From positions 46,584-110,583 of the forward strand of contig CAZTVG010000001.1 in assembly GCA_964617015.1 (NCBI GenBank): 64,000 nucleotides of DNA, read 5' to 3'. The translations under genes were made by a program, and so were the position numbers. Below are positions 1 to 64,000 of the stretch, piece after piece. A model generated the notes under the pieces. It saw nothing but the letters and a program-made list of their open reading frames with translations. It had not been told where the DNA came from and did not search any database. Source of the stretch: Candidatus Woesearchaeota archaeon (GTDB taxonomy: Archaea; Nanobdellota; Nanobdellia; Pacearchaeales; GW2011-AR1). How positions within the stretch are numbered: position 1 is the first letter of the stretch; every line of letters starts with the position of its first letter.

Positions 1-1184
1 CCTTCGCCGGCATATGCTCTTGGCAATTGTCCTTTTCTTGAATAAATTTCAAAATCTTTTGGTTCAATAACAACTTTTACAGGAATATCATACTTTACTG
101 AAAACTCAAAATCACGCTGATCGTGGGCAGGAACAGCCATAACCATTCCGCTTCCATAATCAGCAATAACAAAATTTCCCGCATAAACAGGAACTTTCTC
201 CCCATTTATAGGATTTATAGCATAGCTTCCTGTAAAAACTCCTTCTTTCTCAAGAAGTTCTGAATTTTTTTCGCTGGCAGATTTTATTTTTTTCAGGAAA
301 GTTTCAACTTCTTTCTTTTGCTCTTTTTTTACAAGTTCAGCAAGTCTTGAGTGCTGGGCAGAAATAACCATGAAAGTTACCCCATAAATTGTGTCCGGCC
401 TTGTCGTAAAAACAGACCATTTCTTTCCTTCAACCTCAAAATCAATCTCTGTTCCGCGAGATTTTCCAATCCAGTTCTTTTGCATAACCTTAATTTTATC
501 AGGCCATTTCAAATCATCAACCATGTCCAGAATTTCTTCAACATAATCTGTTGTTTTTATGAACCACTGCTCCAGTTGTTTAATCTTAACTTCTGTATCA
601 GGATGTCTCCAGCATTTTCCTCTGTGAACCTGCTCATTAGCCAGAACAGTATTGCATTCAGGACACCAGTTAACAGGAGCTTTTTTTCTATAGACAAGCC
701 CCTTCTCAAGAAATTTCAAAAAGAAAAACTGATTCCATTTATAATATTCAGGTTTGTGAGTTTCAATAATGCGGGACCAGTCATAACTTAATCCAAACTC
801 TTTCTGCTGTTTTATGAAATGGTTAATAGACTTCTCTGTAAATTTCTTTGGATGAACTTTTTCCTGAATTGCCGCGTTTTCAGCAGGCAATCCAAAACTA
901 TCATAACCCATAGGATACAAAACATTGAAACCTTGCATTCGCTTAAATCTCGCATAAATATCCCCTATAGTATAGTTGAAGGCATGACCCATATGCAAGT
1001 CAGAACCAGAAGGGTAAGGGTACATCTCCAGAACATAAAATTTTTCCTTTTTATTTTCTTTCACCTGAAAAATTTTGGATTTTTCCCATTTTTTCTGCCA
1101 TTTTCGTTCTATTTCTGCAAAATTCAGAGAATTTTGGAGCCTAGAGAATTTTCTGGTTTCTTTGGTTTTAAAATTTCTTTTCAT
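1..1184 (-). CDS. leuS: leucyl-tRNA synthetase, N-terminal part (3' end of gene lies beyond window start)
   Basis: Minus-strand ORF with ATG at 1184-1182. Translation MKRNFKTKE...FYVLEMYPYPSGSDLHMGHAFNYTIGDIYARFKRMQGFNVLYPMGYD carries the class I HIGH motif in the P-Y-P-S-G-x-LHMGH context typical of LeuRS. Plus-strand ORFs 351-791 and 819-1277 are antisense artefacts. Confidence 0.85.
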   Translation of the reverse strand, partial: MKRNFKTKETRKFSRLQNSLNFAEIERKWQKKWEKSKIFQVKENKKEKFYVLEMYPYPSGSDLHMGHAFNYTIGDIYARFKRMQGFNVLYPMGYDSFGLPAENAAIQEKVHPKKFTEKSINHFIKQQKEFGLSYDWSRIIETHKPEYYKWNQFFFLKFLEKGLVYRKKAPVNWCPECNTVLANEQVHRGKCWRHPDTEVKIKQLEQWFIKTTDYVEEILDMVDDLKWPDKIKVMQKNWIGKSRGTEIDFEVEGKKWSVFTTRPDTIYGVTFMVISAQHSRLAELVKKEQKKEVETFLKKIKSASEKNSELLEKEGVFTGSYAINPINGEKVPVYAGNFVIADYGSGMVMAVPAHDQRDFEFSVKYDIPVKVVIEPKDFEIYSRKGQLPRAYAGE

Positions 1185-1245
1185 TTGATTAATACTAATG
1201 AAACTATTCAGCAACTTTTAAATATTATCCTTAACTGTAAAAGAT

Positions 1246-1764
1246 ATGGAGAAAATCATAGCCCATATCGTTGGTGAAAGTGTTTCAAGTAATTCTGCAG
1301 AAGCATTTTCACTTTATAAAAAAAGCGCATTCGGAGAGCCTGTTGGTGAAAAAGTTCAGTATTCTTTGTCAGAAGCACTTTTTCTTGTTGAAAGAGGAAA
1401 GATGGAAATCTTCTTGAGAGGAAAGGAAATTTCCTCAAAAGAATTAATGAAAAAATTCCAGAAAACTGATAAAAAAATATATATTAAGTATCCTGTTTTC
1501 AGAGACTTAAGAGAAAGAGGTTATATTATAAAAACAGCTCTTAAATTCGGAGCAGATTTCAGAGTTTATGAGAAAGGCACTAAACCAGGGGGAAAACATG
1601 CAAAGTGGATAGTTTTTGCTGACCATGAATCTAAAAGTCTGACCTGGCATGAATTCTCTGCAAAAAATCGTGTCGCCCACAGTACAAAAAAGAATTTACT
1701 TTTGGCAGTTGTCGATGAAGAAGAAGATGTAAGTTATTATGAAGTTAAATGGATAAGACCATAG
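1246..1764 (+). CDS. endA: tRNA-splicing endonuclease
   Basis: 172 aa. C-terminal catalytic region GADFRVYEKG...HAKWIVF...K (Tyr/His/Lys triad pattern of archaeal EndA). Consistent with the intron-containing tRNA in the window. Confidence 0.7.
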   Translation: MEKIIAHIVGESVSSNSAEAFSLYKKSAFGEPVGEKVQYSLSEALFLVERGKMEIFLRGKEISSKELMKKFQKTDKKIYIKYPVFRDLRERGYIIKTALKFGADFRVYEKGTKPGGKHAKWIVFADHESKSLTWHEFSAKNRVAHSTKKNLLLAVVDEEEDVSYYEVKWIRP

Positions 1765-1845
1765 GCATTTTTCTTTAAAAAATGACTTCGCCGTTTTGCG
1801 GCGGCGTAAGAGAAAATTTATAATCCTTCAATTTGTCTTTCAAAC

Positions 1846-2691
1846 ATGATTAAAGATACATCAGAAATAAAGGAAAAAATAATTTCTGTTCTAAGGAAAA
1901 ATGGTCCAAGCCTTCCTGTTCACATTGCAAGGGAAATAGAATCAAACATGCTTTTTACATCAGCTTTCCTTTCTGAACTTGCTGCTGAAAAAAGAATAAA
2001 GATAAGTAACATGAAAGTTGGAAATTCTCCCTTATATTTTATTCAAGGACAGGATCCAATGCTTGAAAAATTTTCTCAGTATTTGAAAAGCAGGGAAAAA
2101 GATGCCTTCGCGTCTCTGAAAGAAAGAAAATTTTTGGAAGATAACGAACAAGAACCTGCAATTCGCGTGGCTTTAAGGGAAATAAAAGATTTTGCAGTGC
2201 CTTTCAAAAAAGAAGGAGAAATTATCTGGAGATATTTTACTGTCTCCGAGAAAGAATTTAAAATAAAGGAAAAACCAAAGTTAATAGCAAAGAAAGAAAC
2301 AAAAAAAATAGAACCTGAAAAAGAAAGAACACTTGATATTTTTGACAAGCCAGGAAGAGCAAAAACTTCAAAAAAAATTTCCAGAGAAAAAGAAAACAAA
2401 TTATTCAGTAAAGTAAAAGAATTTTTATCAGAAAAATCAATGGAGATTATAGATATCACAAACTTTAGTAAAAATGAAATATTGCTGCGTATCAGGGATA
2501 ATGGAGAAGAAAAACTTCTTATTGTATACAATAAAAGAAGAATAGGTGAAAATGATCTGATTAAAGCATCAAAAAAAGCTTCAGAATTCAATCTGCCTTA
2601 CATAATTATAGGCTTGGGCGAGCCATTAAAAAAAATGCGCGGGTTAATTGACGCCATAAAAAACCTGTCCTCTATAGAAAAACTAAAATAA
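1846..2691 (+). CDS. winged-helix DNA-binding protein (TFE-like N-terminus), function uncertain
   Basis: 281 aa. N-terminal wH-like segment KIISVLRKNGPSLPVHIAREIESNMLFTSAFLSELAAEKRIKI followed by a lysine-rich linker. No catalytic motif seen. Confidence 0.35.
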   Translation: MIKDTSEIKEKIISVLRKNGPSLPVHIAREIESNMLFTSAFLSELAAEKRIKISNMKVGNSPLYFIQGQDPMLEKFSQYLKSREKDAFASLKERKFLEDNEQEPAIRVALREIKDFAVPFKKEGEIIWRYFTVSEKEFKIKEKPKLIAKKETKKIEPEKERTLDIFDKPGRAKTSKKISREKENKLFSKVKEFLSEKSMEIIDITNFSKNEILLRIRDNGEEKLLIVYNKRRIGENDLIKASKKASEFNLPYIIIGLGEPLKKMRGLIDAIKNLSSIEKLK

Positions 2692-2725
2692 CAACTTTTA
2701 AAAATAAAGACATTTAATCAATAAG

Positions 2726-2905
2726 TATGGGAAAAATAAAGTCAAAACTTGTAAAAAGATCTGCTCATGAATTGATAAAGAGAGGAATCACATTCAGCAA
2801 TGATTTCGAAGAAAACAAAAAAGTTCTCGGAAGAACTATGCCTAGCAAAAAAATAAGAAATCAGATGGCAGGTTACATTGCAAAACTAAAAAAGAAAGAA
2901 AAATA
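2726..2905 (+). CDS. rps17e: ribosomal protein eS17 (S17e)
   Basis: 59 aa, not in ORF track. MGKIKSKLVKRSAHELIKRGITFSNDFEENKKVLGRTMPSKKIRNQMAGYIAKL matches the S17e pattern MGxVRTKxVKRxAxxLIEKY...SKRLRNKIAGY. Confidence 0.75.
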
Positions 2906-2963
2906 ATAACTTTTCTGTTAATATTACCTTAAAGCTTTTAAATTAAGTATTTCTTTTAATTTT

Positions 2964-3035
2964 GGCTGCATAGCTCAGTGGCAGAGCACTAGTCTCATGA
3001 GCTAGGGGTCCTGGGTTCAACTCCCAGTGCAGCCA
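2964..3035 (+). tRNA. tRNA-Met/Ile2 (anticodon CAU)
   Basis: Cloverleaf GGCTGCA-TA-GCTC..GAGC-A-CTAGT-CTCATGA-GCTAG-GGGTC-CTGGG-TTCAACT-CCCAG-TGCAGCC-A; anticodon loop CUCAUGA. Confidence 0.75.
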
Positions 3036-3093
3036 TTTTATTTGTATAGTTATTTGCAATAATCTTTTTTAACCCATAATAAATTAAGAATAA

Positions 3094-3468
3094 ATGATTG
3101 AATGGCTTGAGAAAAATAGATATGCGGCAATAATCTTAACGATGCTGATTGCAGCAGAAATCTTCTATTTTTCTTCAATTCCAGGTGGGTCTCCTAGGAT
3201 GGGGGGAGGAATAAGAATTTCAATTATTTATCATTTTTTGGTATTTTTTTTATTTAGTTTTTTTCTTTTGCTCTCTATAATTGGTAACAAAAAAATAAAA
3301 ATAAGTTATGTGGTAATCACTTTAATAATATCTGTAATATACGCGGTTTTAGATGAATTTCATCAGATGTTTGTGGCTTTTAGAAATCCTTCGATACAGG
3401 ATGTTTTAACAAATACAATTGGAATTTTTTCATCTATAATACTATATTTTTATTATAGAAAAAAATAA
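3094..3468 (+). CDS. small integral membrane protein (VanZ-like?)
   Basis: 124 aa, about 4 predicted TM helices. No assignable motif. Confidence 0.4.
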   Translation: MIEWLEKNRYAAIILTMLIAAEIFYFSSIPGGSPRMGGGIRISIIYHFLVFFLFSFFLLLSIIGNKKIKISYVVITLIISVIYAVLDEFHQMFVAFRNPSIQDVLTNTIGIFSSIILYFYYRKK

Positions 3469-3470
3469 AA

Positions 3471-3818
3471 TTATCCGATAATTTTTAAGCCATCGTTCTT
3501 TTTCCTTGGCACAATATGAAAATGAACATGCTTTATAATCTGCCCTGCTACGTCAAAATTATTACTTATTAGATTAAAACCCTCAGAATTGTTCATTTTT
3601 ATTAGCTTTATAGCTGTCTGTTTAATGCAGTCCAAAAGCTCTTGACCAAGGGTTGAATTAAGATCAAGTATTGTTTTAAAATGTTTTTTGGAAATAATTA
3701 AGCTATGCCCTTTGATTATTGGATTTTTGTCTGGAATAGAATAAAAATTCTCATTTTCATAAATTTTATTTGCTGGTATATTCCCTTCGGCTATCTTACA
3801 AAAAACACACTCTTCCAT
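3471..3818 (-). CDS. HIT family (histidine triad) protein
   Basis: 115 aa. Canonical HIT motif HVHFHIVPR and N-terminal CVFCKI... Confidence 0.8.
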   Translation of the reverse strand: MEECVFCKIAEGNIPANKIYENENFYSIPDKNPIIKGHSLIISKKHFKTILDLNSTLGQELLDCIKQTAIKLIKMNNSEGFNLISNNFDVAGQIIKHVHFHIVPRKKNDGLKIIG

Positions 3819-3903
3819 GAAAGTAAAAGAAAAAAATAGTTTAAAAATATGTTGTAAAGATATTATACAATAAGAAAATGATATAAAAAAATCTCAATCT
3901 TAC

Positions 3904-4026
3904 CTATCTTTTCCTTCTTCTAGGTGCAGCTCTTCTTCTTGAAGAACTTCTCTTAGGTGCTGCTTTTCTTCTTGAAGGCCTTCTTCTAGAAGTTTTTCTT
4001 GCAGCTTTTCTTCTTCTTGCAGCCAT
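3904..4026 (-). CDS. arginine-rich 40-aa microprotein (MAARRRKAARKTSRRRPSRRKAAPKRSSSRRRAAPRRRKR), not in ORF track
   Basis: Intact ATG..TAG ORF between HIT and glyS on the same strand. Built from about three imperfect 33-nt tandem units. Could be a nucleic-acid-binding peptide or a non-coding repeat. Confidence 0.3.
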   Translation of the reverse strand: MAARRRKAARKTSRRRPSRRKAAPKRSSSRRRAAPRRRKR

Positions 4027-4147
4027 ATTTTTTCCTCTTTTTATTTTAATTATTTATATTAAGAATATTTTATTTATAAATCTTTCTTGAATAATTTTTA
4101 ATGTTTTTTGATAGATTAAATTTTACCGTCGGTAAATCTAGAACTTC

Positions 4148-5818
4148 TCAGATTTTTTTTCTCGTGCTTATTATTTTTCCAAAATCAGATAATTTTTTAT
4201 TTTCATAAATAATTTTTCTAAAAATTTCTTTCAAATCTTTTATTTTAATTCTTATCTGATCTGTCGTATCTCTGTCACGGATTGTGGCGTCTTTTTTCTT
4301 TAGACTATCTTGGTCAATTGTTATGCAAAAAGGAGTTCCTATTTCATCATTTCGGGCATATCGTCTTCCTATGCTTCCTGACTTATCATAAATAACATTC
4401 CATTCTCTCCTTAAATCTTCAAAAATTTCCTTAGAAAGTTTTTCATACCTTTCTTTTTTTACAATCGGAAACACTGCTGCTTTTATCGGCGCAAGTTTTG
4501 GCTGCAGTTTTAACACCACATTTCCCCTTTCTTTATCATAAAAATAAGAGTCAAACATAAAAACCAAGAAAGCTCTTTCAACACCAAGGCTTGGCTCACA
4601 AATAACATGGGGGAGAATTTTGCCTTTTGAGATTTCATCAAAAATCTTTAAATCTTTTTTTGAAGATTTCTCATGCTGGCTCAAATCATAGTTTCCGCGG
4701 TCAGCAATTCCTTCAAGTTCTTTCCATCCAAAAGGAAAATTATATTCAATATCCCATGTATCTGTTGAATAATGTGAAAGCTCACTTTTAGGATGCTGTC
4801 TTATTCTGAAATTTTCAGAATTTGCTCCTAAATTAAGAAACCATGATAGTTCTGTCGCAAGCCAATAGGCATGCCAGTATTTTTTTATTATTCCTTTCTT
4901 TAAAGCATCTTTTATTTTCATTTTTACTGGCTCCTGATTTTTTTCCTGAGCTTCTGCAGAGTAAACAAAAATTTTCACATCAGGAATTTTATGAGAATGG
5001 GAACTTTCCTCGGGATTTATAAAATACTCTATTTCCATCTGCTCAAACTCTCTTGAACGAAATAAAAAATCTCTTGGAGCAATTTCATTCCTGAAAGCTT
5101 TTCCTATCTGTGCAATTCCAAAAGGAAGTTTCATTCTGGAGTTTTCATAAACAGATTTAAAGTTAGTAAAAATAAGTTGCGCTGTTTCTGGTCTGAGATA
5201 AGCTTTTCCTGATTCCCCAACGTTTGTTTCAAACATTAACTTAAATTCTTTTGCGGTTTTCTCGTCGTAATCCCCTCCGCAGAATTCACACTTGACTTTA
5301 CCAAGTTCATTTCTGTCAACTTTTCCCGGTTTTCTGCATTTCTTACATACAACAATTAAATCTGAAAAACTGTCTATATGCCCTGATGCTTCCCAGGTCT
5401 GAGGATGAGTTATAATAGAGCCATCAATTCCCACAATATCTTCTCTTCCTGTAACATGAAACTGCCACCACGCTTTCTTGATATTGTTTTTCATCTCAAC
5501 GCCAAGATGCCCGAAATCCCAGAATCCTGCAAAACCTCCGTAAATTTCTCCAGACTGATAAACAAAACCCCTTCTTTTGCAAAAAACTGCCATATCTTCA
5601 ATTGAAATTTTTGTTGGTTTTTCCTGAACAGGTTTCTTTTTTATTGGTTCCTTTTGTTTTGGTTTCTTAAGAATTTCTTTTGCTTTCTTCTCAGCTCCTT
5701 TTTTCGTTTTGCCAAGGTAAGCAATAGTCTTTGTCTTTACTTTACCATTCACTCTCTTATTTTCATTAAGATAGTAATATTCTCTGTCATGAATTTTTTT
5801 CTTAACAATAAATGCCAT
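4148..5818 (-). CDS. glyS: glycyl-tRNA synthetase (archaeal/eukaryotic type) with about 80-aa lysine-rich N-terminal extension
   Basis: Class II motifs, e.g. FGIAQIGKAFRNEIAPRDFLFRSREFEQMEIEYF. RRGFVYQSGEIYGG marks the GlyRS core start after a K-rich extension. Confidence 0.85.
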   Translation of the reverse strand: MAFIVKKKIHDREYYYLNENKRVNGKVKTKTIAYLGKTKKGAEKKAKEILKKPKQKEPIKKKPVQEKPTKISIEDMAVFCKRRGFVYQSGEIYGGFAGFWDFGHLGVEMKNNIKKAWWQFHVTGREDIVGIDGSIITHPQTWEASGHIDSFSDLIVVCKKCRKPGKVDRNELGKVKCEFCGGDYDEKTAKEFKLMFETNVGESGKAYLRPETAQLIFTNFKSVYENSRMKLPFGIAQIGKAFRNEIAPRDFLFRSREFEQMEIEYFINPEESSHSHKIPDVKIFVYSAEAQEKNQEPVKMKIKDALKKGIIKKYWHAYWLATELSWFLNLGANSENFRIRQHPKSELSHYSTDTWDIEYNFPFGWKELEGIADRGNYDLSQHEKSSKKDLKIFDEISKGKILPHVICEPSLGVERAFLVFMFDSYFYDKERGNVVLKLQPKLAPIKAAVFPIVKKERYEKLSKEIFEDLRREWNVIYDKSGSIGRRYARNDEIGTPFCITIDQDSLKKKDATIRDRDTTDQIRIKIKDLKEIFRKIIYENKKLSDFGKIISTRKKI

Positions 5819-5927
5819 GGTAAGACACCTGTCTCTCCAAATTTTTAAGGGTCAACTTCCCTTTAATTTTGTTAAACATGTTATTAGGCACTACAAAGAA
5901 ATATTTAAACCTTTTGGTAGGCACTAC

Positions 5928-7964
5928 TTATTGCCTGAACTTAAATCTAAGAAAGTCCTTTAATGATACCCCTGATTTCCTCATGTATCTGACAATAAAG
6001 AATATTGCCACAAGAACAACAACGACTATCAAGAATATGATGAATCCTCCTGCTCCTCCTTCTCCACCGAAGATTGCGAATCCTGCTGTAGGAGTTCCGC
6101 TTATAACAACTCTCTCCTGTACAGAAGCAGAATAAATCTCAGAGTTCAAATCTGCCACAAGCGTAAGTTCTCCTTCCAAGGCTTCATCTACAGGAACCAC
6201 AGCTAAAAATTCCTCAAGAGCATTTGCTGCAAGCGCCTGACTTGTACTAACTTCTGCCACCTTCTCGATATCTTTTAAAAGCGATAATCCAATTTCAACA
6301 TTTTGGTCTTCACCAGAAAGTTCTTCTAATGAATAAGTTACTTCAACTTCATTTTGTTCTGTTCTTTCAACACTAATTAATCCAAATTCTAATTTCTTTT
6401 CTACAACCTCAACAGTGAAAAGATCGGCTACGTCTGTGCCAGGACAGTCCAAAGATACACCTAAGCCGTAGGACCCTGCCGCAGTTCCCTCAGGAACAAC
6501 TACATCAAAGACAAAAGTGTGTTTTTCTCCTGCATTCAAATCAAGTGTTTCGGTATGACTTATCCATGAAGAAACTTCCCCTACACTTTCAAACAAGCAT
6601 GCTTGTAGCGGAAAAGTCAAAACGCTTTCAACGCTCCATGTAATTTCCCTAGTTTCACCAGGATTCATTGTCAAACTCTGAATGTCTTCTAATATTAACT
6701 TGACTATCTCGGTAACTTCTGTAGTTGTTCCTGTAATATTACTCTCTTCTGAAGTCTTCTCTGGACTGCTGGATGGAGGAGGAGTGTCTACTGAAAATGA
6801 AGATGACTGGTGGTCAGAAGCACCCAATGAGTTATTTGCGTATAGGTTGAATACATAGTTTCCGTCGTCTGAAACATCAAAACTACTGCTACCGCAACCA
6901 GGAAGAGTTGTATTGATTCCATTATTAATATTATACCAACAAGTTAGATTATTTCCTACCTTGGTAAAACTTATGGAGATTCCTGTTTGTGAAGATTTTA
7001 TTCCTGTTGGTTCAGATATATTCAAAGATACAATTCCGAGAGAAGAACCAACGACAACACTTTCTAAATAAGGGCTTAAACTTGAATCAGAGCTAGTGAA
7101 ATCAGCTTGATACTGGAAGTATCTTCCTTCAAGACCAATATTGGTTAAATCAGATACAGTAACAAAACTCTCATTAGCGCAATCCGAAGAAGAGCAAACT
7201 CTAACCTGAAAAGTCAAATCTGCGCCTGTCGGAACCTCTGCAAAAATATAATCAAATTCTTCTGCAGGAGCTACTCCAGAGCCAGCACCCTCTCCAAACC
7301 ACAAAGCATTTGTTGAATTTCCAAGATTCAAAGTTACTTCAATTAATTCTCCTGTATCAGAAGTTACTGTAAAAGTTCCTAAGGCATTATTTCCTGATGT
7401 GTCTGATTGAGCATAAACCCCGACAACTTCGCTTTTATTCATCTTTGCATATATATTCAATATACTTCCAGAAGTCAAGTCACTAGCAAAATCCAAATCA
7501 AAATTACTTGAGTTTGACATGTCTGCCAAATAATAAACATCATCCTGAGAAGCTACTTCGGTAACACTATTCCCGTTGTGGATTGCAGAAGTTAAAAATA
7601 CATTATAGCTTCCTGGAATTCCCCCCTGCCATATTAAACTATCCCACTGCATTGTTGAATTTGCATCAAAAATCTCAGAGGTGTATGTTCCTGTATTTTG
7701 ACCAGAACTTAAAACTACAGCACTGCCATTATATCCTACTCCTGTGTAACTTCCCTTATCAAAGTCACTCCGGTTTTGTTGTTCAAAAACTGCAAATCCT
7801 GTGAAACCCCTGTCGCCAAGAAAAAATAAAGCAAGTAAGACTACTGCAACGATAAGAAGACCTATAAGGATATGATTACCTACCCCTCTTTTCATACCCC
7901 CACCTGCTCCTCTTTTCATACCCTCCTTAGGTTTTTCTGGTTTAAAAAGTTTTTTGAAATCCAA
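5928..7964 (-). CDS. cell-surface protein, N-terminal TM/signal and C-terminal TM anchor
   Basis: 678 aa. N-terminal hydrophobic segment ILIGLLIVAVVLLALFF, Thr/Ser/Asn-rich ectodomain, C-terminal GG-rich plus TM anchor FIIFLIVVVVLVAIFFIV followed by basic tail. Confidence 0.55.
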   Translation of the reverse strand: MDFKKLFKPEKPKEGMKRGAGGGMKRGVGNHILIGLLIVAVVLLALFFLGDRGFTGFAVFEQQNRSDFDKGSYTGVGYNGSAVVLSSGQNTGTYTSEIFDANSTMQWDSLIWQGGIPGSYNVFLTSAIHNGNSVTEVASQDDVYYLADMSNSSNFDLDFASDLTSGSILNIYAKMNKSEVVGVYAQSDTSGNNALGTFTVTSDTGELIEVTLNLGNSTNALWFGEGAGSGVAPAEEFDYIFAEVPTGADLTFQVRVCSSSDCANESFVTVSDLTNIGLEGRYFQYQADFTSSDSSLSPYLESVVVGSSLGIVSLNISEPTGIKSSQTGISISFTKVGNNLTCWYNINNGINTTLPGCGSSSFDVSDDGNYVFNLYANNSLGASDHQSSSFSVDTPPPSSSPEKTSEESNITGTTTEVTEIVKLILEDIQSLTMNPGETREITWSVESVLTFPLQACLFESVGEVSSWISHTETLDLNAGEKHTFVFDVVVPEGTAAGSYGLGVSLDCPGTDVADLFTVEVVEKKLEFGLISVERTEQNEVEVTYSLEELSGEDQNVEIGLSLLKDIEKVAEVSTSQALAANALEEFLAVVPVDEALEGELTLVADLNSEIYSASVQERVVISGTPTAGFAIFGGEGGAGGFIIFLIVVVVLVAIFFIVRYMRKSGVSLKDFLRFKFRQ

Positions 7965-8203
7965 TATATACTATAATTTTTAAAAATAAACTAAGATAAT
8001 GTAAATTATGTTTATATTTATCCTGAATTTGTAATTATTTCCATTTCCTCTTCAATTTTTATCCTAAATGGCCAGTTCAAATTGATATATTTTTCAGAAA
8101 GTTTCTATAACTCCCAGCCATCTGACTTTTAATAATACATACATAATAAGTATTAAAATCATAAATACATATATTTTTAAGTATTAATACATGTATAATA
8201 AGT

Positions 8204-11200
8204 ATGGAAAGGACTCGTTTAGCAAGGACTAGCATAAGCGAGCTTAAAAAAAGAATAATTCTGGCGCAAGAACGAAAATCAAAGATTACGCAATATCTTC
8301 AGGAACTCTGGGAAAAATACCAGACAGGAAAAATTTCCCGTGATTTCTATGTAGAAACAGCTCACAGACATTTCGACGGTAAAACCCTCAAAGAATGGGT
8401 TGAATATTATGACAATTACATAAACGAATGTGAAATATTAATTAAGAAACACAAAAAAGATCTTCTGAAAGGGCATTTTAGAACTTTTGTCTTCTCATTC
8501 ATCCTAATTATTGTTTTGCTTAGCGTGAGTCTATACACACAGCCAAGATTTGTTGGATTTTTAATCCAAGAACCAGTTCCTGTTTCAGAAATTGTAACAG
8601 ATGCAAATGCAACAATTACAACAACGCAACAACAAGCTATTCTCGGTCAGCCAGTAAAATGGACTAAAACTATTTCTTTAGACAAACCAACAAAAACAAA
8701 AATAAGATTACCGATAGAAGCCACAAATATATCTGTAAACAAAATATCATATTCAGAAGAAAATTTGGTGGAGGTTCTTCAAAACCAAACGAGTCCTTTC
8801 CAAGAAGAACCTCTTCCCTCTTCTGAAACAGAAAAACAAGAAGCATTGTTTAGCATAACAGGTCTTGTGACTGCAGAAGATGCAGGAATTCGAGAAGGCC
8901 TTTTATCTAGATTCTTCAGAAATCTAGGAAGAATTACAGGGCGAGCAATCTATGAACCAGAGGAAAAACTTGAAATTGAGATTAATGACACTGCAACAGA
9001 ATATGAAATTGAATATCAGACAGATGCACCATATGCAATTGAAGAACCTTTAACAACAGCCAAAGGCAAAAGAGTAAAAATTATCGGACCTGAAACAATT
9101 CATTATGAAAATGTTTTATCCTTTACAACACTTGATGAAAGTCTTAACATTAAAAATCCAAGAAATGTAAAAATTTTCTGGAGAGAAGAAAATAAATTCA
9201 TTTCTCCTACATCTATTCAAGATACAAACAACAACGGAATTTACGATTACATTGAATGGATTGCGCCTGTATTGTCTGAGCAGACTTTTGATATAATTGT
9301 TATAATAAAAGCAGAGCATCTTGACAGCAATAGAAACTTCGTAAGTGATATTTACGAAGAAGTTAAAGATTTAGATAATATCTGGTCAGAAGAAATTCCT
9401 TCAGAAGATTATGTAAGAGTTGTATTTGAGATTCCTTTGGATAATAAGAGAGATATTACAATTTATCCACGAGTTGTTTCAGGAAATCCAAAAATAGAAG
9501 TTTATGAATTCCAAGGAACAGAAATTATTGCAGAATTCACAAGTTTAAATTCAAATGAGTATAATAAAATCTTTTTAGATGGTTCAAGCGGAGCTGGTTT
9601 GGGAGATAAAATTCAAGACACTTTTGACTTGAAAATTCTCGACGGAAGTGTTGAGATTGACCATATAATTGATCCTTTCGAATCATTAACTGTTATTACA
9701 TGCACCATATCTGGTTGTAGTGTTACAAATTACAATGATAATACAACTTCAATAGGAGCAAGTATTAGTAAAAATAGTGAAGATCAGGTAAATATTTCTG
9801 CTACTTCAGATTTGGGAGGATTAGATACAATAAATAATGTAACTTTAGATTTTAGATGGACAAATGTGGTGAACTTAGATGGTCAATGGGGTATAACACC
9901 TCAATCACAAGATGGATTGACAAATTATTGTACTGCTATAGCAGTACCTCAAACAGACTTAGCTGAAGATGTATATACAGTAATAGATATATTTACAGGT
10001 TGTGTAGATACAAAAGCAGAGTTAGATGATTTAAGATTTAATATAAGGAATTCAGATGCAGGCCAGGGTCAAACTGGTGATGTCCTTTATGTTAATGTAA
10101 CAATAAATTTTACAGTAGTATCAGATACAGAACAACCAAAATGGCAGGAGAATACTACAAACAGCACAGAAGCAGGAACATTGATAAAACACAGTGTGAG
10201 ATGGACAGATGATACTGCCTTGGATGGTTTTATCTTTAGCTTTGACAATGGAACAGGAACTTTCGTCAATGATTCTTTTGTTTCAATGACTGGAACTAAT
10301 AATTATAGTAATGTTACTAAAGTAGTTAATTCAACAGTTGGTTCAACAATACAATGGATAGTCTATGCTAATGATTCTTCAAATAATTTTAACAATACAG
10401 ATACTTTTATTTATACTACGACATCAGCAAACGCAGCCCCAACAATTGATTTTGTCGAAGCAATACCTGGCCTAACCCCTAATGAAAGTTCCACAAATAC
10501 CACATCATTTAACTTCACTGCAACAGATACTGATGGATTTACAGACATAAATGTAAGTTCTGCACAGGGATTTTTCCAGAGAGCAGGGGAGACGACAAGA
10601 AGTGACCTATCCTGTGTTAACTGGAGTCAGTCTGGAAATGACGTTAACTTCACATGTACTATAGGTATGTTTTATTATGATGAAGCAGGCTCGTGGACCA
10701 TAAATGTGACTGTGAGAGACAATGCTGATGAAACTGCTGAAAATTCTTCAACAACATTTACCTATCTCACATTAACTGCAATGGTGATGTCTCCTACAGC
10801 TCTTGGCTGGGATACTATAAATTTGACTGATACAGACACTGGTTCAACCAGTGACCCAATTACTTTGAATAATACAGGTAATGCCGTGAACTTAAACATC
10901 AATATAACAGCATTTAATCTGCAGGGAAATACAACTCTGACAGAATATATTTTTGCAGAAAACTTCACTGTTGAAGATGCTTCAGAAGGCTGTACTGGAA
11001 CAGCTATGGTAAATGCAACTTCCACAAACGTGACTTCATCAATACTACAGAGAGGTAACAATACTTTAAATTATAATAATGCAACTTCGGGACAAGAGCA
11101 AATATTTTTCTGTCTGAAGGGGGTTCCTCAGGACATCAGCGCACAGGAATATTCTTCAATTGCATATGGTGCCTGGGAAATAAGAATCCTGTTGGTTGCA

Positions 11201-11788
11201 ATAATCCCTGCTGCAAGAAGAAAGAAAAAGAAGAAGGAAGAAGACAAGCTAATAGAATCTCTTGATTTGTTAGAATACTTACACATTGTGGATAAATTAA
11301 AAGAACAGTATGGATTCAGCAATGAAGAAATAGTCAAGACAATAATTGAAAAAGCAAGCAAGAAATATAATTTAGATAGAACAAAACTCTTAAGGACAAT
11401 AAAGGCAAGAGAGGGCATAGATATTCCGGTTACAATTTTCTCAAAAAAACTCGGAGCATTGGAGTCAATAGTAAAATACATGAAGGAAAATCTTGGAATG
11501 AATTATCGCGAAATCGCGAAAGAGCTCGGAAGAGATGAAAGAACAATCTGGACATCTTACAAAAAAGCAAATGAAAAACAAAAAGAGCCAATAAAGCCAA
11601 AAGAAACAAAAATAAACATACCATCATCAGTCTTTGAAAATAAAAAATTGACAATGCTTGAATCCATAATAATTTATTTGAAACAAAAAGGATTCAAATT
11701 CAGCGAGATGGAAAAATTGCTTGAAAGAGACCAGAGAAACATAGGAACAATTTATTCAAGAGCCATGAAAAAAATAAAAAACAAATAA
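8204..11788 (+). CDS. large two-pass membrane protein: cytoplasmic helical N-terminus, about 1000-aa sequon-rich ectodomain, C-terminal cytoplasmic tail with two sigma70-region-4-like HTH repeats
   Basis: 1194 aa. TM1 FRTFVFSFILIIVLLSVSLY. Second hydrophobic segment WEIRILLVAIIPAA followed by RRKKKKKEED. Tail repeats LESIVKYMKENLGMNYREIAKELGRDERTIWTSYKKA and LESIIIYLKQKGFKFSEMEKLLERDQRNIGTIYSRAMKKIK resemble sigma-70 r4 / ECF-type HTH. Confidence 0.55.
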   Translation: MERTRLARTSISELKKRIILAQERKSKITQYLQELWEKYQTGKISRDFYVETAHRHFDGKTLKEWVEYYDNYINECEILIKKHKKDLLKGHFRTFVFSFILIIVLLSVSLYTQPRFVGFLIQEPVPVSEIVTDANATITTTQQQAILGQPVKWTKTISLDKPTKTKIRLPIEATNISVNKISYSEENLVEVLQNQTSPFQEEPLPSSETEKQEALFSITGLVTAEDAGIREGLLSRFFRNLGRITGRAIYEPEEKLEIEINDTATEYEIEYQTDAPYAIEEPLTTAKGKRVKIIGPETIHYENVLSFTTLDESLNIKNPRNVKIFWREENKFISPTSIQDTNNNGIYDYIEWIAPVLSEQTFDIIVIIKAEHLDSNRNFVSDIYEEVKDLDNIWSEEIPSEDYVRVVFEIPLDNKRDITIYPRVVSGNPKIEVYEFQGTEIIAEFTSLNSNEYNKIFLDGSSGAGLGDKIQDTFDLKILDGSVEIDHIIDPFESLTVITCTISGCSVTNYNDNTTSIGASISKNSEDQVNISATSDLGGLDTINNVTLDFRWTNVVNLDGQWGITPQSQDGLTNYCTAIAVPQTDLAEDVYTVIDIFTGCVDTKAELDDLRFNIRNSDAGQGQTGDVLYVNVTINFTVVSDTEQPKWQENTTNSTEAGTLIKHSVRWTDDTALDGFIFSFDNGTGTFVNDSFVSMTGTNNYSNVTKVVNSTVGSTIQWIVYANDSSNNFNNTDTFIYTTTSANAAPTIDFVEAIPGLTPNESSTNTTSFNFTATDTDGFTDINVSSAQGFFQRAGETTRSDLSCVNWSQSGNDVNFTCTIGMFYYDEAGSWTINVTVRDNADETAENSSTTFTYLTLTAMVMSPTALGWDTINLTDTDTGSTSDPITLNNTGNAVNLNINITAFNLQGNTTLTEYIFAENFTVEDASEGCTGTAMVNATSTNVTSSILQRGNNTLNYNNATSGQEQIFFCLKGVPQDISAQEYSSIAYGAWEIRILLVAIIPAARRKKKKKEEDKLIESLDLLEYLHIVDKLKEQYGFSNEEIVKTIIEKASKKYNLDRTKLLRTIKAREGIDIPVTIFSKKLGALESIVKYMKENLGMNYREIAKELGRDERTIWTSYKKANEKQKEPIKPKETKINIPSSVFENKKLTMLESIIIYLKQKGFKFSEMEKLLERDQRNIGTIYSRAMKKIKNK

Positions 11789-11895
11789 AAAGTGTTAAAA
11801 ATGGAAAAAGAAGAGCGGAAAAAGTAGAACATAGAGATTGAATATAAATAAAAAAGGAAAGAAATGTTTAAAAATAAAGAAAACGTAATTTTTGA

Positions 11896-12813
11896 ATGGT
11901 GAAAAGAGGTACAAAGGTGATTGTTTTTTTAGGACTCTTGATATTATTAATGGTTCCGTTGGTATCTGCAGGAATCTTTTCAGATTGGTGGGGTAAGATA
12001 ACAGGAAAATTAACCGAGGGCACAACCACGGTAAACATTACAATAGGAAACAATCCTCCTACAATTGACAGGGTTGAACCAATACCTAACATAGCTCCTA
12101 ATGAAGGGGGGTTTAATTCAACTACTTTTAATTTTACTGCGACAGACACTGACGGAGCTTCTAACATCAATTTGAGTAGTGCGCAGGGAAGGTTTCAGCT
12201 AACAGGAGAAACGACAAGAGTAAATTTATCATGCAGTGACTGGGCATCTGCTGGAAACGATGTTAATTTTACATGTACAATTGATATGTATTACTTTGAT
12301 AAAAATGATGCTTCATGGACAATAAATGTGACTGTAAGAGATAATAGCCAGGCAACTGCTGAAAATTCTTCTACATCATTCACTTACAACTTGCTTACAG
12401 CAATGGTTATGGCTCCGACAGCACTTGGCTGGCCTGAGGTAGGATTGACAGCTACAGATACAGGTGCCAATGATAATATTACTATAAATAATACAGGTAA
12501 TGATGTTGATCTAAATATTAATGTAACATCACTCGACCTTCAGGGAAATACAACACTGACACACTATATTTTTGCAGAAAACTTCACTGTTGAAAATACC
12601 TATCCTGGTTGTACTGGAACAGCTATGGTAAATGCAACTTCCACAAACGTGACTTCATCAATACTACAGAGAGGTAACAATACTTTAAATTATAATAATG
12701 CAACTTCAGGACAGGAAGAGATTTCCTTCTGTCTGAAGGGTGTTCCCCAGGATATTAGTTCACAGGAATATTCCTCAATAGCATTGGGTGCATGGACAAT
12801 TACTATTAACTAA
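11896..12813 (+). CDS. secreted paralog of the ectodomain C-terminal region of the 8204-11788 protein
   Basis: 305 aa with signal peptide. About 250 aa align with residues about 745-1000 of the upstream protein, including a roughly 100-nt stretch of perfect nucleotide identity. Confidence 0.6.
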   Translation: MVKRGTKVIVFLGLLILLMVPLVSAGIFSDWWGKITGKLTEGTTTVNITIGNNPPTIDRVEPIPNIAPNEGGFNSTTFNFTATDTDGASNINLSSAQGRFQLTGETTRVNLSCSDWASAGNDVNFTCTIDMYYFDKNDASWTINVTVRDNSQATAENSSTSFTYNLLTAMVMAPTALGWPEVGLTATDTGANDNITINNTGNDVDLNINVTSLDLQGNTTLTHYIFAENFTVENTYPGCTGTAMVNATSTNVTSSILQRGNNTLNYNNATSGQEEISFCLKGVPQDISSQEYSSIALGAWTITIN

Positions 12814-12818
12814 ATAAA

Positions 12819-13379
12819 ATGAGAAAAATGAATAAAAAAATAGGAATGATTGTTGGAGCAGTTGGATTATTGGTGATGATGAGTTTATTTGCAAGTGCAT
12901 TCGGGGTTTCAACTTCTTATTGGGACGAGAATCCACTAAGAATAGCTCCCGGAGAATCAATAACTGTTTCGCTGGGATTACAAAATGGCGGGGGTGGAAC
13001 TGAAGATATAACTCTAAGAGCAGAGCTTACAAATGACGGTGGAGGAATAGCGACACTGGTTGATGAAGATTTAGATTACTTTGTTCCTGTGGGAGGGGGT
13101 GTCGGAGTTCCCATAAGAATAGAACTTTCAGAAGATGCTGAGACAGGCATTACACATCAAATAACTGTTTCATTTACACAGGTTGCTTCTGGAGAAGGTG
13201 GTATGGTGCGTCTTACAGGGGGTGTCGTGAGTAATCTCCCTGTTGAAGTAGTTGGTGAAGAGGAAAGTGAATTATATACCCCTGAAGCTAAAAAAGGCCT
13301 TTCTGGTTTTTGGATGATTGTAATTGCTCTGGCTGTTGCACTGACAATTTTCCTTATTGCAAGAAGTAGAAAAGATTAA
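12819..13379 (+). CDS. small surface protein with signal peptide and C-terminal TM anchor
   Basis: 186 aa. Signal IGMIVGAVGLLVMMSLFASAFG, Gly-rich beta-like core, anchor FWMIVIALAVALTIFLIARSRKD. Confidence 0.5.
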   Translation: MRKMNKKIGMIVGAVGLLVMMSLFASAFGVSTSYWDENPLRIAPGESITVSLGLQNGGGGTEDITLRAELTNDGGGIATLVDEDLDYFVPVGGGVGVPIRIELSEDAETGITHQITVSFTQVASGEGGMVRLTGGVVSNLPVEVVGEEESELYTPEAKKGLSGFWMIVIALAVALTIFLIARSRKD

Positions 13380-13446
13380 GAAACAAATAATCATCAAATT
13401 TAAAATTCCTAATAAACTTTAAATAGATTATTTTATTGTTCTATTA

Positions 13447-15141
13447 ATGAAAAGATTGATATTTATTCTTTTATTAGGCATAGGTTTATTTTTTATATTA
13501 ATATGGGCTATAAATACAGAAACCACGACAGGAGATACAGCTACAGGAGAAGTGGTTACAACAGGGGAGATAACAGAGGCTAGTGTGACTATCACAATAG
13601 CTATTACTGGCGTTCCTTTTTTAACAATTATTAAACCATTAAATCAGACTTATTTTGAAAATGAAAGCCTTAGATTAAAGGTTGATACCAACACAAATGA
13701 TATGTGGTATAATCTGGATAATGGAGCTAATATAACCTTTACAGATGAGGTGCTTTTCAATACATCAGAAGGAGGGCATACAATTTATGTTTTTGCCAAT
13801 AATAGTTTTGGAACAACAACTAAAAACGTTACATTTACTGTCGATGGCAGCCTCTATGAAATTATTCATGAAAATTATAAAGATGCCAATAAAGGCGTCT
13901 CAACAAATTTCAGTGAATTTTCGTTTACAGAAATACAGAATTTAAGTGATATTGTTTTAGAAGATACCATTTATGGAAAGATTATTTTTAATGATGCCAT
14001 TAACGTGACAGATGATGCAAATACAACTTATAGTGAAACAGATTTAGATACCAACACAAATATTTCATTCAATAGGATTGAATTAGATTCCATTGCCTTG
14101 CCCAATTTCAATAAAAATGCCAACCTCTACCTTTACAATCTAACTTTTTCTAACCCAAGAATATTGAAAGATGGAGCGGTTTGCCCTTCTACAGTCTGCA
14201 CGCAGAACAGTTATTCAGGAGGCACTCTGAGTTTTAATGTAACAGGTTTCACTGTTTATTCTGCAGAAGAAACTCCTGAAGATGAACTTGTTCTTCCTCC
14301 ACCACCAGGAGGAGGGGGCGGAGGTCTGATTTTCACTACAAGTGTAGATGAAATAAGCATATCTCTGAAACAAGGGGATGTAAAAACAAAAGAGATAACA
14401 ATCAATAATCTAGGAAACAATAAACTTTCGTTTTCAGTAACTTCTGATATAGGAGAATTTGTAAAAATAAATCAAGAAAACTTCCAAATTGGGCCAAAAG
14501 AGAAGAAAACAATAATTATTGATTTCATAGCCAGAGAAAATACTATTCCGGAATTATATTTAGGAAATTTATTTATTGAAGCATTGGGAGTAAAAAAAAT
14601 AATCCCAATCACAATAGAAGTAGAATCCAAGGTAGCTCTTTTTGACATCTCAATAGAAATACCTGAAAGATTTTTAGATATCTCTCCTGGAGAAGAATTG
14701 CTCGTGAAAATAGATTTGCATAATTTAGTAAGTGAGACAGAAACAAATATAGATTTAGAATACATAATCAAGGATATAAATGGAAATATAATGCTTACTG
14801 AGGGGGAGAGAATTTCTGTAGAGGGAAGAAAAACGTTTGAAAAACTAATAAAAATTCCAGAAGATATCGGATTTGGAAGATATGTTCTATATGTAAGATT
14901 AATTTATGACAACACTGTAGCAAGTTCAAGCGCCTGGTTCAACGTTGAAAAAAAATTTAATTGGTTTGAAACCAGAAAAATAGAAAAAGTTTTATTGATA
15001 ATCTTTACTTTAGTAGTAATATTTATAATAATTTATAAAAACAAAAGAATTCAAAGATTTTTACATAATATGGAAAAATTATTTTTAAGAAAAGCATTTA
15101 TAAAAAAGGAATCACTAACAAAAAAGAGATCATTCCCCTAA
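13447..15141 (+). CDS. secreted/type I membrane surface protein
   Basis: 564 aa. Signal peptide, N-x-S/T-rich domains, [10 protein letters not shown] linker, C-terminal [17 protein letters not shown] plus basic tail. Confidence 0.5.
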
Positions 15142-15546
15142 AACCTTAATTAAGATTCTTTTGTTTCTCTGGCCATCAAACTCTGCATAAAAGATTGCCT
15201 CCCATGGTCCAAAATCCAGATCCCCGCCCTTAATTGCAAGTGTGGTTTCTCTCCCCATTATTGTTCTCCATAGATGGGCATATGCATTGTCTTCTCCTGT
15301 TAAATTGTGTTTATACAAATCTTTATCCATTGGTGCAAGTTTTTCAAGCCATTTCCTGAAATCTTGAAGCAAGCCAGACTCATTATCATTAATAAACACA
15401 CTTGCTGTTATATGCATGGGATTCACAAGAGCAATACCGTCATTAATTCCTGATTCACGAACAGCTTTTCTTACCTGTTCAGTTATGTTCACAAAGTCTA
15501 TTCTTTTCTTTGTGTTTATTGTAAGGTATTTTGTATGAATTTTCAT
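15130..15546 (-). CDS. yjbQ: YjbQ/UPF0047 family protein (secondary thiamine-phosphate synthase-like)
   Basis: Start reassigned to [25 protein letters not shown]... (139 aa). The track's longer ORF to 15660 runs into the tRNA-Cys gene. Confidence 0.6.
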
Positions 15547-15618
15547 TTTAAAAAAATGCTCGTGAAGATACACTTCGCATAAAGGGAAAGTATGCTTGTG
15601 AAGATACACTTCGCATAA

Positions 15619-15691
15619 AGCGGAGGCTGGGATTCGAACCCAGGAATACTCGGGCTGCAACCGAGCGCGTTAACCACTTCGCCACCCCCGC
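15619..15691 (-). tRNA. tRNA-Cys (GCA)
   Basis: Minus-strand cloverleaf GCGGGGG-TG-GCGA..CGCG-CTCGG-TTGCAGC-CCGAG-TATTC-CTGGG-TTCGAAT-CCCAG-CCTCCGC-T. Confidence 0.8.
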
Positions 15692-15712
15692 ATCATTAAT
15701 TCATGTATGGGA

Positions 15713-15787
15713 TGCCCCTGACAGGATTTGAACCTGCGACCTACTGCTTAGAAGGCAGTCACTCTATCCAGACTGAGCTACAGGGGC
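15713..15787 (-). tRNA. tRNA-Arg (UCU)
   Basis: Minus-strand cloverleaf GCCCCTG-TA-GCTC..GAGT-G-ACTGC-CTTCTAA-GCAGT-AGGTC-GCAGG-TTCAAAT-CCTGT-CAGGGGC-A. Confidence 0.8.
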
Positions 15788-15875
15788 TCACTAAAAAATA
15801 AGAAAAAGTTCTATTTAAAATCTTTCCCTTTTTCAATCATATAAAATTTAAAAAGAATAGATTATCTATAAGTTT

Positions 15876-16199
15876 ATGGATTTAAGCAAAAAGAAGTGTG
15901 TTCCATGTGAAAGCGAAACTTCTCCTATGAAAAAAACCTTAATTAAAAAATACCTAAAAAAAATTAAAAGATGGAGATTAAAGAAAGGAAAATTATACAA
16001 AGAATTTAAATTTAAAGATTTTAGAGAAACATTAAAATTTGTCAATAAAGTAGGAAAAATAGCTGAAAAAGAGGGGCATCATCCTGATACTTATTTCACA
16101 TGGGGCAAGTGCAATATTGAATTATACACCCATGCTATAAATGGATTAAGAGAAAATGATTTCATATTAGCTTCTAAAATTGACAAAATATCTTCCTAA
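15876..16199 (+). CDS. pterin-4a-carbinolamine dehydratase
   Basis: 107 aa. Signature EGHHPDTYFTWGKCNIELYTH. Confidence 0.75.
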   Translation: MDLSKKKCVPCESETSPMKKTLIKKYLKKIKRWRLKKGKLYKEFKFKDFRETLKFVNKVGKIAEKEGHHPDTYFTWGKCNIELYTHAINGLRENDFILASKIDKISS

Positions 16200-17098
16200 A
16201 TCTCAATGACCTCTAAATCATGCGCGAGAGAAGAATTCTTAAAGATTTTTTTGGCTTCATTCAGAATTTTTTCTGGTTTTCTGCTGTATCTTTGACTAAC
16301 GTGTGTCAATATAAGTTTCTTGGAATTTGATTTCTTGGCTATTTCTGCAGCCTGTTTTGCCGTCAGATGTTTATATTCCCTGGCCTTATTTTCAAGTTCT
16401 GAACCAAAACTTGCCTCACAAACCAGAATATCAGAATTTTTGACAAAGGGAGCTATTTTTTTGTTTATAGATGTGTCAAGAACAAAGGAAATCTTTTTCT
16501 CTTTTTCCTTAAAAGTTAAATTCTCTGCAAGATATTTTTTTCCCCTATAGGTCACATTCTTTCCTTCTTTCAGTCTTTTAATCAAAGGTCCATGAGGCAA
16601 TCCTGATTTCCTTAATTTTCTCTTGTCAACTCTTATTCGCCCTTTTTTGACAAAAGAGTACGCATTACACGGAACTTTGTGCGTCATTGATTCTGCTTTC
16701 AAATAAAAATCTTTAGTTTCAAAAAACTTTCTGGAAACTTCTTTAATATCCAAATGGAAGTATTTTTTTACTGCAAAAAGTTTCAAAAGCTCTTGCATAA
16801 AAAATTTGGTTTTCCTTGGTCCGTAGACAGAAAGTTTTTTGTTGTAACCACTCAGACCAAGAGTCTTTAAAAGTCCAGGGATTCCAAGTATATGGTCTGC
16901 GTGCCAGTGGGTGATCAAAATCCTTGTCAGCCTGCAGGGATTCAGTCTCGCTTTTCTGAATTGTCTCTGAGTTCCTTCACCACAATCAACAAGAATATTT
17001 TCCCCATTGTAAGTTAATAAAATTGCCGTATGGTTTCTCGTTGAAGTGGGAATTGCATCAGAAGTTCCAAGAAAAGTTAATTTTATCTTTTCTGTCAT
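16196..17098 (-). CDS. rnz: ribonuclease Z (tRNA 3' endonuclease, metallo-beta-lactamase fold)
   Basis: 300 aa. LTFLGTSDAIPT...ILITHWHADHILGIPGLL (HxHxDH motif). Confidence 0.8.
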   Translation of the reverse strand: MTEKIKLTFLGTSDAIPTSTRNHTAILLTYNGENILVDCGEGTQRQFRKARLNPCRLTRILITHWHADHILGIPGLLKTLGLSGYNKKLSVYGPRKTKFFMQELLKLFAVKKYFHLDIKEVSRKFFETKDFYLKAESMTHKVPCNAYSFVKKGRIRVDKRKLRKSGLPHGPLIKRLKEGKNVTYRGKKYLAENLTFKEKEKKISFVLDTSINKKIAPFVKNSDILVCEASFGSELENKAREYKHLTAKQAAEIAKKSNSKKLILTHVSQRYSRKPEKILNEAKKIFKNSSLAHDLEVIEI

Positions 17099-17242
17099 GA
17101 AAAAAAATAGTTAAATTGATTTATATAAGTTGTGAAAAACCTGAATTATTTTTTTCTGTATGGGTATCTTTTCTTTAATCTCCCTCTGTTATATTTCCTT
17201 CCATGAATAATCAAAGAAAGGGTTATTTAAAAATTAAACTCT

Positions 17243-17494
17243 TTATTCTTTTTTCAGAGCTGTTGATGCTGGAGAAATGAATATGATGGTGTCTCCTCTT
17301 AAAAAAGTCAGTCCAAGATTCCTCTTTATCTCATTATTTTCCATTTCCTTAATATTATCCAAAACAAGATTAATGTGGATATCAAAAGCTAGTAAAGTTC
17401 CGACAAATTGCTTATCTCCCTTCAGGTGCACCAAAATTTCCTTTCCCTTCGAGTTATTTAAAAGATCCAAGGGTCTTTCAATTCCATTAACCAT
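17243..17494 (-). CDS. Sm-like archaeal protein (LSm)
   Basis: 83 aa. RPLDLLNNSKGKEILVHLKGDKQFVGTLLAFDIHINLVLDNIKE has the Sm1/Sm2 pattern. Confidence 0.7.
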   Translation of the reverse strand: MVNGIERPLDLLNNSKGKEILVHLKGDKQFVGTLLAFDIHINLVLDNIKEMENNEIKRNLGLTFLRGDTIIFISPASTALKKE

Positions 17495-17642
17495 ATTCTA
17501 TCTTCTGCAGGATTTGTTTATAAAGATTTCGTTAATGCAAAACAGAAAGATATTTAAACAAAAATCAAATTTTTTAGTTTATGAAAAGAAAACACACTTT
17601 AATAAATTAAAATGCGTAAAAAAATATATTTTAATAAGTAAA

Positions 17643-18002
17643 ATGCATAAAGGAAGAAAGGTTTCTGGCGGTAAATATAGAAAAGGAAGAAAGAAAAAAC
17701 TTTATGAGTTAGCAGGACAAAAAAGAACAGTCAGACTCGGAGAAGAGAAAAGAAAGTCAAAAAGAATCAGGGGAGGGAACAAAAAAACTTTCCTGCTTAA
17801 AGCGAAATTCATAAATGTGATTACAAAAGACGGAAATAAAAAAACGGAAATAAAAAACGTTGCTGAGACCCCTTCAAACAGATTCCTGGCAAGACAAAAC
17901 ATAGTTACAAAAGGAACTGTTGTTGAAACAGATCTTGGAAAAGTTCGTGTTACAAACAGACCAAGCCAGGAAGGTGTTGTCAACGGTATTTTGATAGAAT
18001 AA
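17643..18002 (+). CDS. rps8e: ribosomal protein eS8 (S8e)
   Basis: Start reassigned to MHKGRKVSGGKYRKGRKKKLYELAGQ... (119 aa). The upstream part of track ORF 17277-18002 is antisense to the LSm gene. Confidence 0.75.
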   Translation: MHKGRKVSGGKYRKGRKKKLYELAGQKRTVRLGEEKRKSKRIRGGNKKTFLLKAKFINVITKDGNKKTEIKNVAETPSNRFLARQNIVTKGTVVETDLGKVRVTNRPSQEGVVNGILIE

Positions 18003-18052
18003 CTTAAGAATTCTGAAACAAAATTTACTACTCTAATAAACTATAAAAAACA

Positions 18053-18083
18053 AAAGCTTTATAAATACGAAAGCTTTATAAAG
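18053..18083 (+). promoter_or_regulatory. tandem duplicated TATA-like element AAAGCTTTATAAA (x2) upstream of tfb
   Basis: Two copies 17 nt apart, 40-70 nt upstream of the tfb ATG at 18125. TTTATAAA is the archaeal TATA consensus. Confidence 0.4.
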
Positions 18084-18124
18084 ATTACGTTAAGCTGAAA
18101 ATAATATAATTTCTTAATTTTAAA

Positions 18125-19051
18125 ATGGCTTTTATAAAAAAATGTCCTGAATGTGGAAGCATTCATCTTACCTATGACCCTCACTTAGGGGAAATTATCT
18201 GTAATGACTGTGGCCTCGTGGTTGAAGAAAAGATGGTTGATACTGGCATTGATTTACAGGGAAAGTTTGACAAGGGAGAGAAAAAAGGACGTGGAGGAGC
18301 TCCGACAAGCATTCAGAAATTTGACAAAGGACTTACAACCAATGTGGGGGAGATTTCTGATATTTACAGACTTGAACCCAAGCAAACCAGAAAATTCCTT
18401 AGACTCAAAAGGTGGCAGGAAAGGGTCTCCACAAGCATTGAAAGAAATCTAAGACTGGCAATGGCTGAGCTGAGAGTTATTGCTTCTTACTTAAATCTTC
18501 CCAACGTGATAAAAGACGATGCTGCAAGAATTTACAATTATGTCCTGCAGAGAGGTCTTGTTCGTGGCAGAAGCATGGAATCTGTAATTGCCGCCTGCTT
18601 ATATGCTGCCTGTAGATCCTACAACATCCCAAGAACTCTGGATGAAATGGCAACAGCTTCTGATGTTGAGAGAAAGGAAATAGGAAGAACTTATAGATTC
18701 GTAATAAGAAAACTCGGAATCAAAGTTAAACAAAGTTCCCCTAAAGACTATATCTCAAGATTCTCTTCTGTTTTAAAGCTCTCGCCAAAAACACAAAACG
18801 ATGCCCTTAAGGTCTTGAAAAGGGCAGAAGAGGTTGAATTAACCTCTGGAAGAGGTCCTGCAGGGATTGCTGCTGCAGCTTTGTATGTTGCAGCTTTGAT
18901 AAATGATGAAAAGAAAACACAGAGAGAGGTTGCAGATATTGCGGGAATAACAGAAGTCACAATAAGAAACAGGTATAAAGAACTTATAGAAAAGCTTAAT
19001 CTTGAGGATAAAATAAAGCAGAAAGAAAGCGAAACCAAGGCAAAAAGGTAG
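18125..19051 (+). CDS. tfb: transcription initiation factor TFB (TFIIB homolog)
   Basis: 308 aa. N-terminal Zn ribbon CPECGS...CNDCG, B-reader, two cyclin-like repeats. Confidence 0.9.
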   Translation: MAFIKKCPECGSIHLTYDPHLGEIICNDCGLVVEEKMVDTGIDLQGKFDKGEKKGRGGAPTSIQKFDKGLTTNVGEISDIYRLEPKQTRKFLRLKRWQERVSTSIERNLRLAMAELRVIASYLNLPNVIKDDAARIYNYVLQRGLVRGRSMESVIAACLYAACRSYNIPRTLDEMATASDVERKEIGRTYRFVIRKLGIKVKQSSPKDYISRFSSVLKLSPKTQNDALKVLKRAEEVELTSGRGPAGIAAAALYVAALINDEKKTQREVADIAGITEVTIRNRYKELIEKLNLEDKIKQKESETKAKR

Positions 19052-19055
19052 GATT

Positions 19056-19529
19056 CTAAAGATTACTTTCAAACTCCATTAAACGGATAATGGTAGCCCC
19101 TAAAGGTACAACGCATTTCTCTGCCAATGGAAGCGCATAGACAAACCATCTTGGTATAACTAAAGTATCATATCTCACAGGCATTTTACTATCTTCTTGT
19201 TGGCGTTCACACACCAGTCGTTCATATGCCAATGCTAGCTTAAACTCATAAAAATCTTGGTGATTCATATGTTCTGCTACTCTTAAAGCATCATCTGCCA
19301 TTGGGCTTAATTCACACAGACCTTTTAACAAATTCTCTAAAGACCTAACATTATCAAGAAAAAACGTGTAATTACGCATTTCGAAATCATTCATCTCCCA
19401 GGGGTCTCCAAACAAATCAGAAGAGAGAAGCCAAGGATTCTCTCTCAATTTCCGTGCTAATTTAAATCGCTCTTCCGGCGTTATTTTCATTATGTTTAAC
19501 TTTTCTCCACTCATTGCTCGTCTGTACAA
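19056..19529 (-). CDS. hypothetical protein, compositionally atypical (Arg/Trp-rich, Lys-poor)
   Basis: 157 aa, no recognisable motif. Only about 6% Lys versus 12-15% in neighbouring proteins. Confidence 0.4.
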   Translation of the reverse strand: MYRRAMSGEKLNIMKITPEERFKLARKLRENPWLLSSDLFGDPWEMNDFEMRNYTFFLDNVRSLENLLKGLCELSPMADDALRVAEHMNHQDFYEFKLALAYERLVCERQQEDSKMPVRYDTLVIPRWFVYALPLAEKCVVPLGATIIRLMEFESNL

Positions 19530-19620
19530 AAATAGGTTTTTAATAATTATTCTTTACAATAATATACTTCAATTTCAAGATTCTAAAACTTTTTATAGAC
19601 TTATTTAGTGATATTTTTAT

Positions 19621-19704
19621 GTGGGGATGCCGGAGTGGTCAAACGGGCTGCGCTTAGGACGCAGTGGCTTAGTGCCTACGGGGGTTCGAATCCTCCTCTC
19701 CACA
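19621..19704 (+). tRNA. tRNA-Leu (UAG), long variable arm
   Basis: GTGGGGA-TG-CCGGAGTGGTCAAACGGG-CTGCG-CTTAGGA-CGCAG-TGGCTTAGTGCCTAC-GGGGG-TTCGAAT-CCTCC-TCTCCAC-A. Confidence 0.8.
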
Positions 19705-19715
19705 TTAAGACCTGT

Positions 19716-19755
19716 TAGCTTAGTGCGTACCTAGGTTCGAATCCTAGCTTCCGCA
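19716..19755 (+). other. diverged tRNA-Leu 3' half (variable arm + T-arm + acceptor 3' strand); preceding ATTAAGA resembles a UAA anticodon loop
   Basis: TAGCTTAGTGCGTAC-CTAGG-TTCGAAT-CCTAG-CTTCCGC-A aligns to the 3' 40 nt of the adjacent tRNA-Leu at about 75% identity with compensatory T-stem changes. No complementary 5' half (GCGGAAG...) was found in the window. Confidence 0.5.
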
Positions 19756-19773
19756 TTATTCAATAAAGAATTT

Positions 19774-22700
19774 CTATCTGCATTCAAGGAATAAAGAGTA
19801 TATCTCATCCTTAAAACCAATTACATCTTCAACATACCTAATATTTCCTTTACTGCAATCAGTATTCCATCCATTATATCCTCTCAAAGCTCTTGTCCAG
19901 CCACTATAAGTTTTTCCATTGCAAACATACTCCTTAGAAGAAGAAACATGATTATTAATTAATAAATTAATTCCAAAATTCACATTTTCATCAAAATTTA
20001 ATTTTTCTCCATGCACATTTTTATTTATCTGCATAATTCCCAGACTCGTTCCTTCATCTCCCGCAAGGATTTCTGCTTTGTTATTTTCACAATAAAGAGG
20101 GTTATTGTTTTCATATGGACCTTGACAGTGCCTTATTCTGCTTTCAGTGTATGCGACCTGCAATACAAGACATTCAAAAGAGCTTGCTCCTGTATCTGCT
20201 TTGACAGAGGCATCATCAATTCCTCTTTGCTGTTTTATTTCAACTGCAAGCTCAATTATTTTTTTCCCTAAAACCTGCTGGCACTCTGTGGATGTTGAAC
20301 AAGTAAGTTTAATTTCTTCTCTAGACTCTCCAGCCTCAATATATTCTCTAGGACCTTCAAATGTAGAATCTATATCAAAAATAATTTCAGCGCCATCGTA
20401 AAATTGCTTTCCTTCCAAATTTTTAATTAAATCAATAAATTCAGATTCAGGTTTGGTTTTTTCGAAATCTCTTACGCTTTCTGTTTCAGGAACAAGCACC
20501 CAACTTATTATATCAAAAGACCATGTCCATTTTTTTAAATTATCATCAAATTTGAAATACAACTCCTCACCCGTTATAATGTCTTCAGTCACAATAAACA
20601 ATTTCTTATCAGTAAATTTAATCCTTTCTGTATATAATTCAGCATCATCAAAAAAACCACCTTCATCATTGAATCTAGTTCTTTCAATTAACAATCTTAA
20701 ACCGTCAGAATAAGTTTTGTCTTTTAACTGAATCAAAAACTTCTTTTCTTTTTCAGGAGCATTTATATAAGCTTCATCCACATTTAACCACGAATCTAGA
20801 TTATTTTTATTACTAGATACATGCCATTCTGTTCCAGAATAAGTATAGTAGAAATCCTGCCCAAAAACCACTCCATCTTCAAACAAAAATATGGGATAAC
20901 TAAGAAAACCGCTGATTAATCCTGCTTTAATTGCTTCTTCTCCTGTTATGCTTCCTTCTTGAAGTTTCTCTGCCAATGTTTTTTCTCCTTCTTCAATTTT
21001 ATCAATTTCTGGTTTGAGTTTTTCAAATGCAATAATAGCAAGGTCTGCATAAACATCTCCTCTCAAAAGTGTCAAATAACCCTTCTGACTGCCAAAGAAA
21101 ACCCTATCAATATTATCACTAATCAAATTTATTTTATTGAAGTTATCATCTTCAGAATCAATTTCCTCCAAAAGACTCTCGAAGTCTTCAACAAAACCAC
21201 CTTCTTTTTGAAGTGTTTCAATGTAATTAGGTGCAACTTTTCCAAGCACTTCGTTTTCAAGATTTGTATTTCTTAGAGTACTTTTTACACTGTCTGTGTC
21301 AAGCCAGCACTGAATCTTTGTGTTTCCGCAATTTCCAACAGGTTGCCATCTTCCCTTTTCTGTATTCGCAAGTACATCTGTTCCCAAACCTGGATTGGCT
21401 GTTGCACATATTCTTGTGATTCCGCGATTGTAAATAGCAGGATTTGTGACTTCTGTTACTCCAGCCTGCAAGTTAGGAGAAAGTAAACTGTAAATACTTG
21501 GAGTCCCTGAAACACATGCTGTTTCAGAAGTTATATCTTTCTGAGCAGCCTGAGAAGCGACATATTGTTCTGTGATATAATTTACTCCAAAAGATGTTGT
21601 AACTTGCTTAAAGCCACACTCTTCCTGACCATTGACGATTATACACATCTCCCGATAACCAGAAGGAGCTGTAATATCTCTTGTTTCAGTGAAAAAGTCT
21701 CCTGCCTTGATAAACCCTTGAGCAATTATTCTTCTTACACCAGTATCCTGGTAGAAAGAACCTCCTGTTCCTCTAAGATAAACTTGGTAATACGCTGGGA
21801 AATCTTTTCCTGCATAGATGTGGTAAAATACCTTGTATTGTGAGACAGGTGGAACAGTGGCTGTGGTGAAGGGAATCTCGTCAAATCTTCCATAAAATTG
21901 TGCAGGAGAATCAGGGGTTGTAAGAGCGTCAAAGAAATTTCCTCCAGAAGGCCCTGCAATAGAAACAAAATTCTTGCAGACAGCTGTTCCTACATCTTCT
22001 ACAGACCTTGCCTTGAATGCCCGGAAAGAGTTTGCAGCATAATACTGTGTAAAGTATCCTGTGGATTGTGAGGCAGTATCCCATGCATTTGCAACTCCAA
22101 GATACTCTCCTCCTCCACGAACATTTTGTCCAAGCACTGTTCCAAGTCCTTTGGTAAGCGCTATTTTTGCCAGTGGAATAGACTGTCTCCAGAAGAAATC
22201 ACACATGTATATGCTATTAATTTCATCACAAATTCCAGTTGTTTGCCCTGTATCTAAACTTGCCTGCAAACACTGCTGATAAGAATCAAAAACAGTCAAC
22301 AAGCCATCTATGCCTGCGTGAACTCCTGAAAGGCAGATAGGAATTTTTACCTCTGGAAAGTTTGGTAGGCACAAGGCCAAACTGCCTGCTATTCCAGACT
22401 GTATAACATCTTTAACAGGATATGCTCCGCCTAAATCACATCTTGAACTTGGGCATACAACAGGATCACAAACATTAAACAATAAATTACAATCTGTGGG
22501 AGACATAAAATCCTGGCATTGTATGTCTGGAATACCTATTGCAGGTTCTCCCACTTGAATTGACCGGCCAAGTATTTGTACTTTCCTAACTCCATCATGA
22601 TATCCTCTTTCAGCATCTGAAATTGCCCTTACTGCCTTAATTGCCAATGAAGATGATTTGCTTTTATCTAATCCTGGAAACTGATTGTAAGGTTGATTTG

Positions 22701-25700
22701 TCCCTGGATTTATCATTTCACAAGTATCATCACCTATTCCAGAATCAAACTCTGCTCTTCCATTTCTTCCCACATTGCAAAGCCAGAAACTTCGAACTAC
22801 TCCTGAAGCATCATAAGCTCTTATTGCCCCACCTATTGGTGTAGTTGGTTTAACATAAGCATACCAACCTTCTTTAACATTAAATGGAACAATTGCGGGA
22901 AATCCTGCGTAAATGCCTACCTCATAATATCTTACTCTTGGATTTACAAATTGATTTTGATAAGTTGTTGAATCATATCTTCTTAAAGCAAGTCCTAGAG
23001 GATTTATGTTATCTTCTTCTACAGGAGTCAAACTACCATCATTATTTATCCTGTAAGTTTGAGTTATTATGAAATTATTATTTAAAGTTAAAAGATATTC
23101 TTTTCCATCAGATTCGTCAAAAAATTTCTGGACAAATTCTTTATCTTCTATAGAATCACTCTTATAATTATTCCTTGCCCTTACTTCCTCAAATGTTTTA
23201 ACTTCAGTAATTGCATATTCCTTTAGTTTTTTAGTAGAGCCTATTATAACTGGACCACCATATTCACCTTCAAGAGTTTGTCTTTTGACATCTCTCTGTG
23301 TATTAACATAAATATCTGCAAGTTCTTTTTTGACTTCTGCCCGGGCAATTGCCCTTATTCTTTCATTTTCAGAATTCACAAGTCTTGAATTCAGCTGAAG
23401 ATTTCTTGCCTGTGTTAAAAATGAAGTGTCTGAATTTATTCTGGCAATTGCATCTGAAACAAGAACATCCTGATTTCCTATTTTAATTTTATCATTTTCA
23501 AAAACCCCTTTCAAATTATCACTTAATTCCTTGTTGAAATCACTATCAACATATTCTTTCAATACTTTTTCTGTATCTTCTCCAGCTTTCCCTAATTTTT
23601 CACGAATAGTTTTGAATTCCTGGTTTTGTTTTTCCATTCCTCCAAAGATAATGTCAATATCTGCATCTATTGCATCTGAATTATCAAGAAGACATGAATC
23701 CACGCTTCCATATGTTGCCATGGACTCTTTTTTATTGCAGAATTCAAACCACCCAGAGTCACCCCTCATGACATTCTGCCTTGCAATCCCCTTTCCTCCA
23801 AGATTTGAAAAGAAATTCTTTATAGTCAACGTGGTTCCGACCCCAAGACATGCAGCCTTTAGACTACTGACAACTGTTCCGAGCTTCCCATTTATATCCT
23901 GCCATTTTTCTAAAGTTTTATTTAAAGATTCAATTCTTTCTCTTGTTTTTTCAGGGGATAACTGAATTCCTCTTTTTTCAATTCCTATCTTAAATCTAAA
24001 TGGAACACTTGTTCTTGCGTAATTTATTTTTGGATTTATTGAGACTTTTGCCAGTTTCTTTAGGTTAACTTCAAGAAGTGTAAATTTATATTTGCTTCCA
24101 AAACTTTCCGGGAAGTTTTTGTTTAATCTTTTAGTAGAAGTTCCCAGAATAAAAGCTTTTGTAGCTTCTGTTGTGCTTCTTTCTATCTGAAGATTAACTC
24201 TTACTGTAGCTGTTGCCTCCCTGTCTAAATCATCTCTGCGCAAATCCAAAAGCTGGATGAATTCGTCTTTGCTTAAATGATTAATGCTATTCTTCCTAAG
24301 AGTTATTTTATAAGGGCTTCCTTCCGGAGGACTGACTAATATTTCTGCCGAAAACTCGTCAAGAGATGGCTCTCTTATTCTGTCAAAAACAATTCTGTAG
24401 GTTCGTCCATCAATCAAAACGTCTCTGACTGCACTTTCAGTGCTTGAAAGCTTGTAAGCATTTCTACAAATATCAGTCACAACAGAATCAGGATAACTAT
24501 CCCTGAATTCATCACATAACTCAATAGCTGTTCTTTTTTGTCCTGTTAACCACGCAAGTTCTATTTTTGAAAATAAAGCCGCTTCACCAAGAGTTTCTGT
24601 TAGTTCCCCAAAAGATTCTTCCTGGGGAAAACTTGCAATAACAGTATCATAATCTCTTTCTGCTTTCCCATAAAAATTACTGACATCTGCTGACAAGGAT
24701 GAAATGTCTGAATCCTGTGCTTCTGCAAAACCAACAATAGCAAGAGTTTTTCCAAAAACCTTTTCTGACTCTCTGAAAGAAACAGATTCAAATGATTGTC
24801 CTGAAAGAAATCTGAGCCCTTTTTCTACACTTGAAAAAGCACCCTTAAACCCTTCCTTGATTAACTGATTCAAGTTGTCTATGTTTGAAGAAGGGAATCT
24901 GTTTACAAATCCACCAATAGAATTTAATACATTTTCTGTTAAAGCTTCTCCCTGGCCAGGCATGGAAACAGTAACAATAAATAAATTTTGTTCAGCTGTG
25001 CCAATGCCTTCTGTTCCAACATATGCGAGATAAACTGATTTCTCAGTTTCCTTACCTTTTTCAATCTCCTGGTAAAGTCTGTCCCCAACACTAACTTCAA
25101 TTGGTTTTCCTTCTATTTTCAGGTTTATTTTCGGATTGATTGTCATATCAAAAACACCCCTTCTCACATCTTCCCTGCAGCTAATCCTGACTCCCTCATT
25201 TACACCGTTTTTAATTATTCTTGTTACCTGACACTTGTTTTCAAGGAATCTTTCTCCTTCCTTGACCTCGACAACATCTTCATTTATTCTTAATTTTGCC
25301 CTTGTGTTTGGATTTTCCAAACCATTTAGCCTAACCTGCATTGACCCAAGACAATAATTAAAGCCAGGCATGAAAATTTCCCTTGATGTTTCGCCTACAT
25401 TAAGATTCACAGTCTGAAGTTTTCTTTTTACACCTGAAGTCCCAGAGCCATAGGTCTCTCTGTCAGAATAAATTGAAATTGATGCACCTAGATTATCAAT
25501 TGAATCTGCTCTCAGATACCCCTTACCTCTCCAAAAGCCATACTGACGGAAATTTTCCTCCCACTGCTCATCACTTAATTCAGGAAGGTAAAAATTAGCT
25601 CTTCCCACACCAAAAGCATTTTTTACATCATACCTTATTGTTGCTGTTAAATTTCCCAGAATAAATTCAGGCATTGCAGATTCATTTGCCTGCCTTCTCA

Positions 25701-26184
25701 GGACTATGACCGCATAACCTATGTTATTCAAAACAGGCTGGTTAAGCTGGGCACCATATCTCCCCAAGGCAGCTCTTGCAGGCACATAAGTCACTCCAAC
25801 AACTTCTTTAGGTTTTGGTCCTGCAAAAGAAAAAATAATATTATTAATGGCTTCAATTTTTATCAAAGGATTTAATTGTGTTGCAACTATTGGACAAAAA
25901 ACAGGAACGTTCTGATCTTCAAGGAGGTCGCTTCTTACAACAGATGGCTCACAACCCAAAGGGTTAACCTGAAGAATAAAATCCTGTCCTGCTTCACACA
26001 TGCTTCTGTCAAATAAAGGAAACTGCAAATCTCCCTGGAAAGGAACAAAAGTCGGGTAATAAGCAACATTGGAACGTGAGTAAGTATTGCTAGCACCACT
26101 GAAAATTTGCGATGAAATTAAAGATAATGCAAATACAATTCCAATTAATAATAAAATTCCGATTACTATTTGTTTTTTCTTCAT
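19774..26184 (-). CDS. giant secreted protein (2136 aa) with N-terminal signal/TM, central Cys-rich region and C-terminal lytic transglycosylase (SLT/lysozyme-like) domain
   Basis: N-terminus MKKKQIVIGILLLIGIVFALSLI. C-terminal 130 aa carry SLT family motifs AYTES (catalytic Glu-Ser), GIMQIN (GLMQ motif) and ALRGYNGW (AYNxG motif). Confidence 0.7.
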   Translation of the reverse strand: MKKKQIVIGILLLIGIVFALSLISSQIFSGASNTYSRSNVAYYPTFVPFQGDLQFPLFDRSMCEAGQDFILQVNPLGCEPSVVRSDLLEDQNVPVFCPIVATQLNPLIKIEAINNIIFSFAGPKPKEVVGVTYVPARAALGRYGAQLNQPVLNNIGYAVIVLRRQANESAMPEFILGNLTATIRYDVKNAFGVGRANFYLPELSDEQWEENFRQYGFWRGKGYLRADSIDNLGASISIYSDRETYGSGTSGVKRKLQTVNLNVGETSREIFMPGFNYCLGSMQVRLNGLENPNTRAKLRINEDVVEVKEGERFLENKCQVTRIIKNGVNEGVRISCREDVRRGVFDMTINPKINLKIEGKPIEVSVGDRLYQEIEKGKETEKSVYLAYVGTEGIGTAEQNLFIVTVSMPGQGEALTENVLNSIGGFVNRFPSSNIDNLNQLIKEGFKGAFSSVEKGLRFLSGQSFESVSFRESEKVFGKTLAIVGFAEAQDSDISSLSADVSNFYGKAERDYDTVIASFPQEESFGELTETLGEAALFSKIELAWLTGQKRTAIELCDEFRDSYPDSVVTDICRNAYKLSSTESAVRDVLIDGRTYRIVFDRIREPSLDEFSAEILVSPPEGSPYKITLRKNSINHLSKDEFIQLLDLRRDDLDREATATVRVNLQIERSTTEATKAFILGTSTKRLNKNFPESFGSKYKFTLLEVNLKKLAKVSINPKINYARTSVPFRFKIGIEKRGIQLSPEKTRERIESLNKTLEKWQDINGKLGTVVSSLKAACLGVGTTLTIKNFFSNLGGKGIARQNVMRGDSGWFEFCNKKESMATYGSVDSCLLDNSDAIDADIDIIFGGMEKQNQEFKTIREKLGKAGEDTEKVLKEYVDSDFNKELSDNLKGVFENDKIKIGNQDVLVSDAIARINSDTSFLTQARNLQLNSRLVNSENERIRAIARAEVKKELADIYVNTQRDVKRQTLEGEYGGPVIIGSTKKLKEYAITEVKTFEEVRARNNYKSDSIEDKEFVQKFFDESDGKEYLLTLNNNFIITQTYRINNDGSLTPVEEDNINPLGLALRRYDSTTYQNQFVNPRVRYYEVGIYAGFPAIVPFNVKEGWYAYVKPTTPIGGAIRAYDASGVVRSFWLCNVGRNGRAEFDSGIGDDTCEMINPGTNQPYNQFPGLDKSKSSSLAIKAVRAISDAERGYHDGVRKVQILGRSIQVGEPAIGIPDIQCQDFMSPTDCNLLFNVCDPVVCPSSRCDLGGAYPVKDVIQSGIAGSLALCLPNFPEVKIPICLSGVHAGIDGLLTVFDSYQQCLQASLDTGQTTGICDEINSIYMCDFFWRQSIPLAKIALTKGLGTVLGQNVRGGGEYLGVANAWDTASQSTGYFTQYYAANSFRAFKARSVEDVGTAVCKNFVSIAGPSGGNFFDALTTPDSPAQFYGRFDEIPFTTATVPPVSQYKVFYHIYAGKDFPAYYQVYLRGTGGSFYQDTGVRRIIAQGFIKAGDFFTETRDITAPSGYREMCIIVNGQEECGFKQVTTSFGVNYITEQYVASQAAQKDITSETACVSGTPSIYSLLSPNLQAGVTEVTNPAIYNRGITRICATANPGLGTDVLANTEKGRWQPVGNCGNTKIQCWLDTDSVKSTLRNTNLENEVLGKVAPNYIETLQKEGGFVEDFESLLEEIDSEDDNFNKINLISDNIDRVFFGSQKGYLTLLRGDVYADLAIIAFEKLKPEIDKIEEGEKTLAEKLQEGSITGEEAIKAGLISGFLSYPIFLFEDGVVFGQDFYYTYSGTEWHVSSNKNNLDSWLNVDEAYINAPEKEKKFLIQLKDKTYSDGLRLLIERTRFNDEGGFFDDAELYTERIKFTDKKLFIVTEDIITGEELYFKFDDNLKKWTWSFDIISWVLVPETESVRDFEKTKPESEFIDLIKNLEGKQFYDGAEIIFDIDSTFEGPREYIEAGESREEIKLTCSTSTECQQVLGKKIIELAVEIKQQRGIDDASVKADTGASSFECLVLQVAYTESRIRHCQGPYENNNPLYCENNKAEILAGDEGTSLGIMQINKNVHGEKLNFDENVNFGINLLINNHVSSSKEYVCNGKTYSGWTRALRGYNGWNTDCSKGNIRYVEDVIGFKDEIYSLFLECR

Positions 26185-26185
26185 C

Positions 26186-26338
26186 TTATTTCTTTTTTGA
26201 TTTTTTTATTTCTTCCTTTGCTTCTGGAAAAATGCTTCCAGTGTATCCGCATTTCCTGCATTCCATCATTCCTATATTTCCTCCTGCAACTAAATCCAGT
26301 TCCCTGCCCTTGCATCTCGGACAAAATTTTATTTTCAT
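26186..26338 (-). CDS. 50-aa zinc-ribbon protein (MKIKFCPRCKGRELDLVAGGNIGMMECRKCGYTGSIFPEAKEEIKKSKKK), not in ORF track
   Basis: Two CxxC pairs (CPRC, CRKC). Stop lies 2 nt before the giant gene ATG, between the 607-aa gene and the giant gene on the same strand. Confidence 0.5.
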   Translation of the reverse strand: MKIKFCPRCKGRELDLVAGGNIGMMECRKCGYTGSIFPEAKEEIKKSKKK

Positions 26339-26461
26339 TTTTAATTTAAACCAATTGCATTTTGCTTAATTTTAATCTCAAATTATTATCTGTTAATTCT
26401 TTTTTATCGGCTATTAACTTCATCTTGTGTAGCCCATATACATTAATATTTTTCATCATTA

Positions 26462-28285
26462 TCATCTAAAATTTATATCAAGTCCTTTAGTTTCAAACAA
26501 TAAGTAGTTGGTTTCAAGTTTTTCAAGAGTGTCTGGTTTAGAAAGACTTTCTGCATTTATTTCAATAGTGCCGGAGTTTATCAATTCAGACTCTAAAATG
26601 AAATAATTTTGTTTTCCGCCTCCTGCTAAAGCATTTGAAATTAACTGCTCTGGGACTTCAATATCAAAACACCTCTCCTTTGTCACGCCAAACACCCCAA
26701 GGATTCCTGATTTTGGAACTTTTACGCACTGCTCTGTTGTTGTCGCTCCTATATTTATTGAGGAACTCCTGTAAATATAAACCTGAATCTCATACTGATC
26801 TTCGCCCAATTCAACTGTTCTTTGTTCAGGATAAGCAATTGTTTTTGTTGAATCCGATGAAATAAAATGAATTATTGAATTTCCGCTGTAACTTGCTCCA
26901 TCAAGTTTCAAATCAATATTTTTCGTGTAAAGCTTGTCAAGAATAATATCTATGTTTCCAGAAGAAACAGTAGAAAATAAATATCTTGCATCTTTAAATC
27001 CGTCGGCTCTCGCATGGACATAACCATTCACACATTGCGGAAAATTTTCTCTGAGTGCTCCAAAACTTGTCTCTCCTATATTGCATTTATTTCCTAAACA
27101 TTCATAAGAAATTTCTGCATCAACAGATCTTCCTTGTCTGTCTCTTGTGTTCACCTGAATTTCTGCATTTTTATATAAGCAAAGCTCTGGAACAACATTT
27201 TCAATCGCAGTTGCATTCAAAGACTCACGTGGATTATTATTTTGTAAAACAACAGCCATCGGAAACTGGAAAATCTCATCTCCATCAGAAACCTGTACTA
27301 AAACAGGATATTTTATACTGTAAACAAAATGATAAGGAACATAACAAAATCCAATAATTCCCAAACCAGGCTGGTTTCCCACAGGATTTGAAATCAAAAT
27401 GATTCCTTCAGAAGGCGAAACTTCAAAACTATTCGGCCAGTTTCGAGAATTCAGGAACCTTACTTCTTCTTCCACAGGCAAATCAACCTTAAAGTAATCA
27501 TCACTATCTACTCCTGTTTCAATTGCCAGTGTATTTGCCTCAATAGCTTCCTGAAGCTCATCAAAAACCTTATTGGCATTCCAGACTAAAGGACTGCATG
27601 TAAGTTCAACGCCGTCAACAGGAGCATATGATCTCAGTGTATCAACAGCATATTCTTCAAGAAACAGAGTTTCCTGTTCATGTTCATAAACTTTTACTGC
27701 AGAATCATATAAATTTCCTAGCTTTGATTTGACCACAATCTTATGATTTTTTACAGTGGCAGATTCATTGCCAAAAACTATATTCAAATTCATACTCAAA
27801 TCAATCTCAACCTCATCATCTTTAATATTAGAGCTTGCCTCGGGTTCTGCCAGAGAAATTTCAAATCCCTGTTCATAATAATCATTAAAATTGCAGTCAT
27901 TAATCCTTTCTTCAATGAACTCTTCAAGCTGAGTTTCCATCTCCTTTTTAGTGGGAACCTGTTCTTTTTGGATGTTGTTTCCAGAAACATAATACCAGTA
28001 AGGAATAGGATTTCCCAAAAAATTCAGTTGAGAGGAAAAAGGCATATATTGGGAACCTGGTTCAAATTCCGGCAGAAAAATATAACCTCCCTGGGATTCC
28101 AGAATGCCTGCCCCCACAGATGTATCTTCTTCAAGACAAGCCAAGAAAGCTGTATAAACAGGTTCAATATTTGCAGGTAAATCAATACTTATTAAAGAAC
28201 CTCTTAAAATAAAATAAGAAAGAACTCCTGCGAGAATAAGTATGGCAATTATAATAAATATGGTCACCTGCCCTTTATTTTTCAT
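26462..28285 (-). CDS. 607-aa exported protein with type IV pilin-like (class III) signal peptide
   Basis: N-terminus MKNKGQVTIFIIIAILILAGVLSYF (K-G-Q then hydrophobic helix, as in archaeal prepilins). Large Cys-containing extracellular domain. Confidence 0.55.
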   Translation of the reverse strand: MKNKGQVTIFIIIAILILAGVLSYFILRGSLISIDLPANIEPVYTAFLACLEEDTSVGAGILESQGGYIFLPEFEPGSQYMPFSSQLNFLGNPIPYWYYVSGNNIQKEQVPTKKEMETQLEEFIEERINDCNFNDYYEQGFEISLAEPEASSNIKDDEVEIDLSMNLNIVFGNESATVKNHKIVVKSKLGNLYDSAVKVYEHEQETLFLEEYAVDTLRSYAPVDGVELTCSPLVWNANKVFDELQEAIEANTLAIETGVDSDDYFKVDLPVEEEVRFLNSRNWPNSFEVSPSEGIILISNPVGNQPGLGIIGFCYVPYHFVYSIKYPVLVQVSDGDEIFQFPMAVVLQNNNPRESLNATAIENVVPELCLYKNAEIQVNTRDRQGRSVDAEISYECLGNKCNIGETSFGALRENFPQCVNGYVHARADGFKDARYLFSTVSSGNIDIILDKLYTKNIDLKLDGASYSGNSIIHFISSDSTKTIAYPEQRTVELGEDQYEIQVYIYRSSSINIGATTTEQCVKVPKSGILGVFGVTKERCFDIEVPEQLISNALAGGGKQNYFILESELINSGTIEINAESLSKPDTLEKLETNYLLFETKGLDINFR

Positions 28286-28531
28286 TTTTCTTCACCCCAC
28301 TGATTTTTTTCTTTATCAGTTCTATTATTTCAGTATTAATATCTTTTATTATACTATATTTGAATTTCTCCCAGAGCTTTTCATCTTCTATAAGAAGCAA
28401 ATATTTTTTCATGATACCCCTTAATCTTAATCTAAAAAAAATCTAATATATAAATGTTCCTTAATAACTTATTTACTAAGTAACTTAGTAAGCATAAAAC
28501 AATAAATGATAAGCACTAAATAAAATTAAAT

Positions 28532-28726
28532 TTAATATCTGTATCTTCCTGCCCTGAAGTAATTAATTCCTCCAAAAAGAATCAAGATTCCCCCGATAAA
28601 AATTATCCAGGGGTCTAAGCTGGACATTACTTCTGGGAGAGTAAAAATACTAAAAGGATAATTTAGAAAATACAATCCAAAAATTAGATACAGCAACAAA
28701 ACGATTAACCTAAATCTACCCCTCAT
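28532..28726 (-). CDS. small 2-TM membrane protein
   Basis: 64 aa, two hydrophobic helices. Confidence 0.3.
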   Translation of the reverse strand: MRGRFRLIVLLLYLIFGLYFLNYPFSIFTLPEVMSSLDPWIIFIGGILILFGGINYFRAGRYRY

Positions 28727-28857
28727 ATGTAAAATTAAGAAGCATCATATTTAAATATTTCTAAAGAGTTGATTTTTAAATGAGGGATTAGGGACCTATA
28801 GACTAAGTTTGATATCTAAATAGAAAGATTTATTAAGTATTGGCTCTTTAATTTTTA

Positions 28858-29898
28858 ATGCGCGAAGATAGACGAATTAAATTGAAAAAATGGCAACAAA
28901 GAGGATTAATTTTAAACGCTGCAAAAAAAACTAGTTCCATTAAGCAACTTAGTATTAAAATCAAAGTTCCTTATTCAACCTTAAAAAAATATGCTCAAGA
29001 AGTTTTCTTACTGCCAGAAAATGTATTCAAAAAACTTATAGGTTTATCCTCTATTAAAGAAGAAGAATTAGAAATTACTTACCTATCAAACAATTGGGGA
29101 AAGATAATTGGAGGAAAAAAAGGTATGGAAACTATTCAAAAAAAATATCCTGAAAAAATTTTAGAATGGAGAAAAAAAGCAATTAGAAAATCTCATTTAA
29201 ATAATGCAAAGAAAATTAAAATACCCCCTCTTAATGAAAAATTGGCTGAATTAGTTGGAGTTTATTTAGGAGATGGGACACTAACAAAATATTTTATTAG
29301 AATATCTGGAGATTGTAGATATGACATTCCCTACTTCAAGTACTTATCAGAAGTCATATATGAGCTCTTTAGCATAAACCCCTCAATTAGAAAGGAAAAA
29401 AATAGAAATACATTGTACTTAACAATACTCTCTAAAAATGTTTGTTCTTTTTTAAATAAAAATTTTGGTTTAAGATATGGTCATAAAATAAAGAATAAAA
29501 CATGCATACCAAAAAAAATTTTAGAAGATGAAAAATTATCAATTGCTTGTTTTAGAGGACTCATTGATACAGATGGTTCCATATCCAGAAGAGGTAGAAG
29601 GGGGGGCCAGTTTTGTATTCAGTTTACATCCCATAACAAAGAACTACTAAAACAAGTTCATGAGATAGGAAAAAAAATAGAAGTATTTACTTTCGGAGAT
29701 AAAACAGGATCTGGAACGAACAAACAAGAAAATATACTCAAATTCTTTAAAATTGTGGGAAGTTCTAACTTAAGGCATATTGTAAGATTCCATCAAAGAT
29801 TTTACAAGAATAAAACACTTTATCAAAGAGATGTATTAAAGCATTATGAAAAACCTTTTTATATTAATCTAACCCTTCCATTTAAGGTGGCCTTGTAA
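28858..29898 (+). CDS. free-standing LAGLIDADG-family endonuclease-like protein with N-terminal HTH
   Basis: 346 aa. Two LAGLIDADG motifs, LAELVGVYLGDGTL and FRGLIDTDGSI. Very AT-rich gene. Stop codon overlaps the 5' end of a tRNA-Val-like element. Confidence 0.6.
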   Translation: MREDRRIKLKKWQQRGLILNAAKKTSSIKQLSIKIKVPYSTLKKYAQEVFLLPENVFKKLIGLSSIKEEELEITYLSNNWGKIIGGKKGMETIQKKYPEKILEWRKKAIRKSHLNNAKKIKIPPLNEKLAELVGVYLGDGTLTKYFIRISGDCRYDIPYFKYLSEVIYELFSINPSIRKEKNRNTLYLTILSKNVCSFLNKNFGLRYGHKIKNKTCIPKKILEDEKLSIACFRGLIDTDGSISRRGRRGGQFCIQFTSHNKELLKQVHEIGKKIEVFTFGDKTGSGTNKQENILKFFKIVGSSNLRHIVRFHQRFYKNKTLYQRDVLKHYEKPFYINLTLPFKVAL

Positions 29899-29961
29899 GC
29901 TAGTGGTAAACTGTATCCTTGACGTGGATGAATCCCCAGTTCGATTCTGGGCGGGGCCATT
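29889..29961 (+). tRNA. tRNA-Val (GAC)-like; 3' two-thirds canonical, 5'/D-arm non-canonical
   Basis: Anticodon arm TATCC-TTGACGT-GGATG, T-arm CCCAG-TTCGATT-CTGGG, acceptor 3' CGGGGCC-A. The 5' strand GGCCTTG pairs with two GU, and the D-arm cannot be folded canonically. Confidence 0.45.
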
Positions 29962-30022
29962 TTATCAACAACCTTTAAAGTTAACGTCACCTAAAGAATA
30001 GATTTTTAAGATAAATTGCTTT

Positions 30023-30976
30023 TTGTTAGGCATGGCATGTATTACAGGAAGAGGAATAAAATCAATTAATAATTCTGTTTTTGAAGCATCTTCTTTCCTA
30101 AAACTTTACAATGAAATGAACAATAAATTTTTTGGTATCATAAACAAGGAGATTAATATTGCAAAAAGAAAAACTCCGAATAGATTAGAAAATCTAATAA
30201 AAATTAAAAAATCGTTGGGAAAAACAAGCAAAGAAGAAATTTTCAAGATTCAAAAGAAAATTAATTGGATTACAGAGATAATAAAATCAGAAATGGACGT
30301 TCCAATACAGTTTTTCCTGTCCGGTTCAATTATAAAAGGTACTTATGTTCATGGTTTAAGTGATATTGATATTTTGATTTTCTTGAATAAAAAAGATTTG
30401 TCTAATGCAAAACCAAAAATAATTCAAAATAGGATATTAAATATTCTAAAAAAGTATTTTTCTAAACAAAATATGAAAAAAGATAAAGAAGCGGTTAATG
30501 TTTTTATTAATAAAAACCATGTTAAAGTACAAATAGTTCCAGCAGTATTTAAGAACGAAAAAATATTTTTTCCCACAATAGGTGGAGAAAGATGGAAAAG
30601 AATAAATCCAGATATATTCTCTAATTTATTGAAAGAACAAGATAAGAAACTCAAAAGGAAACTTACCCTTTCTATAAGGATAGCTAAAATTATTATGTCA
30701 AATTTTTCAAAGAATTATTGTTTAACTAGCCATCACCTAGAAGTTTTATCTTATTTATCCTCTAAAAACTCAAAAAATAAAAGTATTCTGGATTTACTTT
30801 CAAATATTTTTTCATATTCTTCAAACAGAATTATGGGACCTGTAAAAGATAGTTCAAGGCAAGTTAAATCTATTGATGAATATTTGGGTCCTAAAGGAAA
30901 TCTAAAAAGAAAAAGAATATCTAATAAATTAAAAGAAATTTCAGAAAAGATAAACAAAGAGGAAATAAATATATGA
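30023..30976 (+). CDS. Pol-beta superfamily nucleotidyltransferase (cGAS/DncV-like or archaeal CCA-like fold) with Gln at third catalytic position
   Basis: 317 aa. GS..G..hSDhDh signature FFLSGSIIKGTYVHGLSDIDILIF. A beta-strand HVKVQIVPAVF about 60 aa later corresponds to the hDhhPA strand, but Q replaces the acidic residue. Confidence 0.5.
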   Translation: MLGMACITGRGIKSINNSVFEASSFLKLYNEMNNKFFGIINKEINIAKRKTPNRLENLIKIKKSLGKTSKEEIFKIQKKINWITEIIKSEMDVPIQFFLSGSIIKGTYVHGLSDIDILIFLNKKDLSNAKPKIIQNRILNILKKYFSKQNMKKDKEAVNVFINKNHVKVQIVPAVFKNEKIFFPTIGGERWKRINPDIFSNLLKEQDKKLKRKLTLSIRIAKIIMSNFSKNYCLTSHHLEVLSYLSSKNSKNKSILDLLSNIFSYSSNRIMGPVKDSSRQVKSIDEYLGPKGNLKRKRISNKLKEISEKINKEEINI

Positions 30977-32328
30977 AAAAAGAGATAAATCCTTGGTTGC
31001 CTTGGAAAGATACAATCAGACTTCCTGCTTCTACAGACAAAGGAAACATATTAGTAATTATCCCAACTGCCGGAAATGATATAGAAATGCTTAGAAAATG
31101 TTTAGATTCGCTTAAATTTGCTGCGAGTGGAAAAGGCATCCATGTTGTAATTGTTTTATCACCAACAGCGTTAAAAAAGAAAGAAAAGCTAGAAAAGTTA
31201 TTTGGGAAAGATGCCGAAATAATTTCACTAAGAGGGTCTTTCAATTATTGTCGTAGCATTAATACTGGATTGTCTTTTAGAAATAAAAAAGACAGATATG
31301 CTTTATTTTTGAATGATGATGTAACTTTTACAAAAAAAGGAGACTTGCATGAACTCAAAAAAACTTTAAGAAAACAAAGATGGGCATGTGTGGGTCCTTT
31401 CATAAATTACAATCCAAACCGCTATGATCCTACATGGCCTAAAGAAAAATCTAGTTTAGGTGTAGTACCAAGGACATCTGGAGCAATTAGAACCAACCTA
31501 CCTCTAAGTGGGTCTTGTTCATTATGGGACCTAGAATGGTTAGATAAGATTGGTAAACTTGACGAGGAATTTGGAAGGGGTTGGGGAATGGATGAAGCTG
31601 ATTTATGTATCCGAGTATTAAGACTTGGAGCAAGATATGGGCGTCAAGATACAGTAACAATTAATCATATTATGCACGCTACACTTGGAGAGAAATTTAC
31701 AAGATATACTGGACCTGTTCACATGCGAAGCTTAAACTATTTCAAAAAGAAATATGGAAAAGAAATTGAAGAATGGGGTAAAAGCTATCATTGGTTTCCC
31801 CTCCCGGGAATACAGGTCATAATGTTTCCATGCAAAAATCAAAGAAAATTTAGAGATTGCTTGAATAAAATTGAGCGGGATTTAGAGGGTTTTCGATGGA
31901 TTTTGTTAGTAGGAGACAATACTAATAAAGAAATAATATACAACACAGCCAAAAAACATTGCCAAAAAAACTCCAGCGCAGATAAATGCATAATAAGAAA
32001 ATTTGATAACAAAAAGTTATATAGTAAAGATATTTTTAAGAAGATAGTAATTATTAAATCTCCTATAGGAGAACAATATCCTGTAATATATCTAGTTGAT
32101 GCAAATAAAAAAATACCTGGAAGCTATGTAAAGGAGTTACTTTGGCAAATTAGAGATAAAGGGATTTTAGCAGGAAAAATTGGAAAAGAGAAAACTATTT
32201 CTGAAGAGATCTTTCCAAATATAAAATTTGTGAAATTTAAAACTAAACATAAAAAATATAATCATGTGAGTGGTTCAATATTTCACATTAAAACCATAAT
32301 AAAAAATTCAAATGAAAAGATACATTAA
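30973..32328 (+). CDS. glycosyltransferase family 2 (GT-A) with C-terminal extra domain
   Basis: 451 aa. ILVIIPTAGN...FLNDDVTF (DxD). Start overlaps the NTase stop (ATGA). Confidence 0.65.
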   Translation: MKKEINPWLPWKDTIRLPASTDKGNILVIIPTAGNDIEMLRKCLDSLKFAASGKGIHVVIVLSPTALKKKEKLEKLFGKDAEIISLRGSFNYCRSINTGLSFRNKKDRYALFLNDDVTFTKKGDLHELKKTLRKQRWACVGPFINYNPNRYDPTWPKEKSSLGVVPRTSGAIRTNLPLSGSCSLWDLEWLDKIGKLDEEFGRGWGMDEADLCIRVLRLGARYGRQDTVTINHIMHATLGEKFTRYTGPVHMRSLNYFKKKYGKEIEEWGKSYHWFPLPGIQVIMFPCKNQRKFRDCLNKIERDLEGFRWILLVGDNTNKEIIYNTAKKHCQKNSSADKCIIRKFDNKKLYSKDIFKKIVIIKSPIGEQYPVIYLVDANKKIPGSYVKELLWQIRDKGILAGKIGKEKTISEEIFPNIKFVKFKTKHKKYNHVSGSIFHIKTIIKNSNEKIH

Positions 32329-33136
32329 ATCAAACAAATCATTGTGGGATGAATTAACATCAATACATAAAGAGGAGAATAATCTTTATTCAATTCGGGA
32401 TTTTAAATCTGGAAAAACAACATTATCAAAAACAGAGGTTAAAGAGTTAGGAGATATTTCTGGAAAAACAATATTACATTTGCAATGCCATTTTGGATTA
32501 GACACATTATCCTTGACTAGAATGGGAGCAAAAGTTACAGGGATTGATTTTTCAAAGAAATCAATTGAATTGGCAAGATCTTTGAGTGAAGAATTAGGAA
32601 TTAATGCAAAATTTATATGCGCAGATGTATATGGCTTGCCCAAAATTTTAAAAGAAAAGTTTGATGTAGTCTTTACTTCTTATGGAGTTTTGTTATGGTT
32701 ACCAGATTTAAAAAAGTGGGCAAAAATAATTTCACATTTTTTGAAACCTAAAGGGGCTTTTTATATTATTGAAGGTCATCCTTTTAGTATGGTTTTAAAA
32801 AATGTTGGGAAGGAGATTAATTTATCAGTCAAGAAATCCTATTTTCATTCTTCAAGACCCCTAGAAGGAAAAAAAGAGAAAGATTATACAAACAAAAGAA
32901 AACAATTAAAAAATATCGCTTACACATGGACTCATAGTATTAGTGATGTAATTAATTCATTAATCTCGGCAGGTTTAAGAATTGATTATTTGCATGAATT
33001 TCCTTACTCCCGTGAAGTTAATTATCCGAATATGGAATTAAAAAAAGATGGTTGGTGGTTTAAAGGCAAAAAGAAAATTATCCCCTTAATGTTCTCAATT
33101 CATGCAACAAAAGAGGTTGAGAAAAGTAAAAAATGA
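32312..33136 (+). CDS. class I SAM-dependent methyltransferase
   Basis: 274 aa. Motif I region KTILHLQCHFGLDTLSLTRMGAKVTGIDFS. Confidence 0.6.
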   Translation: MKRYIKSNKSLWDELTSIHKEENNLYSIRDFKSGKTTLSKTEVKELGDISGKTILHLQCHFGLDTLSLTRMGAKVTGIDFSKKSIELARSLSEELGINAKFICADVYGLPKILKEKFDVVFTSYGVLLWLPDLKKWAKIISHFLKPKGAFYIIEGHPFSMVLKNVGKEINLSVKKSYFHSSRPLEGKKEKDYTNKRKQLKNIAYTWTHSISDVINSLISAGLRIDYLHEFPYSREVNYPNMELKKDGWWFKGKKKIIPLMFSIHATKEVEKSKK

Positions 33137-33684
33137 AAAAAGTAACAATAATAATTCAGGCAATACCTTTTTGTTTTGGTCCCGGAGCACAAACATTGGC
33201 AATAGGGAACCAATTGCGATCAATTCTTGGTAAAAAATTGAATCTTATTGCATTGGGGACAGGTACAACCTATGAATTTCTCAAAAAATCAAAAACCTTT
33301 GATAAGATATATGAATATTCCTCAGAAGAAAAAACTATTCCCAATAAAATAAAATCTCTTTTATTGTCATCAGATAAGATAGTTTGTATAGGAGATTTTG
33401 AATTCATAAATAAAGTTAATACACTTGGAAAGGGAGTTGAATTTGTTGACCCTTTATTTTGGATGTGGAATAAATTTCCATCAAACATAAATTATTGCAA
33501 CAAATACTATGCCGTTGATTTTCCAGGAGTAAAAAAACGCGTAAAAGAATATATAAAAAGATTTCCTAAAAGTTTAAAACCAACTATTGTAAATCAAATA
33601 TGTGAATATTCTAAAAGAAAAAAGAGAAAGCATTATGATACAATCATTGTACAATTTGGCGGATACAAAATCCTAGGGGGATAA
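33133..33684 (+). CDS. GT-B glycosyltransferase N-terminal (Alg14/MurG-N-like) half
   Basis: 183 aa. MKKVTIIIQAIPFCFGPGAQTLAIGNQL glycine-rich loop. Confidence 0.45.
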   Translation: MKKVTIIIQAIPFCFGPGAQTLAIGNQLRSILGKKLNLIALGTGTTYEFLKKSKTFDKIYEYSSEEKTIPNKIKSLLLSSDKIVCIGDFEFINKVNTLGKGVEFVDPLFWMWNKFPSNINYCNKYYAVDFPGVKKRVKEYIKRFPKSLKPTIVNQICEYSKRKKRKHYDTIIVQFGGYKILGG

Positions 33685-33782
33685 ACATAGATTTAATTAT
33701 TGCGACGGTTGAAGAAATATCGAATAGTATAAAGAACATTCCAGAATTAAAGAAAGTATTTGTTCGTGGAGGATCTAAAGTT

Positions 33783-34328
33783 ATGAAAATTGTTCGAAAA
33801 AAGGCAAGAGATCTAGATCCCAGAATAGAAATTGGAACATCCTACCATAAAGATTTTCTTAAAGAACTATCTTCATGTAAAGCGTTATTAACAGTTCCCG
33901 GAATGTCTATTGTTTATGAAGCTTTTGCGGGTAAAATTCCATTAATGTTTATCTTACCTTTAAATTATACCCAACATAGACAATTGATTGCCTATAAAAA
34001 AATCTTCAAAAATTTTGAATATGTTTCATGGGAAAATTTCGAGGGATATAGAACTCTTCCAGAAAAAATTCCAGAAGAAATGGCTATTAGTGAAGCGATA
34101 AACATGGGAAAATGTTTTTTTAGTGATGCTAAAACACGAATTAAATTTAGAAAAGAAATAATTAATTTCTTAACCAAGCAAAAATATGAAGTCTTAACGG
34201 TGAAAAAGCATAATAATAGAAATCAAAAGATTAAGATAGATGGAGCAAAAGAGATTGCAGAAGATTTGGTTAAAGAAATTTTGCGTGCTAAGACTTATAA
34301 AAAACATATCAAAAAGGTTATAAAGTGA
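33783..34328 (+). CDS. GT-B glycosyltransferase C-terminal (Alg13/MurG-C-like) half
   Basis: 181 aa. ALLTVPGMSIVYEAFAGKIPLMFILPLNYTQHRQL matches the glyco_tran_28_C pattern. Confidence 0.5.
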   Translation: MKIVRKKARDLDPRIEIGTSYHKDFLKELSSCKALLTVPGMSIVYEAFAGKIPLMFILPLNYTQHRQLIAYKKIFKNFEYVSWENFEGYRTLPEKIPEEMAISEAINMGKCFFSDAKTRIKFRKEIINFLTKQKYEVLTVKKHNNRNQKIKIDGAKEIAEDLVKEILRAKTYKKHIKKVIK

Positions 34329-34345
34329 TTCTTCAGTTTAATTTC

Positions 34346-34660
34346 ATGAAAATTCCAAAAATAACTAATAGATACTGTCCATACTGTAACAAAAAAACAA
34401 AACAAAAAATAAAATTAGTTGGTACAGGATTCAAAAGAGGTACACTAACACGTGGAAGTAAATCAAGAGCAAGATTAAGAGGACAGAGTAGGGGGATGGG
34501 AAATCAGGGGAAGTACTCCAAACCCGCAGTATCAAAATTCAAGAGAAAATCCAAGACAACTAAAAAAACAAATTTTCTTTATATCTGCGAAGTTTGTGGG
34601 AAGGGAAAATATCGCGCAGGTCACAGAAATAAAAGAACAGGGAAGGTAATACAAGAATAA
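34346..34660 (+). CDS. rpl44e: ribosomal protein eL42 (L44e)
   Basis: MKIPKITNRYCPYCNKKTKQK...YICEVCGKGKYRAGHRNKR (two CxxC pairs, L44e pattern). Start moved to the internal Met. Confidence 0.75.
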   Translation: MKIPKITNRYCPYCNKKTKQKIKLVGTGFKRGTLTRGSKSRARLRGQSRGMGNQGKYSKPAVSKFKRKSKTTKKTNFLYICEVCGKGKYRAGHRNKRTGKVIQE

Positions 34661-34783
34661 AAAGAAAATGTTAAATAAAAATAAGATAAATGTAAGTATA
34701 AATTCAGCAAAGCTTGACATAATGGATTTTTACCTTAACAAAAATAAATCAAACTCTGCGAAGCAGGCAATTTCAAATTAAAA

Positions 34784-35341
34784 ATGGCACAAGCAAAAAA
34801 AAGACAGAAATTTTTTGATGTGAGTATTCCCATCTTAGAAAAAGAAACCCAGTTATATGGATATGGCCTTAAGGACCTAGAAGGAAGATACATAAAATAT
34901 GACTTAACAAGGCTATTAAGAGGTAAAAGCATACTTCTTCAGTTAAAAGTCAAGATTCAGGAAGACAAAGCAGTTGCAGAACCCAGAGAACTGAGAGTTA
35001 TGCCTTACTTTATCAGAAGAATGATGAGAAAGGGAACAAATTATGTTGAAGATTCTTTTTCTGCAGAGTGCAAAGACGCCCAGGTAAGAATAAAACCTTT
35101 TTTTATAACAAGAAAAAAAGTTTCAAGGGCTGTCAGAAAAGCTCTCAGAGAGAGAGCAAAAGAAGAACTAATAAACTATGTAAAAAACAAAAGTGTAAAC
35201 GTGCTTTTTGAGGAAATTATGAAAAACAAAATTCAAAAACCCCTGAGTCTAAAACTGAAAAAAATTTATCCCCTCTCATTGTGTGAAATAAGGGTTTTCA
35301 AAGTTGAAAGATATTTAGAAAGTAAGGAAAAAGAGAAATAA
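34784..35341 (+). CDS. rps3ae: ribosomal protein eS1 (S3Ae)
   Basis: 185 aa. MAQAKKRQKFFDVSIPILEKETQLYGYG...RVMPYF pattern of S3Ae. Confidence 0.65.
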   Translation: MAQAKKRQKFFDVSIPILEKETQLYGYGLKDLEGRYIKYDLTRLLRGKSILLQLKVKIQEDKAVAEPRELRVMPYFIRRMMRKGTNYVEDSFSAECKDAQVRIKPFFITRKKVSRAVRKALRERAKEELINYVKNKSVNVLFEEIMKNKIQKPLSLKLKKIYPLSLCEIRVFKVERYLESKEKEK

Positions 35342-35947
35342 TTATTTCACGAAAGAGTTTATTATAGGAACCTTTAGATTGTAATCAAGATTATTTTTCA
35401 ATAAAAGATAATCACTTCTGATCATGTTCTTTCTGTTTTCTTCTAAATCATAATATTTAATATCTTCCCTCGTGGAAACCGAAACAAGCATCAAAAGAAA
35501 ACTGTATATTATTTTTCCCTTCTTCCTTATTTGTTCCAGAGATATACTCTTGATGCCCTTAAATGAAGAATTGATTCCAAACTTATCCTTCATGATTCTC
35601 ATTGTAGCCTTTTTTATATTTTCTCCGACAAAAATTCTTCCTCCAGGCAGAGACAAAAAATTATTGTAGGGTCTTTTCTTACGGTGATGCAAAAAATATT
35701 TTCCTTTTTTCTCTGCAACAATTAACAAAACCGGCAAAATCGCCTGTTTTTCCGTGATATATGGGATAAGGTGTTCATAGTTTTCAGAGAGCATGTAATT
35801 TTCTCCGTTCTTAACAACAATTCCTTTAGAAATTAATTTCTTCAGATGATAAGCCAGCTTATTTGATCTTGATTCTGTCTTATCTTCAATCTCACTGAAT
35901 CTAAGTTTGTTCTTGTAAAGAAAAACATTCAATATATCTTTTTCCAT
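35342..35947 (-). CDS. wHTH transcription regulator fused to degenerate Nudix domain (NrtR-like)
   Basis: 201 aa. N-terminal wHTH LRFSEIEDKTESRSNKLAYHLKKLISKGIV. Nudix-like box SLPGGRIFVGENIKKATMRIMKDKFGI with degenerate REx2EE. Confidence 0.5.
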   Translation of the reverse strand: MEKDILNVFLYKNKLRFSEIEDKTESRSNKLAYHLKKLISKGIVVKNGENYMLSENYEHLIPYITEKQAILPVLLIVAEKKGKYFLHHRKKRPYNNFLSLPGGRIFVGENIKKATMRIMKDKFGINSSFKGIKSISLEQIRKKGKIIYSFLLMLVSVSTREDIKYYDLEENRKNMIRSDYLLLKNNLDYNLKVPIINSFVK

Positions 35948-36001
35948 TTTAGTCAGATTTTTTGAGGAAACGTTTAAATAAAAAAACTATTGTCCTGCAA
36001 T

Positions 36002-36490
36002 ATGTATGATAAAAATCAGGCACATTATGTTGTTGTCACAGGAGTTTTAGTCAAAGATGGAAAATTCCTGATAACGAAAAGGGCTGAATGGGAAAAAGCT
36101 TTTCCTGGAAAATGGACTGTCCCGGGTGGAAAATTGGAAGTTCTTGATTATGTATTGCGAGAAAAAGACACTTCCCACCACTGGTATAATGTATTCGAAG
36201 ATTTGTTGAGGAGAGAGATAAAAGAAGAGGTCGGATTAGAAATTAAAAATATTGGATATATAACAAGCATGGTTTATATCAGGTCGGATAAAATCCCCAC
36301 CATCATTGTAAGTTTATTTGCAGAACCAACAACAGAAAACATAATGCTATGTCCTGCACTAACAGAGTATGCTTGGATTACATTAGAAGAGGCAAAAAAT
36401 TATGATTTGATAGAAGGAATTTGTGAAGAGTTAGAAATACTAGACAGACACCTTAAAGGACAAAAATTAGAAGAATGGGAAAAAGCTTAA
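36002..36490 (+). CDS. Nudix hydrolase
   Basis: Nudix box VPGGKLEVLDYVLREKDTSHHWYNVFEDLLRREIKEEVGL. Start taken at the Met of MYDKNQ. Confidence 0.7.
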   Translation: MYDKNQAHYVVVTGVLVKDGKFLITKRAEWEKAFPGKWTVPGGKLEVLDYVLREKDTSHHWYNVFEDLLRREIKEEVGLEIKNIGYITSMVYIRSDKIPTIIVSLFAEPTTENIMLCPALTEYAWITLEEAKNYDLIEGICEELEILDRHLKGQKLEEWEKA

Positions 36491-36589
36491 AACAAGAAAT
36501 CTTTTAAATCAATTAATTCTTTTAAAATTATGCCTGTGTAGCTCTTTCCTGAATTGATGAGGAAACGAGTGAAAAGGTGAACAACATGG

Positions 36590-36661
36590 GCCTGTGTAGC
36601 TCAGTGTTAGAGCAACGCACCTGTAATGCGTAGGTCATGGGTTAGAGTCCCATCACAGGCT
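36590..36661 (+). tRNA. tRNA-Thr (UGU), apparent C33
   Basis: GCCTGTG-TA-GCTC..GAGC-A-ACGCA-CCTGTAA-TGCGT-AGGTC-ATGGG-TTAGAGT-CCCAT-CACAGGC-T. Confidence 0.65.
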
Positions 36662-36701
36662 TTTTAAGAAAACGGGGAAATGCAAACTAATTTAAAAATA
36701 A

Positions 36702-37265
36702 TCACTTCTCAATCACTTCCGCCTTGTCGTCATCAATAAGGATTTTGGCAATTTCCCTAGAAATATTTGCAATCTGACCTTTTTCAAAAGGACCAATTTT
36801 TTCTCCTTCCAAATCCAAGAATTCTCCAACATCCTTCTTAAAAATAACCAACTCATTTTTTGAGTTTCCTTCTTTCTTCCCGCTTAAAAGTTCATTAAGT
36901 TTTTTGTCAGAACTTTCCATGTTTTTCATCAGGGCTTCAAACAAAGATTTTTCAAAAGAAAGCATATTATCAAAATCCTGCTTTGAAATTCCTGTTTCTG
37001 CAGCAATTAAAACAAGATTCAGGATTTTCTTCCTCCTCCTTGTCATTAGCTCCCTGAAGAGAGTCACAGCGTTTTCCAGTTGTTTTTTTGTCTTGGCAAT
37101 CATGTCTGAGAAAATATTATCCTCTTTTGAAGCCATCTCTCTTTTTTCCTTGAGATATCCTGCAACTTCTGTAATAAAATTCTTTAGTAAAGGCTGTAAC
37201 TGATCAGAATATCTCTCTTTTCTTGTTGCCTCATAAAGATCACTATAAGTTATCATAAAAAACAT
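36702..37265 (-). CDS. GINS subunit (Gins51/Gins15-like)
   Basis: 187 aa. SDLYEATRKERYSDQLQPL resembles the GINS A-domain hallmark. Confidence 0.4.
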   Translation of the reverse strand: MFFMITYSDLYEATRKERYSDQLQPLLKNFITEVAGYLKEKREMASKEDNIFSDMIAKTKKQLENAVTLFRELMTRRRKKILNLVLIAAETGISKQDFDNMLSFEKSLFEALMKNMESSDKKLNELLSGKKEGNSKNELVIFKKDVGEFLDLEGEKIGPFEKGQIANISREIAKILIDDDKAEVIEK

Positions 37266-37310
37266 AAATAGGGAAGATTTTTAATAATTGCTATAGTCTG
37301 ATTTAACAAA

Positions 37311-38633
37311 TCACCTTGTAAACCCAACTTTATCTAGTAATTCCTTACCCATAATCATTCCCAGAGTTCCTCTTCTCGCGTTTTTCTCACAAAACTTTTC
37401 TCCTTTTTCTTCAGAATTTTTTCTTGGGTAAAAAGGAATCTTCTGATTTGCGTATTCCAAAAATGAAGTAAAGCTGAACCTTCTTTTTGGAGAGGCATCA
37501 TTGTAAAATAGAACAGGAACAGGGTCTGAAGAATGTGTTTTAAGCTTGCATGGGGTTGAATGGTCTGCAGTAACAACAACCTTAATTTTGTTTGGAGGAG
37601 CAAATTTTCTCAAGAACTTGAAAAGAGTTTTATCCACGTACTCCAGCATTAATTTTTTTTCAACAGGCTTGTTGTCGTGTCCAGGCAGATCTGTTTCCTT
37701 TATATGGATGTAAGCATAATCAGTATTTTTATGGTTTTTTTTCAGAACTTTAATTGAAAAATTGCAAGCTTTTTCCAGACCTTCTCGAAGGTTTTCGTAT
37801 GAATCATGACTTTTCAATCTTGGATAATCAAAAGAAAAAACCTTCATTCCGCAGGCTCTTGAAAAGCCAATTTCAAGAGGCATATAAGCTACAGAAAGCC
37901 ATCTTTTGTAAAATTTTAACTTAGGGGCTTCAATTCCTGCCCCCCTCATAAGGAGACAGTTTGCAGGCAACAATCCTTTTTTTCTTCTCACTTCATTAAT
38001 TGGATGCTTGTCGAGAACATCAAAAGCTTTACTAACAAATTCTTTAAGAATATTTACTGTGTATTGTGTGTTTTCATCATCATCCAGAGCCTTAAAATTA
38101 CCTATCTTGTCTGCTCCCTTAGATTCTCCTTTTAAATATGCAAAATCATTTCCAGTAATATTGTCTGAAAATCCCCCCCTTAAAACCAAAACTGCACGAT
38201 GCTGGATTGTTGGCTTGAAAACAAATTTACACGGGATTTTTATTTTATTTAAAGCCTTGGCAAGAATTTCTGCTTCTGATGTTGTAAGAGTTCTTCCAGC
38301 TCTTCTGTCAAGGATTTTTTCCTTGTTCTGGGAATCTATGGTTGCAAAATTAACTCTTAATGCTAAATCCCCTCTCGTGAGTTTTATGTCTGTTCCTCTT
38401 GCCTCCAGTTGACCGCGCGTACTGTTAATTAAGTCATTCCCGAAAATAGAAACAATTGCCTCATCTGATCCTGGAACAAATCCCGGTCTTACAGGATACA
38501 TATATCCCATTTTTCCTCTTGTAGCCAAAAAATCCAGGTTAGGCATTTCGGCTGCTCCCAGAGGTGTTTTGTCTTGAAGTTGCCTCAATGGCAAATCAGC
38601 CATCCCGTCAAGAATCACAAGTATTCCTTTCAT
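37311..38633 (-). CDS. apgM: 2,3-bisphosphoglycerate-independent phosphoglycerate mutase, archaeal type
   Basis: MKGILVILDGMADLP...VTADHSTP. The alkaline-phosphatase superfamily apgM N-terminus is diagnostic. Start moved to the Met of MKGILVILDG. Confidence 0.8.
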   Translation of the reverse strand: MKGILVILDGMADLPLRQLQDKTPLGAAEMPNLDFLATRGKMGYMYPVRPGFVPGSDEAIVSIFGNDLINSTRGQLEARGTDIKLTRGDLALRVNFATIDSQNKEKILDRRAGRTLTTSEAEILAKALNKIKIPCKFVFKPTIQHRAVLVLRGGFSDNITGNDFAYLKGESKGADKIGNFKALDDDENTQYTVNILKEFVSKAFDVLDKHPINEVRRKKGLLPANCLLMRGAGIEAPKLKFYKRWLSVAYMPLEIGFSRACGMKVFSFDYPRLKSHDSYENLREGLEKACNFSIKVLKKNHKNTDYAYIHIKETDLPGHDNKPVEKKLMLEYVDKTLFKFLRKFAPPNKIKVVVTADHSTPCKLKTHSSDPVPVLFYNDASPKRRFSFTSFLEYANQKIPFYPRKNSEEKGEKFCEKNARRGTLGMIMGKELLDKVGFTR

Positions 38634-38774
38634 TTGGATTCCTCCCGAAGACGAATGAATAAAAATCTTTGATTTGATTTCATTGAAACTAAGAAATATC
38701 CTTTCTTTATAAAAATTTATGTTCAATAACAAAAGATTAGTTAAGATTATAAATATCCTGCAATTTGGTAGGGT

Positions 38775-39797
38775 ATGTTCAAATTTTTAAAGGAAAAACT
38801 GGGAAGCTGGGTAAAAAAAATTTCTAGAGAAAAAGAAAAAGCTGAAAAAACAAAGTTAAAGGAAGTTAAAAAAATAATTATAAAACCTGAAAAAGAAAAA
38901 GGATTGGGAAAAGGAATTTTCAGAAGAATAAGTGAAAAGATAAGTAAAATAAAAATCTCCGAGAAAGAATTTGAAGTCTATAAAGAGGAATTAGGAATGC
39001 TTCTTCTGGAGAATAATGTGGCTTTTGAAGTTTCAGAGAAAATAATCAAGGAACTTGAAGAAAAAATTGTCGGGAAAGAACTTTTAAAGAAAGAAATAGA
39101 ATCAGAGATAAAAGAAGCTCTTAAGGAAATAATTGAAAATATCCTGATAAAGCCTTTTGATTTGGCTGAAAAAATAAAGGAAAAATCTCGAGATCAATCA
39201 AAAGAACCTTATGTTATTCTTTTTGTGGGAATAAACGGAACAGGAAAAACAACAACAGTAGCCAAAATTGCAGATTTTCTTAAAAAGAAAAAACTTCTGT
39301 GCGTAATTGCTGCTGCAGACACTTTTCGTGCTGCCAGTATAGAACAAATAAAAAAACACGGAGAAAGAATCAATGTGAAAGTTATTTCACAGCAGTATGG
39401 CTCAGACCCTGCGGCAGTAGGTTTTGATGCCATAAAATATGCCAAAAAAAATTTCATAAACTGTGTTTTAATTGACACAGCAGGTCGCATGCACACTTCA
39501 AAAAACCTTCTCAAAGAAATAGAAAAGATATCAAGAGTTTGCAGGCCTGATACAAAGATTTTTGTAGGGGAATCAATAACAGGAAATGACTCTGTGGAGC
39601 AGGCAAAAAGTTTTGACTGGTCAATCGGGATTGACGGCATTGTCTTAACAAAAGCCGATGTTGATGAAAGAGGCGGCACAGCTCTCTCTCTTGGTTATGT
39701 GACAAAAAAGCCGATTCTCTTCCTGGGAACAGGTCAGGAATATGACGATATTGAGGTTTTTGATAAAAAGAAATTTGTCAAGGAATTAGGGTTATAA
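38775..39797 (+). CDS. ftsY: signal recognition particle receptor FtsY
   Basis: 340 aa. GINGTGKTTT, DTAGR, TKADVDERGG SRP-GTPase motifs, shorter N-terminus than SRP54. Confidence 0.85.
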   Translation: MFKFLKEKLGSWVKKISREKEKAEKTKLKEVKKIIIKPEKEKGLGKGIFRRISEKISKIKISEKEFEVYKEELGMLLLENNVAFEVSEKIIKELEEKIVGKELLKKEIESEIKEALKEIIENILIKPFDLAEKIKEKSRDQSKEPYVILFVGINGTGKTTTVAKIADFLKKKKLLCVIAAADTFRAASIEQIKKHGERINVKVISQQYGSDPAAVGFDAIKYAKKNFINCVLIDTAGRMHTSKNLLKEIEKISRVCRPDTKIFVGESITGNDSVEQAKSFDWSIGIDGIVLTKADVDERGGTALSLGYVTKKPILFLGTGQEYDDIEVFDKKKFVKELGL

Positions 39798-39808
39798 GTT
39801 ACTTCTCA

Positions 39809-40423
39809 TCATTCTCCCCAAGTTTCCTTAAGAAAATCCTCTCTGCCGGAGCCTTTCCTATAAGCCTTGTAATCCAGAATTCTTTTTTTGTAATAGTCTT
39901 GATGATATTCTTCTGCTTCATAAAAAGCTGAAACAGGAATAATCTCTGTGACTATTGGCCTATCAAATTTCCCTGAATCTCCTAACTGCTTCTTTGATTT
40001 TTCCGCAGTTTTTCTTTGATTTTCATCATGATAGAAAATTGCTGTCAGATATTGTGCACCACGGTCTGCAAACTGTCCCCCTGAATCAGTCGGGTCAATC
40101 TGCCTCCAGAAAACCTCAACAAGTTCTTCATAGGAAATTTTTGAAGGATTGTAAATTACCCTCACTGTTTCCAGATGCCCTGTCTTGCCGGAAGAAACTT
40201 CTTCATAAGTCGGATTTTCTTCTTCCCCTCCAGAATAACCTGAAACAACACTAATCACACCGTCAAGTTCTTGGTAAGCAGCCTCCATACACCAAAAGCA
40301 ACCACCTGCAAAAGTCGCTTCTTTCAATTCTTCATCCAAATGCATGTCTGCTTTTGTCACCTTTGTGTAAACTCCAAAAACAGCCAGTAATAAAAAAATT
40401 CCAATTATAAAATATTTCATCAT
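39809..40423 (-). CDS. msrA: peptide methionine sulfoxide reductase MsrA with N-terminal signal/TM
   Basis: 204 aa. ATFAGGCFWCMEAAYQ active-site motif. Confidence 0.85.
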   Translation of the reverse strand: MMKYFIIGIFLLLAVFGVYTKVTKADMHLDEELKEATFAGGCFWCMEAAYQELDGVISVVSGYSGGEEENPTYEEVSSGKTGHLETVRVIYNPSKISYEELVEVFWRQIDPTDSGGQFADRGAQYLTAIFYHDENQRKTAEKSKKQLGDSGKFDRPIVTEIIPVSAFYEAEEYHQDYYKKRILDYKAYRKGSGREDFLKETWGE

Positions 40424-40556
40424 CCAACCAAGAATTATGCATTTAAATTATTTCCGAACCACAACTTTATTAACTATTATTATATTTCTAAAAATAGGTT
40501 TTAGTTCTCGCAATGTGGGTGTTTAGAGACTTCGTTGCGGGGGAGTAATCACAAAA

Positions 40557-41924
40557 ATGCTTGAAAAACTTTCCGAGATTTTAAGAAAAGCCACTGATAA
40601 AATAGCAAATGCCATATTTCTTGATAAAAATCTCGTGGACTCAATAATAAAGGATTTGCAGAGGGCGTTAATAGAAGCCGATGTAAATATTCTTATGGTC
40701 AAAGAATTAAGTGACAGGATAAGAAAATCTGCTCTTGATGAAAGAATAAAGGGTCTGAAAAAGAAAGAGCATATCATAAAGCTGTTACATGATGAAATTT
40801 CAGGAATCTTGGGAGAACACAGGCAATTAAAATTGCAGAAAAAGCAAAATAGAATCATGTTTATTGGTTTATATGGTGCAGGAAAAACAACAACAGTAGC
40901 AAAACTGGGAAATTACTTCTCCAAAAGAGGAAATAAGGTGGCCCTTGTTGGTTTGGATACACACAGACTTGCTGCACCAGAGCAGTTAAAACAACTTGCA
41001 GAAAAACACAAGCTGTCTTACTTTGTAGAAATTGATGGAAAAAACCCCTTGAAAATCTGGAAAAAATACGGAAAAAAACTCAAGGATTTCAACGTTGTTC
41101 TCATAGACACCGCAGGACGCCACACCCTGGACAAAGAGCTTATCAGTGAAATAAAAGACTTAAACAAGGAAATTAAGCCAACAGAAATAATTCTCGTAAT
41201 GCCTGCAGACATCGGTCAGGCTGCAAAAAAGCAAACCAAGGAATTCAAAGAAGCTGTTGACATTTCAGGGGTCATAATCACCAGGATGGATTCCACTGCA
41301 AGGGGTGGCGGAGCTTTAACAGCTTGCGCAGAAACAAAAGCAGGCGTGTATTTCATAACAACAGGGGAAAAAATTAATGACATAGAAGAATTCAATCCAA
41401 AGTCCTTTTTGTCAAGACTCCTTGGAATGGGTGACCTTGAAACCCTCATGGAAAAAATAAGGTCTGTAACAAATCAGGATGAGCAGGAAAAAGTTAAGAA
41501 AAGAATTGAAGAAGGAAAACTCTCCCTGGAAGACGTGATTGAACAGGTAAAGTCGATGAATTCCCTGGGTGGGTTTGAAAAAATAAAGTCAATGATTCCA
41601 GGTCTTGGAAAAGCGAAAATTCCTGAAAATCTTCTCGAAAGCCAGGAAGCAAAAATCTCCAAATGGGAGCATATTGTAAAATCCATGACTCCTGAAGAAA
41701 GGGAAAATCCCGAACTGCTTGAAAAACAAACCTCCAGAATATCAAGAACTGCAAAAGGGGCAGGAGTTCATAACAGTGATATTCGTGCGTTACTGAAACA
41801 GTACAAGCTCTTAAATGAAATGCTCAAGTCAGGCAAAGACATGGATATCTCAGGAGGTTTAAGCCAGAAACAACTCCAGAAACTTGCCAAGAAATTCGGA
41901 AAAGTAAAAAAAATCAGGTTTTAG
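40557..41924 (+). CDS. srp54: signal recognition particle protein SRP54
   Basis: 455 aa. N-domain, GLYGAGKTTT, DTAGRH, TRMDSTARGGGALT and a Met-rich M-domain. Confidence 0.9.
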   Translation: MLEKLSEILRKATDKIANAIFLDKNLVDSIIKDLQRALIEADVNILMVKELSDRIRKSALDERIKGLKKKEHIIKLLHDEISGILGEHRQLKLQKKQNRIMFIGLYGAGKTTTVAKLGNYFSKRGNKVALVGLDTHRLAAPEQLKQLAEKHKLSYFVEIDGKNPLKIWKKYGKKLKDFNVVLIDTAGRHTLDKELISEIKDLNKEIKPTEIILVMPADIGQAAKKQTKEFKEAVDISGVIITRMDSTARGGGALTACAETKAGVYFITTGEKINDIEEFNPKSFLSRLLGMGDLETLMEKIRSVTNQDEQEKVKKRIEEGKLSLEDVIEQVKSMNSLGGFEKIKSMIPGLGKAKIPENLLESQEAKISKWEHIVKSMTPEERENPELLEKQTSRISRTAKGAGVHNSDIRALLKQYKLLNEMLKSGKDMDISGGLSQKQLQKLAKKFGKVKKIRF

Positions 41925-41929
41925 TTAAA

Positions 41930-42517
41930 ATGGTGCCACAAATAGAATTTAGATATTCTAACATTTATGATGAACGTTTCAAGAAACACAGAAAATCTAA
42001 AATGGCTTCTAAAAGGAAGTTTACAGAAAAAACCATTAAAATTTATATAAAAAATCTAGAAAAAGAATGGGGCAAGAATGGTGATAGAATATTACTAGAA
42101 TTAGAGAAACTTACAAGGTTAAGGTGGCATGAGCAAAAGATTATATGTTATGTTGTGGAAAACACAATACCATTTTCAGATCCGTTAACTATACCATTTT
42201 ATGACAAAGTTGATTTTGCAATTGACATGTTAACTCATGAATTAATTCATCAGATTTACACACAAGGAAATAATCTTAAAAAATGTAAAAAGGCATGGAA
42301 TCATTTATTTAAAAAATATAAAAAAGATACCTGGAATACGGTAATCCACATTCCCCTACATGCAGTTCATTCATCAGTTTACCTTAAATTCTTTGGAAAA
42401 AATAGGCTAGAAAGAAACATTAAACTATTCAAAGATTTGCCTGATTACGCTCGTTCCTGGAAAATAGTACAAAAAGAAGGTTATAAAAATATAATAAATG
42501 AATTTAAAAAAGAGTAA
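41930..42517 (+). CDS. hypothetical protein with HExxH motif (possible SprT/Wss1-like metalloprotease)
   Basis: 195 aa. DMLTHELIHQIY is the only recognisable motif. Confidence 0.3.
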   Translation: MVPQIEFRYSNIYDERFKKHRKSKMASKRKFTEKTIKIYIKNLEKEWGKNGDRILLELEKLTRLRWHEQKIICYVVENTIPFSDPLTIPFYDKVDFAIDMLTHELIHQIYTQGNNLKKCKKAWNHLFKKYKKDTWNTVIHIPLHAVHSSVYLKFFGKNRLERNIKLFKDLPDYARSWKIVQKEGYKNIINEFKKE

Positions 42518-42518
42518 A

Positions 42519-43070
42519 ATGAAAAAGGTTTTCTTAATTCACGGGTGGGGTGGCAGTTCTTCAAGTGAGCCATGGCTTGATTGGCTTAAAGAAGAGCTGA
42601 GAAGAAAAGGTTTTGAGGTTACTGCTTTTGATATGCCGAATACAGACGAACCAAAAATAGAGGAATGGGTCGGATATTTAAGAAAGAACGTCGGGAGAGT
42701 TGATGAAAAAACTTATTTTGTTGGGCATAGTATAGGGTGCCAAACGATTCTAAGATATCTAGAGAAATTACATAAAAATAAAAAAATTGCTGGTTGTGTT
42801 TTTATTGCGCCATGGCTTGATCTGATTAATCAAGAACCAGAGGAACTTGAGATTGCCCATCCTTGGATAAACACAAAAATTGACTTTGGAAGAATTTTAA
42901 GCCATTGTGACAATTTCTTGGCCATTTTTTCAAGCGACGATCCTTGTGTGCATCTAAATGAATCTGAAAAATTCAGAAAAAACCTGGGGGCAAAAATAAT
43001 CATAAAAAAGAACGAGGAGCACTTTAATGATACGGAAAAAATTTATGAAATTTTAGAATTCATAAAATGA
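42519..43070 (+). CDS. alpha/beta serine hydrolase (YdeN/RBBP9-like)
   Basis: MKKVFLIHGWGGSS...YFVGHSIGCQTIL (GxSxG nucleophile elbow). Confidence 0.6.
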   Translation: MKKVFLIHGWGGSSSSEPWLDWLKEELRRKGFEVTAFDMPNTDEPKIEEWVGYLRKNVGRVDEKTYFVGHSIGCQTILRYLEKLHKNKKIAGCVFIAPWLDLINQEPEELEIAHPWINTKIDFGRILSHCDNFLAIFSSDDPCVHLNESEKFRKNLGAKIIIKKNEEHFNDTEKIYEILEFIK

Positions 43071-43459
43071 AATACAAAATTCTTTTGATATTATTTTTAA
43101 TTGCATTGGGAAGTTCTTTGATTCTTTCATTGATTCCTTTGTCCCAGATTTGTGATCCTGGAAAAGGGTGTGATGTTGTTCAGCACTCCAAGTATAATTA
43201 CACTTTCGGAATAAAAAACAGCTATTTTGGAGTTGCAATATTCGCTCTGGGTGTATTTTTAATCTTCTCCCATATTCATCATCCAACAAAAATTAAAAAA
43301 AATCTCATACATCTTGCTGTGATAACAGGGGTGATTATTGCCTTATACTTTATTTATTTGCAAAGTTTTGTTTTAAATGCCTATTGTAAATACTGCATGG
43401 TTGTTGACTTAAGTTTGCTGGCTGCTCTTATTTTAATAATTTTTAAATGGAAAGAGTGA
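43067..43459 (+). CDS. VKOR-like thiol-disulfide membrane oxidoreductase
   Basis: 130 aa, 4 TM. Loop Cys pair CDPGKGCD and TM CxxC (CKYCMV). Confidence 0.4.
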   Translation: MKYKILLILFLIALGSSLILSLIPLSQICDPGKGCDVVQHSKYNYTFGIKNSYFGVAIFALGVFLIFSHIHHPTKIKKNLIHLAVITGVIIALYFIYLQSFVLNAYCKYCMVVDLSLLAALILIIFKWKE

Positions 43460-43460
43460 A

Positions 43461-44102
43461 ATGAAACAAAAAATTCTTCAGATAGGGGCTGAGGCAGTAA
43501 TCTTGAAAAAAAATAAGGATGTAATAAAAAGACGTGTCAAAAAATCCTACAGGTTTAAAGAACTTGATGACAAAATAAGAAAGCGAAGGACGCGTTCAGA
43601 AGCAAAACTTCTTGACAAAGCTTCAAAATTTATACCTATCCCCAAAATAAAAAAAGTTGATGATGAATCCAAAGAAATCATCATGGAATTTATTCAAGGC
43701 AAAAAGCTTTCAGAGCATCTCGAGATTTTTTCTCTGGAAAAGCAAAAGGAAATCTGCAGACAAATAGGTAAAAATATCTCAAGGATTCACAATAATGAGA
43801 TAATTCACGGTGACCTGACAACATCAAATATGATTTTAGTTGACGGTAAAAAATCAAAGGACAAAGACAAATTCAAAATCTATTTCATAGATTTTGGGCT
43901 GGGTTTCATAAGCTATAGGACTGAGGACAAAGCAGTGGATTTGCATTTGTTAAGACAGGCTCTTGAAGCAAGGCATTTCAAAAACTGGAATGCTCTTTTT
44001 GCAGAAGTCCTTAAAGGATATTCAAATTCAAAAGATTATGAAGCTGTTCTTGAGAGGCTTAAAAAAGTTGAAAAAAGAGGACGTTATAAAGAAAAATACT
44101 AA
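43461..44102 (+). CDS. bud32: KEOPS complex kinase Bud32
   Basis: 213 aa. GAEAVILKK..., IIHGDLTTSNMIL, DFGLG in the small atypical RIO-like kinase format. Confidence 0.75.
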   Translation: MKQKILQIGAEAVILKKNKDVIKRRVKKSYRFKELDDKIRKRRTRSEAKLLDKASKFIPIPKIKKVDDESKEIIMEFIQGKKLSEHLEIFSLEKQKEICRQIGKNISRIHNNEIIHGDLTTSNMILVDGKKSKDKDKFKIYFIDFGLGFISYRTEDKAVDLHLLRQALEARHFKNWNALFAEVLKGYSNSKDYEAVLERLKKVEKRGRYKEKY

Positions 44103-44204
44103 AACGTCCTATGTTTCCTTCACAAGTTTAGCAAAAAAGGAGATACAATGAGGTATTAGTATCAATGAAAACCCTTATAAATCATATCCAGTTTTTCTGA
44201 ACAA

Positions 44205-44277
44205 AGCCCTGTAGTACAGCGGTCAAGTATACGGCCCCTTGGAGGCTGGGACCCAGGTTCGAATCCTGGCAGGGCTA
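44205..44277 (+). tRNA. tRNA-Gln (UUG), apparent C33
   Basis: AGCCCTG-TA-GTAC..GTAT-A-CGGCC-CCTTGGA-GGCTG-GGAC-CCAGG-TTCGAAT-CCTGG-CAGGGCT-A. Confidence 0.6.
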
Positions 44278-44288
44278 TTTTTAGTAAA

Positions 44289-44840
44289 ATGCTACATAAA
44301 AAACAAAGCTATGTTTCAGAAATTGCTGAAGAACTGGAAATTGAACTAAAAATACTTTATCATCAAAGACCAACAATTTCATGTGGGGAAAAACTAGGGC
44401 TTCTTAGGGAAAATTCACAATTCAAAGATTGGACACTTGATAGAATAGTAAAAGCTTTGTATTTTCACAGAAACAATCAGTCTTATATAGGGTTCATAAC
44501 TCCAGAATTTGGGGGAAATGTCGAACCTAAAGAAATATTTCCTGAAGTTCTTAAAATTTCCCGTAGTGGTGCAGAAAGATATTGGATTAATCCAAGTCAT
44601 GTTCCCATGGGAATGAGCTGGGGAACGTGCACTCCTTTTCCTTTGCCCTTTAGTGTTGGAGGAGAGATTAGGGATATAATAATTCTAGATTATCCTCAGA
44701 TAAATGATAAATTAGTAGATATTTCAATCGGTGGAACAGGGATAGAATCTTTTAAAACTTCTATGCATTTGCCTTACAAATCAATATATGAAATTTTAAG
44801 TAGAAAGTTTGGAGATAGAATTCACCTTTATCAGTGTTAA
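44289..44840 (+). CDS. hypothetical protein (possible YbaK/ProX-like fold)
   Basis: 183 aa, no firm motif. Confidence 0.3.
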   Translation: MLHKKQSYVSEIAEELEIELKILYHQRPTISCGEKLGLLRENSQFKDWTLDRIVKALYFHRNNQSYIGFITPEFGGNVEPKEIFPEVLKISRSGAERYWINPSHVPMGMSWGTCTPFPLPFSVGGEIRDIIILDYPQINDKLVDISIGGTGIESFKTSMHLPYKSIYEILSRKFGDRIHLYQC

Positions 44841-45283
44841 TTTGGTTCAGTAAGAATATTAACTATATCTTGTGGGGAATCTACTAATTGTAAAAGAGAT
44901 TTACCATGAGGATTAGACAAATCTTTTATTTGTAAATTACCATTAACCCCAGCATACCCTCTTGCAAAAGTTTGTGCTAATTTTAAAATCTTGATAGAGG
45001 CATTTTCTACATTTGATCTAACAGTTTTATTATCTTGGTCAGATCTTCTACCATAATCACACACACCTAAAACAGAATTCTCTATTCCATCCATCAAAAC
45101 AAAATGATCATCAATAATCAAAGCATGAAATTCATATACTCTTTCTCCATCATGGAGTATTTCATAAGAATTCACGAAATTTCTATCTGCAATTCTTCTT
45201 ATCTCTACGCCTTCAGTTTTTTTATCCATTTTAACCATAGAAGGAAGATTAAGGTTTAAAAATTTTCTGGTGATGTCTTGCAC
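44837..45283 (-). CDS. hypothetical protein co-transcribed with MinD-like ATPase
   Basis: 148 aa. Start 6 nt downstream of the MinD-like stop. Confidence 0.35.
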   Translation of the reverse strand: MQDITRKFLNLNLPSMVKMDKKTEGVEIRRIADRNFVNSYEILHDGERVYEFHALIIDDHFVLMDGIENSVLGVCDYGRRSDQDNKTVRSNVENASIKILKLAQTFARGYAGVNGNLQIKDLSNPHGKSLLQLVDSPQDIVNILTEPN

Positions 45284-45288
45284 AAAAA

Positions 45289-46083
45289 CTACTTAAAAAC
45301 CCTGTCATAAAAAATCACTCTGTTGATTTCCTGTTTTTTTGGAATAAACATTCGAAAGAAATTTCCGAGTTTTGTCTGTTTATATTTTTGTCCTATCATT
45401 GCTGCGGCAAGTTTCTTAAATTCCTCGCTCCCTTCAGATTTTGGTTTATGCATTGTAAGGGGTTCCATAATTGAAAGAGCCTTGAGAACATTCACGTCAT
45501 AAGGAATAACCGCAAGAACAGGCACTTCAAGGGTTTCTTCAATATCCTCCAGAGGAATCTCAAAATTTTTATTATGTACCTTATTGAGGATAATCCCTGT
45601 TACAGGGGTTCCTCTTTGTTTTGACAGTTTTACAGCCTTCATTGTTGCGCTTAGCGTTGGATGGTCTGGCGTTGTAACAACAAAAACTTCATCAGAAGCA
45701 AGTATAACGGCAAGGGTTTCTACATCAAGAGAAGGTGAAGAATCAATAAGAATGATGTCATAAATTCTCTTTAGTCCTTTGATTTTATCTTTAAGTTTCA
45801 GTGGACTGGATTCCAGTTTTTCAAAAATAGATGCAGGCATTACATGAAATCCTTCATATTCATAAATCGCATCTTTTGCATGCGCTGTCCTGTTTAAAAC
45901 ATGATGAAGGGTTTTTTCAGGATCCATAATGTTCAGATGCAGACCGAGTGACGGAGAAAAAATATTTCCGTCAATTAAAAGCACTTTGATTCCAAACTCA
46001 GAAAGTGCAGCACCAAGAGAAACAACAATAGTGGTTTTTCCCACACCCCCTTTTAAGCTTATTATGCCTATGGTTTTCCCCAT
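45289..46083 (-). CDS. MinD/ParA/Mrp-family P-loop ATPase
   Basis: 264 aa. Deviant Walker A ISLKGGVGKTT. Confidence 0.75.
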   Translation of the reverse strand: MGKTIGIISLKGGVGKTTIVVSLGAALSEFGIKVLLIDGNIFSPSLGLHLNIMDPEKTLHHVLNRTAHAKDAIYEYEGFHVMPASIFEKLESSPLKLKDKIKGLKRIYDIILIDSSPSLDVETLAVILASDEVFVVTTPDHPTLSATMKAVKLSKQRGTPVTGIILNKVHNKNFEIPLEDIEETLEVPVLAVIPYDVNVLKALSIMEPLTMHKPKSEGSEEFKKLAAAMIGQKYKQTKLGNFFRMFIPKKQEINRVIFYDRVFK

Positions 46084-46167
46084 AAAGATAATAAAATTTT
46101 AACATTTAAATATCTTTTACATTTAATGCATACAAAAATTTAAAAACAAACTCCTTCATTTAATAAA

Positions 46168-46515
46168 ATGCCAAAAAAATCAGAAAGCAGAAAAGAAGAT
46201 GTATACAAAAAATTATCTCAGGCAGAATTTGAAAAAAAAGTTCTTGAATTGGAAAATAAAGGATTAACAAGTGAAAAAATCGGGGAGGAACTAAGAAAGC
46301 AGGGAATTCATCCTAAAGAATACGGTAAAAAAATATCCAGAATACTTAAAGAAAAAGGAAAATATATTGTTCCTGACATAAAAAATGTTGAAATAAAGCT
46401 CAAGAAAGTGGGAGAGCATTATGAAAAGCACAAACAAGACAAAAGATCGATAAGGGAAAAAACCAGGATATTTGCGAAATTGAGAAAACTTAAAAAATAT
46501 CATAAGATAGGTTGA
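46168..46515 (+). CDS. rps15: ribosomal protein uS15 (S13e/S15P)
   Basis: 115 aa. C-terminal HYEKHKQDKRSIREKTRIFAKLRKLKKY matches the uS15 H..H.kD..SrRgL...RRrLL.Y pattern. Confidence 0.55.
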   Translation: MPKKSESRKEDVYKKLSQAEFEKKVLELENKGLTSEKIGEELRKQGIHPKEYGKKISRILKEKGKYIVPDIKNVEIKLKKVGEHYEKHKQDKRSIREKTRIFAKLRKLKKYHKIG

Positions 46516-46546
46516 CTTAATTTAAATTAAGAAGAGAGGTAAGTCT

Positions 46547-47863
46547 TTGGAAAAAGAAATAAAATTAATAGTAAATAAATTCCTTGAAAAATCAAAAAAT
46601 AAGGAAACGTTAATAATCAGTCACTTTGACACAGATGGAATAACTTCTGCTGCGGTGATGATTCAGTCCTTAAAGGGGCTGGATAGAAAGTTCTCTGTAA
46701 AAATTGTAAAGTCTCTTGAAGAAAAGTTCATATATGAACTCCAAAAAGATAAGGTCATTCTCTTCCTTGACCTAGCCTCAGGAAGTCTGAATCATATAAA
46801 AAAGGCTGGCCTGAAAGATGTGTTTATTATAGATCATCATGAAGTTGTCCAGGAAATTCCTGAATGTGTCACAATATTAAATCCTATGCTTAATACTAAG
46901 GAAAGCATAAACAGCTCTAGCCTGACATATCTTTTTTGCAAGGAAATGAATCCGGAAAACAAAAAATTCGCAAAGCTTGCTGTTTTGGGGATGATAGGAG
47001 ACTGGCTTGAAAAATCAATAGACAAACTAAACAACAGCATCCTTGAGGAGGGAGGGATAATAAAAAAAAGAGGATTGCTTCTTTACCCTTCAACAAGACC
47101 CCTAAACCGCACTCTTGAATACTCTTCACAGCCGTATATCCAGGGTGTTACAGGTAATTCCCAGGGAGTTCTGGAATTGTTAAGGGAAGCTGAAATAGGC
47201 TATGTAAACAAAAAATACAAAAGCCTGATAGAACTAGATGAAGAAGAAATGAAAAAACTAGTGACTTCTATCATGCTGAGAAACCCAAAAACAAAAATCA
47301 AGAACATCATCGGAGACATATTCCTCTTGAAATTTTTCAATAAACTCGAAGATGCAAGAGAACTGTGCGCCTTAATAAATGGGTGCTCAAGGCTTGGAAA
47401 AAGCGACACGGCACTGAAATTCTGCATGGAAATATCCGACGCAAAAAAAGAAGCTGAATCTATTTACGTAAAATACAAGCAGCATTTAATCTCAGCACTT
47501 GATTTCGTATCAAAGGCAGAAAAAATTCAGGACAGGGGTTTTGTAATTATTAACGCAGGAGATAATATAACAGACACAATAATAGGAACTATAACAAGTA
47601 TCCTGGCAAATTCCTCTATTTACGAAGATGGCACAATCATAATATCAATGGCTTACTATGGAGACAAAATCAAGGTATCAGCCAGAAATGTCGGAAGAAT
47701 TGGAAGAAATGTCAGAGAAATTCTGGATAGGGTAATAAAAGAAGTGGGAGGAGAGGTGGGGGGGCATGAATTTGCCGCCGGATGTAACATAGATAAGAGC
47801 CAAGAGAAAAAATTTATTGACACCCTGAGAAAAAATCTTGAAGTTGAATTGGTAAAGATTTAA
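46547..47863 (+). CDS. DHH/DHHA1 phosphoesterase (archaeal RecJ/Cdc45-like, GAN-type)
   Basis: 438 aa. SHFDTDGITSAAV, FIIDHHE, C-terminal GGEVGGHEFAAG (DHHA1 GGGH). Confidence 0.65.
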   Translation: MEKEIKLIVNKFLEKSKNKETLIISHFDTDGITSAAVMIQSLKGLDRKFSVKIVKSLEEKFIYELQKDKVILFLDLASGSLNHIKKAGLKDVFIIDHHEVVQEIPECVTILNPMLNTKESINSSSLTYLFCKEMNPENKKFAKLAVLGMIGDWLEKSIDKLNNSILEEGGIIKKRGLLLYPSTRPLNRTLEYSSQPYIQGVTGNSQGVLELLREAEIGYVNKKYKSLIELDEEEMKKLVTSIMLRNPKTKIKNIIGDIFLLKFFNKLEDARELCALINGCSRLGKSDTALKFCMEISDAKKEAESIYVKYKQHLISALDFVSKAEKIQDRGFVIINAGDNITDTIIGTITSILANSSIYEDGTIIISMAYYGDKIKVSARNVGRIGRNVREILDRVIKEVGGEVGGHEFAAGCNIDKSQEKKFIDTLRKNLEVELVKI

Positions 47864-47887
47864 AACCCTTATTTTTCTTCCTAAATT

Positions 47888-48592
47888 ATGAAAATTGAAG
47901 TTGGGGATATTGTTTTATGCACTGTGGACAGGGTAATAGGAATCAATGTATTTGTAAAAATAGAAGATAATGGCGAAGGATGCATTGTTATGAGTGAAAT
48001 TGCCCCCGGAAGAATAAGAAATATAAGAGATTACGTTGTTCCAAAGAAAAAGATAGCCTGCAAAGTTTTGAGAATATCTGGGGACAGGATTGATCTTTCT
48101 TTAAGAAGGGTAACTCAGAAAGAGCAGAAAGAACTCAAGGAAAGATACAAACAAGAGAAAAGCTATGAAAATATACTTAAAAGTGTTTTGGGAGAAAAAG
48201 CAGAAGAAGTAGTTGATGCAATATCAAGAACAGAGAAAACCTATGATTTCTTGCAGAAAGCAAAAGAAAATCCAAAGCAACTTGAAAAACTCGTGGGAAA
48301 AGAAGACTCAAAAAGGATTCTGGATATTTTGAAAATTCAGAGGCAAAAAAAATCAATTCTGAAGAAAGAGTTGTCTCTAACAACTCTAGAGCCTAATGGG
48401 CTTGAACTGATAAAAAATCTGTTAAAAAAGATAAAAGGAGCTGAAATAAAGTATGTTTCCGCAGGCAGGTATTCTTTGAAAACAGAATCAGAAGATATAA
48501 AAAAAGCTGACCATGAGCTCAGGAATAACCTTGATGAACTGGAAAAAGAGGCAAAAAAGAAAGCCATGGAATTTATTATTCTTAAGAAGTAA
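47888..48592 (+). CDS. translation initiation factor aIF2 alpha subunit
   Basis: 234 aa. N-terminal S1 fold VGDIVLCTVDRV...GCIVMSEIAPGRIRNIRDYVVPKKKIACKVLRI...IDLSLRRVTQKE. Confidence 0.65.
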   Translation: MKIEVGDIVLCTVDRVIGINVFVKIEDNGEGCIVMSEIAPGRIRNIRDYVVPKKKIACKVLRISGDRIDLSLRRVTQKEQKELKERYKQEKSYENILKSVLGEKAEEVVDAISRTEKTYDFLQKAKENPKQLEKLVGKEDSKRILDILKIQRQKKSILKKELSLTTLEPNGLELIKNLLKKIKGAEIKYVSAGRYSLKTESEDIKKADHELRNNLDELEKEAKKKAMEFIILKK

Positions 48593-48669
48593 ATAACATA
48601 GTTTATCACTTCTCATCAGGGAAAAAGATGTAACGAAACCTTTAAATATACAGTAAAAGATAAAATTTC

Positions 48670-49083
48670 ATGGCAGAACTAAAGGAATTCAAAGTTATTT
48701 TATTGGCAATAGTTTTTGATCCAAAAACAAAAAAAATCTTGATTGGAAAGAGAGAAAAAGACCCAGATATCCCTAAATTGACTTGGGCTTTTCCCGGTAG
48801 AGGAAAGGTTAATTATGACGAAGAAATAGAAGAAACACTAAAGAAAGGGATAAAAGAAAAAACAGGTTTAGAGGTTGAAAGCTTAGGGGCTGTATTTGCA
48901 AAAACTTACCCAGAGAAAAAAGAATTTTTATCTATATATTATTTATGCGAAGTCACAGGAGGAGAAGAAAAAGTAGGAGAAAAATTTGTAGAGTTAAAAT
49001 GGGTTAGCCCAGATGAGTTAGAGAAACATTTCACAACCTCGTTCCACCCTCATTTGAAAGAATACATCATGAATCTTAAATAA
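48670..49083 (+). CDS. Nudix hydrolase
   Basis: 137 aa. Nudix box GRGKVNYDEEIEETLKKGIKEKTGL. Confidence 0.65.
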   Translation: MAELKEFKVILLAIVFDPKTKKILIGKREKDPDIPKLTWAFPGRGKVNYDEEIEETLKKGIKEKTGLEVESLGAVFAKTYPEKKEFLSIYYLCEVTGGEEKVGEKFVELKWVSPDELEKHFTTSFHPHLKEYIMNLK

Positions 49084-49218
49084 ATTAATCCCTCTTCCAT
49101 TAGTCATGTCCCGATACTACTGCAATATATTTTTTCTGGATAGATATAACTTTAAATTAGCCTGTCGCGAATTTGTATGCAAGCAAATTTATATATGCTA
49201 AATTATTTTATCGACAAC

Positions 49219-49341
49219 ATGAAATTAAAAAAATGTAAATCCTGTAAAAATTATACCTTAAAAGACAATTGTCCTGAATGCAACAAGAAAACTTCTGATG
49301 CTCATTACAAATTTATTAAAAGAGAACAGGCTAAAAAATAA
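49219..49341 (+). CDS. nop10: H/ACA ribonucleoprotein subunit Nop10
   Basis: 40 aa, MKLKKCKSCKNYTLKDNCPECNKKTSDAHYKFIKREQAKK, not in ORF track. Zn-ribbon plus YTL...CP.C...AH pattern of Nop10; typically encoded next to aIF2-alpha in archaea. Confidence 0.6.
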   Translation: MKLKKCKSCKNYTLKDNCPECNKKTSDAHYKFIKREQAKK

Positions 49342-49376
49342 ATTTGCAATCCCTATGAGTTTGTCAAAGTAAAAAC

Positions 49377-50597
49377 TTAAGATAAAGTTGCCTGTTTCTC
49401 ACCAAGCAAGGCTCTTCCGTATTCGCCGTCATAACCTGGAGCAATCTTTATTTTTTCTTCACGATTTTTTAAAATCAAGTCCGCAAGCTTTTCATCAAAG
49501 CTTTTTCCAAGTTTTTCTCCGGGAGTATTCAAAAGAATTTCAAACTCATTTCTGAATTCTTCTATTAACTTGTTGTACATCTTCCACGCTCCCTGACTAT
49601 TCATGCTAATTCCAAAAGCAAGAGCAATTACTTCGTGAAGAGGCAAAAGTTTATGAAAGGGTTTTGCATTTCCAGGCTTAAATCCCTCGGGATGCTTTGC
49701 AATTTGTTCCACCCTGTTTTCCACCCCTATAATTAATGGCTTTCTGCAAACAGGACAGATTTCTTTCAGCTTTTTTGTTTTCTCTGGATCACACGAGAAC
49801 TTGCATAATCTGTGGCCATCCCAGTGATATTTCCCGTATTCAGGTGGTGTTTCTATTGTTGATTTCAGACCCTGGCCTGTTCTTATTGCTTTTATTATCA
49901 AATCATAGGATAATTCAGGAATATCAAAAATCGTGGCTTCACGGCCTATGCGCCAGGGCCAGAAACTATGGGCATCTGAAAAGCTGACAACACTGACTCC
50001 TCTAGAGATTTCATCAAATCTCCACAACATAGAGGGGTCAGCACTCATCCCAGACTCAACAGCATAGATTTTCCTTACCTGGTCCTGAAAACATTCCTTT
50101 AAGCTATCAAATCCAGATTTGCTTCCAAATAAACCAAACCAAGGGGTCATGCAATGAGCAGGAATTATTTCAATTTTATCATCAATCTTTTTTAATTCTC
50201 CGACAAGCTCTGGAGAAGTCATTCCAAATATAGGTCTTCCATCATAATCAAGCCTGCCTTTACTTTTCAAAAAATCTGTCACCTGATCGGCTATCTCTGT
50301 GTTGGGAGCAAAAATAAGGTGGTGAATAGCCCTCCTCTTACCATCCTGACTATACATCAGGCTTACTTCTGTCTGCCATAAAAAAGGAAAGCCATTTGCA
50401 GTTCTTAAAATTCCTTTGTCATCTTCTGTGAGTTTTTCATCAATCTCTTTCCTTCTTAAGGGATGCTGGAAATCCCCGACACCAAGCAAATCCAGTCCTT
50501 TGATTCTCGCGTATTTCTCTAAATTTTCTATAGAAAGATTCCTGCTTGTTGCTCTGGCGTATTTAGAATGAATCTGCAAATCGGCAATCACTTCCAT
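49377..50597 (-). CDS. PHP-domain protein, endonuclease Q-like, with C-terminal zinc finger
   Basis: 406 aa. N-terminal ADLQIHSKYARATS...KGLDLLGVGDFQHP, C-terminal CKFSC...CPVCRK. Confidence 0.5.
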   Translation of the reverse strand: MEVIADLQIHSKYARATSRNLSIENLEKYARIKGLDLLGVGDFQHPLRRKEIDEKLTEDDKGILRTANGFPFLWQTEVSLMYSQDGKRRAIHHLIFAPNTEIADQVTDFLKSKGRLDYDGRPIFGMTSPELVGELKKIDDKIEIIPAHCMTPWFGLFGSKSGFDSLKECFQDQVRKIYAVESGMSADPSMLWRFDEISRGVSVVSFSDAHSFWPWRIGREATIFDIPELSYDLIIKAIRTGQGLKSTIETPPEYGKYHWDGHRLCKFSCDPEKTKKLKEICPVCRKPLIIGVENRVEQIAKHPEGFKPGNAKPFHKLLPLHEVIALAFGISMNSQGAWKMYNKLIEEFRNEFEILLNTPGEKLGKSFDEKLADLILKNREEKIKIAPGYDGEYGRALLGEKQATLS

Positions 50598-50756
50598 TTT
50601 TTAACAAATAGACTGTTATTTTTAAGGATTTGGATATTGCTGGAATCGCTCAAAAAGCTGTAAGAAATTAATCAATAATAAATATCTTTAATAATTAACT
50701 GATTTGATTCTTGCTAACTTACCATGCTCTTATAAAATCAAAAATAATAAGACTTG

Positions 50757-52268
50757 CTATCTTCGTGCTCTGATTCTCCAGCCAAGCCCGACCAATACAA
50801 CAACTGCAATTAAAACCCACAGCCATGCCAAGCTTCTTTTTTCTTTTTCACCAGGAGGCACAACCCCATCTACTTCTTCACCATCTTCTGTTGTAACACT
50901 TTTCTCTGAAATTGCAAAGAAACTAAAGCTTGTTAACTCAACCTCATAAATCTCATCATCTCCTTCTGAACCTGTATATGTAGTAGGAAGCTCATTCCAC
51001 TGCCCAGCAGAGTCATCAAACCTGAATAAAGCTACGTTCTCTACACCGAGACCATTACTCGAAAGCCATGACTTTCCAACTTGAATTGTTATTGTTCCTT
51101 TCTCTAATTTATCTGCAAGATTGGTTGTTTCTATCTGCAGATATTTGTAAACTTTTCCTGTTTTTACTACAGAAACAGCTGCAGGTTGTCCTGGAAGCTT
51201 TGTAACAGTTATCTTAATGTTTTGTGCTGAATTATTTACTTCTATCTTAATTTCCTTAATTCCCATCTCAGGATCAAAATTTTTCATTATTGTTGCAACT
51301 CCAGGAGTCATTTTTGACCACGACTGAATTTTCTTTGGGGGTGGAGTGGTCGTAGTTCCACCACTGCTACATCCTGTAGTTGAAAAAGAAGTTGCTGAAG
51401 AAGATCCAACATTGCCTGCACTATCAGTACAAGTTACTGTATAAGTATAAGACCCACCACAACTTAATCCTGTCTCTGTTAAGGTACTTCCGGAAATAGT
51501 TGCTCCGCTCCTGTCCACAGTGCATGTACCATCTACACCTGAAATGGCTATTTCCAAAGAAGTCTGTCCTGAAGTTGTTTTAGTCAAACTCACAGAAGGT
51601 GCTGTTGTATCTAAAGTTATTGTCCTGCTAGAAGTTGAATTTGAATTTCCAACAGTATCATTTACTGTAACGTTATAAGTATATGTTCCTTCAATTAATC
51701 CTGTAAAATTACTAAGGAATGGAGATGTTGATGAAGTATTTTGTTGGACTAAACCAGAAGAATTATACAAAAATATAGTTATTATATCTAAACTCGTTGT
51801 AGCATCTGAGGCAGTAACATTAACAAAAATCCAGGTTCGTGATTTACTTACTGAATCTGCTTCTGTTGGAGATACATAAGATGTCAATGGAGCTGTATTA
51901 TCTACTGTTACATCTGCACTTAAGTCAGTAACAGTTGTTGTATCATTTTGTGCTTTTGCCTCAAAATAATATGTACCATCTGGTAAATTTGCAGTGTTAT
52001 TTACACATGTAAATGGACCTGCACCAGAAGTAGTATTAACACAAAACTGAACAAAACTTCCAGATTCATTGTGAGAAAAAGTAACATTATCTGCAGAAGT
52101 CCCTGTAATTGTTGCATCAAAAGTATAATTACCTGTTATATTATCATTAGCTGCAGGTGTAACTAAAGTTACAGTTGTAAGAGCTGCCATCACAAAATAT
52201 AAGGATAAAATTACTGCTACTAATACTGCAAATATTCCAAAAAACCTCAAATTAATATTATCTGCCAT
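50757..52268 (-). CDS. sequon-rich surface glycoprotein (S-layer-like) with N-terminal signal/TM and C-terminal TM anchor
   Basis: 503 aa. Many N-x-S/T sequons, Thr-rich linker GGTTTTPPP, C-terminal WLWVLIAVVVLVGLGW plus RIRARR. Confidence 0.5.
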   Translation of the reverse strand: MADNINLRFFGIFAVLVAVILSLYFVMAALTTVTLVTPAANDNITGNYTFDATITGTSADNVTFSHNESGSFVQFCVNTTSGAGPFTCVNNTANLPDGTYYFEAKAQNDTTTVTDLSADVTVDNTAPLTSYVSPTEADSVSKSRTWIFVNVTASDATTSLDIITIFLYNSSGLVQQNTSSTSPFLSNFTGLIEGTYTYNVTVNDTVGNSNSTSSRTITLDTTAPSVSLTKTTSGQTSLEIAISGVDGTCTVDRSGATISGSTLTETGLSCGGSYTYTVTCTDSAGNVGSSSATSFSTTGCSSGGTTTTPPPKKIQSWSKMTPGVATIMKNFDPEMGIKEIKIEVNNSAQNIKITVTKLPGQPAAVSVVKTGKVYKYLQIETTNLADKLEKGTITIQVGKSWLSSNGLGVENVALFRFDDSAGQWNELPTTYTGSEGDDEIYEVELTSFSFFAISEKSVTTEDGEEVDGVVPPGEKEKRSLAWLWVLIAVVVLVGLGWRIRARR

Positions 52269-52369
52269 CCTCTCTTATCAAATAGTCAGGAATTAAAGTT
52301 TATAAATGTTTTTTTTTCAAATGCCCTAGAATGATTACGCTTAAGCATTCTTCATTCAGCTTTGCTGAA

Positions 52370-52490
52370 TGCCCTTACGAGGATTTGAACCCCGGTCTCA
52401 AGCTATTCGCGAGCTCATTCATTACTGATTCAAATTCTCACAAAACAACTCACCGCAAGCTTGTGTTCTGTCCGGCTGAACTACAAGGGC
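52370..52490 (-). tRNA. tRNA-Arg (GCG) with 48-nt intron after position 37
   Basis: Minus strand GCCCTTG-TA-GTTC..GAAC-A-CAAGC-TTGCGG-[48 nt]-A-GCTTG-AGAC-CGGGG-TTCAAAT-CCTCG-TAAGGGC-A. The intron contains CGCG that can pair with the anticodon region. Confidence 0.65.
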
Positions 52491-52785
52491 CTTAATATTT
52501 TAAGAATAAAGATTCTTATTAATCTTATCTATTTTTATACGCAGTCCGGAAAATATTAATATGTCCGAAGAATTTAGCAATTATCCGAAAATAATATCCA
52601 AGTCCAAGCCACTGGGAAAATTTAACTGGTTGAAATTGTTAAAAATCTGACTTGCTAAAATAGTAGTTGCTGAAGCTAAGACAAGATTATGTTTCTTTTG
52701 ATACCACATCATACGCGCAAACCAGTGAGGGTTAATAGCTTCTCAATAATTATTTCAACATTACCTTAATTAAAAAAATTTCCTA

Positions 52786-55278
52786 TCAAGCCTCATCAAC
52801 TATTCCTGCCTCTGTCACAAAAAAGATTGTTTCATTGTCTGGCAGATTAGGACTGTCAATTAATTTAGCTACTCTTGAATCTTTCTTGCCTCTTCTCAGA
52901 TAGAGCCTGTAGGTCGAATTATGAACCACAAAACCATTAGCAATATAATTTTCATGTGAAGGAACAGAAAAATCATAAAATACTTCCTTTTTTTTATTCT
53001 CTGTAATATTAATCTCTCTTATTTTCTCAAATCTTAAATCAGACTTCAATAGATTAAAAATAAAATCTATTTTCTGTTTTATCTGCCTATCTTTTATTCT
53101 AGTATTCATTAAATCATTGAATGCTTTCTTTAACTCTCTTCTGCCAATCCATTTATAACTCTTATCTCTTGATTTAATAATCAAAGAAGGATTTAATCCT
53201 GCTGATTTTAATAAGCTCCGAATTTCTTCTCTATTTATAGGCATCATCTCCTTAGAATATGTTTTTTGAATCTTTTCGATAGATTCAATTAATCGCTTTT
53301 GTTTGTCTCCTGCTGTAAATCCAATCTGCAAATAGTTCCGAACATCCCTATTGGCAATTCTCAAAATAGTCATATTTTTTTTGCCTATATCAAATTTTAT
53401 TGTGGACCTTATCCCAAATCTCAATAAAAACAATTGAATGTATCTTATTATCTGCTTTCTCTTTTGAGCAATAGTAATCATTACTCTTTTTTTGTCTATA
53501 TGTCCTTCAGCATCGACAAATCCTTTAATAAAGCCCCTAACCACATCATTTTTACTCTTACTAATATAATCAAAAATATTTAACATAATGGGCTGAAATA
53601 AATCTCTAATTTCTTTTGAATTTATAGAGAGAGTATAGCAGTTTTTGTTTTTCATCTTAGTTATCTTTCCATCAACATTAAAAATCTCTTTAAACAAAAG
53701 ATTATAATTTTGCAAAACTTCAAATCTTTCATCTCTAAATCTTAATCCTCCTACTTCAAAATTACCATCACCTAAGAAATAACCACAAATCTGTCCAAGT
53801 TGAGGCGTCATTAAAGAGGATAAAACTAAATCTCTGTGTTTATGTGTCTGAACAGGAATCATTTGTAACTGTAATCTCCCTGAAAAATAGTTTTTAAGTT
53901 TATCAAACACTTCGGTATTTGTAGGGTATGACTGATTCAAAACTCTTCTAAAATGTCTCGGAGTTATTCCAATCTTTTCACAGATTTCTTTTCTTGTTAT
54001 ATTATCCTTCTTTAATTCTTCTGAAATAATTCTACTGTCTTTCTCAGATAACTTACCTATTTTTTTAACATTTACAAAAGGTAATCTTTGCTCTTGTCCT
54101 TCGATATTAATTTTTCCTGCTTGAACAATGAATTCACCTTCCTTCAAATCTTTAGCTTCTTTCTCAACAACTGAAAAACCATCCAATGTAAAAAATCTAT
54201 GCAAACCAGAACAATTTATCTGATTATTTGTCTTAATATTGTATTTTTTATCTATTTCTGGATTTGCAAAAACCATTTCAGAATTTGCATTTTCTAAATT
54301 CATATTTCTAAAATTTCCAGAAATTACTTTCTCCTGCTTCATATCCCTAATCTCTTTTATGCTTCCGTCTGCCAATTGGATTAAGCTATCTTCTGTCAGA
54401 CAAGCATGCCCTACAATATGTCCTCCTATTGCTGTTGTAGGGTCTCCAAAAAGCTGTGCAGGATTTGCCATAACCTGGTTTGTTACATAAACCGCAAGAT
54501 TGTATGTTTCCGCAAGTTTCATAAGGTGATGGATATATCTGTTGAGTCTTTGCTGCCTGTCTGCCAGTTGACCACGACCTGCAAATTCGGCACGAAAATG
54601 AGCTGTCAGGGAATCAACAATAAGAAGCTTGATTGGCTCTCCTTGTTTAATCATTTCTGAAATCTTGTCAAGAAGAAGAATCTGGTGGTCAGAATTAAAG
54701 GCTCTCGCAACAAATATATTTTTAAGGACTTTTTCAGGATTTGCGTTGAGTTTTTCTGCAATCTGCTTTATCCTCGAAGGCCTGAATGTTCCTTCAGTAT
54801 CAATAAAAACACACTTTCCATTGGTTCCTCCCTTATCCAATGGAAACTGAACATTCACTGCAAGAGTCAATCCTAACTGAGTTTTTCCAGAGCCATAAGC
54901 TCCAAAAGCCTCTGTAATTGCCCTTGATTCAATGCCTCTCCCACCCAAGAGTGAATCAAAATTTTTGCTTCCTGTTGTAATATTGTGAATGCTTTCTCTT
55001 TTCTTTGCATACTCTGTTCCATCAACAAAACCAAGGTCAAGCATCTTCCTTGCAGCCTGGATAGCTTTTCTTGCAATAGCTGTGCTTACCCCTGAAGTTC
55101 CTGAAAGATCTGAAGGAGTCATAACCGCAACAGACATAAGATCGTAAATTCCTGCAGACTCAAGTTTCGAAGACACTGCAGGACCTATTCCTGGGAGGTC
55201 GGTAAGCTTTAACTCTTTGTTTTCTTCCTTTTCAGAAACAGCTTCCTTAATCTGTTTAGCATCGTCTTTGACAGCCAT
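52786..55278 (-). CDS. radA: DNA repair and recombination protein RadA containing a 495-aa intein
   Basis: 830 aa. N-terminal HhH, Walker A GAYGSGKTQ, Walker B LLIVDS. Extein resumes STYRLYLRRGKKDSRVAKLIDSPNLP. Extein total 335 aa. Confidence 0.9.
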   Translation of the reverse strand: MAVKDDAKQIKEAVSEKEENKELKLTDLPGIGPAVSSKLESAGIYDLMSVAVMTPSDLSGTSGVSTAIARKAIQAARKMLDLGFVDGTEYAKKRESIHNITTGSKNFDSLLGGRGIESRAITEAFGAYGSGKTQLGLTLAVNVQFPLDKGGTNGKCVFIDTEGTFRPSRIKQIAEKLNANPEKVLKNIFVARAFNSDHQILLLDKISEMIKQGEPIKLLIVDSLTAHFRAEFAGRGQLADRQQRLNRYIHHLMKLAETYNLAVYVTNQVMANPAQLFGDPTTAIGGHIVGHACLTEDSLIQLADGSIKEIRDMKQEKVISGNFRNMNLENANSEMVFANPEIDKKYNIKTNNQINCSGLHRFFTLDGFSVVEKEAKDLKEGEFIVQAGKINIEGQEQRLPFVNVKKIGKLSEKDSRIISEELKKDNITRKEICEKIGITPRHFRRVLNQSYPTNTEVFDKLKNYFSGRLQLQMIPVQTHKHRDLVLSSLMTPQLGQICGYFLGDGNFEVGGLRFRDERFEVLQNYNLLFKEIFNVDGKITKMKNKNCYTLSINSKEIRDLFQPIMLNIFDYISKSKNDVVRGFIKGFVDAEGHIDKKRVMITIAQKRKQIIRYIQLFLLRFGIRSTIKFDIGKKNMTILRIANRDVRNYLQIGFTAGDKQKRLIESIEKIQKTYSKEMMPINREEIRSLLKSAGLNPSLIIKSRDKSYKWIGRRELKKAFNDLMNTRIKDRQIKQKIDFIFNLLKSDLRFEKIREINITENKKKEVFYDFSVPSHENYIANGFVVHNSTYRLYLRRGKKDSRVAKLIDSPNLPDNETIFFVTEAGIVDEA
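52918..54402 (-). mobile_element. intein (Hint domain plus LAGLIDADG homing-endonuclease domain) inside radA
   Basis: Starts CLTEDSLIQLADGS (block A), ends GFVVHN followed by +1 Ser. Internal LAGLIDADG motifs GYFLGDGNF and GFVDAEGHI. Inserted between GGHIVGHA and STYRLYLRRGK. Confidence 0.85.
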
Positions 55279-55298
55279 AAATCTTCAAGATAAAGCCC

Positions 55299-55308
55299 GT
55301 TTATAAAG
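55299..55308 (-). promoter_or_regulatory. TATA box (TTTATAAA) about 26 nt upstream of radA start
   Basis: Minus-strand CTTTATAAACGGG immediately upstream of the radA ATG. Confidence 0.4.
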
Positions 55309-55472
55309 ATTATTTAACTTCTAGATATATCTTGGAAAACCATTTTAAAAGCATAAAAATTTGAAGTAAATAAAAGAGTCTTAGACAGTTAAATAGATAC
55401 TTTAATTTAAACCGATACAATAAATTAGACTATATTAAAAATCTTCTCTGTAAATATAAAAATATCAATATT

Positions 55473-56417
55473 TTATTTCTCCAGTCTGCTTATGACTTCA
55501 TCAAGATTAACCTCTCTTACACTTTCTATTATAAGTTCAGGAGTATTAAAAAAAGCATTATTTCTGACATTTCCTGAGAAAATCATTTCTTTTCCCAGGA
55601 CAACTTCTTTTTGTGCGGTGAGTTTTTCAGAATCCTCCAGCTCTGTAAGACCAAGTTCAGAGATAGATTCATGAAACAAAACTGTCCTTATTGTCTCTGT
55701 TCCGTCATCAAGAACAATATTTGCAACAGCCCTTTTTTCAGGGATAACTTTGCCATGTTCTTTGCATAAAAAAACTTCTCCTTCTTGATTAACTTTCCTT
55801 TTGCATTCATTGCATACGTGAAAAAATCTTGGCTCAAAAATCTGGACAACAAAAGCCCTTACAGAAGCATTTTCTCCTTTCTTAAAATCAATTATGTTTT
55901 TTTCCCTGAAGGATTTTTCCGTGATAACTTCCCCCAATACTTCGTCACTTGGCTTTATTTCGGAAAAACTCCCCAAGTGCAATTCACTGTCTCTCATTGT
56001 TGCGTTGGAAATTTCAATGACTTTTCCTTCTGCAATCTCTCCTTTTTCAATTAATCCGATATGGTGCGTATCCCACAGAACAACCTTGATGTTTGATGAC
56101 TCATCTGCTATCCAAAAATTCACAACCTTGCTCTCTTCTCCCTTTTTTGTTTTAAATGTCCTTACAGGAAAAATCTCTAAAACCCTGCCAACAAGATTCA
56201 CTTTTCTCATTCCCGGAAGAAGTTCATCTATCTTCAGCCTTTCATTTTCAAAAGAAATTCCGAGCTCTGCAGCAATCACCTGCGCAGCACCCTCTTTGCT
56301 GATTAATCCGGAAAGTTTTGACCTTTTGGCTTCCACTCTTCTTTCCACTTCCTCTTTTTCAAGACCGGCAGAGCTTGCAATCTTCTCAAGAACCCTTTCA
56401 TAATTTCCCTGAACCAT
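55473..56417 (-). CDS. replication protein A-like ssDNA-binding protein (OB fold plus Zn ribbon)
   Basis: 314 aa. OB-fold region VNLVGRVLEIFPVRTFK...VVNFWIADESSNIKVVLWD, Zn ribbon CNECKRK...CKEHGK. Confidence 0.55.
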   Translation of the reverse strand: MVQGNYERVLEKIASSAGLEKEEVERRVEAKRSKLSGLISKEGAAQVIAAELGISFENERLKIDELLPGMRKVNLVGRVLEIFPVRTFKTKKGEESKVVNFWIADESSNIKVVLWDTHHIGLIEKGEIAEGKVIEISNATMRDSELHLGSFSEIKPSDEVLGEVITEKSFREKNIIDFKKGENASVRAFVVQIFEPRFFHVCNECKRKVNQEGEVFLCKEHGKVIPEKRAVANIVLDDGTETIRTVLFHESISELGLTELEDSEKLTAQKEVVLGKEMIFSGNVRNNAFFNTPELIIESVREVNLDEVISRLEK

Positions 56418-56499
56418 TTATGAAGAAAAAATCATTTCTTTTTAAGTATTGTTATTCTCTTTTAAATAAGTTTATAAATCTCTCCATTTAAACTAAAAT

Positions 56500-56772
56500 A
56501 TGGGAGTAGCAGCAGTCAAGATAAAATTAATGCCTGTATCTCCTGAAACAGACCTGAAAAAGATTGAGGAAAAAACGAAAGAAGTTCTGGCGAAAAACAA
56601 TGTTAAAAATCCTCAGTTTGAAGTTCAAAAAATAGCTTTTGGTCTTAAAGCGCTCATAGTTCTATTTGGTTGGCCAGAGGAAAAATCTCTGGAAGAATTA
56701 GAAGAAAATCTGAAGAAAATCAGGGAAGTAAATTCTGTGGAAGTTATTGATATAAGGAGGGCAATAGGATAG
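56500..56772 (+). CDS. elongation factor 1-beta (aEF-1beta)
   Basis: 90 aa. MGVAAVKIKLMPVSPETDLKKIEEK is typical of the aEF-1beta N-terminus. Confidence 0.7.
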   Translation: MGVAAVKIKLMPVSPETDLKKIEEKTKEVLAKNNVKNPQFEVQKIAFGLKALIVLFGWPEEKSLEELEENLKKIREVNSVEVIDIRRAIG

Positions 56773-56773
56773 T

Positions 56774-57397
56774 ATGTTAACTCCCCAGCAAACAGAAAAC
56801 ATCAGGAGACAAATAATTCAGCAAATAGAAAAATCTTTTCCTGAAGACAAAAAAGAATTTGCCAAGAGCCAGATAGAAGCCATGAATTCTGAACAGCTTG
56901 AAGGATTTTTAAATCAGAATAAACTCATGAAAACTCCCCAGATGTCTCAGGAATGTGTTTTTTGCTCTATCATCTCCGGAAATATCTCTTCTTATAAAAT
57001 ATCTGAAAACTCTAAAGCAGTGGCTGTTCTGGAAATAAATCCTGTTTCAAGAGGCCATTCTATTATAATTCCAAAAGAGCATATTTCAACTTCAGAAAAA
57101 GTTCATCAAAGCGTTTTTTCTCTGGCAAAAAAAGTTTCAAAGATGCTAAAAGAAAAATTAAAACCAAAAAATGTAACAACTGCTTCCCCAGATTTATTTG
57201 GGCATGAAATAATAAATGTTATTCCTGTATATGAAAACGAAAATCACGTTTCAGAAAGAAAGCCTGCAACACAGGAAGAACTCACGGAATTGCAAAAAAT
57301 TCTTGCAAAAACAGCCAGAAAAACACAGGGAAAAACAAAAAAAGTCAAAGTAGTGAATTCTGGGGGGAAAATCTGGCTACCAAAGAGAATTCCATAA
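56774..57397 (+). CDS. HIT-like domain protein with degenerate histidine triad
   Basis: 207 aa. CVFCSIISGNI...GHSIIIPKEHI HIT-like core, but the triad position reads GHEIINVIP (only the first His retained). Confidence 0.4.
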   Translation: MLTPQQTENIRRQIIQQIEKSFPEDKKEFAKSQIEAMNSEQLEGFLNQNKLMKTPQMSQECVFCSIISGNISSYKISENSKAVAVLEINPVSRGHSIIIPKEHISTSEKVHQSVFSLAKKVSKMLKEKLKPKNVTTASPDLFGHEIINVIPVYENENHVSERKPATQEELTELQKILAKTARKTQGKTKKVKVVNSGGKIWLPKRIP

Positions 57398-58219
57398 TCC
57401 TGTTTTCCATGAATAAAGCAAAATTAAAAAGCTAATTAAAAATACAGGAGAAAAAGGAATTCCGTGTCTTATCAAAACAGTTTTGTATTTTTTTCTTAAA
57501 GCGTTGATTTCTTCTTTCTTCAGTCCATCCCACCCTGCCTTTATATTTTTCCTCCCTACCTTGATGTCTTTGTAAAGCCAGTCTCCTTCTGTAAGCTGGC
57601 TGGTTTTTATTTTTTTTATCATGCAGGATTCATCAACTGCTTTTGCATAAAGATGCAAGTATGGAAGAATAAATATAATTATCCCGAAGTAAATCAGTAT
57701 AGCATTACTGAAAATACCGATTATCACCAAAATAATTGCCAAAAACAGAATGAGATTATAGATATTCTTGTTTTCTTTCAGTTGTTTTCCGAACTCTTTT
57801 CTGAATTTCCTGAAATTATTCAGACTAAAAGCCAGACTTACAGCCAAGCTGTAAACCGCGCCAACAAAAAGAAATATGAAAAGAAAACTCCCTAAAAGTT
57901 TCAGGTTCGCCGAAAAAGTTTCAGAAAAAGGCAAAACCGCTCCTAAAGCAATCATTAGTTTTGCGTCTCCTCCTGCAAACAATCTTCCGTAATAAAGAAG
58001 ATTTCCCAGGATGAAAAATATCAGCAAACCAATTAGGCCCTGATAAAAAAATCCAAAATTTCCTGAATGAAATAAAGAATAAAAAAACCTGAAACCGAGA
58101 GCAAAAATTACGAGGGAAAAATTAAGCCAGTTTGCAATTTCTCTCTTCTTCAAATCCTGAACAGTCGCAAAAACTATCCATATTAGTGCAAGAACTGATA
58201 AAAAAACAATTTCATACAT
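57377..58219 (-). CDS. prepilin/preflagellin peptidase (A24 family, PibD/FlaK-like)
   Basis: 280 aa polytopic membrane protein. DLKKREIAN and AGGDAKLMIALG (GxGDxKL) motifs. Confidence 0.55.
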   Translation of the reverse strand: MYEIVFLSVLALIWIVFATVQDLKKREIANWLNFSLVIFALGFRFFYSLFHSGNFGFFYQGLIGLLIFFILGNLLYYGRLFAGGDAKLMIALGAVLPFSETFSANLKLLGSFLFIFLFVGAVYSLAVSLAFSLNNFRKFRKEFGKQLKENKNIYNLILFLAIILVIIGIFSNAILIYFGIIIFILPYLHLYAKAVDESCMIKKIKTSQLTEGDWLYKDIKVGRKNIKAGWDGLKKEEINALRKKYKTVLIRHGIPFSPVFLISFLILLYSWKTGLWNSLW

Positions 58220-58497
58220 GATTAAAAAAGTATTTTTTTATTTATAAAATGTAGCAATCTAAATTGCTAGAAATGACAAATTGCAATTAACCAGGAGAGT
58301 GATTGGCAAGCTGAGAGGAAAACAAAAACTATTTCTTATTTTTTACTTGAATTTCTGCTTCTGTGGCCTCCTCCTTTCTTGTAAGGAAATCTTTTCTTTT
58401 CTCTTTTTTTATCACTTTTCTTTTTCCTTTTCTGGGGAAAAGCATAATCAGACATAAGAAGGTAAGAAAAAGATTCTTTAAATAAATTTTGAATTAA

Positions 58498-58836
58498 TTA
58501 CTGTGTGGGGCAAGTTATTGACGGGCATGCCTTTATATCATAATTTCTTGAGGCATATTCATCACTATTTGCCAGATTATAACAGGTCTCACTAAATTTA
58601 TCATTTGTCCCATCTTTAACTTCTCTTTCAACAGAACAATAATCAAAAGCACTTGAAGTAGAACAGGCAATACCGCAAGAAGTTTTAATGGTATCTATAT
58701 TATTTGTGGATACAAAAGGCAGAAGCCTGGCCCATCCTACTGTGAAACCCACTATAAGGACAACCAGAACAACCACCCCAAGAATTATCAAGATAATAGC
58801 ATTGGTGCTTAATCCCTGACCTCTTTTATCTTTCAT
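58498..58836 (-). CDS. pilin-like protein (class III signal peptide)
   Basis: MKDKRGQGLSTNAIILIILGVVVLVVLIVGF: basic N-terminus, RGQ, hydrophobic helix. Confidence 0.5.
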   Translation of the reverse strand: MKDKRGQGLSTNAIILIILGVVVLVVLIVGFTVGWARLLPFVSTNNIDTIKTSCGIACSTSSAFDYCSVEREVKDGTNDKFSETCYNLANSDEYASRNYDIKACPSITCPTQ

Positions 58837-58874
58837 ATCAAATTCAAGGTTATTTTGTTTAAAAATGTTTTTGT

Positions 58875-59192
58875 TTAAGGCAGTTTATATCTTATTTTTA
58901 AGTCATTTTTTTCCAGATAAAGATATCCTTCTTCAATATCCAGTGCTTTATTTATCTGTTCCACAGAAATGCCCCTACTCTTATAAAAATTGTATTCATT
59001 TATTTTTACACTGAACTCTTCCAGTACAGATACACTTGTAGAAAATTTTTTGAAACTGAAACTAGAAGAAAAAAAGCTTATTAGGGCTAGTGTGCAAATC
59101 ATAGCAACTCCCAGCACTAAAATTGTCACCGGAATATCTGCTTTACGATTTCTCATGAAGGAAGCGTTGCTAAAATATCTCTTGTTTTTCAT
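58875..59192 (-). CDS. pilin-like protein with conserved FSNASFMRNRKA leader
   Basis: MKNKRYFSNASFMRNRKADIPVTILVLGVAMICTLALISFF. Confidence 0.45.
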   Translation of the reverse strand: MKNKRYFSNASFMRNRKADIPVTILVLGVAMICTLALISFFSSSFSFKKFSTSVSVLEEFSVKINEYNFYKSRGISVEQINKALDIEEGYLYLEKNDLKIRYKLP

Positions 59193-59533
59193 CCTAACAC
59201 ACCCCTCATTTCATCAAGCTTAGCATCCAAGTCTGCATGAAATTCTTGTTGTTCCAGTCTGTTAAGAATAATGTTCTTCTTTGTATCATCTGCTAAAAAA
59301 TAAGCAAATAAGGATTTTTCCATTAACAAATCATCTTCTCTTTCAGTCTCAACAAATATTTTTTTTCTTGTCTGTGCTAATAAAAATGATGCATATACTG
59401 AAATAATTAAAATAACAATTATGATTATGGTGGCAACTACCCAGGTCATTGTTTCTCCTACCTGAGCCTTACGATTTCTCATGAAGGAAGCGTTGCTAAA
59501 AAATTGCTGAGTTTTTTGTCTTTTACTACGCAT
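59189..59533 (-). CDS. pilin-like protein with conserved FSNASFMRNRKA leader
   Basis: MRSKRQKTQQFFSNASFMRNRKAQVGETMTWVVATIIIIVILII. Overlaps its neighbours by 4-8 nt. Confidence 0.45.
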   Translation of the reverse strand: MRSKRQKTQQFFSNASFMRNRKAQVGETMTWVVATIIIIVILIISVYASFLLAQTRKKIFVETEREDDLLMEKSLFAYFLADDTKKNIILNRLEQQEFHADLDAKLDEMRGVLG

Positions 59534-60032
59534 TTTTTTCGGTTTTTCTTACAATCGATAAAATTTTAATTGAATAAATATCCCCTCCAGAAGTTAAAGA
59601 ATAAAATTCCCTTTCAATGCACTTTGCTAAATTCTCGTCCTCAATTTCTTTTTCAATCCCGCAACTTGAAATTAGATTTTTATTTCCTTCTGAAATATCA
59701 AAAACAAGGCTTTCTTCTTTGATAAATTCAATATTTAAATAAAACTGGCCTTGTTTATTCCACCCATAAACATCCTCGGTATTAAAATTTAAATTGCATT
59801 CTTCTAAAAAATTTTCCCTGGACTCTTCATTTAAAAATTCTTCTTTGAGGAATCCTGTAGCAAGTACCAAACAATCTGCAACATGATTCGTTAAAGCGTT
59901 GGCTTCTAATTCTCTTACATCATAAGGCTCACCATAAAAAATAGATACCATATAAACAATAGCTGCAGCCACTATGAACAAGATTGTAAACCAGTATACA
60001 GAGATTATCCTATCTGTCGCCTTTTTGTTCAT
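59526..60032 (-). CDS. pilin-like/minor pilin protein with N-terminal TM
   Basis: 168 aa, N-terminal MNKKATDRIISVYWFTILFIVAAAIVYMV. Confidence 0.4.
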   Translation of the reverse strand: MNKKATDRIISVYWFTILFIVAAAIVYMVSIFYGEPYDVRELEANALTNHVADCLVLATGFLKEEFLNEESRENFLEECNLNFNTEDVYGWNKQGQFYLNIEFIKEESLVFDISEGNKNLISSCGIEKEIEDENLAKCIEREFYSLTSGGDIYSIKILSIVRKTEKNA

Positions 60033-60421
60033 TTTTTATTTATCACAAAAAAATATTCCTCCTTGTTTGTTGTGTCCAAATTTGCATCAACCCTGACATC
60101 ATTAAAAAAGGAATATGAATAACCTCCTTTTTCCCTTAATTGAACAGTGATGATGTTATCACGAATCAGAACAACCTCCTTAAGATTCCTGCCTTCATCC
60201 AGCGCAGTTTCAATCGCATCTTCCATATTTAAGTGGATTATCATTCCAGGCTTTGCAGAATCGACAATTAATGCTATTTGCTTGGCATATTTTTCTTCCA
60301 AAACAGCAGAGCTTCCCATTTTTGTAAACAAGAACAAAACAAGTATTGAAAGAAAAACTAAATTTAAAACAATAAAAATTATGTTTTCTGTCAGAATATT
60401 TCCTTTCTTATTTTTTTTCAT
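60029..60421 (-). CDS. pilin-like protein
   Basis: MKKNKKGNILTENIIFIVLNLVFLSILVLFLF: G then hydrophobic stretch with Glu at +5. Confidence 0.45.
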   Translation of the reverse strand: MKKNKKGNILTENIIFIVLNLVFLSILVLFLFTKMGSSAVLEEKYAKQIALIVDSAKPGMIIHLNMEDAIETALDEGRNLKEVVLIRDNIITVQLREKGGYSYSFFNDVRVDANLDTTNKEEYFFVINKK

Positions 60422-60422
60422 T

Positions 60423-61343
60423 TTAAGACAAAGTAGTTATTGAGCTACACCCAAGTGTTCTAAACTCTTCTGAATTAACCTCAATTATCGAGGGCGAAAG
60501 ATATTCATTCCCGGATAAACCTTCAACAAGAATTCCTACAAAATATCCTCCAGCTCCTCCTCCTGCTCCTGCTATTGCTGCCACCCCAAGACTAATTCCC
60601 CATGCACCTCCTATGACAGGTGTAAAAACTATTGCTGCCACAGTTCCAACCCCGATTGCTGCCCATGTCAATTTACTAATTTCGCTTGTGATTCCCATCA
60701 TAACATAATACTGTTTATTCAAGTCCAAAGAACCAAACTCTACGCCTTGGCTACTAAATCGCTCTTTTAGACCATTTAAATCATTTGTGCCATATAAATA
60801 ATTGAGATAGGTTTCATCTTTTCCAATCACTTGATTGTCCTGCATATAAATATAAAGTCCTTCCTTATCAAGCGTGCCATCTGTTAACACTTCATTCACA
60901 CTGTCATCAAAAGCCACCTGTGCGCAGATTGAACAATAAAGGTTTTCTTTCAAATCACTGCCAACATAATTAATTTTTCCTTCCCCAAACATCCACCAAC
61001 AGGTAGCCAGCTCTTCTGCCAAGACACCATAAATCTCATCCTTGGTTTTTGCTTTTTCTATCACTGGCTTAGTCAAAACTTCACAACTACCATCATTTGT
61101 CAAGCACAGATAAGTACGTTGGCATTTTAATGGAACAGAGCCTGTTGGTAAAATAGAACTTCCTCTTGTAACAACAGAATTATGGCAGATTTCCTTATCT
61201 GTGATTTCTCCAAGATTAAGCCTGAAAAAAATAAATAAAACAATTACGAAGCTCACTATAAGAATTATCATAGTAACAATTTGGGTTGTTGTTAATTCTC
61301 CTTTGCGATTTTTCTTGAAAAATTGTTCTCTTTTGCTTTTCAT
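60423..61343 (-). CDS. pilin-like protein (306 aa) with Gly-rich C-terminal hydrophobic segment
   Basis: MKSKREQFFKKNRKGELTTTQIVTMIILIVSFVIVLFIFF. Confidence 0.45.
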   Translation of the reverse strand: MKSKREQFFKKNRKGELTTTQIVTMIILIVSFVIVLFIFFRLNLGEITDKEICHNSVVTRGSSILPTGSVPLKCQRTYLCLTNDGSCEVLTKPVIEKAKTKDEIYGVLAEELATCWWMFGEGKINYVGSDLKENLYCSICAQVAFDDSVNEVLTDGTLDKEGLYIYMQDNQVIGKDETYLNYLYGTNDLNGLKERFSSQGVEFGSLDLNKQYYVMMGITSEISKLTWAAIGVGTVAAIVFTPVIGGAWGISLGVAAIAGAGGGAGGYFVGILVEGLSGNEYLSPSIIEVNSEEFRTLGCSSITTLS

Positions 61344-61440
61344 CCTACAATTCCTATTTTTCTTAGCATGAAATAAATTCCCGCGAAAGCTAATCCAAAA
61401 AAAACAATCCAGGTTAAATATTTTATGAAACTTTCAAGGC

Positions 61441-61914
61441 TCATTTTTCTCTGATAATTATTTTACTTTCCGATTTTAATACTTCAACCGAGACAGAGGG
61501 GCTTTCTATTTTAATCTCTCCGAAATCCTCCAACTCTGGAACAATCTCACAGATACCTTTTCCATCACACTCTTTTATTTGTCTGTCAGTTACAAACAAT
61601 ATGGTATCAATAACATCATCACATATGCATAAACAATTTTCCCCAGAACAGGAGTTAGGTTTTTTTTCTCCAACAAAACTAAACAAATTCCATCCGGCAG
61701 GAGTTATGTCTGAAACCACCTCTTTGGATACTTCTTCATTCATTATGACATCTTTAAGCCTTTCCAAAGAAGATTCAGCCTTTATTCTGTTCTGGTTATC
61801 CACAGAATTAAAATAAAGAGATGTAAGAAAAAACGCCAAAAAGCCTATGGCAATTACTGCAAGTATCATTTTTAAGGTTTCTTCAGCAAGCAAAAATCCC
61901 TTTTTTTTCATCAT
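61441..61914 (-). CDS. type IV pilin-like protein (G-F..E+5 signature)
   Basis: MMKKKGFLLAEETLKMILAVIAIGFLAFFL resembles the bacterial/archaeal prepilin cleavage motif G|FxxxE. Confidence 0.5.
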   Translation of the reverse strand: MMKKKGFLLAEETLKMILAVIAIGFLAFFLTSLYFNSVDNQNRIKAESSLERLKDVIMNEEVSKEVVSDITPAGWNLFSFVGEKKPNSCSGENCLCICDDVIDTILFVTDRQIKECDGKGICEIVPELEDFGEIKIESPSVSVEVLKSESKIIIREK

Positions 61915-62075
61915 TTTAATAAAAACAAAATCACTTCTGAAGTTTCATTTCCCCCAAGATTTTGAAAAAAATCAATGACAGTATCCCTAAAAAAGAAGTA
62001 AATTCCAATAACCACAATTACAAAAACAAATACTCCAATAATTAGTTTTATGAGCTGGCCTATGGTTAATTCCAT
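61911..62075 (-). CDS. 54-aa single-TM protein (minor pilin candidate), not in ORF track
   Basis: MELTIGQLIKLIIGVFVFVIVVIGIYFFF... Stop overlaps the start of the downstream pilin gene (ATGA). Confidence 0.35.
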   Translation of the reverse strand: MELTIGQLIKLIIGVFVFVIVVIGIYFFFRDTVIDFFQNLGGNETSEVILFLLK

Positions 62076-62076
62076 T

Positions 62077-62250
62077 TTATCTTAACAAATTTTTTACCTG
62101 ATCAACTAAGGAAATTCCTTTTTCTTTAAGCAGAAAAATTGTAATCATGAGAATTACAAGAACTGCAACAGCTATTAAAATCCATGGAAGATAGTCAGAA
62201 ATAATGCCTCTACGAAATTTTGGAAAGACCTTATTGCCCCTTTTGTCCAT
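62077..62250 (-). CDS. 57-aa single-TM protein (minor pilin candidate), not in ORF track
   Basis: MDKRGNKVFPKFRRGIISDYLPWILIAVAVLVILMITIFLL... Confidence 0.35.
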   Translation of the reverse strand: MDKRGNKVFPKFRRGIISDYLPWILIAVAVLVILMITIFLLKEKGISLVDQVKNLLR

Positions 62251-62288
62251 GACTGAAAAAATAAAACTGATTTAATAAATTTAACTAA

Positions 62289-64000
62289 TTAAACAAGATT
62301 TCCCATAACGACAAAAGTCAAAATGAACAAGGCTATCGTGGTTAACAAAGCAGTAAAGAAGAAAAGCATTATTCCTTTCATAAGATTTTTTCCTGTTTCA
62401 CTTGTTCTCTGGAGTTTGTCTTCTCCTGAATCTACAGTTACAAGAGTTCTTGTTAGAATGAAAATTATTTGAATAAGGTAAATTCCTATTATTATCTGCA
62501 AAAAGTAAGGAGGAATCATTTTAGTAACTTCAAAGATATTCAGGATTGCTCCAAGATTTGCCACACCTTCTCCCTGAATCTCAGATATTCTCAGTCTGCT
62601 CAGAATTGTCGTTATCATTGCCGCTAGACCCACAACAACTCCTGAAAGAAGAGGGGCAAGGAAAGACATGGTGCTTTTCATGTCAGAAATGACCTCTGCA
62701 AGCATATCCTTCAGCCTCGAAGTGATTTTATGTATATTTTTGACATACTCTGAAATACTCATCATGCTGATTGCTGCAATTTTCAGGCCTTTCTTGGAAG
62801 ACTCTATGAGAATTTTCATGCTTGTGGCAATAAGGTCAGAGGGATAAGATATGATTGCTCCTCTTCTTGAATCAAAAATAGCTCTCTCAACGCTCATCCC
62901 CATCTGTTTTATGTTGTAATTAACTCTCCTGAAGAATTCTTCTGTTCTAAGTCCCCTGGAAGTCTCTGCAACTTTTCCAAATACAAGTTCAGGAGGGACT
63001 CCATTACCTATTCTGTTTCCAAGCTGGAACAAAGAGTTGTTAAATTCAAGTTCAAGCTGTTTTGTCTTTTTCCTTTCAATTATCAGTTCTTTGGTTCTTG
63101 CCTTAAAAGATATTGCAAAAAACAAAGCGAGGCCGAGAGGAATAAACATGCTTAAAATCAGGGCCCCTACTCCAAAAGGACCCTTAACTCCTGCTCCCGA
63201 ATCAGCAAAACCAAAAACATTTTCATCACCAAAAAAGCCCAATCCAATTTCAGAAAAAGTGAAATCTTTTTGCAGGCCAAGAAGTTCAGGCAGGGGTGTA
63301 TACTGGAAAATAAAAGGCAAAAACCCTATTATGAAAAAAGGAAGAACTATAAGAAATGCGGTGAAATAGGGTGCCTTACTTTTGTATTTGGGATAGAGGG
63401 GATTTCTTTCCAGTAAAGATGTTTCACCATAGCCTCCCGGCCTCAGAAAAATAATTTTATCCGTAAGATAAAAAACAAAGAAAGGAATTATCAGATTAAA
63501 AAACACAAAAATATGAATCCATGTAAGTAAGCCTCCGAGCATTGCAGTAGCCAGAGGAAGCAAGGCGAGGCCGAGAGTTGGCAATACAATTCCAAGCATG
63601 TAAACATTTGTTAAAGGACTTTTCACCGTATGAGTAAATTTAAGCATATTATCATAAACTCCGTCAAGAACTACTCTCAGGGATTTTTCAAGAGTAATTA
63701 TTCTTCTTGAATTATCAGGCTCATACAGACTGCTTTCAATGAGGTGGAAGGCTTCAATAAATTCCACAGAATAGTCCCTCCATATTTCGAGATAATTGTC
63801 AAGACTTTCTTTAATTGTTGAAAACTTTCCGACCTGGACATCATAAAAAACTTTCTTGAGGTCCAGTGCGAGAGGATACTGGAGATGCTCTGAAGCAAAA
63901 GCAATTGCTCTCTCAAAATTAGGGGTATGCCTCATGTAAACCACGACGTACAGAATTGCGGGAACCATCTGGCTACTGGCCTTAAGCCGCCATTTGTTTG
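62289..64000 (-). CDS. TadC/FlaJ-like (T2SS-F family) polytopic membrane platform protein; 5' end probably beyond window
   Basis: At least 559 aa. Alternating cytoplasmic helical domains and TM bundles. The reading frame is open upstream of the first Met to the window edge. Confidence 0.5.
   Translation of the reverse strand, partial: NKWRLKASSQMVPAILYVVVYMRHTPNFERAIAFASEHLQYPLALDLKKVFYDVQVGKFSTIKESLDNYLEIWRDYSVEFIEAFHLIESSLYEPDNSRRIITLEKSLRVVLDGVYDNMLKFTHTVKSPLTNVYMLGIVLPTLGLALLPLATAMLGGLLTWIHIFVFFNLIIPFFVFYLTDKIIFLRPGGYGETSLLERNPLYPKYKSKAPYFTAFLIVLPFFIIGFLPFIFQYTPLPELLGLQKDFTFSEIGLGFFGDENVFGFADSGAGVKGPFGVGALILSMFIPLGLALFFAISFKARTKELIIERKKTKQLELEFNNSLFQLGNRIGNGVPPELVFGKVAETSRGLRTEEFFRRVNYNIKQMGMSVERAIFDSRRGAIISYPSDLIATSMKILIESSKKGLKIAAISMMSISEYVKNIHKITSRLKDMLAEVISDMKSTMSFLAPLLSGVVVGLAAMITTILSRLRISEIQGEGVANLGAILNIFEVTKMIPPYFLQIIIGIYLIQIIFILTRTLVTVDSGEDKLQRTSETGKNLMKGIMLFFFTALLTTIALFILTFVVMGNLV

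What the first reader, a model, noticed from the sequence alone, without database searches (positions are those of the whole stretch)
8204..11788. Membrane protein coupling a roughly 1000-aa extracellular domain to cytoplasmic tandem sigma70-r4-like HTH repeats
The topology inferred from hydrophobic segments and the positive-inside rule is: cytoplasmic coiled N-terminus, TM1, huge glycosylated ectodomain, TM2 (WEIRILLVAIIPAA followed by RRKKKKKEED). The tail carries two about 50-aa repeats of the form L-E-S-I-x-x-Y-[ML]-K-x-x-G-x-x-x-x-E-[IM]-x-K-x-L-x-R-D-x-R-x-I, resembling sigma-70 region 4 / ECF HTH. That architecture would be a membrane-tethered one-component transcription regulator (ToxR/CadC-like logic) or a membrane-tethered anti-sigma-like module. 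I am not aware of this combination in archaea. The paralog at 11896-12813 ends exactly where the TM2 and HTH tail begin, so the tail was either added to or lost from an ectodomain cassette.
Basis: partly seen in the sequence, partly recalled or inferred. Interest (0 to 1): 0.6.

Follow-up and report, generated by a model that had tools for sequence, protein, structure and literature searches.

The report
Giant surface protein with DNA-binding tail
A 1194-residue surface protein of a tiny DPANN archaeon ends in a pair of DNA-binding domains, an arrangement shared by thousands of relatives, and these domains most likely switch off the protein's own gene by binding a conserved triple repeat in its promoter.

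Summary
The ORF (8204-11788, +, 1194 aa) is real. The fusion is not an assembly artefact: a related contig keeps the ectodomain end and the tail in one frame, 47 of the 120 best ectodomain homologues carry the tail, and a profile of the tail finds 2316 protein clusters, almost all DPANN archaea.

The tail holds two 46%-identical helix-turn-helix domains of the sigma-70 region 4 / LuxR type. Pfam, AlphaFold2 and Foldseek agree on this.

"TM2" is weak. It is only 10-14 hydrophobic residues, is not modelled as a helix, and starts with the last beta strand of the ectodomain. It is followed by RRKKKKK and occurs only in fused proteins, so I read it as a short stop-transfer anchor.

New here:
- In other genomes the same HTH pair is a free cytoplasmic protein. 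Its gene always abuts a gene for a membrane-anchored or secreted surface protein, often a giant one.
- A 17-20 bp pseudo-palindrome (ATACATA-N-ATAATAAGTA) occurs three times at 26-bp phase in the gene's promoter. The copies cover the TATA box and the leaderless start, and the layout is conserved in 25 loci, mostly from different species.

Best reading: a membrane-tethered, single-chain HTH "dimer" that autoregulates a giant surface protein. It is a new variant of a known kind and I found no description of it in the literature. DNA binding and topology are inferred, not shown.

The parts
8134..8153 (+). Operator-like copy 1: AATACATACATAATAAGTAT, about -70 to -51 from the ATG
   Evidence: Exact match to the pattern. 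There are only two exact copies in the 64-kb window, against 0.24 matches expected by chance at up to 3 mismatches. It forms direct repeat D1 with copy 3, 52 bp start to start. The position is conserved in 25 loci.
8165..8181 (+). Middle, degenerate copy that contains the TATA box: ATACATA at 8165-8171 and TTTTTAAG at 8174-8181, which starts at -30
   Evidence: The consensus of 25 loci is ATACATA-N-ATTTATAAG, in 26-bp phase with copies 1 and 3. Among the window's genes, 15 of the 29 TATA-like matches found in the 60 nt upstream of a start codon begin 26-30 nt before it, most at -29, which implies leaderless mRNAs.
8186..8205 (+). Operator-like copy 3: AATACATGTATAATAAGTAT. It fills the gap between the TATA box and the start, and its last two bases are the AT of the ATG
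   Evidence: In 24 of 25 loci the motif core starts 15 or 16 nt before the ATG.
8204..11788 (+). Gene for the 1194-aa protein
   Evidence: Identical to P0059.
8204..8476 (+). N-terminal cytoplasmic helical domain ('type A': GKIS..Y.E....DGKT..EW..YYD.YI..CE..IKKH), aa 1-91
   Evidence: AF2 models helices 2-40, 46-53 and 62-109 at pLDDT 87-94. No Pfam family matches. The domain is conserved in the family. Among the hits, 25 of 50 type-A proteins carry the tail and 0 of 23 type-B proteins do, Fisher p = 8e-6.
8477..8533 (+). TM1, a signal-anchor helix, aa 92-110
   Evidence: KD19 2.36 and Hessa sum -1.65. It lies within the AF2 helix 62-109.
8534..11173 (+). Ectodomain: an acidic, sequon-rich array of beta-sandwich domains, aa 111-990
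   Evidence: 35 sequons against 15.5 expected. Foldseek matches arrays of Ig, FN3 and MG (alpha-2-macroglobulin-type) domains and adhesins. There are 265 homologues, and the named ones are mostly from Nanoarchaeota and Pacearchaeota.
10421..11188 (+). Last two-domain cassette, duplicated as the downstream paralogue, aa 740-995
   Evidence: 73% identity over 257 aa.
11174..11215 (+). Short hydrophobic junction WEIRILLVAIIPAA, aa 991-1004. Its first five residues are the last beta strand of the ectodomain. Proposed stop-transfer segment
   Evidence: In the family the distance from the conserved W to the basic cluster has a median of 13.5 residues.
11216..11236 (+). Polybasic clamp RRKKKKK, aa 1005-1011
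   Evidence: Found after the hydrophobic run in most fused homologues examined. Absent from the tail-less relatives whose C-termini are complete and from most free HTH proteins.
11237..11413 (+). Helical linker domain, aa 1012-1070, also present at the N-terminus of the free HTH-pair proteins
   Evidence: AF2 helices 1013-1021, 1024-1036, 1040-1055 and 1059-1069. Alignment A1.
11423..11578 (+). HTH repeat 1, aa 1074-1125, recognition helix RDERTIWTSY
   Evidence: Local HMM 94 bits, Pfam PF08281, pLDDT 96-97, Foldseek.
11618..11773 (+). HTH repeat 2, aa 1139-1190, recognition helix RDQRNIGTIY
   Evidence: Local HMM 79 bits.
11896..12813 (+). Secreted 305-aa paralogue of the last cassette. It has a signal peptide and no anchor or tail
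   Evidence: The same gene follows the giant gene in L001, L008 and L009 and belongs to the cluster in L002 and L077.
12819..15141 (+). Two further conserved cluster genes, 186 aa and 564 aa, each with a signal peptide and a normal C-terminal TM anchor
   Evidence: Counterparts of similar size sit in the same order in L002, L008, L009, L077 and L091.

Best explanation
The gene encodes a giant, N-terminally anchored, glycosylated surface protein. Its last 190 or so residues stay in the cytoplasm, held by a very short hydrophobic stop-transfer segment and a polybasic clamp. They form a single-chain pair of sigma-4/LuxR-type HTH domains.

I propose that this pair binds a pseudo-palindromic site, TAC(A/T)TA-N5-TAAGTA, whose half-sites are 11 bp apart, one for each HTH. 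The site occurs three times at 26-bp phase across the gene's own leaderless promoter: upstream of the TATA box, on it, and between it and the start codon. Occupancy would block TBP, TFB and RNA polymerase. The gene would then be repressed by its own finished, membrane-inserted product, which would set the surface density of the protein.

In other DPANN lineages the same HTH pair is a separate cytoplasmic protein. Its gene sits next to the giant gene and has the same kind of operators.

Shown: the ORF, the conserved fusion, the HTH fold, the gene linkage, and the conserved promoter repeats and their positions.
Inferred: that the tail binds these repeats, that it represses, that the junction crosses the membrane, and any input from the ectodomain or the N-terminal cytoplasmic domain.
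For: The fusion is real and under selection:
- L001 reads through the junction in frame.
- 47 of 120 ectodomain homologues carry 2-4 repeats.
- All 108 large proteins with at least 2 repeats carry them within 17 residues of the C-terminus.
- The tail profile finds 2316 clusters. 324 matching stretches were confirmed in a scan of one genome per species (GTDB), and nearly all of the 80 kept are labelled DPANN.

HTH fold. The nearest archaeal structure, EnfR (8hno), is described as a transcription factor with a DNA-binding HTH and a putative repressor (PMC10570040).

Cytoplasmic tail:
- Free homologues have no signal peptide or TM.
- The tail has 0 sequons while the ectodomain has twice the expected number. 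Family-wide the figures are 4.46 per 100 aa in the ectodomain (2.16 expected) and 0.54 in the tail (0.63 expected).
- The hydrophobic run with its KR cluster occurs only at fusion junctions.

Gene linkage: all 13 free HTH-pair genes examined abut or overlap a co-directional gene for a membrane-anchored or secreted protein, often a giant one.

Operators:
- The window has only two exact copies, both at this promoter.
- In 1.07 Mb of related loci there are 67 matches with at most 1 mismatch, against 1-6 in shuffles.
- 23 of 36 complete fused genes have a pair at the 5' end, against 9 of 3080 control windows.
- The layout is conserved in 25 loci.
- The TATA box sits where most TATA-like elements of the window's genes sit.
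- A tail-less type-B giant gene from the same genome as L009 has no motif.

Helices track the sites:
- Recognition helices are nearly invariant, as is the motif.
- Where both helices are RD[DE]RT (L081, L004) the sites are palindromic, ACTTA-N5-TAAGT.
- Where repeat 1 is degenerate (L007) only the single half-site TACTTA recurs.
- In L002, where the repeat order is swapped, the motif is inverted.
Against: - There is no direct evidence of DNA binding. The link between motif and helix rests on a few lineages, and L089 does not fit a simple code.
- L091 keeps the operators but has no HTH gene within 7.8 kb. The motif could therefore belong to the type-A giant gene rather than to the HTH, or be served in trans.
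- Each repeat resembles a BRE plus TATA unit (BRE is the TFB-recognition element next to the TATA box), so the array could be a set of promoter elements.
- The membrane-crossing segment is far shorter than a normal TM. AF2 models no helix there, and the Hessa sum is +5.3 for 19 residues.
- P0073 lacks the segment altogether.
- 13 of 36 fused genes lack a pair at the canonical spacing.
Confidence: 0.55

Rival explanations
1. Anti-sigma-like sequestration and release. The conserved N-terminal cytoplasmic domain of the giant protein holds the HTH pair inactive at the membrane. The pair is either free or tethered through TM2. A signal at the ectodomain, such as host contact, shedding or intramembrane proteolysis at the proline-containing short segment, releases it to act on the promoter, possibly as an activator.
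For: - The gene order and overlap (HTH gene first, then a single-pass N-in/C-out membrane protein) mirror ECF sigma/anti-sigma operons, which I know from the literature rather than from a test here.
- The tail occurs only with the type-A N-terminal domain, 25 of 50 against 0 of 23.
- The promoter carries conserved repeats, as an autoregulated promoter would.
- The marginal, proline-containing junction could be a cleavage site.
Against: - The N-terminal domain matches no anti-sigma family.
- No contact between the N-terminal domain and the tail could be read from the AF2 output.
- No S2P or rhomboid protease is among the window's ORFs that were scanned.
- Sites on the TATA box and the start favour repression by bound protein.
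- This model overlaps with the main model rather than excluding it.
Confidence: 0.2
2. The promoter repeats are bound by another factor or are tandem BRE/TATA-like promoter units. The HTH tail does something else, for example anchoring the chromosome or the transcribed gene to the membrane, or binding a protein partner.
For: - L091 has the repeats without a nearby HTH gene.
- Each repeat has a TATA-like core, ATAATAAG.
- Near-invariant recognition helices across thousands of paralogues are unusual for specific regulators and would also fit a common, non-regulatory ligand.
Against: - The repeats occur at promoters of HTH-pair operons whatever the gene order. In L004 none of the genes called downstream of the HTH gene is a type-A giant, yet the repeats are there.
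- Half-site symmetry follows the make-up of the two helices in L081, L004 and L007.
- The motif is absent from the rest of the 64-kb window.
Confidence: 0.15
3. The junction does not stop translocation. The basic HTH tail is extracellular, at the far end of an N-terminally anchored stalk, and binds external or host DNA, or is delivered into the host cell.
For: - The hydrophobic segment is too short for a standard TM and is not modelled as a helix.
- The C-terminus of an N-anchored array of beta-sandwich domains could lie far from the cell's own membrane.
- DPANN archaea depend on hosts (general knowledge).
Against: - Free orthologues lack any export signal.
- The tail has no sequon enrichment, unlike the ectodomain.
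- Seven consecutive K/R straight after the hydrophobic run is a classic cytoplasmic-retention signal.
- The operators lie in the organism's own genome.
Confidence: 0.06
4. The fusion is an artefact of assembly, a frameshift or gene calling, and the tail is really a separate gene.
For: - In L008 an in-frame TAA separates the tail. In L009 the gene is split.
- A gene caller started P0001 at the junction.
Against: - P0001's start is an effect of the contig end, and the frame continues upstream.
- Dozens of independent assemblies at 30-60% identity keep one ORF.
Confidence: 0.02

Closest known systems
ToxR / CadC / TcpP-type membrane-integrated one-component regulators (bacteria)
   Same: One polypeptide combines an extracytoplasmic domain, a membrane crossing and a cytoplasmic DNA-binding domain that acts on promoters while tethered.
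   Different: Those proteins have an N-terminal OmpR-type winged helix, a normal TM and a small periplasmic sensor. Here the DNA-binding module is C-terminal, a tandem sigma-4/LuxR-type pair. The crossing is a segment of 10-14 residues, there is a second (N-terminal) anchor, and the ectodomain is a giant adhesin-like array. I found no homology. This comparison rests on my knowledge of those families.
ECF sigma factor / single-pass anti-sigma factor pairs (bacteria)
   Same: The HTH has a region 4-type fold. The HTH gene lies directly upstream of, and overlaps, a gene for an N-in single-pass membrane protein with a roughly 90-aa cytoplasmic helical domain. The promoter carries a conserved motif, as an autoregulated promoter would.
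   Different: Archaea have no sigma factors. There is no sigma-2 domain but two region 4-like domains. The N-terminal domain matches no anti-sigma family. NCBIfam sigma models score far below their cut-offs.
ArnR / ArnR1, membrane-bound transcription factors of Sulfolobus acidocaldarius (PMC6396743)
   Same: They are archaeal, membrane-bound, and regulate genes for cell-surface structures.
   Different: As I recall their architecture, they have an N-terminal HTH and C-terminal TM helices and no large ectodomain. They are crenarchaeal. I did not compare the sequences here.
Tfx / EnfR family of archaeal regulators (EnfR structure 8hno, PMC10570040)
   Same: This is the closest solved archaeal HTH: 0.6 A rmsd and 36% identity over 45 residues. 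EnfR is described as a transcription factor with a DNA-binding HTH and a putative repressor.
   Different: Those proteins have a single HTH plus their own C-terminal domain, and are soluble dimers. NCBIfam tfx scores 15 bits against a cut-off of 60.25, and EnfR 16.9 against 260.
SPEARE-type giant surface proteins of Nanohaloarchaeota (recalled from the literature, not checked here)
   Same: They are giant DPANN surface proteins that also combine adhesion-like parts with a nucleic-acid-related domain.
   Different: Different domains and a different lineage, with no HTH pair. I tested no homology.

Membership tests
Sigma-70 region 4 / LuxR-GerE-type HTH (Pfam PF08281 Sigma70_r4_2) | Profile match above the gathering score | tested here: met
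   The tail alone scores 31.0 bits against 25.7. The full protein scores 24.0, just below. Many homologues carry a precomputed PF08281 hit.
Sigma-70 region 4 / LuxR-GerE-type HTH (Pfam PF08281 Sigma70_r4_2) | Helix-turn-helix fold that superposes on solved region 4 or LuxR domains | tested here: met
   pLDDT is 96-97. The rmsd is 0.6-0.8 A over 43-45 columns to 5fgm, 3vep, 5vxn and 8hno. Foldseek E-values are weak (0.05-0.8) because the domain is small.
Bacterial sigma-70 / ECF sigma factor | Region 2 domain plus region 4, scoring above the family cut-off | tested here: not met
   TIGR02937 scores 20.4 bits against 42.9. No region 2 match appears in Pfam or NCBIfam. The organism is archaeal: TFIIB, tRNA intron endonuclease and RadA are in the window.
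Anti-sigma factor (N-in, single-pass) | Recognisable anti-sigma domain at the cytoplasmic N-terminus | tested here: not met
   No Pfam family matches aa 1-92 at E below 0.02. Only the topology is analogous.
ToxR/CadC-like membrane one-component regulator | Cytoplasmic OmpR-type winged-helix DNA-binding domain at the N-terminus | tested here: not met
   The DNA-binding module is C-terminal and of the sigma-4 type.
ToxR/CadC-like membrane one-component regulator | A transmembrane helix joins the sensor and the DNA-binding domain | tested here: inconclusive
   A conserved hydrophobic run of 10-14 residues plus a polybasic cluster occurs only at fusion junctions. However KD19 is 1.64, the Hessa sum is +5.3 for 19 residues, and AF2 models no helix.
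ToxR/CadC-like membrane one-component regulator | The ectodomain senses a signal that changes DNA binding | not testable with these tools
   This needs experiments.
Autoregulated transcription factor | Conserved, repeated binding-site-like motif in its own promoter that follows the factor across genomes | tested here: met
   Actual binding was not tested.
Archaeosortase / PGF-CTERM-type sorting signal | Signature motif, TM helix and basic cluster at the extreme C-terminus | tested here: not met
   About 183 residues follow the basic cluster, and there is no PGF-like motif.
Tfx / EnfR family | Family model above its cut-off, including the C-terminal domain | tested here: not met
   tfx scores 15 against 60.25 and EnfR 16.9 against 260. 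In the PDB profile search only the 39-residue HTH stretch of EnfR aligns meaningfully.

The most novel reading that the evidence does not exclude
The very short, proline-containing membrane segment is a deliberate weak link. The giant adhesin and its own DNA-binding tail would then form a contact or force sensor. Pulling on the ectodomain when the cell attaches to its host, or cleavage at the junction, would change whether the tail can occupy the three operators. Attachment would then directly reprogram expression of the surface protein across DPANN archaea, with the conserved N-terminal cytoplasmic domain acting as an anti-sigma-like partner.
Probability: 0.12. Interest if true: 0.9.

Novelty: new variant of a known kind. 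Interest (0 to 1): 0.66.

Why it matters
Very little is known about gene regulation in DPANN archaea, and their giant surface proteins are the prime candidates for host attachment. Here a lineage-wide family (over 2300 clusters at 50% identity) links those proteins, by fusion or by adjacent genes, to one dedicated DNA-binding module. It comes with a sharply defined candidate operator and promoter layout.

That makes a clear hypothesis directly testable with a 190-aa protein fragment and an 80-bp DNA: feedback control of surface-protein density by a membrane-tethered, single-chain HTH dimer.

It also offers:
- a natural series of fused, split and deleted forms for studying how a soluble regulator becomes membrane-tethered;
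- an extreme case of a minimal stop-transfer segment.

Tried and rejected
- Assembly or frameshift artefact: rejected.
- Programmed frameshift at the lysine run: looked at by eye and dropped. The longest A run is 5, and there is no X XXY YYZ heptamer.
- Internal start for a separate tail product: there is no ATG before aa 1093, and I did not pursue it.
- Sortase-type sorting signal: rejected because about 183 residues follow the basic cluster.
- Looking up loci with the N-terminal domain alignment failed because the alignment is too poorly conserved. I used the tail alignment instead.
- The full-length AF2 model was meant to test contact between the N-terminal domain and the tail, and packing of TM1 against TM2. 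The tool returns no contacts or predicted aligned error, so this remains open.
- The bacterial sigma-70 promoter scan is uninformative for an archaeon.
- My first regular expression for the repeats was too strict, and I replaced it with a local HMM.
- Literature searches for a prior description found none.
- No S2P or rhomboid protease is among the window's ORFs that were scanned.
- A simple recognition code (RT helix to TAAGTA, RN helix to TACATA) fits L081, L004, L007 and the main group, but not L089 or L084b.

Full report
**Observation**

The ORF at 8204-11788 (+) is present and encodes 1194 aa. An identical protein is on public record, P0059, on a 118,555-bp contig. The window is archaeal and AT-rich. 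It carries TFIIB, tRNA-intron endonuclease, ribosomal protein S8e, a RadA gene with an intein, SRP54 and FtsY. Homologues that carry a taxon name come mostly from Nanoarchaeota, Pacearchaeota and Woesearchaeota, which are DPANN archaea.

Residues 92-110 form a strong hydrophobic helix (Kyte-Doolittle 19-residue mean, KD19, 2.36). It lies inside a long helix in the AlphaFold2 (AF2) model.

All 35 N-x-S/T sequons lie between residues 135 and 959, where composition predicts 15.5. That stretch is acidic, while the N-terminus and the tail are basic and have no sequons.

The ectodomain is an array of beta-sandwich domains that resembles Ig, FN3 and alpha-2-macroglobulin-type (MG) arrays and adhesins.

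**The tail**

- The two repeats are aa 1074-1125 and 1139-1190, 46% identical.
- The tail alone passes the Pfam Sigma70_r4_2 threshold, 31.0 bits against 25.7.
- AF2 models both repeats at pLDDT 96-97, each as a short strand plus three helices.
- They superpose on SigR, SigD and SigE region 4, on the LuxR-type domain of RcsB, and on the archaeal factor EnfR, at 0.6-0.8 A over about 45 residues. EnfR is described as a transcription factor with a DNA-binding HTH and a putative repressor (PMC10570040).
- There is no region 2 domain, and NCBIfam sigma, Tfx and EnfR models all score far below their cut-offs.

So the fold is of the region 4 / LuxR type, but the protein is neither a sigma factor nor a member of a named family.

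**Is the fusion real?**

Yes.

- P0001, a 96%-identical protein that seemed to start at the junction, starts there only because its contig ends nearby. On that contig, which is 85.6% identical in DNA, the ectodomain end, the hydrophobic segment and the tail share one frame.
- A local HMM of the repeat finds two to four repeats in 47 of the 120 best ectodomain homologues.
- In all 108 large proteins with at least two repeats, the repeats lie within 17 residues of the C-terminus.
- An exhaustive profile search finds 2316 clusters (50% identity) at E <= 1e-3 and 1319 at E <= 1e-30. Many are 1000-5900 aa long with the tail at the end.
- A scan of one genome per species found 324 confirmed matching stretches. 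Among the 80 kept, 36 complete fused ORFs of 1200-3400 aa could be read.

**The supposed TM2**

This is the weak part of the observation.

- The conserved tryptophan that starts WEIRI is followed by only 12-16 residues (median 13.5) before the K/R cluster. A charged residue usually sits at W+3, as with the Arg of WEIRI, so the uncharged run has a median of 8 residues.
- KD19 is 1.64 here and 1.14 as the family median.
- A position-independent sum on the Hessa scale is +5.3 for 19 residues and favourable (-0.65) only for ILLVAIIPAA. TM1 scores -1.65 and the C-terminal anchors of neighbouring genes -0.8 to -6.4.
- AF2 puts E992-L996 in the last beta strand of the final domain and leaves 995-1024 as low-confidence coil.
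- Tail-less relatives and the downstream paralogue stop right after that strand.

On the other side:

- The hydrophobic run with its polybasic cluster occurs only where a tail is fused.
- Free homologues of the tail have no signal peptide or TM and must be cytoplasmic.
- Family-wide, the ectodomain has twice the expected number of sequons (4.46 against 2.16 per 100 aa), while the tail has the expected number (0.54 against 0.63).

I therefore read the junction as an unusually short stop-transfer segment clamped by seven basic residues. This is inferred, not shown.

**Gene linkage**

In Nanoarchaeia contig L002 the same gene cluster is present but split. A 199-aa free HTH-pair gene (P0047) overlaps the start of a 1520-aa giant gene. 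That giant protein has the same N-terminal cytoplasmic domain and TM1 and ends at the terminal strand, with no junction segment and no tail. The secreted paralogue and the two smaller cluster genes lie just upstream.

The same pattern holds elsewhere. The HTH-pair gene lies directly upstream or downstream, usually overlapping, and co-directional with a gene for a membrane-anchored or secreted, usually sequon-rich and often giant protein. This is so in L004, L006, L007, L077, L078, L081, L084 (twice), L086, L087 and L089, which makes 13 of 13 examined.

Three loci show how the arrangement changes:

- L008 is syntenic with the window and has an in-frame TAA about 25 codons after the polybasic cluster.
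- L009 splits the giant gene upstream of the last cassette.
- L091 has lost the junction and the tail, apparently by recombination between the giant gene's last cassette and the paralogue.

Among the homologues, the tail occurs only with the 'type A' N-terminal cytoplasmic domain: 25 of 50, against 0 of 23 with a different 'type B' N-terminus, Fisher p = 8e-6.

**Promoter**

The 240-bp region upstream of the gene holds a 20-bp direct repeat at 8134-8153 and 8186-8205. These are the only exact copies in the window, against 0.24 matches expected by chance at up to 3 mismatches.

In related loci the core ACATNNATAATAAGTA occurs 67 times with at most 1 mismatch in 1.07 Mb, against 1-6 times in shuffles. 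A pair 45-60 bp apart lies at the 5' end of 23 of 36 complete fused genes, against 9 of 3080 control windows.

Aligning 25 loci, mostly from different species, gives three copies at 26-bp phase:
- ATACATA-N-ATAATAAGTA;
- a degenerate middle copy, ATACATA-N-ATTTATAAG, which contains the TATA box;
- a third copy that ends at or one base before the ATG.

Among the window's genes, 15 of the 29 TATA-like matches found in the 60 nt upstream of a start codon begin 26-30 nt before it, most at -29. This implies leaderless mRNAs, and this gene's TATA box sits at the same place. The third copy therefore fills exactly the interval between the TATA box and the transcription start, and the middle copy overlaps the TATA box and the adjacent TFB-recognition element (BRE). 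These are positions typical of archaeal repressors (my knowledge).

A type-B, tail-less giant gene from the same genome as L009 has neither motif nor HTH gene nearby.

**Fit between protein and site**

The motif is a pseudo-palindrome, TAC(A/T)TA-N5-TAAGTA, with half-sites 11 bp apart. That spacing suits two HTH domains joined by a 13-residue linker sitting in successive major grooves.

The two repeats are distinct and each is conserved. Repeat 1 has R[DN][DE]RTIW and repeat 2 has RDQRNIW.

- Where both repeats are RD[DE]RT (L081, L004) the sites are true palindromes, ACTTA-N5-TAAGT.
- Where repeat 1's helix is degenerate (L007) only the half-site TACTTA recurs, four times.
- In L002, where the order of the two types is swapped, the motif is inverted.
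- L089, which also has the swapped order, and L084b do not fit a simple code.

This is suggestive covariation from a handful of lineages, not proof.

**Mechanism proposed**

The protein would insert with its N-terminus in the cytoplasm. The ectodomain would be translocated and glycosylated. The short junction and its basic clamp would keep the last 190 or so residues inside. The tandem HTH would act as a covalent dimer, occupy the three sites and shut off its own leaderless promoter.

Because the DNA-binding part is made last and is membrane-tethered, repression would report completed, inserted molecules. The cells are small (general knowledge), so the promoter is never far from the membrane.

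The conserved N-terminal domain may modulate this. The operon layout and the topology resemble ECF sigma/anti-sigma pairs, but there is no sequence evidence for that relationship.

Rival readings are given with their weights in the rival-explanations section: release by proteolysis, a different factor at the repeats, an extracellular tail, and artefact.

**Novelty**

Members are deposited under generic names such as 'sigma-70 region 4 domain-containing protein' and 'sigma24 family protein'. No NCBIfam model passes its cut-off, and in Pfam only the generic Sigma70_r4_2 HTH model does.

Full-text searches found no description of the architecture or of the promoter repeats. Membrane-tethered regulators are known in bacteria, and ArnR/ArnR1 are known in archaea. 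I therefore rate this a new variant of a known kind, notable for its scale in DPANN archaea and for the clear, testable operator.

Noticed in passing
L008 5850-6090 (syntenic locus, GCA_964357045.1): An in-frame TAA about 25 codons after the polybasic cluster splits the tail from the giant protein, and a GTG follows shortly after. This could be natural gene fission, a recent nonsense mutation, a sequencing error or readthrough.
   Followed up: partly
L091 4780-4860 (GCA_900218215.1): A type-A giant gene ends like the secreted paralogue (AYGAWAVAIIT*) and is followed directly by the 183-aa and 575-aa cluster genes. The junction, the tail and the separate paralogue gene are gone, but the promoter repeats remain. 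This looks like recombination between the tandem cassettes.
   Followed up: partly
hits such as P0092, P0109, P0117 and P0146; locus L090: A second class of giant homologues has a different short cytoplasmic N-terminus (M.YK.YI.KNGK.YGPY.Y.S.KV.GKVIS.YLG, then a TM). They never carry the tail. L090 has no promoter repeats.
   Followed up: partly
window, upstream of many genes (for example 1846, 11896, 13447, 15876, 46168, 47888, 48670, 52786-55278): A TATA-like element (TTTAAAA or TTTATAA) starts 26-30 nt before the start codon, most often at -29, at about 15 of the 45 genes checked. This implies mostly leaderless transcripts in this genome.
   Followed up: partly
window 52786-55278 (-): The RadA/Rad51 gene is interrupted by an intein with a LAGLIDADG homing-endonuclease domain.
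   Followed up: no
window 28858-29898 (+) and 30023-30976 (+): A free-standing LAGLIDADG endonuclease ORF overlaps the start of tRNA-Val (29888-29960). Beyond the tRNA lies a SMODS/nucleotidyltransferase-domain ORF, which could be defence-related.
   Followed up: no
window 19774-26184 (-) and 26462-28285 (-): Two more large ORFs, 2136 aa and 607 aa, have no Pfam match. They have no HTH tail and no promoter repeat.
   Followed up: partly
L077 6650-6850: Six copies of the operator-like motif, in a 32-bp tandem array, precede a free HTH-pair gene that overlaps a 1080-aa type-A giant gene.
   Followed up: partly
L018 and L062 (record titles): Two loci with typical tail-bearing giant genes are labelled 'Bacillota bacterium' and 'bacterium'. 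They are probably mis-binned DPANN contigs.
   Followed up: no
P0002, P0004, P0005, P0028, P0145, P0149; L036, L048, L060: Some family members carry four HTH repeats, which is the R1-R2 unit duplicated as a block. This would be two DNA-binding units per chain, matching the multiple operators.
   Followed up: partly
P0073 (1502 aa, Pacearchaeota): This fused member goes straight from '...SQQSYSSS' to 'KKKKG...', with no terminal strand and no hydrophobic segment. I cannot say whether it is a real variant or an error.
   Followed up: no

Follow-up and report, generated by a model that had tools for sequence, protein, structure and literature searches.

The 51 nucleotides that lie directly behind the tRNA-Leu(UAG) gene of this strain (19705..19755, + strand) are probably a non-functional relic of allele replacement, in which one tRNA-Leu(UAG) gave way to another. 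The relic is a 5'-truncated tRNA-Leu that extends from U33 to A73, as deduced from the register of a tandem repeat, the match to a truncated tRNA model and homology. It was found in a 64-kb stretch of DNA with a G+C content of 34% (in the following "the window", to which all coordinates refer). What defines a gene fragment or pseudogene is present here: the sequence is a truncated homologue of a gene that is intact in relatives, and it carries changes that are not tolerated in working copies.

The gene in front of the relic is a complete, intron-less tRNA-Leu(UAG) (19621..19704, + strand), as had been claimed in the first-pass annotation of this DNA. It is recognized by ARAGORN and by Rfam RF00005 (53.2 bits), and the cloverleaf is its minimum-free-energy fold. 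Its stems are GTGGGGA/TCTCCAC (acceptor), CTGCG/CGCAG (anticodon) and GGGGG/CCTCC (T stem), the discriminator is A73, and CCA is not encoded. The putative promoter of the gene is the archaeal BRE/TATA-like sequence TTCTAAAACTTTTTATA (19581..19597, + strand), which was read from the sequence and ends 24 nt upstream of the tRNA-Leu start; the same motif is also found upstream of the syntenic tRNA-Leu genes in the related loci L014, L013 and L021. Positions 8-57 of the working gene (50 nt, including the CTGCG/CGCAG stem) are identical to the tRNA-Leu(UAG) of L009 (GCA_026002795.1), and its variable arm is also identical to the L009 type. In its promoter, the window is similar to L014 and not to L009.

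A repeat search revealed that gene and relic form a head-to-tail tandem of a 51-nt unit in exact register (19654-19704 and 19705-19755), with 71% identity between the two units (36/51). U33 of the fragment abuts A73 of the complete gene with zero bases between them, and the 12-nt spacer that had been proposed between gene and fragment does not exist, the repeat unit starting directly at 19705. On the + strand, the relic begins with TTAAGA, the remnant of the anticodon loop, followed by CCTGT as the 3' strand of the anticodon stem, the variable arm (19716-19730), the T arm (19731-19747), the 3' strand of the acceptor stem, CTTCCGC (19748-19754), and the discriminator A (19755). Over the final 40 nt, an identity of about 75% to the neighbouring tRNA-Leu had been noted, and indeed 30/40 positions are identical; likewise, the T stem is changed on both strands with pairing kept, from GGGGG/CCTCC in the gene to CTAGG/CCTAG in the fragment, and the T arm of the fragment folds as a hairpin. 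Infernal aligned the fragment alone (19705-19755) to positions 32-71 of the tRNA model as a 5'-truncated match with 18.8 bits and an E value of 0.057. The relic is devoid of tRNA positions 1-32 and of a promoter of its own, and the folding energy of the fragment is no better than that of shuffled sequence (z -0.17 and -0.76).

The arrangement is not an assembly artefact, because tRNA and fragment are arranged identically in three independent assemblies that read through the site. The fragment is the same, base for base, in the window and in L001, L002 and L003, which are independent assemblies of the same strain, and L004 stops inside the fragment. The working gene has a T-stem polymorphism in two same-strain assemblies and the fragment is invariant in all of them; since these assemblies are at least 99.5% identical overall, the identity of the fragment among them is uninformative with respect to constraint.

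Which gene does the fragment descend from? Judged from the alignments, its homology to tRNA-Leu is far beyond chance, since 47/51 positions of the whole fragment are identical to an intact tRNA-Leu(UAG) of a relative (L021). From CCTGT to the end, 42/45 positions are identical to the tRNA-Leu(UAG) of L021 and, equally, to that of L014, the closest relative of this strain (TFB 93% identical). The fragment is thus far nearer to the genes of L021 and L014 than to its own neighbour (36/51). The four differences to L021 are a G36-to-A change, which turns TTAGGA into TTAAGA, a T-to-G change in the variable arm, and, in the acceptor strand, two changes side by side that convert TCTCCGC into CTTCCGC. 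The A that gives the loop its UAA look was located at 19708 (+ strand) by alignment to the UAG relatives. The CCTGT strand of the anticodon stem goes together with the anticodon TAG in 14/14 distinct tRNA-Leu genes (taken from the matches listed and from the relatives, with no tRNA-Leu(UAA) of Pacearchaeota among them). Since every sampled CCTGT-type tRNA-Leu from DPANN reads UAG, the apparent UAA would most simply result from one G36-to-A substitution.

The change in the variable arm concerns a pair that is otherwise strictly kept. In the relic, A19717 and G19727 (19717..19727, + strand) face each other as an A.G mismatch; in the 133 other tRNA-Leu 3' halves with which it was compared, the equivalent pair is G-C in 76 and A-T in 57, a clean covariation. 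Among all 137 sequences, A.G occurs only in the relic, that is in the window and in L001, L002 and L003. The relic therefore has two changes that are absent from functional copies, the A.G in the variable arm and an anticodon position that is unlike that of all CCTGT-type genes.

The acceptor strand of the relic, CTTCCGC, is two bases off those of L014 and L021 and corresponds to a type, GCGGAAG/CTTCCGC, that is widespread in DPANN. When metagenomes were scanned for GCGGAAG followed by the D arm of the clade, the predicted 5' partner of the fragment, all matches listed were complete genes of other organisms, among them at least 120 tRNA-Leu genes of DPANN with the anticodons AAG, CAA, UAG and GAG. 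With at least 120 complete genes having this acceptor, CTTCCGC is simply a common acceptor type, which does not single out one parent of the relic. A scan of genome contigs for a UAA-type anticodon arm together with the variable arm, by a pattern that misses intron-containing genes, returned only a tRNA-Leu(UAA) from Hydrothermarchaeales. As anticodon stem and variable arm of that tRNA are the same as in the relic, the parent may have been a tRNA-Leu(UAA).

The loci of relatives were collected via TFB proteins and via an ORF of 152 aa that adjoins the tRNA. The genes that flank the tRNA in the window encode RNase Z, LSm, ribosomal protein S8e and TFB, and the best matches to TFB are from Pacearchaeota (DPANN), with 80-93% identity. 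Every relative examined has one tRNA-Leu(UAG) just behind TFB, which is either contiguous or has a cis-intron: the gene is intron-less in L006, L009, L015, L016, L018 and L021 and has a 37/38 intron (15 to ~88 nt) in L011, L013 and L014. In its intron mode, ARAGORN called a "Leu(taa)" in L011, L013, L014 and L037; these calls arise from misplaced introns, and the loops read CTTAGG with a 37/38 intron. Among 150 tRNA-Leu-like 3' halves in 950 kb of related loci, only those of this strain include an extra 3' half behind a complete tRNA, and the fragment was not found in any relative examined. The tRNA-Leu locus is generally unstable in the clade: anticodon stems vary (ACAGG, TCAGG, CTGCG, CGAGA), introns come and go, and the orientation of the gene flips.

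The 152-aa ORF (19056..19514, - strand) is divergent from the tRNA-Leu promoter and has no match to Pfam or PHROG. In L021, a homologue that is 61% identical is likewise divergent from the adjoining tRNA-Leu(UAG), which is complete, of the ACAGG/CCTGT type and not followed by a fragment. We considered that the ORF could be an integrase or another mobile-element gene and dismissed this; Pfam and PHROG give no match, and of its homologues, just five in all, one adjoins a normal tRNA-Leu(UAG).

On the other side, the tRNA locus is convergent with an operon (19774..28285, - strand) that encodes a giant protein of 2136 aa (19774-26184, - strand) and, behind it, a protein of 607 aa (26462-28285, - strand). 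Orthologues are found in the same order in two other Pacearchaeota, L009 and L013: the giant protein is 44% identical to the protein at the same position in L009 and 43% to that of L013, the 607-aa protein is 57% identical to its counterpart in L009, and both relatives share the gene order TFB, tRNA-Leu, giant protein, about 610 aa, tRNA-Val. In the left flank, the genes for RNase Z, LSm, S8e and TFB are conserved throughout the relatives. The first-pass annotation had offered the fragment as the attachment-site remnant of an integrative element, with the giant-protein operon as island cargo. Because the operon is orthologous and in the same order in relatives, it is not island cargo. An integrase and a matching direct repeat at the far side of the 19.8-28.3 kb operon, to which that annotation had pointed as a check, were searched for and not found. 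There is no integrase between 19.0 and 29.9 kb by Pfam and PHROG, with none for the giant ORF in its precomputed Pfam record; the ORF at the far side of the operon (28858-29898) is LAGLIDADG-like. Neither of the two tRNA 3' ends recurs in the 64-kb window with up to 3 mismatches, except at the 3' end of tRNA-Cys (15619-15634) and at 4684-4699, the latter likely a chance match. We also looked for carriage by viruses or mobile elements and rejected it: neither the fragment nor either allele type was found on viral contigs of IMG/VR.

These findings are best explained by allele turnover at a single locus. The ancestral gene would have been a tRNA-Leu(UAG) of the ACAGG/CCTGT, CTAGG/CCTAG type, as it is found at this locus in the closest relatives, and the likely ancestral state is that of L021, in which the 152-aa ORF stands beside a complete ACAGG/CCTGT gene with nothing behind it. 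A different tRNA-Leu(UAG) allele, with CTGCG/CGCAG, would then have become the working gene in this strain. The most economical path leads through a transient state with two copies of tRNA-Leu(UAG) at the locus, the second of which may stem from recombination with foreign or paralogous DNA; none of the loci examined shows such an intermediate with both copies complete. We infer that a deletion, starting immediately downstream of the new copy, then removed the redundant one as far as its anticodon loop. With the part of the old gene 5' of U33 lost, the discriminator of the working gene would have been joined straight to the old U33. Later substitutions would have given the relic its false UAA (G36 to A) and unpaired its variable arm.

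What happens to the relic in the cell? Behind it comes the T-rich tail that belonged to the old gene, so that transcription of the working tRNA probably runs on through the relic as a 3' trailer, which RNase Z would remove and which would then be degraded. A suitable enzyme is predicted in the window, an RNase Z-like metallo-beta-lactamase (16196..17098, - strand) with the motif HxHxDH in its translation and with the Lactamase_B Pfam assigned to its syntenic orthologues; it would be expected to cut after A73 and thereby to free the relic as a trailer.

Archaea are well known to carry partial tRNA genes that recombination has left behind (PMC9897764, PMC3293823). The relic described here is best seen as an ordinary scar of gene turnover within this class, with the small twist that it involves two alleles and that there is no element between them. 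As in the partial tRNA genes of the Thermococcaceae type (PMC9897764), what is retained is the 3' portion from anticodon loop to discriminator; it shares its strand and its isotype with a complete gene and is probably not functional. However, the textbook examples are near-identical direct repeats that flank an element of 9-23 kb with an integrase (PMC9897764), whereas here the two copies are only 71% alike, touch each other and belong to two different alleles, with no element. The tRNA-Thr fragment in the Caldiarchaeum subterraneum population (Sugahara et al. 2012, PMC3293823) is similar in that a fragment of one allele is found beside a complete, different allele, which was read as turnover by recombination. 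That fragment is a 5' piece, located 1.8 kb upstream, with a recombinase-encoding insertion in between; here, it is a 3' piece, located directly downstream, with no insertion.

A recurrence of tRNA ends was seen elsewhere in DPANN. In 12/104 tRNA-Leu genes, the last 12 nt of the gene are repeated within 600 nt downstream, with 0 cases in the upstream control and 0 in the reverse-complement control. Many of these repeats close a conserved, unannotated element of about 70-110 nt, which is also found behind tRNA-Gly(UCC), tRNA-Arg(CCU) and tRNA-Arg(UCU), where it stands singly or in tandem arrays of up to three; in most copies, the final 13-19 nt repeat the 3' end of the tRNA upstream. The element has no match in Rfam, and RNAalifold predicts one hairpin with a compensatory change in 7/13 pairs. 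This shows that tRNA 3' ends are prone to recombination in the group. The 64-kb window contains no copy of the element, and the fragment in the window is not explained by it.

The second reading of the first-pass annotation was that the fragment is the 3' half of a split tRNA-Leu(UAA), and we looked for a 5' half in several ways. It had been stated that no complementary 5' half (GCGGAAG...) exists in the window. A tRNA-like 5' half is indeed absent, but the heptamer itself does occur once, at 36716-36722 on the minus strand; this site was rejected as a 5' half, as it lacks a D arm and is part of a coding sequence that is closed by a stop codon. A looser pattern that tolerates G.U pairs (GYGGRRG ... 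RYRGG NT) gave nothing tRNA-like in the 64-kb window. At 51440-51530 (minus strand), ACAGGATTAAGT is accompanied, 46 nt upstream, by a 12-mer that is complementary to the relic leader with one mismatch; we call this a chance match, because it is inside an ORF of 503 aa and neither an acceptor nor a D arm stands at the proper distance. Outside such chance matches in coding sequence, the window contains no complement of the sequence upstream of the relic. We also considered a tRNA made of the 5' half of the working gene and the relic, with the first 3' part as an intron. The acceptor would form only with three G.U pairs and one mismatch, and the anticodon stem fails, CTGCG and CCTGT giving one Watson-Crick and two wobble pairs out of five. 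A permuted tRNA was discarded as well; there is no 5' half downstream, and the stop codon of the giant gene is only 19 nt away.

A functional 3' half would have to be made as the trailer of tRNA-Leu(UAG), be freed by RNase Z or EndA, and be joined by EndA and RtcB to a distant 5' half. We regard this as extremely unlikely, although several observations speak in its favour: nothing is damaged in the T arm, the acceptor strand or the discriminator A, TTAAGA can be read as a UAA loop, and split tRNAs occur in the related Nanoarchaeum. UUA is the commonest leucine codon in the sampled ORFs (116/372), so that a UAA decoder is needed, and there is none in the window; nor does UAA occur in any of the at least 120 tRNA-Leu genes of the GCGGAAG type from DPANN among the matches listed. 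The endA gene that had been reported is present (1246-1761; 68% identical to the Pfam-annotated EndA of a relative), 37/38 introns are common in the clade, and the window itself has a tRNA-Arg(GCG) with an intron of ~48 nt (52370-52490). Like the split tRNAs of Nanoarchaeum equitans and Caldivirga maquilingensis (PMC3218864, PMC4033280), the relic stands alone as a 3' half, its T arm and acceptor strand are intact, and the organism has a splicing endonuclease. However, those halves are conserved and have a promoter of their own, their GC-rich leader and the trailer of the 5' half are complementary, and the genome has no contiguous gene for the same tRNA; promoter, leader and conservation were looked for here and not found. 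As the fragment directly abuts another tRNA, it has neither a promoter of its own nor a leader that could form a bulge-helix-bulge, the upstream sequence being the complete tRNA only; by homology the junction is at 32/33, with no recognizable bulge-helix-bulge. Not all helices are intact, the A.G in the variable arm standing against Watson-Crick pairs in 133/133 other sequences, the nearest homologues read UAG, no 5' half is found within 64 kb, and the arrangement is restricted to one strain, whereas relatives have contiguous or cis-intron genes. Finally, a recent survey of 208 complete Nanobdellota genomes found tRNA-Leu in each of them, and the missing tRNAs that it flagged as possible split genes are those for Trp and Val (10.64898/2026.05.13.725050). 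If the split reading were true, Pacearchaeota would gain their first split tRNA, and a 3' half that is expressed by piggy-backing on another tRNA gene would be without precedent.

A better case, yet still an unlikely one, can be made for a scar of integration, in which an element with a tRNA-Leu-like attachment site was inserted by a tyrosine integrase in the anticodon loop and was later lost, the displaced 3' part being left next to the restored gene. The fragment extends exactly from the anticodon loop to the 3' end (U33 to A73, in register), the classic extent of a tRNA attachment core; 8 nt, CTTAGGAC, are common to both allele types and could be the overlap region; 3'-end repeats are found at or near the locus in L014, L006 and L011, in line with the recombination-prone tRNA 3' ends of DPANN (12/104 tRNA-Leu with their own end repeated downstream, controls 0); and the class as such is supported by the literature (PMC9897764, PMC3293823). 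However, if the anticodon loop or T loop had been the site of a simple crossover, either a chimeric working gene or a displaced part that fits its 5' half would be expected, and neither is seen: the working gene is self-consistent, the partial copy is only 71% identical to it, and the relic does not pair with the 5' half of the working gene, the stems being incompatible. Between the copies there are zero bases instead of an integrase-bearing element, no element or integrase is present between 19.0 and 29.9 kb and no second copy of the repeat in the window, no viral contig has either allele type or the fragment, and the region on both sides is not accessory, with the left flank and the operon being conserved core synteny. 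A very small probability is given to a third possibility, that the fragment is kept for another role, as a structured trailer that aids RNase Z or the termination of the convergent transcripts, as a stable tRNA-derived small RNA, or as a decoy for integrases. It differs from intact homologues at only 4/51 positions, and this low divergence may reflect constraint instead of youth; the T-arm hairpin is intact, and all assemblies of the strain agree in the fragment, while the T stem of the working gene is polymorphic in two of them. On the other hand, assemblies that are at least 99.5% identical say nothing on constraint, the folding energy is at the level of shuffled sequence, and the fragment is absent from every relative examined. 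The relic of allele turnover is thus our preferred reading. In summary, the earlier view of the fragment as a remnant of recombination at a tRNA gene holds with respect to the general class, the foreign 3' part and the intact T arm; both specific forms that it had been given, attachment site and split half, are not supported.

For annotation, the 51 nt should be entered as a tRNA-Leu gene fragment (pseudogene). They should not be counted as a decoder of UUA, and the fragment is unsuited to delimit an island, the giant-protein operon being part of the vertically inherited core synteny of Pacearchaeota. The element of 70-110 nt that is often found behind DPANN tRNA genes is the more promising lead and merits a study of its own. 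With respect to the evolution of tRNAs, the locus is a small, clean case of allele turnover, in which two distinct tRNA-Leu(UAG) alleles are present at one locus, one of them truncated. Turnover of alleles at this site fits the fast change of the tRNA-Leu gene, in anticodon stems, introns and orientation, that is seen among close relatives.

Copies of tRNA-Leu 3′ ends are found behind the genes themselves in several DPANN genomes. In 12 of 104 DPANN tRNA-Leu genes, the gene's own last 12 nt recur with at most one mismatch within 600 nt downstream; the upstream and the reverse-complement controls each gave none. The copies lie in L014, the closest relative (TFB 93% identical), and in the metagenome loci L023, L024, L026, L042, L073, L084, L088, L102, L104, L116 and L131. 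The duplicated stretch extends at least 30–45 nt beyond the tRNA-Leu end in L073, L102, L104 and L023. In another relative, L011, an intron-containing tRNA-Leu(CAG) of 137 nt (L011:10976-11165) lies directly behind TFB, and its last 9–10 nt are repeated about 45 nt downstream (GCTCCTGCA).

On DPANN contigs outside the window, genes for tRNA-Leu-UAG, Leu-AAG, Gly-UCC, Arg-CCU and Arg-UCU are directly followed by one to three tandem copies of a conserved element some 70–110 nt long (L014:7499-7599, L116:629-725, L073:4624-4736, L104:6053-6256 and 6413-6739, L114:35-141, L037:9061-9142). Its core reads ...GATGAGAACCCNNGGGTTCGACGAGCRATTTCGTGGTAGAAA...TTCGTGCGAGNTNGGGAGC, one predicted hairpin has compensatory changes, and most copies terminate in a 13–19-nt copy of the 3′ end of the preceding tRNA. 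The element has no match in Rfam; a miniature integrative element, a proto-intron and an unknown small RNA are all conceivable identities.

Within the window, the 3′ end of tRNA-Cys (15619-15691, minus strand) is immediately followed by a 34-nt unit that occurs twice in tandem (15551-15620; 91% identical, 36-nt period), each copy with a possible small hairpin (GAAG...CTTC). At 28858-29898 on the plus strand there is a free-standing ORF of 346 aa that resembles LAGLIDADG-type homing endonucleases (PF14528, E 2.4e-10) and whose end runs into the start of tRNA-Val (29888-29960). Rfam detected an intron-containing tRNA-Arg(GCG) (52370-52490, minus strand; intron about 48 nt long, at 37/38) that ARAGORN missed in default mode.

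Most DPANN tRNA-Leu genes with a GCGGAAG acceptor have the anticodon AAG (at least 79 ARAGORN calls among the listed matches from L023-L142), in the loop TTAAGGC; A34 in tRNA-Leu is unusual for archaea. None of the more than 120 genes listed combined this acceptor and D arm with a UAA anticodon.

In L003 (4028 region) and L004, two assemblies of the window's strain made independently, the working tRNA-Leu(UAG) (window 19621-19704, plus strand) has C to A at window position 19694 in the T stem (CCTCC to CATCC), leading to a G52·A62 mismatch; the relic abutting this gene (19705-19755) is unchanged. Pacearchaeota vary in the orientation of the tRNA-Leu(UAG) behind TFB: some have the gene on the opposite strand and others on the same one, with L009:10978-11061, L016:2790-2875 and L017:2251-2336 contrasting with the window, L006, L013-L015 and L018. 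Close relatives also differ in its anticodon stem and in its intron, which measures 0, 15 or about 86–88 nt. Turnover of the tRNA-Leu locus behind TFB is unusually fast.

What the first reader, a model, noticed from the sequence alone, without database searches (positions are those of the whole stretch)
19774..28285. Candidate host-interaction system: pilin-like exported protein, zinc-ribbon protein, and 2136-aa secreted giant with lytic transglycosylase domain
Three co-directional, tightly spaced genes lie on the minus strand. (1) A 607-aa protein has a K-N-K-G-Q plus hydrophobic-helix class III (type IV pilin-like) signal peptide. (2) A 50-aa Cys4 zinc-ribbon protein has its stop 2 nt before the next ATG. 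(3) A 2136-aa signal-peptide protein has a C-terminus (about 19777-20170) carrying the three SLT/goose-lysozyme motifs: catalytic E-S (AYTESRIRH), G-[IL]-M-Q (SLGIMQIN) and Y-N-x-G (RGYNGW). Peptidoglycan-cleaving domains have no substrate in a murein-less archaeon. A giant surface protein that displays one suggests attack on, or feeding from, bacterial cell walls, or it is a horizontally acquired phage or bacterial module. The pilin-type signal links the operon to the type IV pilus machinery encoded at 57-64 kb. The operon lies directly next to the tRNA-Leu and tRNA 3' half junction, and a tRNA-Val-like element plus a LAGLIDADG gene sit on its other flank.
Basis: partly seen in the sequence, partly recalled or inferred. 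Interest (0 to 1): 0.85.

Follow-up and report, generated by a model that had tools for sequence, protein, structure and literature searches.

The report
Giant archaeal wall-cutting surface protein operon
A Pacearchaeota-type (DPANN) archaeon encodes a conserved operon for a pilin-like protein and a secreted 2136-residue giant ending in a bacterial-cell-wall-cutting enzyme; this kind of protein is already published, but its fixed partner genes and its link to pili appear not to have been described.

Summary

The main idea is already published: giant extracellular murein-transglycosylase proteins of Pacearchaeota and Woesearchaeota that suggest bacterial hosts (Castelle 2021, fam00969; Rinke 2013; Castelle 2015).

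What I add:
- The conserved unit is a 64-aa membrane protein, the 607-aa prepilin-like protein and the giant. The 607-aa gene is upstream in 77 of 80 loci, beside TFIIB and S8e, so the locus is chromosomal, not mobile.
- The Zn-ribbon gene is a clade-specific insertion (1 of 80 loci).
- The hydrolase is a swappable payload. Of 71 tails, 38 carry GH23 and 33 do not; a few relatives carry VanY, Amidase_2 or M23.
- In relatives, GH23/SLT modules, including the giant's divergent type, sit on pilins of the pilus locus that is syntenic with window 57-64 kb.

The function of the 1650-residue core remains unknown. This is a new member of a known kind, with moderately interesting extensions.

The parts
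28532..28726 (-).
   Evidence: A homolog lies on the same strand within 1.2 kb upstream of the 607-aa gene in 49 of 63 loci that have enough upstream sequence; the median gap is 151 nt.
26462..28285 (-). 607-aa prepilin-like protein (class III signal plus a ~570-aa globular part of unknown fold); obligatory partner of the giant
   Evidence: An ortholog lies immediately upstream of the giant in 77 of 80 loci; the other 3 are truncated there. The gap is mostly -50 to +80 nt. The N-terminal motif [KR][GAS]-Q-[VIL]-[TS]-x-F-I-I-I-A follows a basic leader of variable length in 69 orthologs, and Q6 and F10 are invariant. There is no Pfam, NCBIfam or PDB sequence match.
28205..28285 (-). Class III (prepilin-type) signal peptide of the 607-aa protein: MKNKG|QVTIFIIIAILILAGVLSYFIL
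   Evidence: The cleavage site after Gly5 is inferred from the motif, not shown.
26186..26338 (-). 50-aa Cys4 zinc-ribbon protein; a clade-specific insertion, not a conserved component
   Evidence: Only weak zinc-ribbon Pfam and NCBIfam hits. Between the two conserved genes it is present only in this organism (L001) and in L076; most other loci have no room for it.
19774..26184 (-). 2136-aa secreted giant protein (member of the published DPANN giant murein-transglycosylase family)
   Evidence: 464 or more homologs at 40-70% identity, named Pacearchaeota or Nanoarchaeota where a name exists. Relatives were found at 480 places in a one-genome-per-species collection. There are 1102 clusters at 50% identity.
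26095..26184 (-). Sec-type signal peptide of the giant (about 30 residues); the only hydrophobic segment in the protein
   Evidence: Kyte-Doolittle scan. Orthologs have a hydrophobic region followed by an [IV]-S-A-like site. Cleavage is inferred.
21085..26037 (-). Conserved core, residues ~50-1700; Cys-rich, unknown fold and function
   Evidence: About 100% of relatives cover it, with 65-70% identity at residues 50-350 and 1200-1600 and about 30 invariant Cys. No PDB sequence relative. The AF2 model of residues 1045-1700 has low confidence (pLDDT 55). Only a generic ~115-aa beta-sandwich match was found. No remote relatives outside the family.
20320..20952 (-). Optional middle module, residues ~1745-1955; Trp-rich, possibly two weak repeats, unknown function
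   Evidence: Present in 32 of 71 tails, independent of whether GH23 is present. The internal repeat is only weakly supported (E 0.007).
19777..20301 (-). Divergent GH23 (SLT/goose-lysozyme-like) domain, residues 1962-2136; motifs E2014-S2015, G2049-I-M-Q2052 and Y2103-N-G2105
20143..20145 (-). Codon of the predicted catalytic Glu2014
57377..58219 (-). Prepilin (type IV leader) peptidase, the enzyme expected to process the 607-aa protein and the pilins
   Evidence: PF01478, E 2.6e-12, 47.5 bits against a cut-off of 26.5. It is 56% identical to the ortholog in L084.
58498..61914 (-). Cluster of seven pilin-like ORFs. In relatives, orthologs of three of them (58875-59192, 59526-60032, 60029-60421) carry GH23/SLT domains
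   Evidence: N-termini. BLAST to SLT-bearing proteins, E down to 4e-45. Colinear loci L083 and L084.
62289..63968 (-). Conserved protein of the pilus locus, cut by the window end (the orthologs are ~722 aa); a membrane-platform role is my guess. In relatives the T2SSE ATPase gene follows, beyond this window
   Evidence: 70-74% identical to L083 and L084 genes that sit one small gene away from a PF00437 ATPase.

Best explanation
This is the Pacearchaeota version of a lineage-wide surface module with three chromosomal genes: a 64-aa membrane protein, a ~610-aa protein with a prepilin-type signal, and a Sec-secreted ~2000-aa giant.

Proposed mechanism:
1. The giant has no membrane anchor of its own. 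I propose that it is held at the cell surface by the prepilin-like partner. After cleavage by the prepilin peptidase encoded at 57377-58219, the partner keeps a hydrophobic N-terminal helix. That helix can sit in the membrane or in a type IV pilus-like filament.
2. The giant's conserved 1650-residue core acts as a scaffold or arm.
3. The C-terminus carries an exchangeable payload. In this organism the payload is a divergent GH23 glycosidase with a single catalytic Glu (E2014). It would cut the MurNAc-GlcNAc backbone of bacterial peptidoglycan at the point of contact.
4. This would serve to breach or grip the wall of a bacterial host or prey, or to release wall fragments for uptake.

Shown here: the domain identity, the export signals, the conservation of the operon, the variability of the payload, and the presence of the same payload on pilins in relatives.

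Inferred: the physical association of the three proteins, the coupling to the pilus, enzymatic activity, and the ecological role.
For: GH23 identity:
- Motifs are invariant in 35 sequences.
- The AF2 model has pLDDT 96.5.
- HHalign gives 99.5% (E 1.9e-22) to SLT domains that pass Pfam's cut-off, with YTES aligned on MQES.

Export:
- The giant has a single N-terminal hydrophobic segment and a Sec-like site.
- The partner's class III motif is conserved in 69 orthologs behind leaders of variable length.
- A prepilin peptidase is encoded in the window.

Operon:
- The partner gene is upstream in 77 of 80 loci, with gaps of about -50 to +80 nt.
- The 64-aa gene is upstream in 49 of 63 loci.

Murein as the target:
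- Relatives carry other peptidoglycan-specific enzymes in the tail or elsewhere in the protein: VanY, Amidase_2 and M23. Many also carry classical SLT.

Link to the pilus:
- Orthologs of three window pilins carry GH23/SLT domains in relatives.
- One has an insert 39% identical to the giant's own module (E 7e-30).
- These pilins lie in a T2SSE-ATPase, pilin and peptidase locus that is colinear with window 52-64 kb.

The published interpretation of this family agrees (PMC8204110, PMC9723730).
Against: - No activity, localisation or expression data exist.
- 33 of 71 relatives have no GH23 in the tail. The conserved core and partner must therefore have a function that does not need this enzyme.
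- The core fold could not be modelled (pLDDT 55).
- No host is known for Pacearchaeota, and cultivated DPANN have archaeal hosts.
- The operon and the pilus locus are about 31 kb apart in this window, so the coupling rests on shared signal type and domain sharing only.
- I could not test complementarity (a giant without hydrolase going with a pilin that has one).
Confidence: 0.6

Rival explanations
1. The pair of 607-aa protein and giant is mainly a structural cell-envelope component of the archaeon itself, for example an S-layer-like canopy with its anchor, as in SlaA/SlaB. The C-terminal enzymes are opportunistic add-ons with a secondary role.
For: The core and partner are universal, highly conserved (60% mean column identity for the partner; 61% for core residues 1045-1700) and sit beside housekeeping genes. 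In contrast, 33 of 71 tails lack GH23. The Cys-rich secreted protein contains at least one Ig/Fn3-like beta-sandwich.
Against: S-layer proteins usually evolve fast, whereas this core is 65-70% identical across the lineage. The payloads are overwhelmingly enzymes that act on bacterial walls, which an envelope protein has no obvious reason to carry. The same payloads also occur on pilins.
Confidence: 0.25
2. It is a polymorphic-toxin-like antibacterial weapon. A conserved delivery region carries exchangeable C-terminal toxins that are released to kill or lyse competing bacteria, independent of any host attachment or pilus.
For: The C-termini vary on a constant N-terminal region. Payloads include the pretoxin PT-HINT domain (P0046, P0057), VanY, Amidase_2, M23 and a metalloprotease. 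An organism without murein needs no immunity protein against wall-directed toxins (inference).
Against: There is no variable immunity gene or orphan toxin cassette downstream. The next genes are the conserved TFIIB and S8e. The variability is between species and was not observed as cassette arrays. Murein hydrolases act poorly from outside on Gram-negative cells unless contact is made.
Confidence: 0.2
3. The GH23 domain acts on a glycan other than bacterial murein: chitin, an archaeal host wall polymer such as pseudomurein, or the archaeon's own envelope during pilus assembly (as VirB1, EtgA and FlgJ do in bacteria).
Against: Relatives carry enzymes specific for the murein peptide (VanY, Amidase_2, M23) in the same family, in the tail where mapped. 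These archaea are not known to make murein (PMC8204110). Pseudomurein has beta-1,3 links that resist lysozyme-type enzymes (established knowledge).
Confidence: 0.1
4. It is a recently acquired phage or mobile-element module inserted at a tRNA gene, or an assembly chimera.
Against: The same gene order (partner, giant, TFIIB, S8e) holds in relatives only 44% identical. Relatives occur at 480 places in a one-genome-per-species collection. GC content is like the surroundings. No phage genes are adjacent. The identical protein comes from separate assemblies.
Confidence: 0.02

Closest known systems
[quoted passage not shown] 2021, PMC8204110; noted earlier by Rinke 2013 and Castelle 2015; also PMC9723730 and PMC10936187)
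   Same: Same lineage (Pacearchaeota and Woesearchaeota), same size class (2000-3000 aa), predicted extracellular, with a C-terminal murein transglycosylase. Full-length homologs of the window protein carry Pfam SLT and are named accordingly (P0051, P0073).
   Different: The window protein's GH23 domain is a divergent subtype that Pfam does not detect. The papers I read do not describe the obligatory prepilin-like partner, the 64-aa gene, the payload variability (33 of 71 tails without GH23; a few with VanY, Amidase_2 or M23) or the SLT-bearing pilins. Castelle 2021 never mentions pili.
Bacterial family-1 lytic transglycosylases and goose-type lysozymes (CAZy GH23; Pfam SLT PF01464): Slt70, MltC, MltE, MltF, GEWL
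   Different: A ~25-residue Cys-containing insertion follows the catalytic helix (HC...NPLYC), and there are 8 Cys in the module. It falls below Pfam's threshold. It is encoded by an archaeon at the end of a 2136-aa protein. Whether it is a lytic transglycosylase or a hydrolase is unresolved. The Asp that aligns with GEWL Asp86 is not strictly conserved, and GEWL Asp97 is Asn here.
Modular type IV pilins and pilus-mediated episymbiosis (for example Saccharibacteria T4P, PMC11623550; bimodular pilins of Streptococcus sanguinis, from my own knowledge)
   Same: A class III signal followed by a large non-pilin module. In relatives, pilins of the syntenic locus carry an enzyme domain. Ultrasmall symbionts use T4P to bind hosts.
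   Different: Archaeal system. The module on the 607-aa protein has no known fold. I found no report of pilins carrying SLT domains in these lineages in the searchable library.
Polymorphic toxin and effector systems (Rhs/CDI/T6SS effectors with PT-HINT; murein-targeting effectors such as Tse3 and Tae)
   Different: No immunity genes or cassette arrays. No Rhs/YD, T6SS or CDI delivery domains. The locus is a single-copy, syntenic housekeeping-like locus.
Machinery-associated specialised transglycosylases (VirB1, EtgA, FlgJ, phage T7 gp16, phi29 gp13, phiKZ gp144)
   Same: A GH23 or lysozyme-like domain tethered to a large envelope-spanning or penetrating apparatus (structural neighbours).
   Different: Those enzymes open the producer's or the target's wall for a defined secretion or injection machine. 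Here the producer is not known to have murein, and the carrier core has no homolog outside the family.

Membership tests
GH23 / SLT (PF01464) lysozyme-like transglycosylases | Catalytic Glu in an E-S motif at the end of the first core helix | tested here: met
   E2014-S2015 (YTES). The Glu is invariant in 35 of 35 sequences. It aligns on MQES of Pfam-positive SLT domains in HHalign. Codon checked.
GH23 / SLT (PF01464) lysozyme-like transglycosylases | Motif II G-[LIV]-M-Q and motif III [AY]-Y-N-x-G | tested here: met
   G2049 is invariant; M2051 and Q2052 are conserved in 90% or more. Y2103, N2104 and G2105 are invariant.
GH23 / SLT (PF01464) lysozyme-like transglycosylases | Lysozyme-like alpha-helical fold | tested here: met
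GH23 / SLT (PF01464) lysozyme-like transglycosylases | Scores above Pfam's gathering threshold for PF01464 | tested here: not met
   The window protein has no hit even at E <= 1. 16 of 35 relatives of the same subtype hit only weakly (best E 2e-4). Homology is nonetheless established by profile-profile comparison (99.5%) and by a profile search that reaches Pfam-positive SLT proteins at E about 1e-10.
GH23 / SLT (PF01464) lysozyme-like transglycosylases | Cleaves the MurNAc-GlcNAc bond of peptidoglycan (forming 1,6-anhydroMurNAc if a lytic transglycosylase) | not testable with these tools
   Needs a biochemical assay. The sequence gives no clear call between transglycosylase and hydrolase.
DPANN giant murein-transglycosylase family (fam00969, PMC8204110) | A protein of 2000-3000 aa from Pacearchaeota or Woesearchaeota, predicted extracellular, with a murein transglycosylase domain | tested here: met
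   2136 aa with a signal peptide. Relatives are named Pacearchaeota or Nanoarchaeota. Full-length homologs carry Pfam SLT. Direct comparison with the fam00969 sequences was not possible.
Class III (prepilin-type) signal peptide / type IV pilin-like protein (607-aa protein) | A short basic leader, then [KR]-[GA] at -2/-1, then a hydrophobic stretch of about 20 residues | tested here: met
   MKNKG|QVTIFIIIAILILAGVLSYFIL. The motif is conserved in 69 orthologs with leaders of 3-35 residues, and Gln+1 and Phe+5 are invariant.
Class III (prepilin-type) signal peptide / type IV pilin-like protein (607-aa protein) | A cognate prepilin peptidase (Peptidase A24) in the genome | tested here: met
   PF01478 at 57377-58219, E 2.6e-12.
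Class III (prepilin-type) signal peptide / type IV pilin-like protein (607-aa protein) | Cleavage by the peptidase and incorporation into a filament | not testable with these tools
   Needs an experiment. No pilin-domain Pfam hit.
Polymorphic toxin systems | A constant N-terminal region with variable C-terminal toxin domains | tested here: met
   Tail census: 22 divergent GH23, 16 classical SLT and 33 without GH23. Pfam also finds VanY, Amidase_2, PT-HINT, M10, Ank and DUF1615 in a few tails.
Polymorphic toxin systems | An adjacent cognate immunity gene or orphan toxin cassettes | tested here: not met
   The downstream neighbours are the conserved TFIIB and S8e (59 of 80 loci have TFIIB). In the window they are tRNA-Leu and a non-conserved 157-aa ORF.
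Phage or mobile-element tail or tape-measure lysin | Embedded in phage or mobile-element genes; patchy distribution | tested here: not met
   Conserved chromosomal synteny and presence at 480 places in a one-genome-per-species collection. GC content is unremarkable.

The most novel reading that the evidence does not exclude
The 64-aa protein, the prepilin-like 607-aa protein and the giant form, together with the type IV pilus-like locus, one lineage-defining machine for breaching bacterial cell walls. The peptidoglycan-cutting module can be mounted either on the giant's tip or directly on pilins. If so, it would be a dedicated archaeon-to-bacterium contact apparatus. It would also be genomic evidence that Pacearchaeota and Woesearchaeota are episymbionts or predators of bacteria and not of archaea.
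Probability: 0.35. Interest if true: 0.75.

Novelty: new member of a known kind. Interest (0 to 1): 0.45.

Why it matters
The hosts and lifestyle of Pacearchaeota and Woesearchaeota are unknown, although these groups make up a large share of archaeal diversity. Their giant murein-cutting proteins are the main published clue that they interact with bacteria.

This analysis sharpens that clue in three ways:
- Annotation surveys based on Pfam or CAZy miss a whole subtype of the enzyme. 22 of the 38 GH23-bearing tails in my sample belong to that subtype, and the window protein has no Pfam hit at all. Reported absences, for example in the chimney Pacearchaeota of PMC11537232, may therefore be false negatives.
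- The enzyme rides on a universally conserved three-gene module whose partner is a prepilin-type protein.
- The same enzyme modules are found on pilins in relatives, which ties wall degradation to the pilus apparatus.

Together these give concrete, testable targets: partner binding, peptidase cleavage, localisation at contact sites, and a genome-wide complementarity census. None of this is demonstrated function.

Tried and rejected
- **Direct Pfam, NCBIfam and PDB searches:** The giant, the 607-aa protein and the last 208 residues gave nothing. Only profiles and structure revealed the GH23 domain.
- **Core by sequence:** The full-length profile against PDB found only weak g-type lysozyme matches to the tail and nothing for the core.
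- **Core by structure:** The AF2 model of residues 1045-1700 (27-sequence alignment) had pLDDT 55 and pTM 0.31, and the most conserved Cys-rich stretch scored below 40. The Foldseek search of that model returned only generic ~115-residue beta-sandwiches (ApaG, GH3 C-terminal domain) at TM about 0.1. I do not interpret these functionally.
- **Remote relatives of the core:** The exhaustive HMM search found a closed family with no relatives of different architecture.
- **607-aa profile against PDB:** No credible hit.
- **AFDB fold search for the origin of the GH23 domain:** The library was unavailable.
- **Zn-ribbon as a conserved component:** Rejected.
- **Mobile or phage origin and assembly chimera:** Rejected.
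- **The 2786-aa gene near the pilus locus in L083:** Not a member of the giant family.
- **Complementarity test (giant without hydrolase against pilin with hydrolase):** Not possible, because loci are limited to +/-10 kb and no contig could be matched between the two sets.
- **Internal repeat in the middle module:** Only weakly supported (E 0.007).

Full report
**Observation.** The window is AT-rich (about 33% G+C). It carries three co-directional minus-strand ORFs at exactly the stated coordinates: 26462-28285 (607 aa), 26186-26338 (50 aa) and 19774-26184 (2136 aa). One nucleotide, not two, separates the Zn-ribbon stop from the giant's ATG. tRNA-Leu(TAG) at 19620-19705 and tRNA-Val(GAC) at 29888-29960 are genuine tRNAs. 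A sequence resembling the 3' half of a class II tRNA follows tRNA-Leu. ORF 28858-29898 is a LAGLIDADG protein. The identical 2136-aa sequence is on record from NCBI/ENA (118.5-kb contig) and from a Logan assembly (11.4 kb). A second 2136-aa member of the same 90% cluster comes from JGI/ENA (16.6 kb). The giant ORF is therefore not a chimera. A protein in the same 90%-identity cluster as the 607-aa protein is deposited as a hypothetical protein of a Candidatus Pacearchaeota archaeon.

**The C-terminal domain.**
- Direct searches fail. There is no Pfam or NCBIfam hit for the giant even at E <= 1, and no PDB sequence hit for the last 208 residues.
- The last ~175 residues are conserved in 63 of the 120 listed homologs.
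- In a 35-sequence alignment, the Glu of YTES (E2014), the Gly of GIMQ, and Y-N-G of YNGW are invariant. Met and Gln of GIMQ and the following Trp are conserved in at least 90%.
- A profile of this alignment finds goose-type lysozymes in PDB (E 0.008). 16 of the 35 members hit Pfam SLT weakly.
- A database search with the profile reaches proteins whose SLT domain passes Pfam's threshold, at E about 1e-10. HHalign between the two alignments gives 99.5% probability (E 1.9e-22), with YTES aligned on their MQES.
- The domain is therefore a divergent GH23 member. Its special feature is a ~25-residue Cys-containing insertion after the catalytic helix.
- Whether it is a lytic transglycosylase or a hydrolase cannot be decided from sequence.

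**The family and what is already known.**
- The whole protein has at least 464 homologs at 40-70% identity, named Pacearchaeota or Nanoarchaeota where a name exists.
- Relatives occur at 480 places in a one-genome-per-species collection. An exhaustive HMM search with core residues 1045-1700 finds 1102 clusters at 50% identity.
- The literature already describes this family. Castelle et al. [quoted passage not shown] They propose that these proteins bind or degrade bacterial walls, and they cite Rinke 2013 and Castelle 2015 for earlier sightings.
- Vigneron et al. 2022 (PMC9723730) and an oxygen-deficient-zone survey (PMC10936187) repeat the inference.

**Anatomy beyond the literature.**
- *Core.* Residues ~50-1700 are covered by essentially all relatives. 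Identity is 65-70% at residues 50-350 and 1200-1600, and about 30 Cys are invariant. The only hydrophobic segment is the N-terminal Sec-type signal.
- *Variable tail.* After residue ~1700 the proteins diverge. Among 71 complete tails, 22 carry the divergent GH23 subtype, 16 carry a classical SLT, and 33 carry no GH23. Pfam also finds VanY (2 tails), Amidase_2 (1), PT-HINT (1), a matrixin-like protease (1), ankyrin repeats (1) and DUF1615 (2). M23 appears in another relative. Several independent murein-specific chemistries on the same family of carriers argue that murein is the real target. They also show that the enzyme is an exchangeable payload and not the reason the core is conserved.
- *Core fold unknown.* There are no PDB sequence relatives. 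The AF2 model is poor (pLDDT 55), and only a generic beta-sandwich match was found. No remote homologs exist outside the family.

**The operon.**
- In 77 of 80 loci a homolog of the 607-aa gene lies immediately upstream on the same strand. The other three loci are truncated there. The gap to the giant is typically -50 to +80 nt.
- TFIIB lies downstream in 59 of 80 loci, usually followed by ribosomal protein S8e. This includes a relative only 44% identical. The locus is therefore chromosomal and vertically inherited, not a mobile island at a tRNA.
- The Zn-ribbon gene is found between the two conserved genes only in this organism and one relative, where it is well conserved. It is a real but clade-specific insertion.

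**The pilin connection.**
- The 607-aa orthologs share the motif [KR]-[GAS]-Q-[VIL]-[TS]-x-F-I-I-I-A after basic leaders of 3-35 residues. Gln+1 and Phe+5 are invariant. This pattern is expected for a cleaved class III signal.
- The window encodes a prepilin peptidase (PF01478, E 2.6e-12) next to seven small ORFs with pilin-like N-termini.
- The short SLT proteins found with the GH23 profile turn out to be pilin fusions:
  - Window ORF 60029-60421 matches, over its full length, the N-terminal 130 residues of 307-316-aa proteins with a C-terminal SLT (E down to 4e-45).
  - ORF 58875-59192 matches the N-terminus of 64 of the GH23-profile hits, nearly all of which carry Pfam SLT.
  - ORF 59526-60032 matches both ends of ~375-aa proteins in which the divergent GH23 module is inserted.
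- Two such genes lie in loci with a T2SSE ATPase, a ~722-aa protein and pilins. In L084 the locus also holds the prepilin peptidase and is colinear with window 52-64 kb. The insert in L084 is 39% identical to the giant's own module.
- In the library searched, none of the listed papers on the transglycosylase of these lineages mentions pilins.

**Mechanism.** I propose the following, at confidence 0.6. The secreted giant is tethered by the prepilin-like partner, and perhaps the 64-aa protein, at the membrane or on a pilus-like filament. It presents its C-terminal GH23 enzyme to cut the glycan backbone of a bacterial wall on contact.
- Shown: the domain identity, the export signals, the operon conservation, the payload variability and the domain sharing with pilins.
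- Inferred: the protein-protein association, the coupling to the pilus, activity, substrate and ecological role.
- Main rivals: a primarily structural envelope role for the core and partner (0.25), a released antibacterial weapon of polymorphic-toxin style (0.2), and a non-murein substrate (0.1). A mobile-element or artefact origin is effectively excluded.

**Verdict.** The feature is a new, Pfam-invisible member of a published family. Three aspects appear not to have been described and give testable handles on the unknown hosts of these archaea: the conserved three-gene module, the swappable payload, and the SLT-bearing pilins. They rest on comparative sequence evidence only.

Noticed in passing
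window 19706-19756 (+): Directly after tRNA-Leu(TAG) lies a sequence that looks like the variable arm, T-arm (GGTTCGAATCC) and 3' acceptor strand of a second class II tRNA, with no 5' half. Neither ARAGORN nor Rfam calls it. It could be a split-tRNA 3' half or a remnant.
   Followed up: partly
window 52370-52490 (-): Rfam reports a tRNA match 121 nt long that ARAGORN does not report. It is probably an intron-containing tRNA.
   Followed up: no
window 52786-55278 (-): The RadA gene is interrupted by an intein with a LAGLIDADG endonuclease domain (Rad51, Intein_splicing and LAGLIDADG_3). The L084 ortholog has no intein (328 aa).
   Followed up: partly
window 28858-29898 (+): A free-standing LAGLIDADG ORF whose 3' end overlaps tRNA-Val by 11 nt. 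Its first ~85 residues match ~85-aa stretches that lie upstream of the operon, on the operon strand, in about 15 other loci. L017 has the full-length divergent version.
   Followed up: partly
window 30023-30976 (+): A SMODS/CD-NTase-like nucleotidyltransferase (PF18144, E 3e-9) next to a family 2 glycosyltransferase. It may be a defence-type signalling enzyme.
   Followed up: no
P0163 (263 aa, 3.5-kb metagenome contig): A gene call that combines a prepilin peptidase (PF01478) and an SLT domain in one 263-aa protein. It is either a true fusion or a merged call of adjacent genes. Either way it places the SLT-pilin next to the peptidase.
   Followed up: no
L084 1-1081 (-): Next to the T2SSE ATPase of the pilus locus in a relative is a further 454-aa protein with SLT and a faint LysM hit, so that genome has more than one murein-directed protein at the pilus locus.
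   Followed up: no
L002 23302-26621 and L083 14411-20852: Other giant genes (more than 2700-3100 aa; one has faint MG2 and NPCBM_assoc hits) lie near the operon or the pilus locus in relatives. They are not homologous to the giant studied here.
   Followed up: partly
window 19056-19529 (-): A 157-aa ORF (TTG start; called as 152 aa in the Logan assembly) lies downstream of the giant beyond tRNA-Leu. It has no Pfam hit, and a homolog was detected in only one other locus (L006).
   Followed up: partly
L069 and L071 (record titles): Two genome records that carry the operon are labelled 'bacterium' and 'Bacillota bacterium'. The gene content (607-aa gene, giant, TFIIB, S8e) shows that they are DPANN archaeal contigs, misbinned or mislabelled.
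   Followed up: partly
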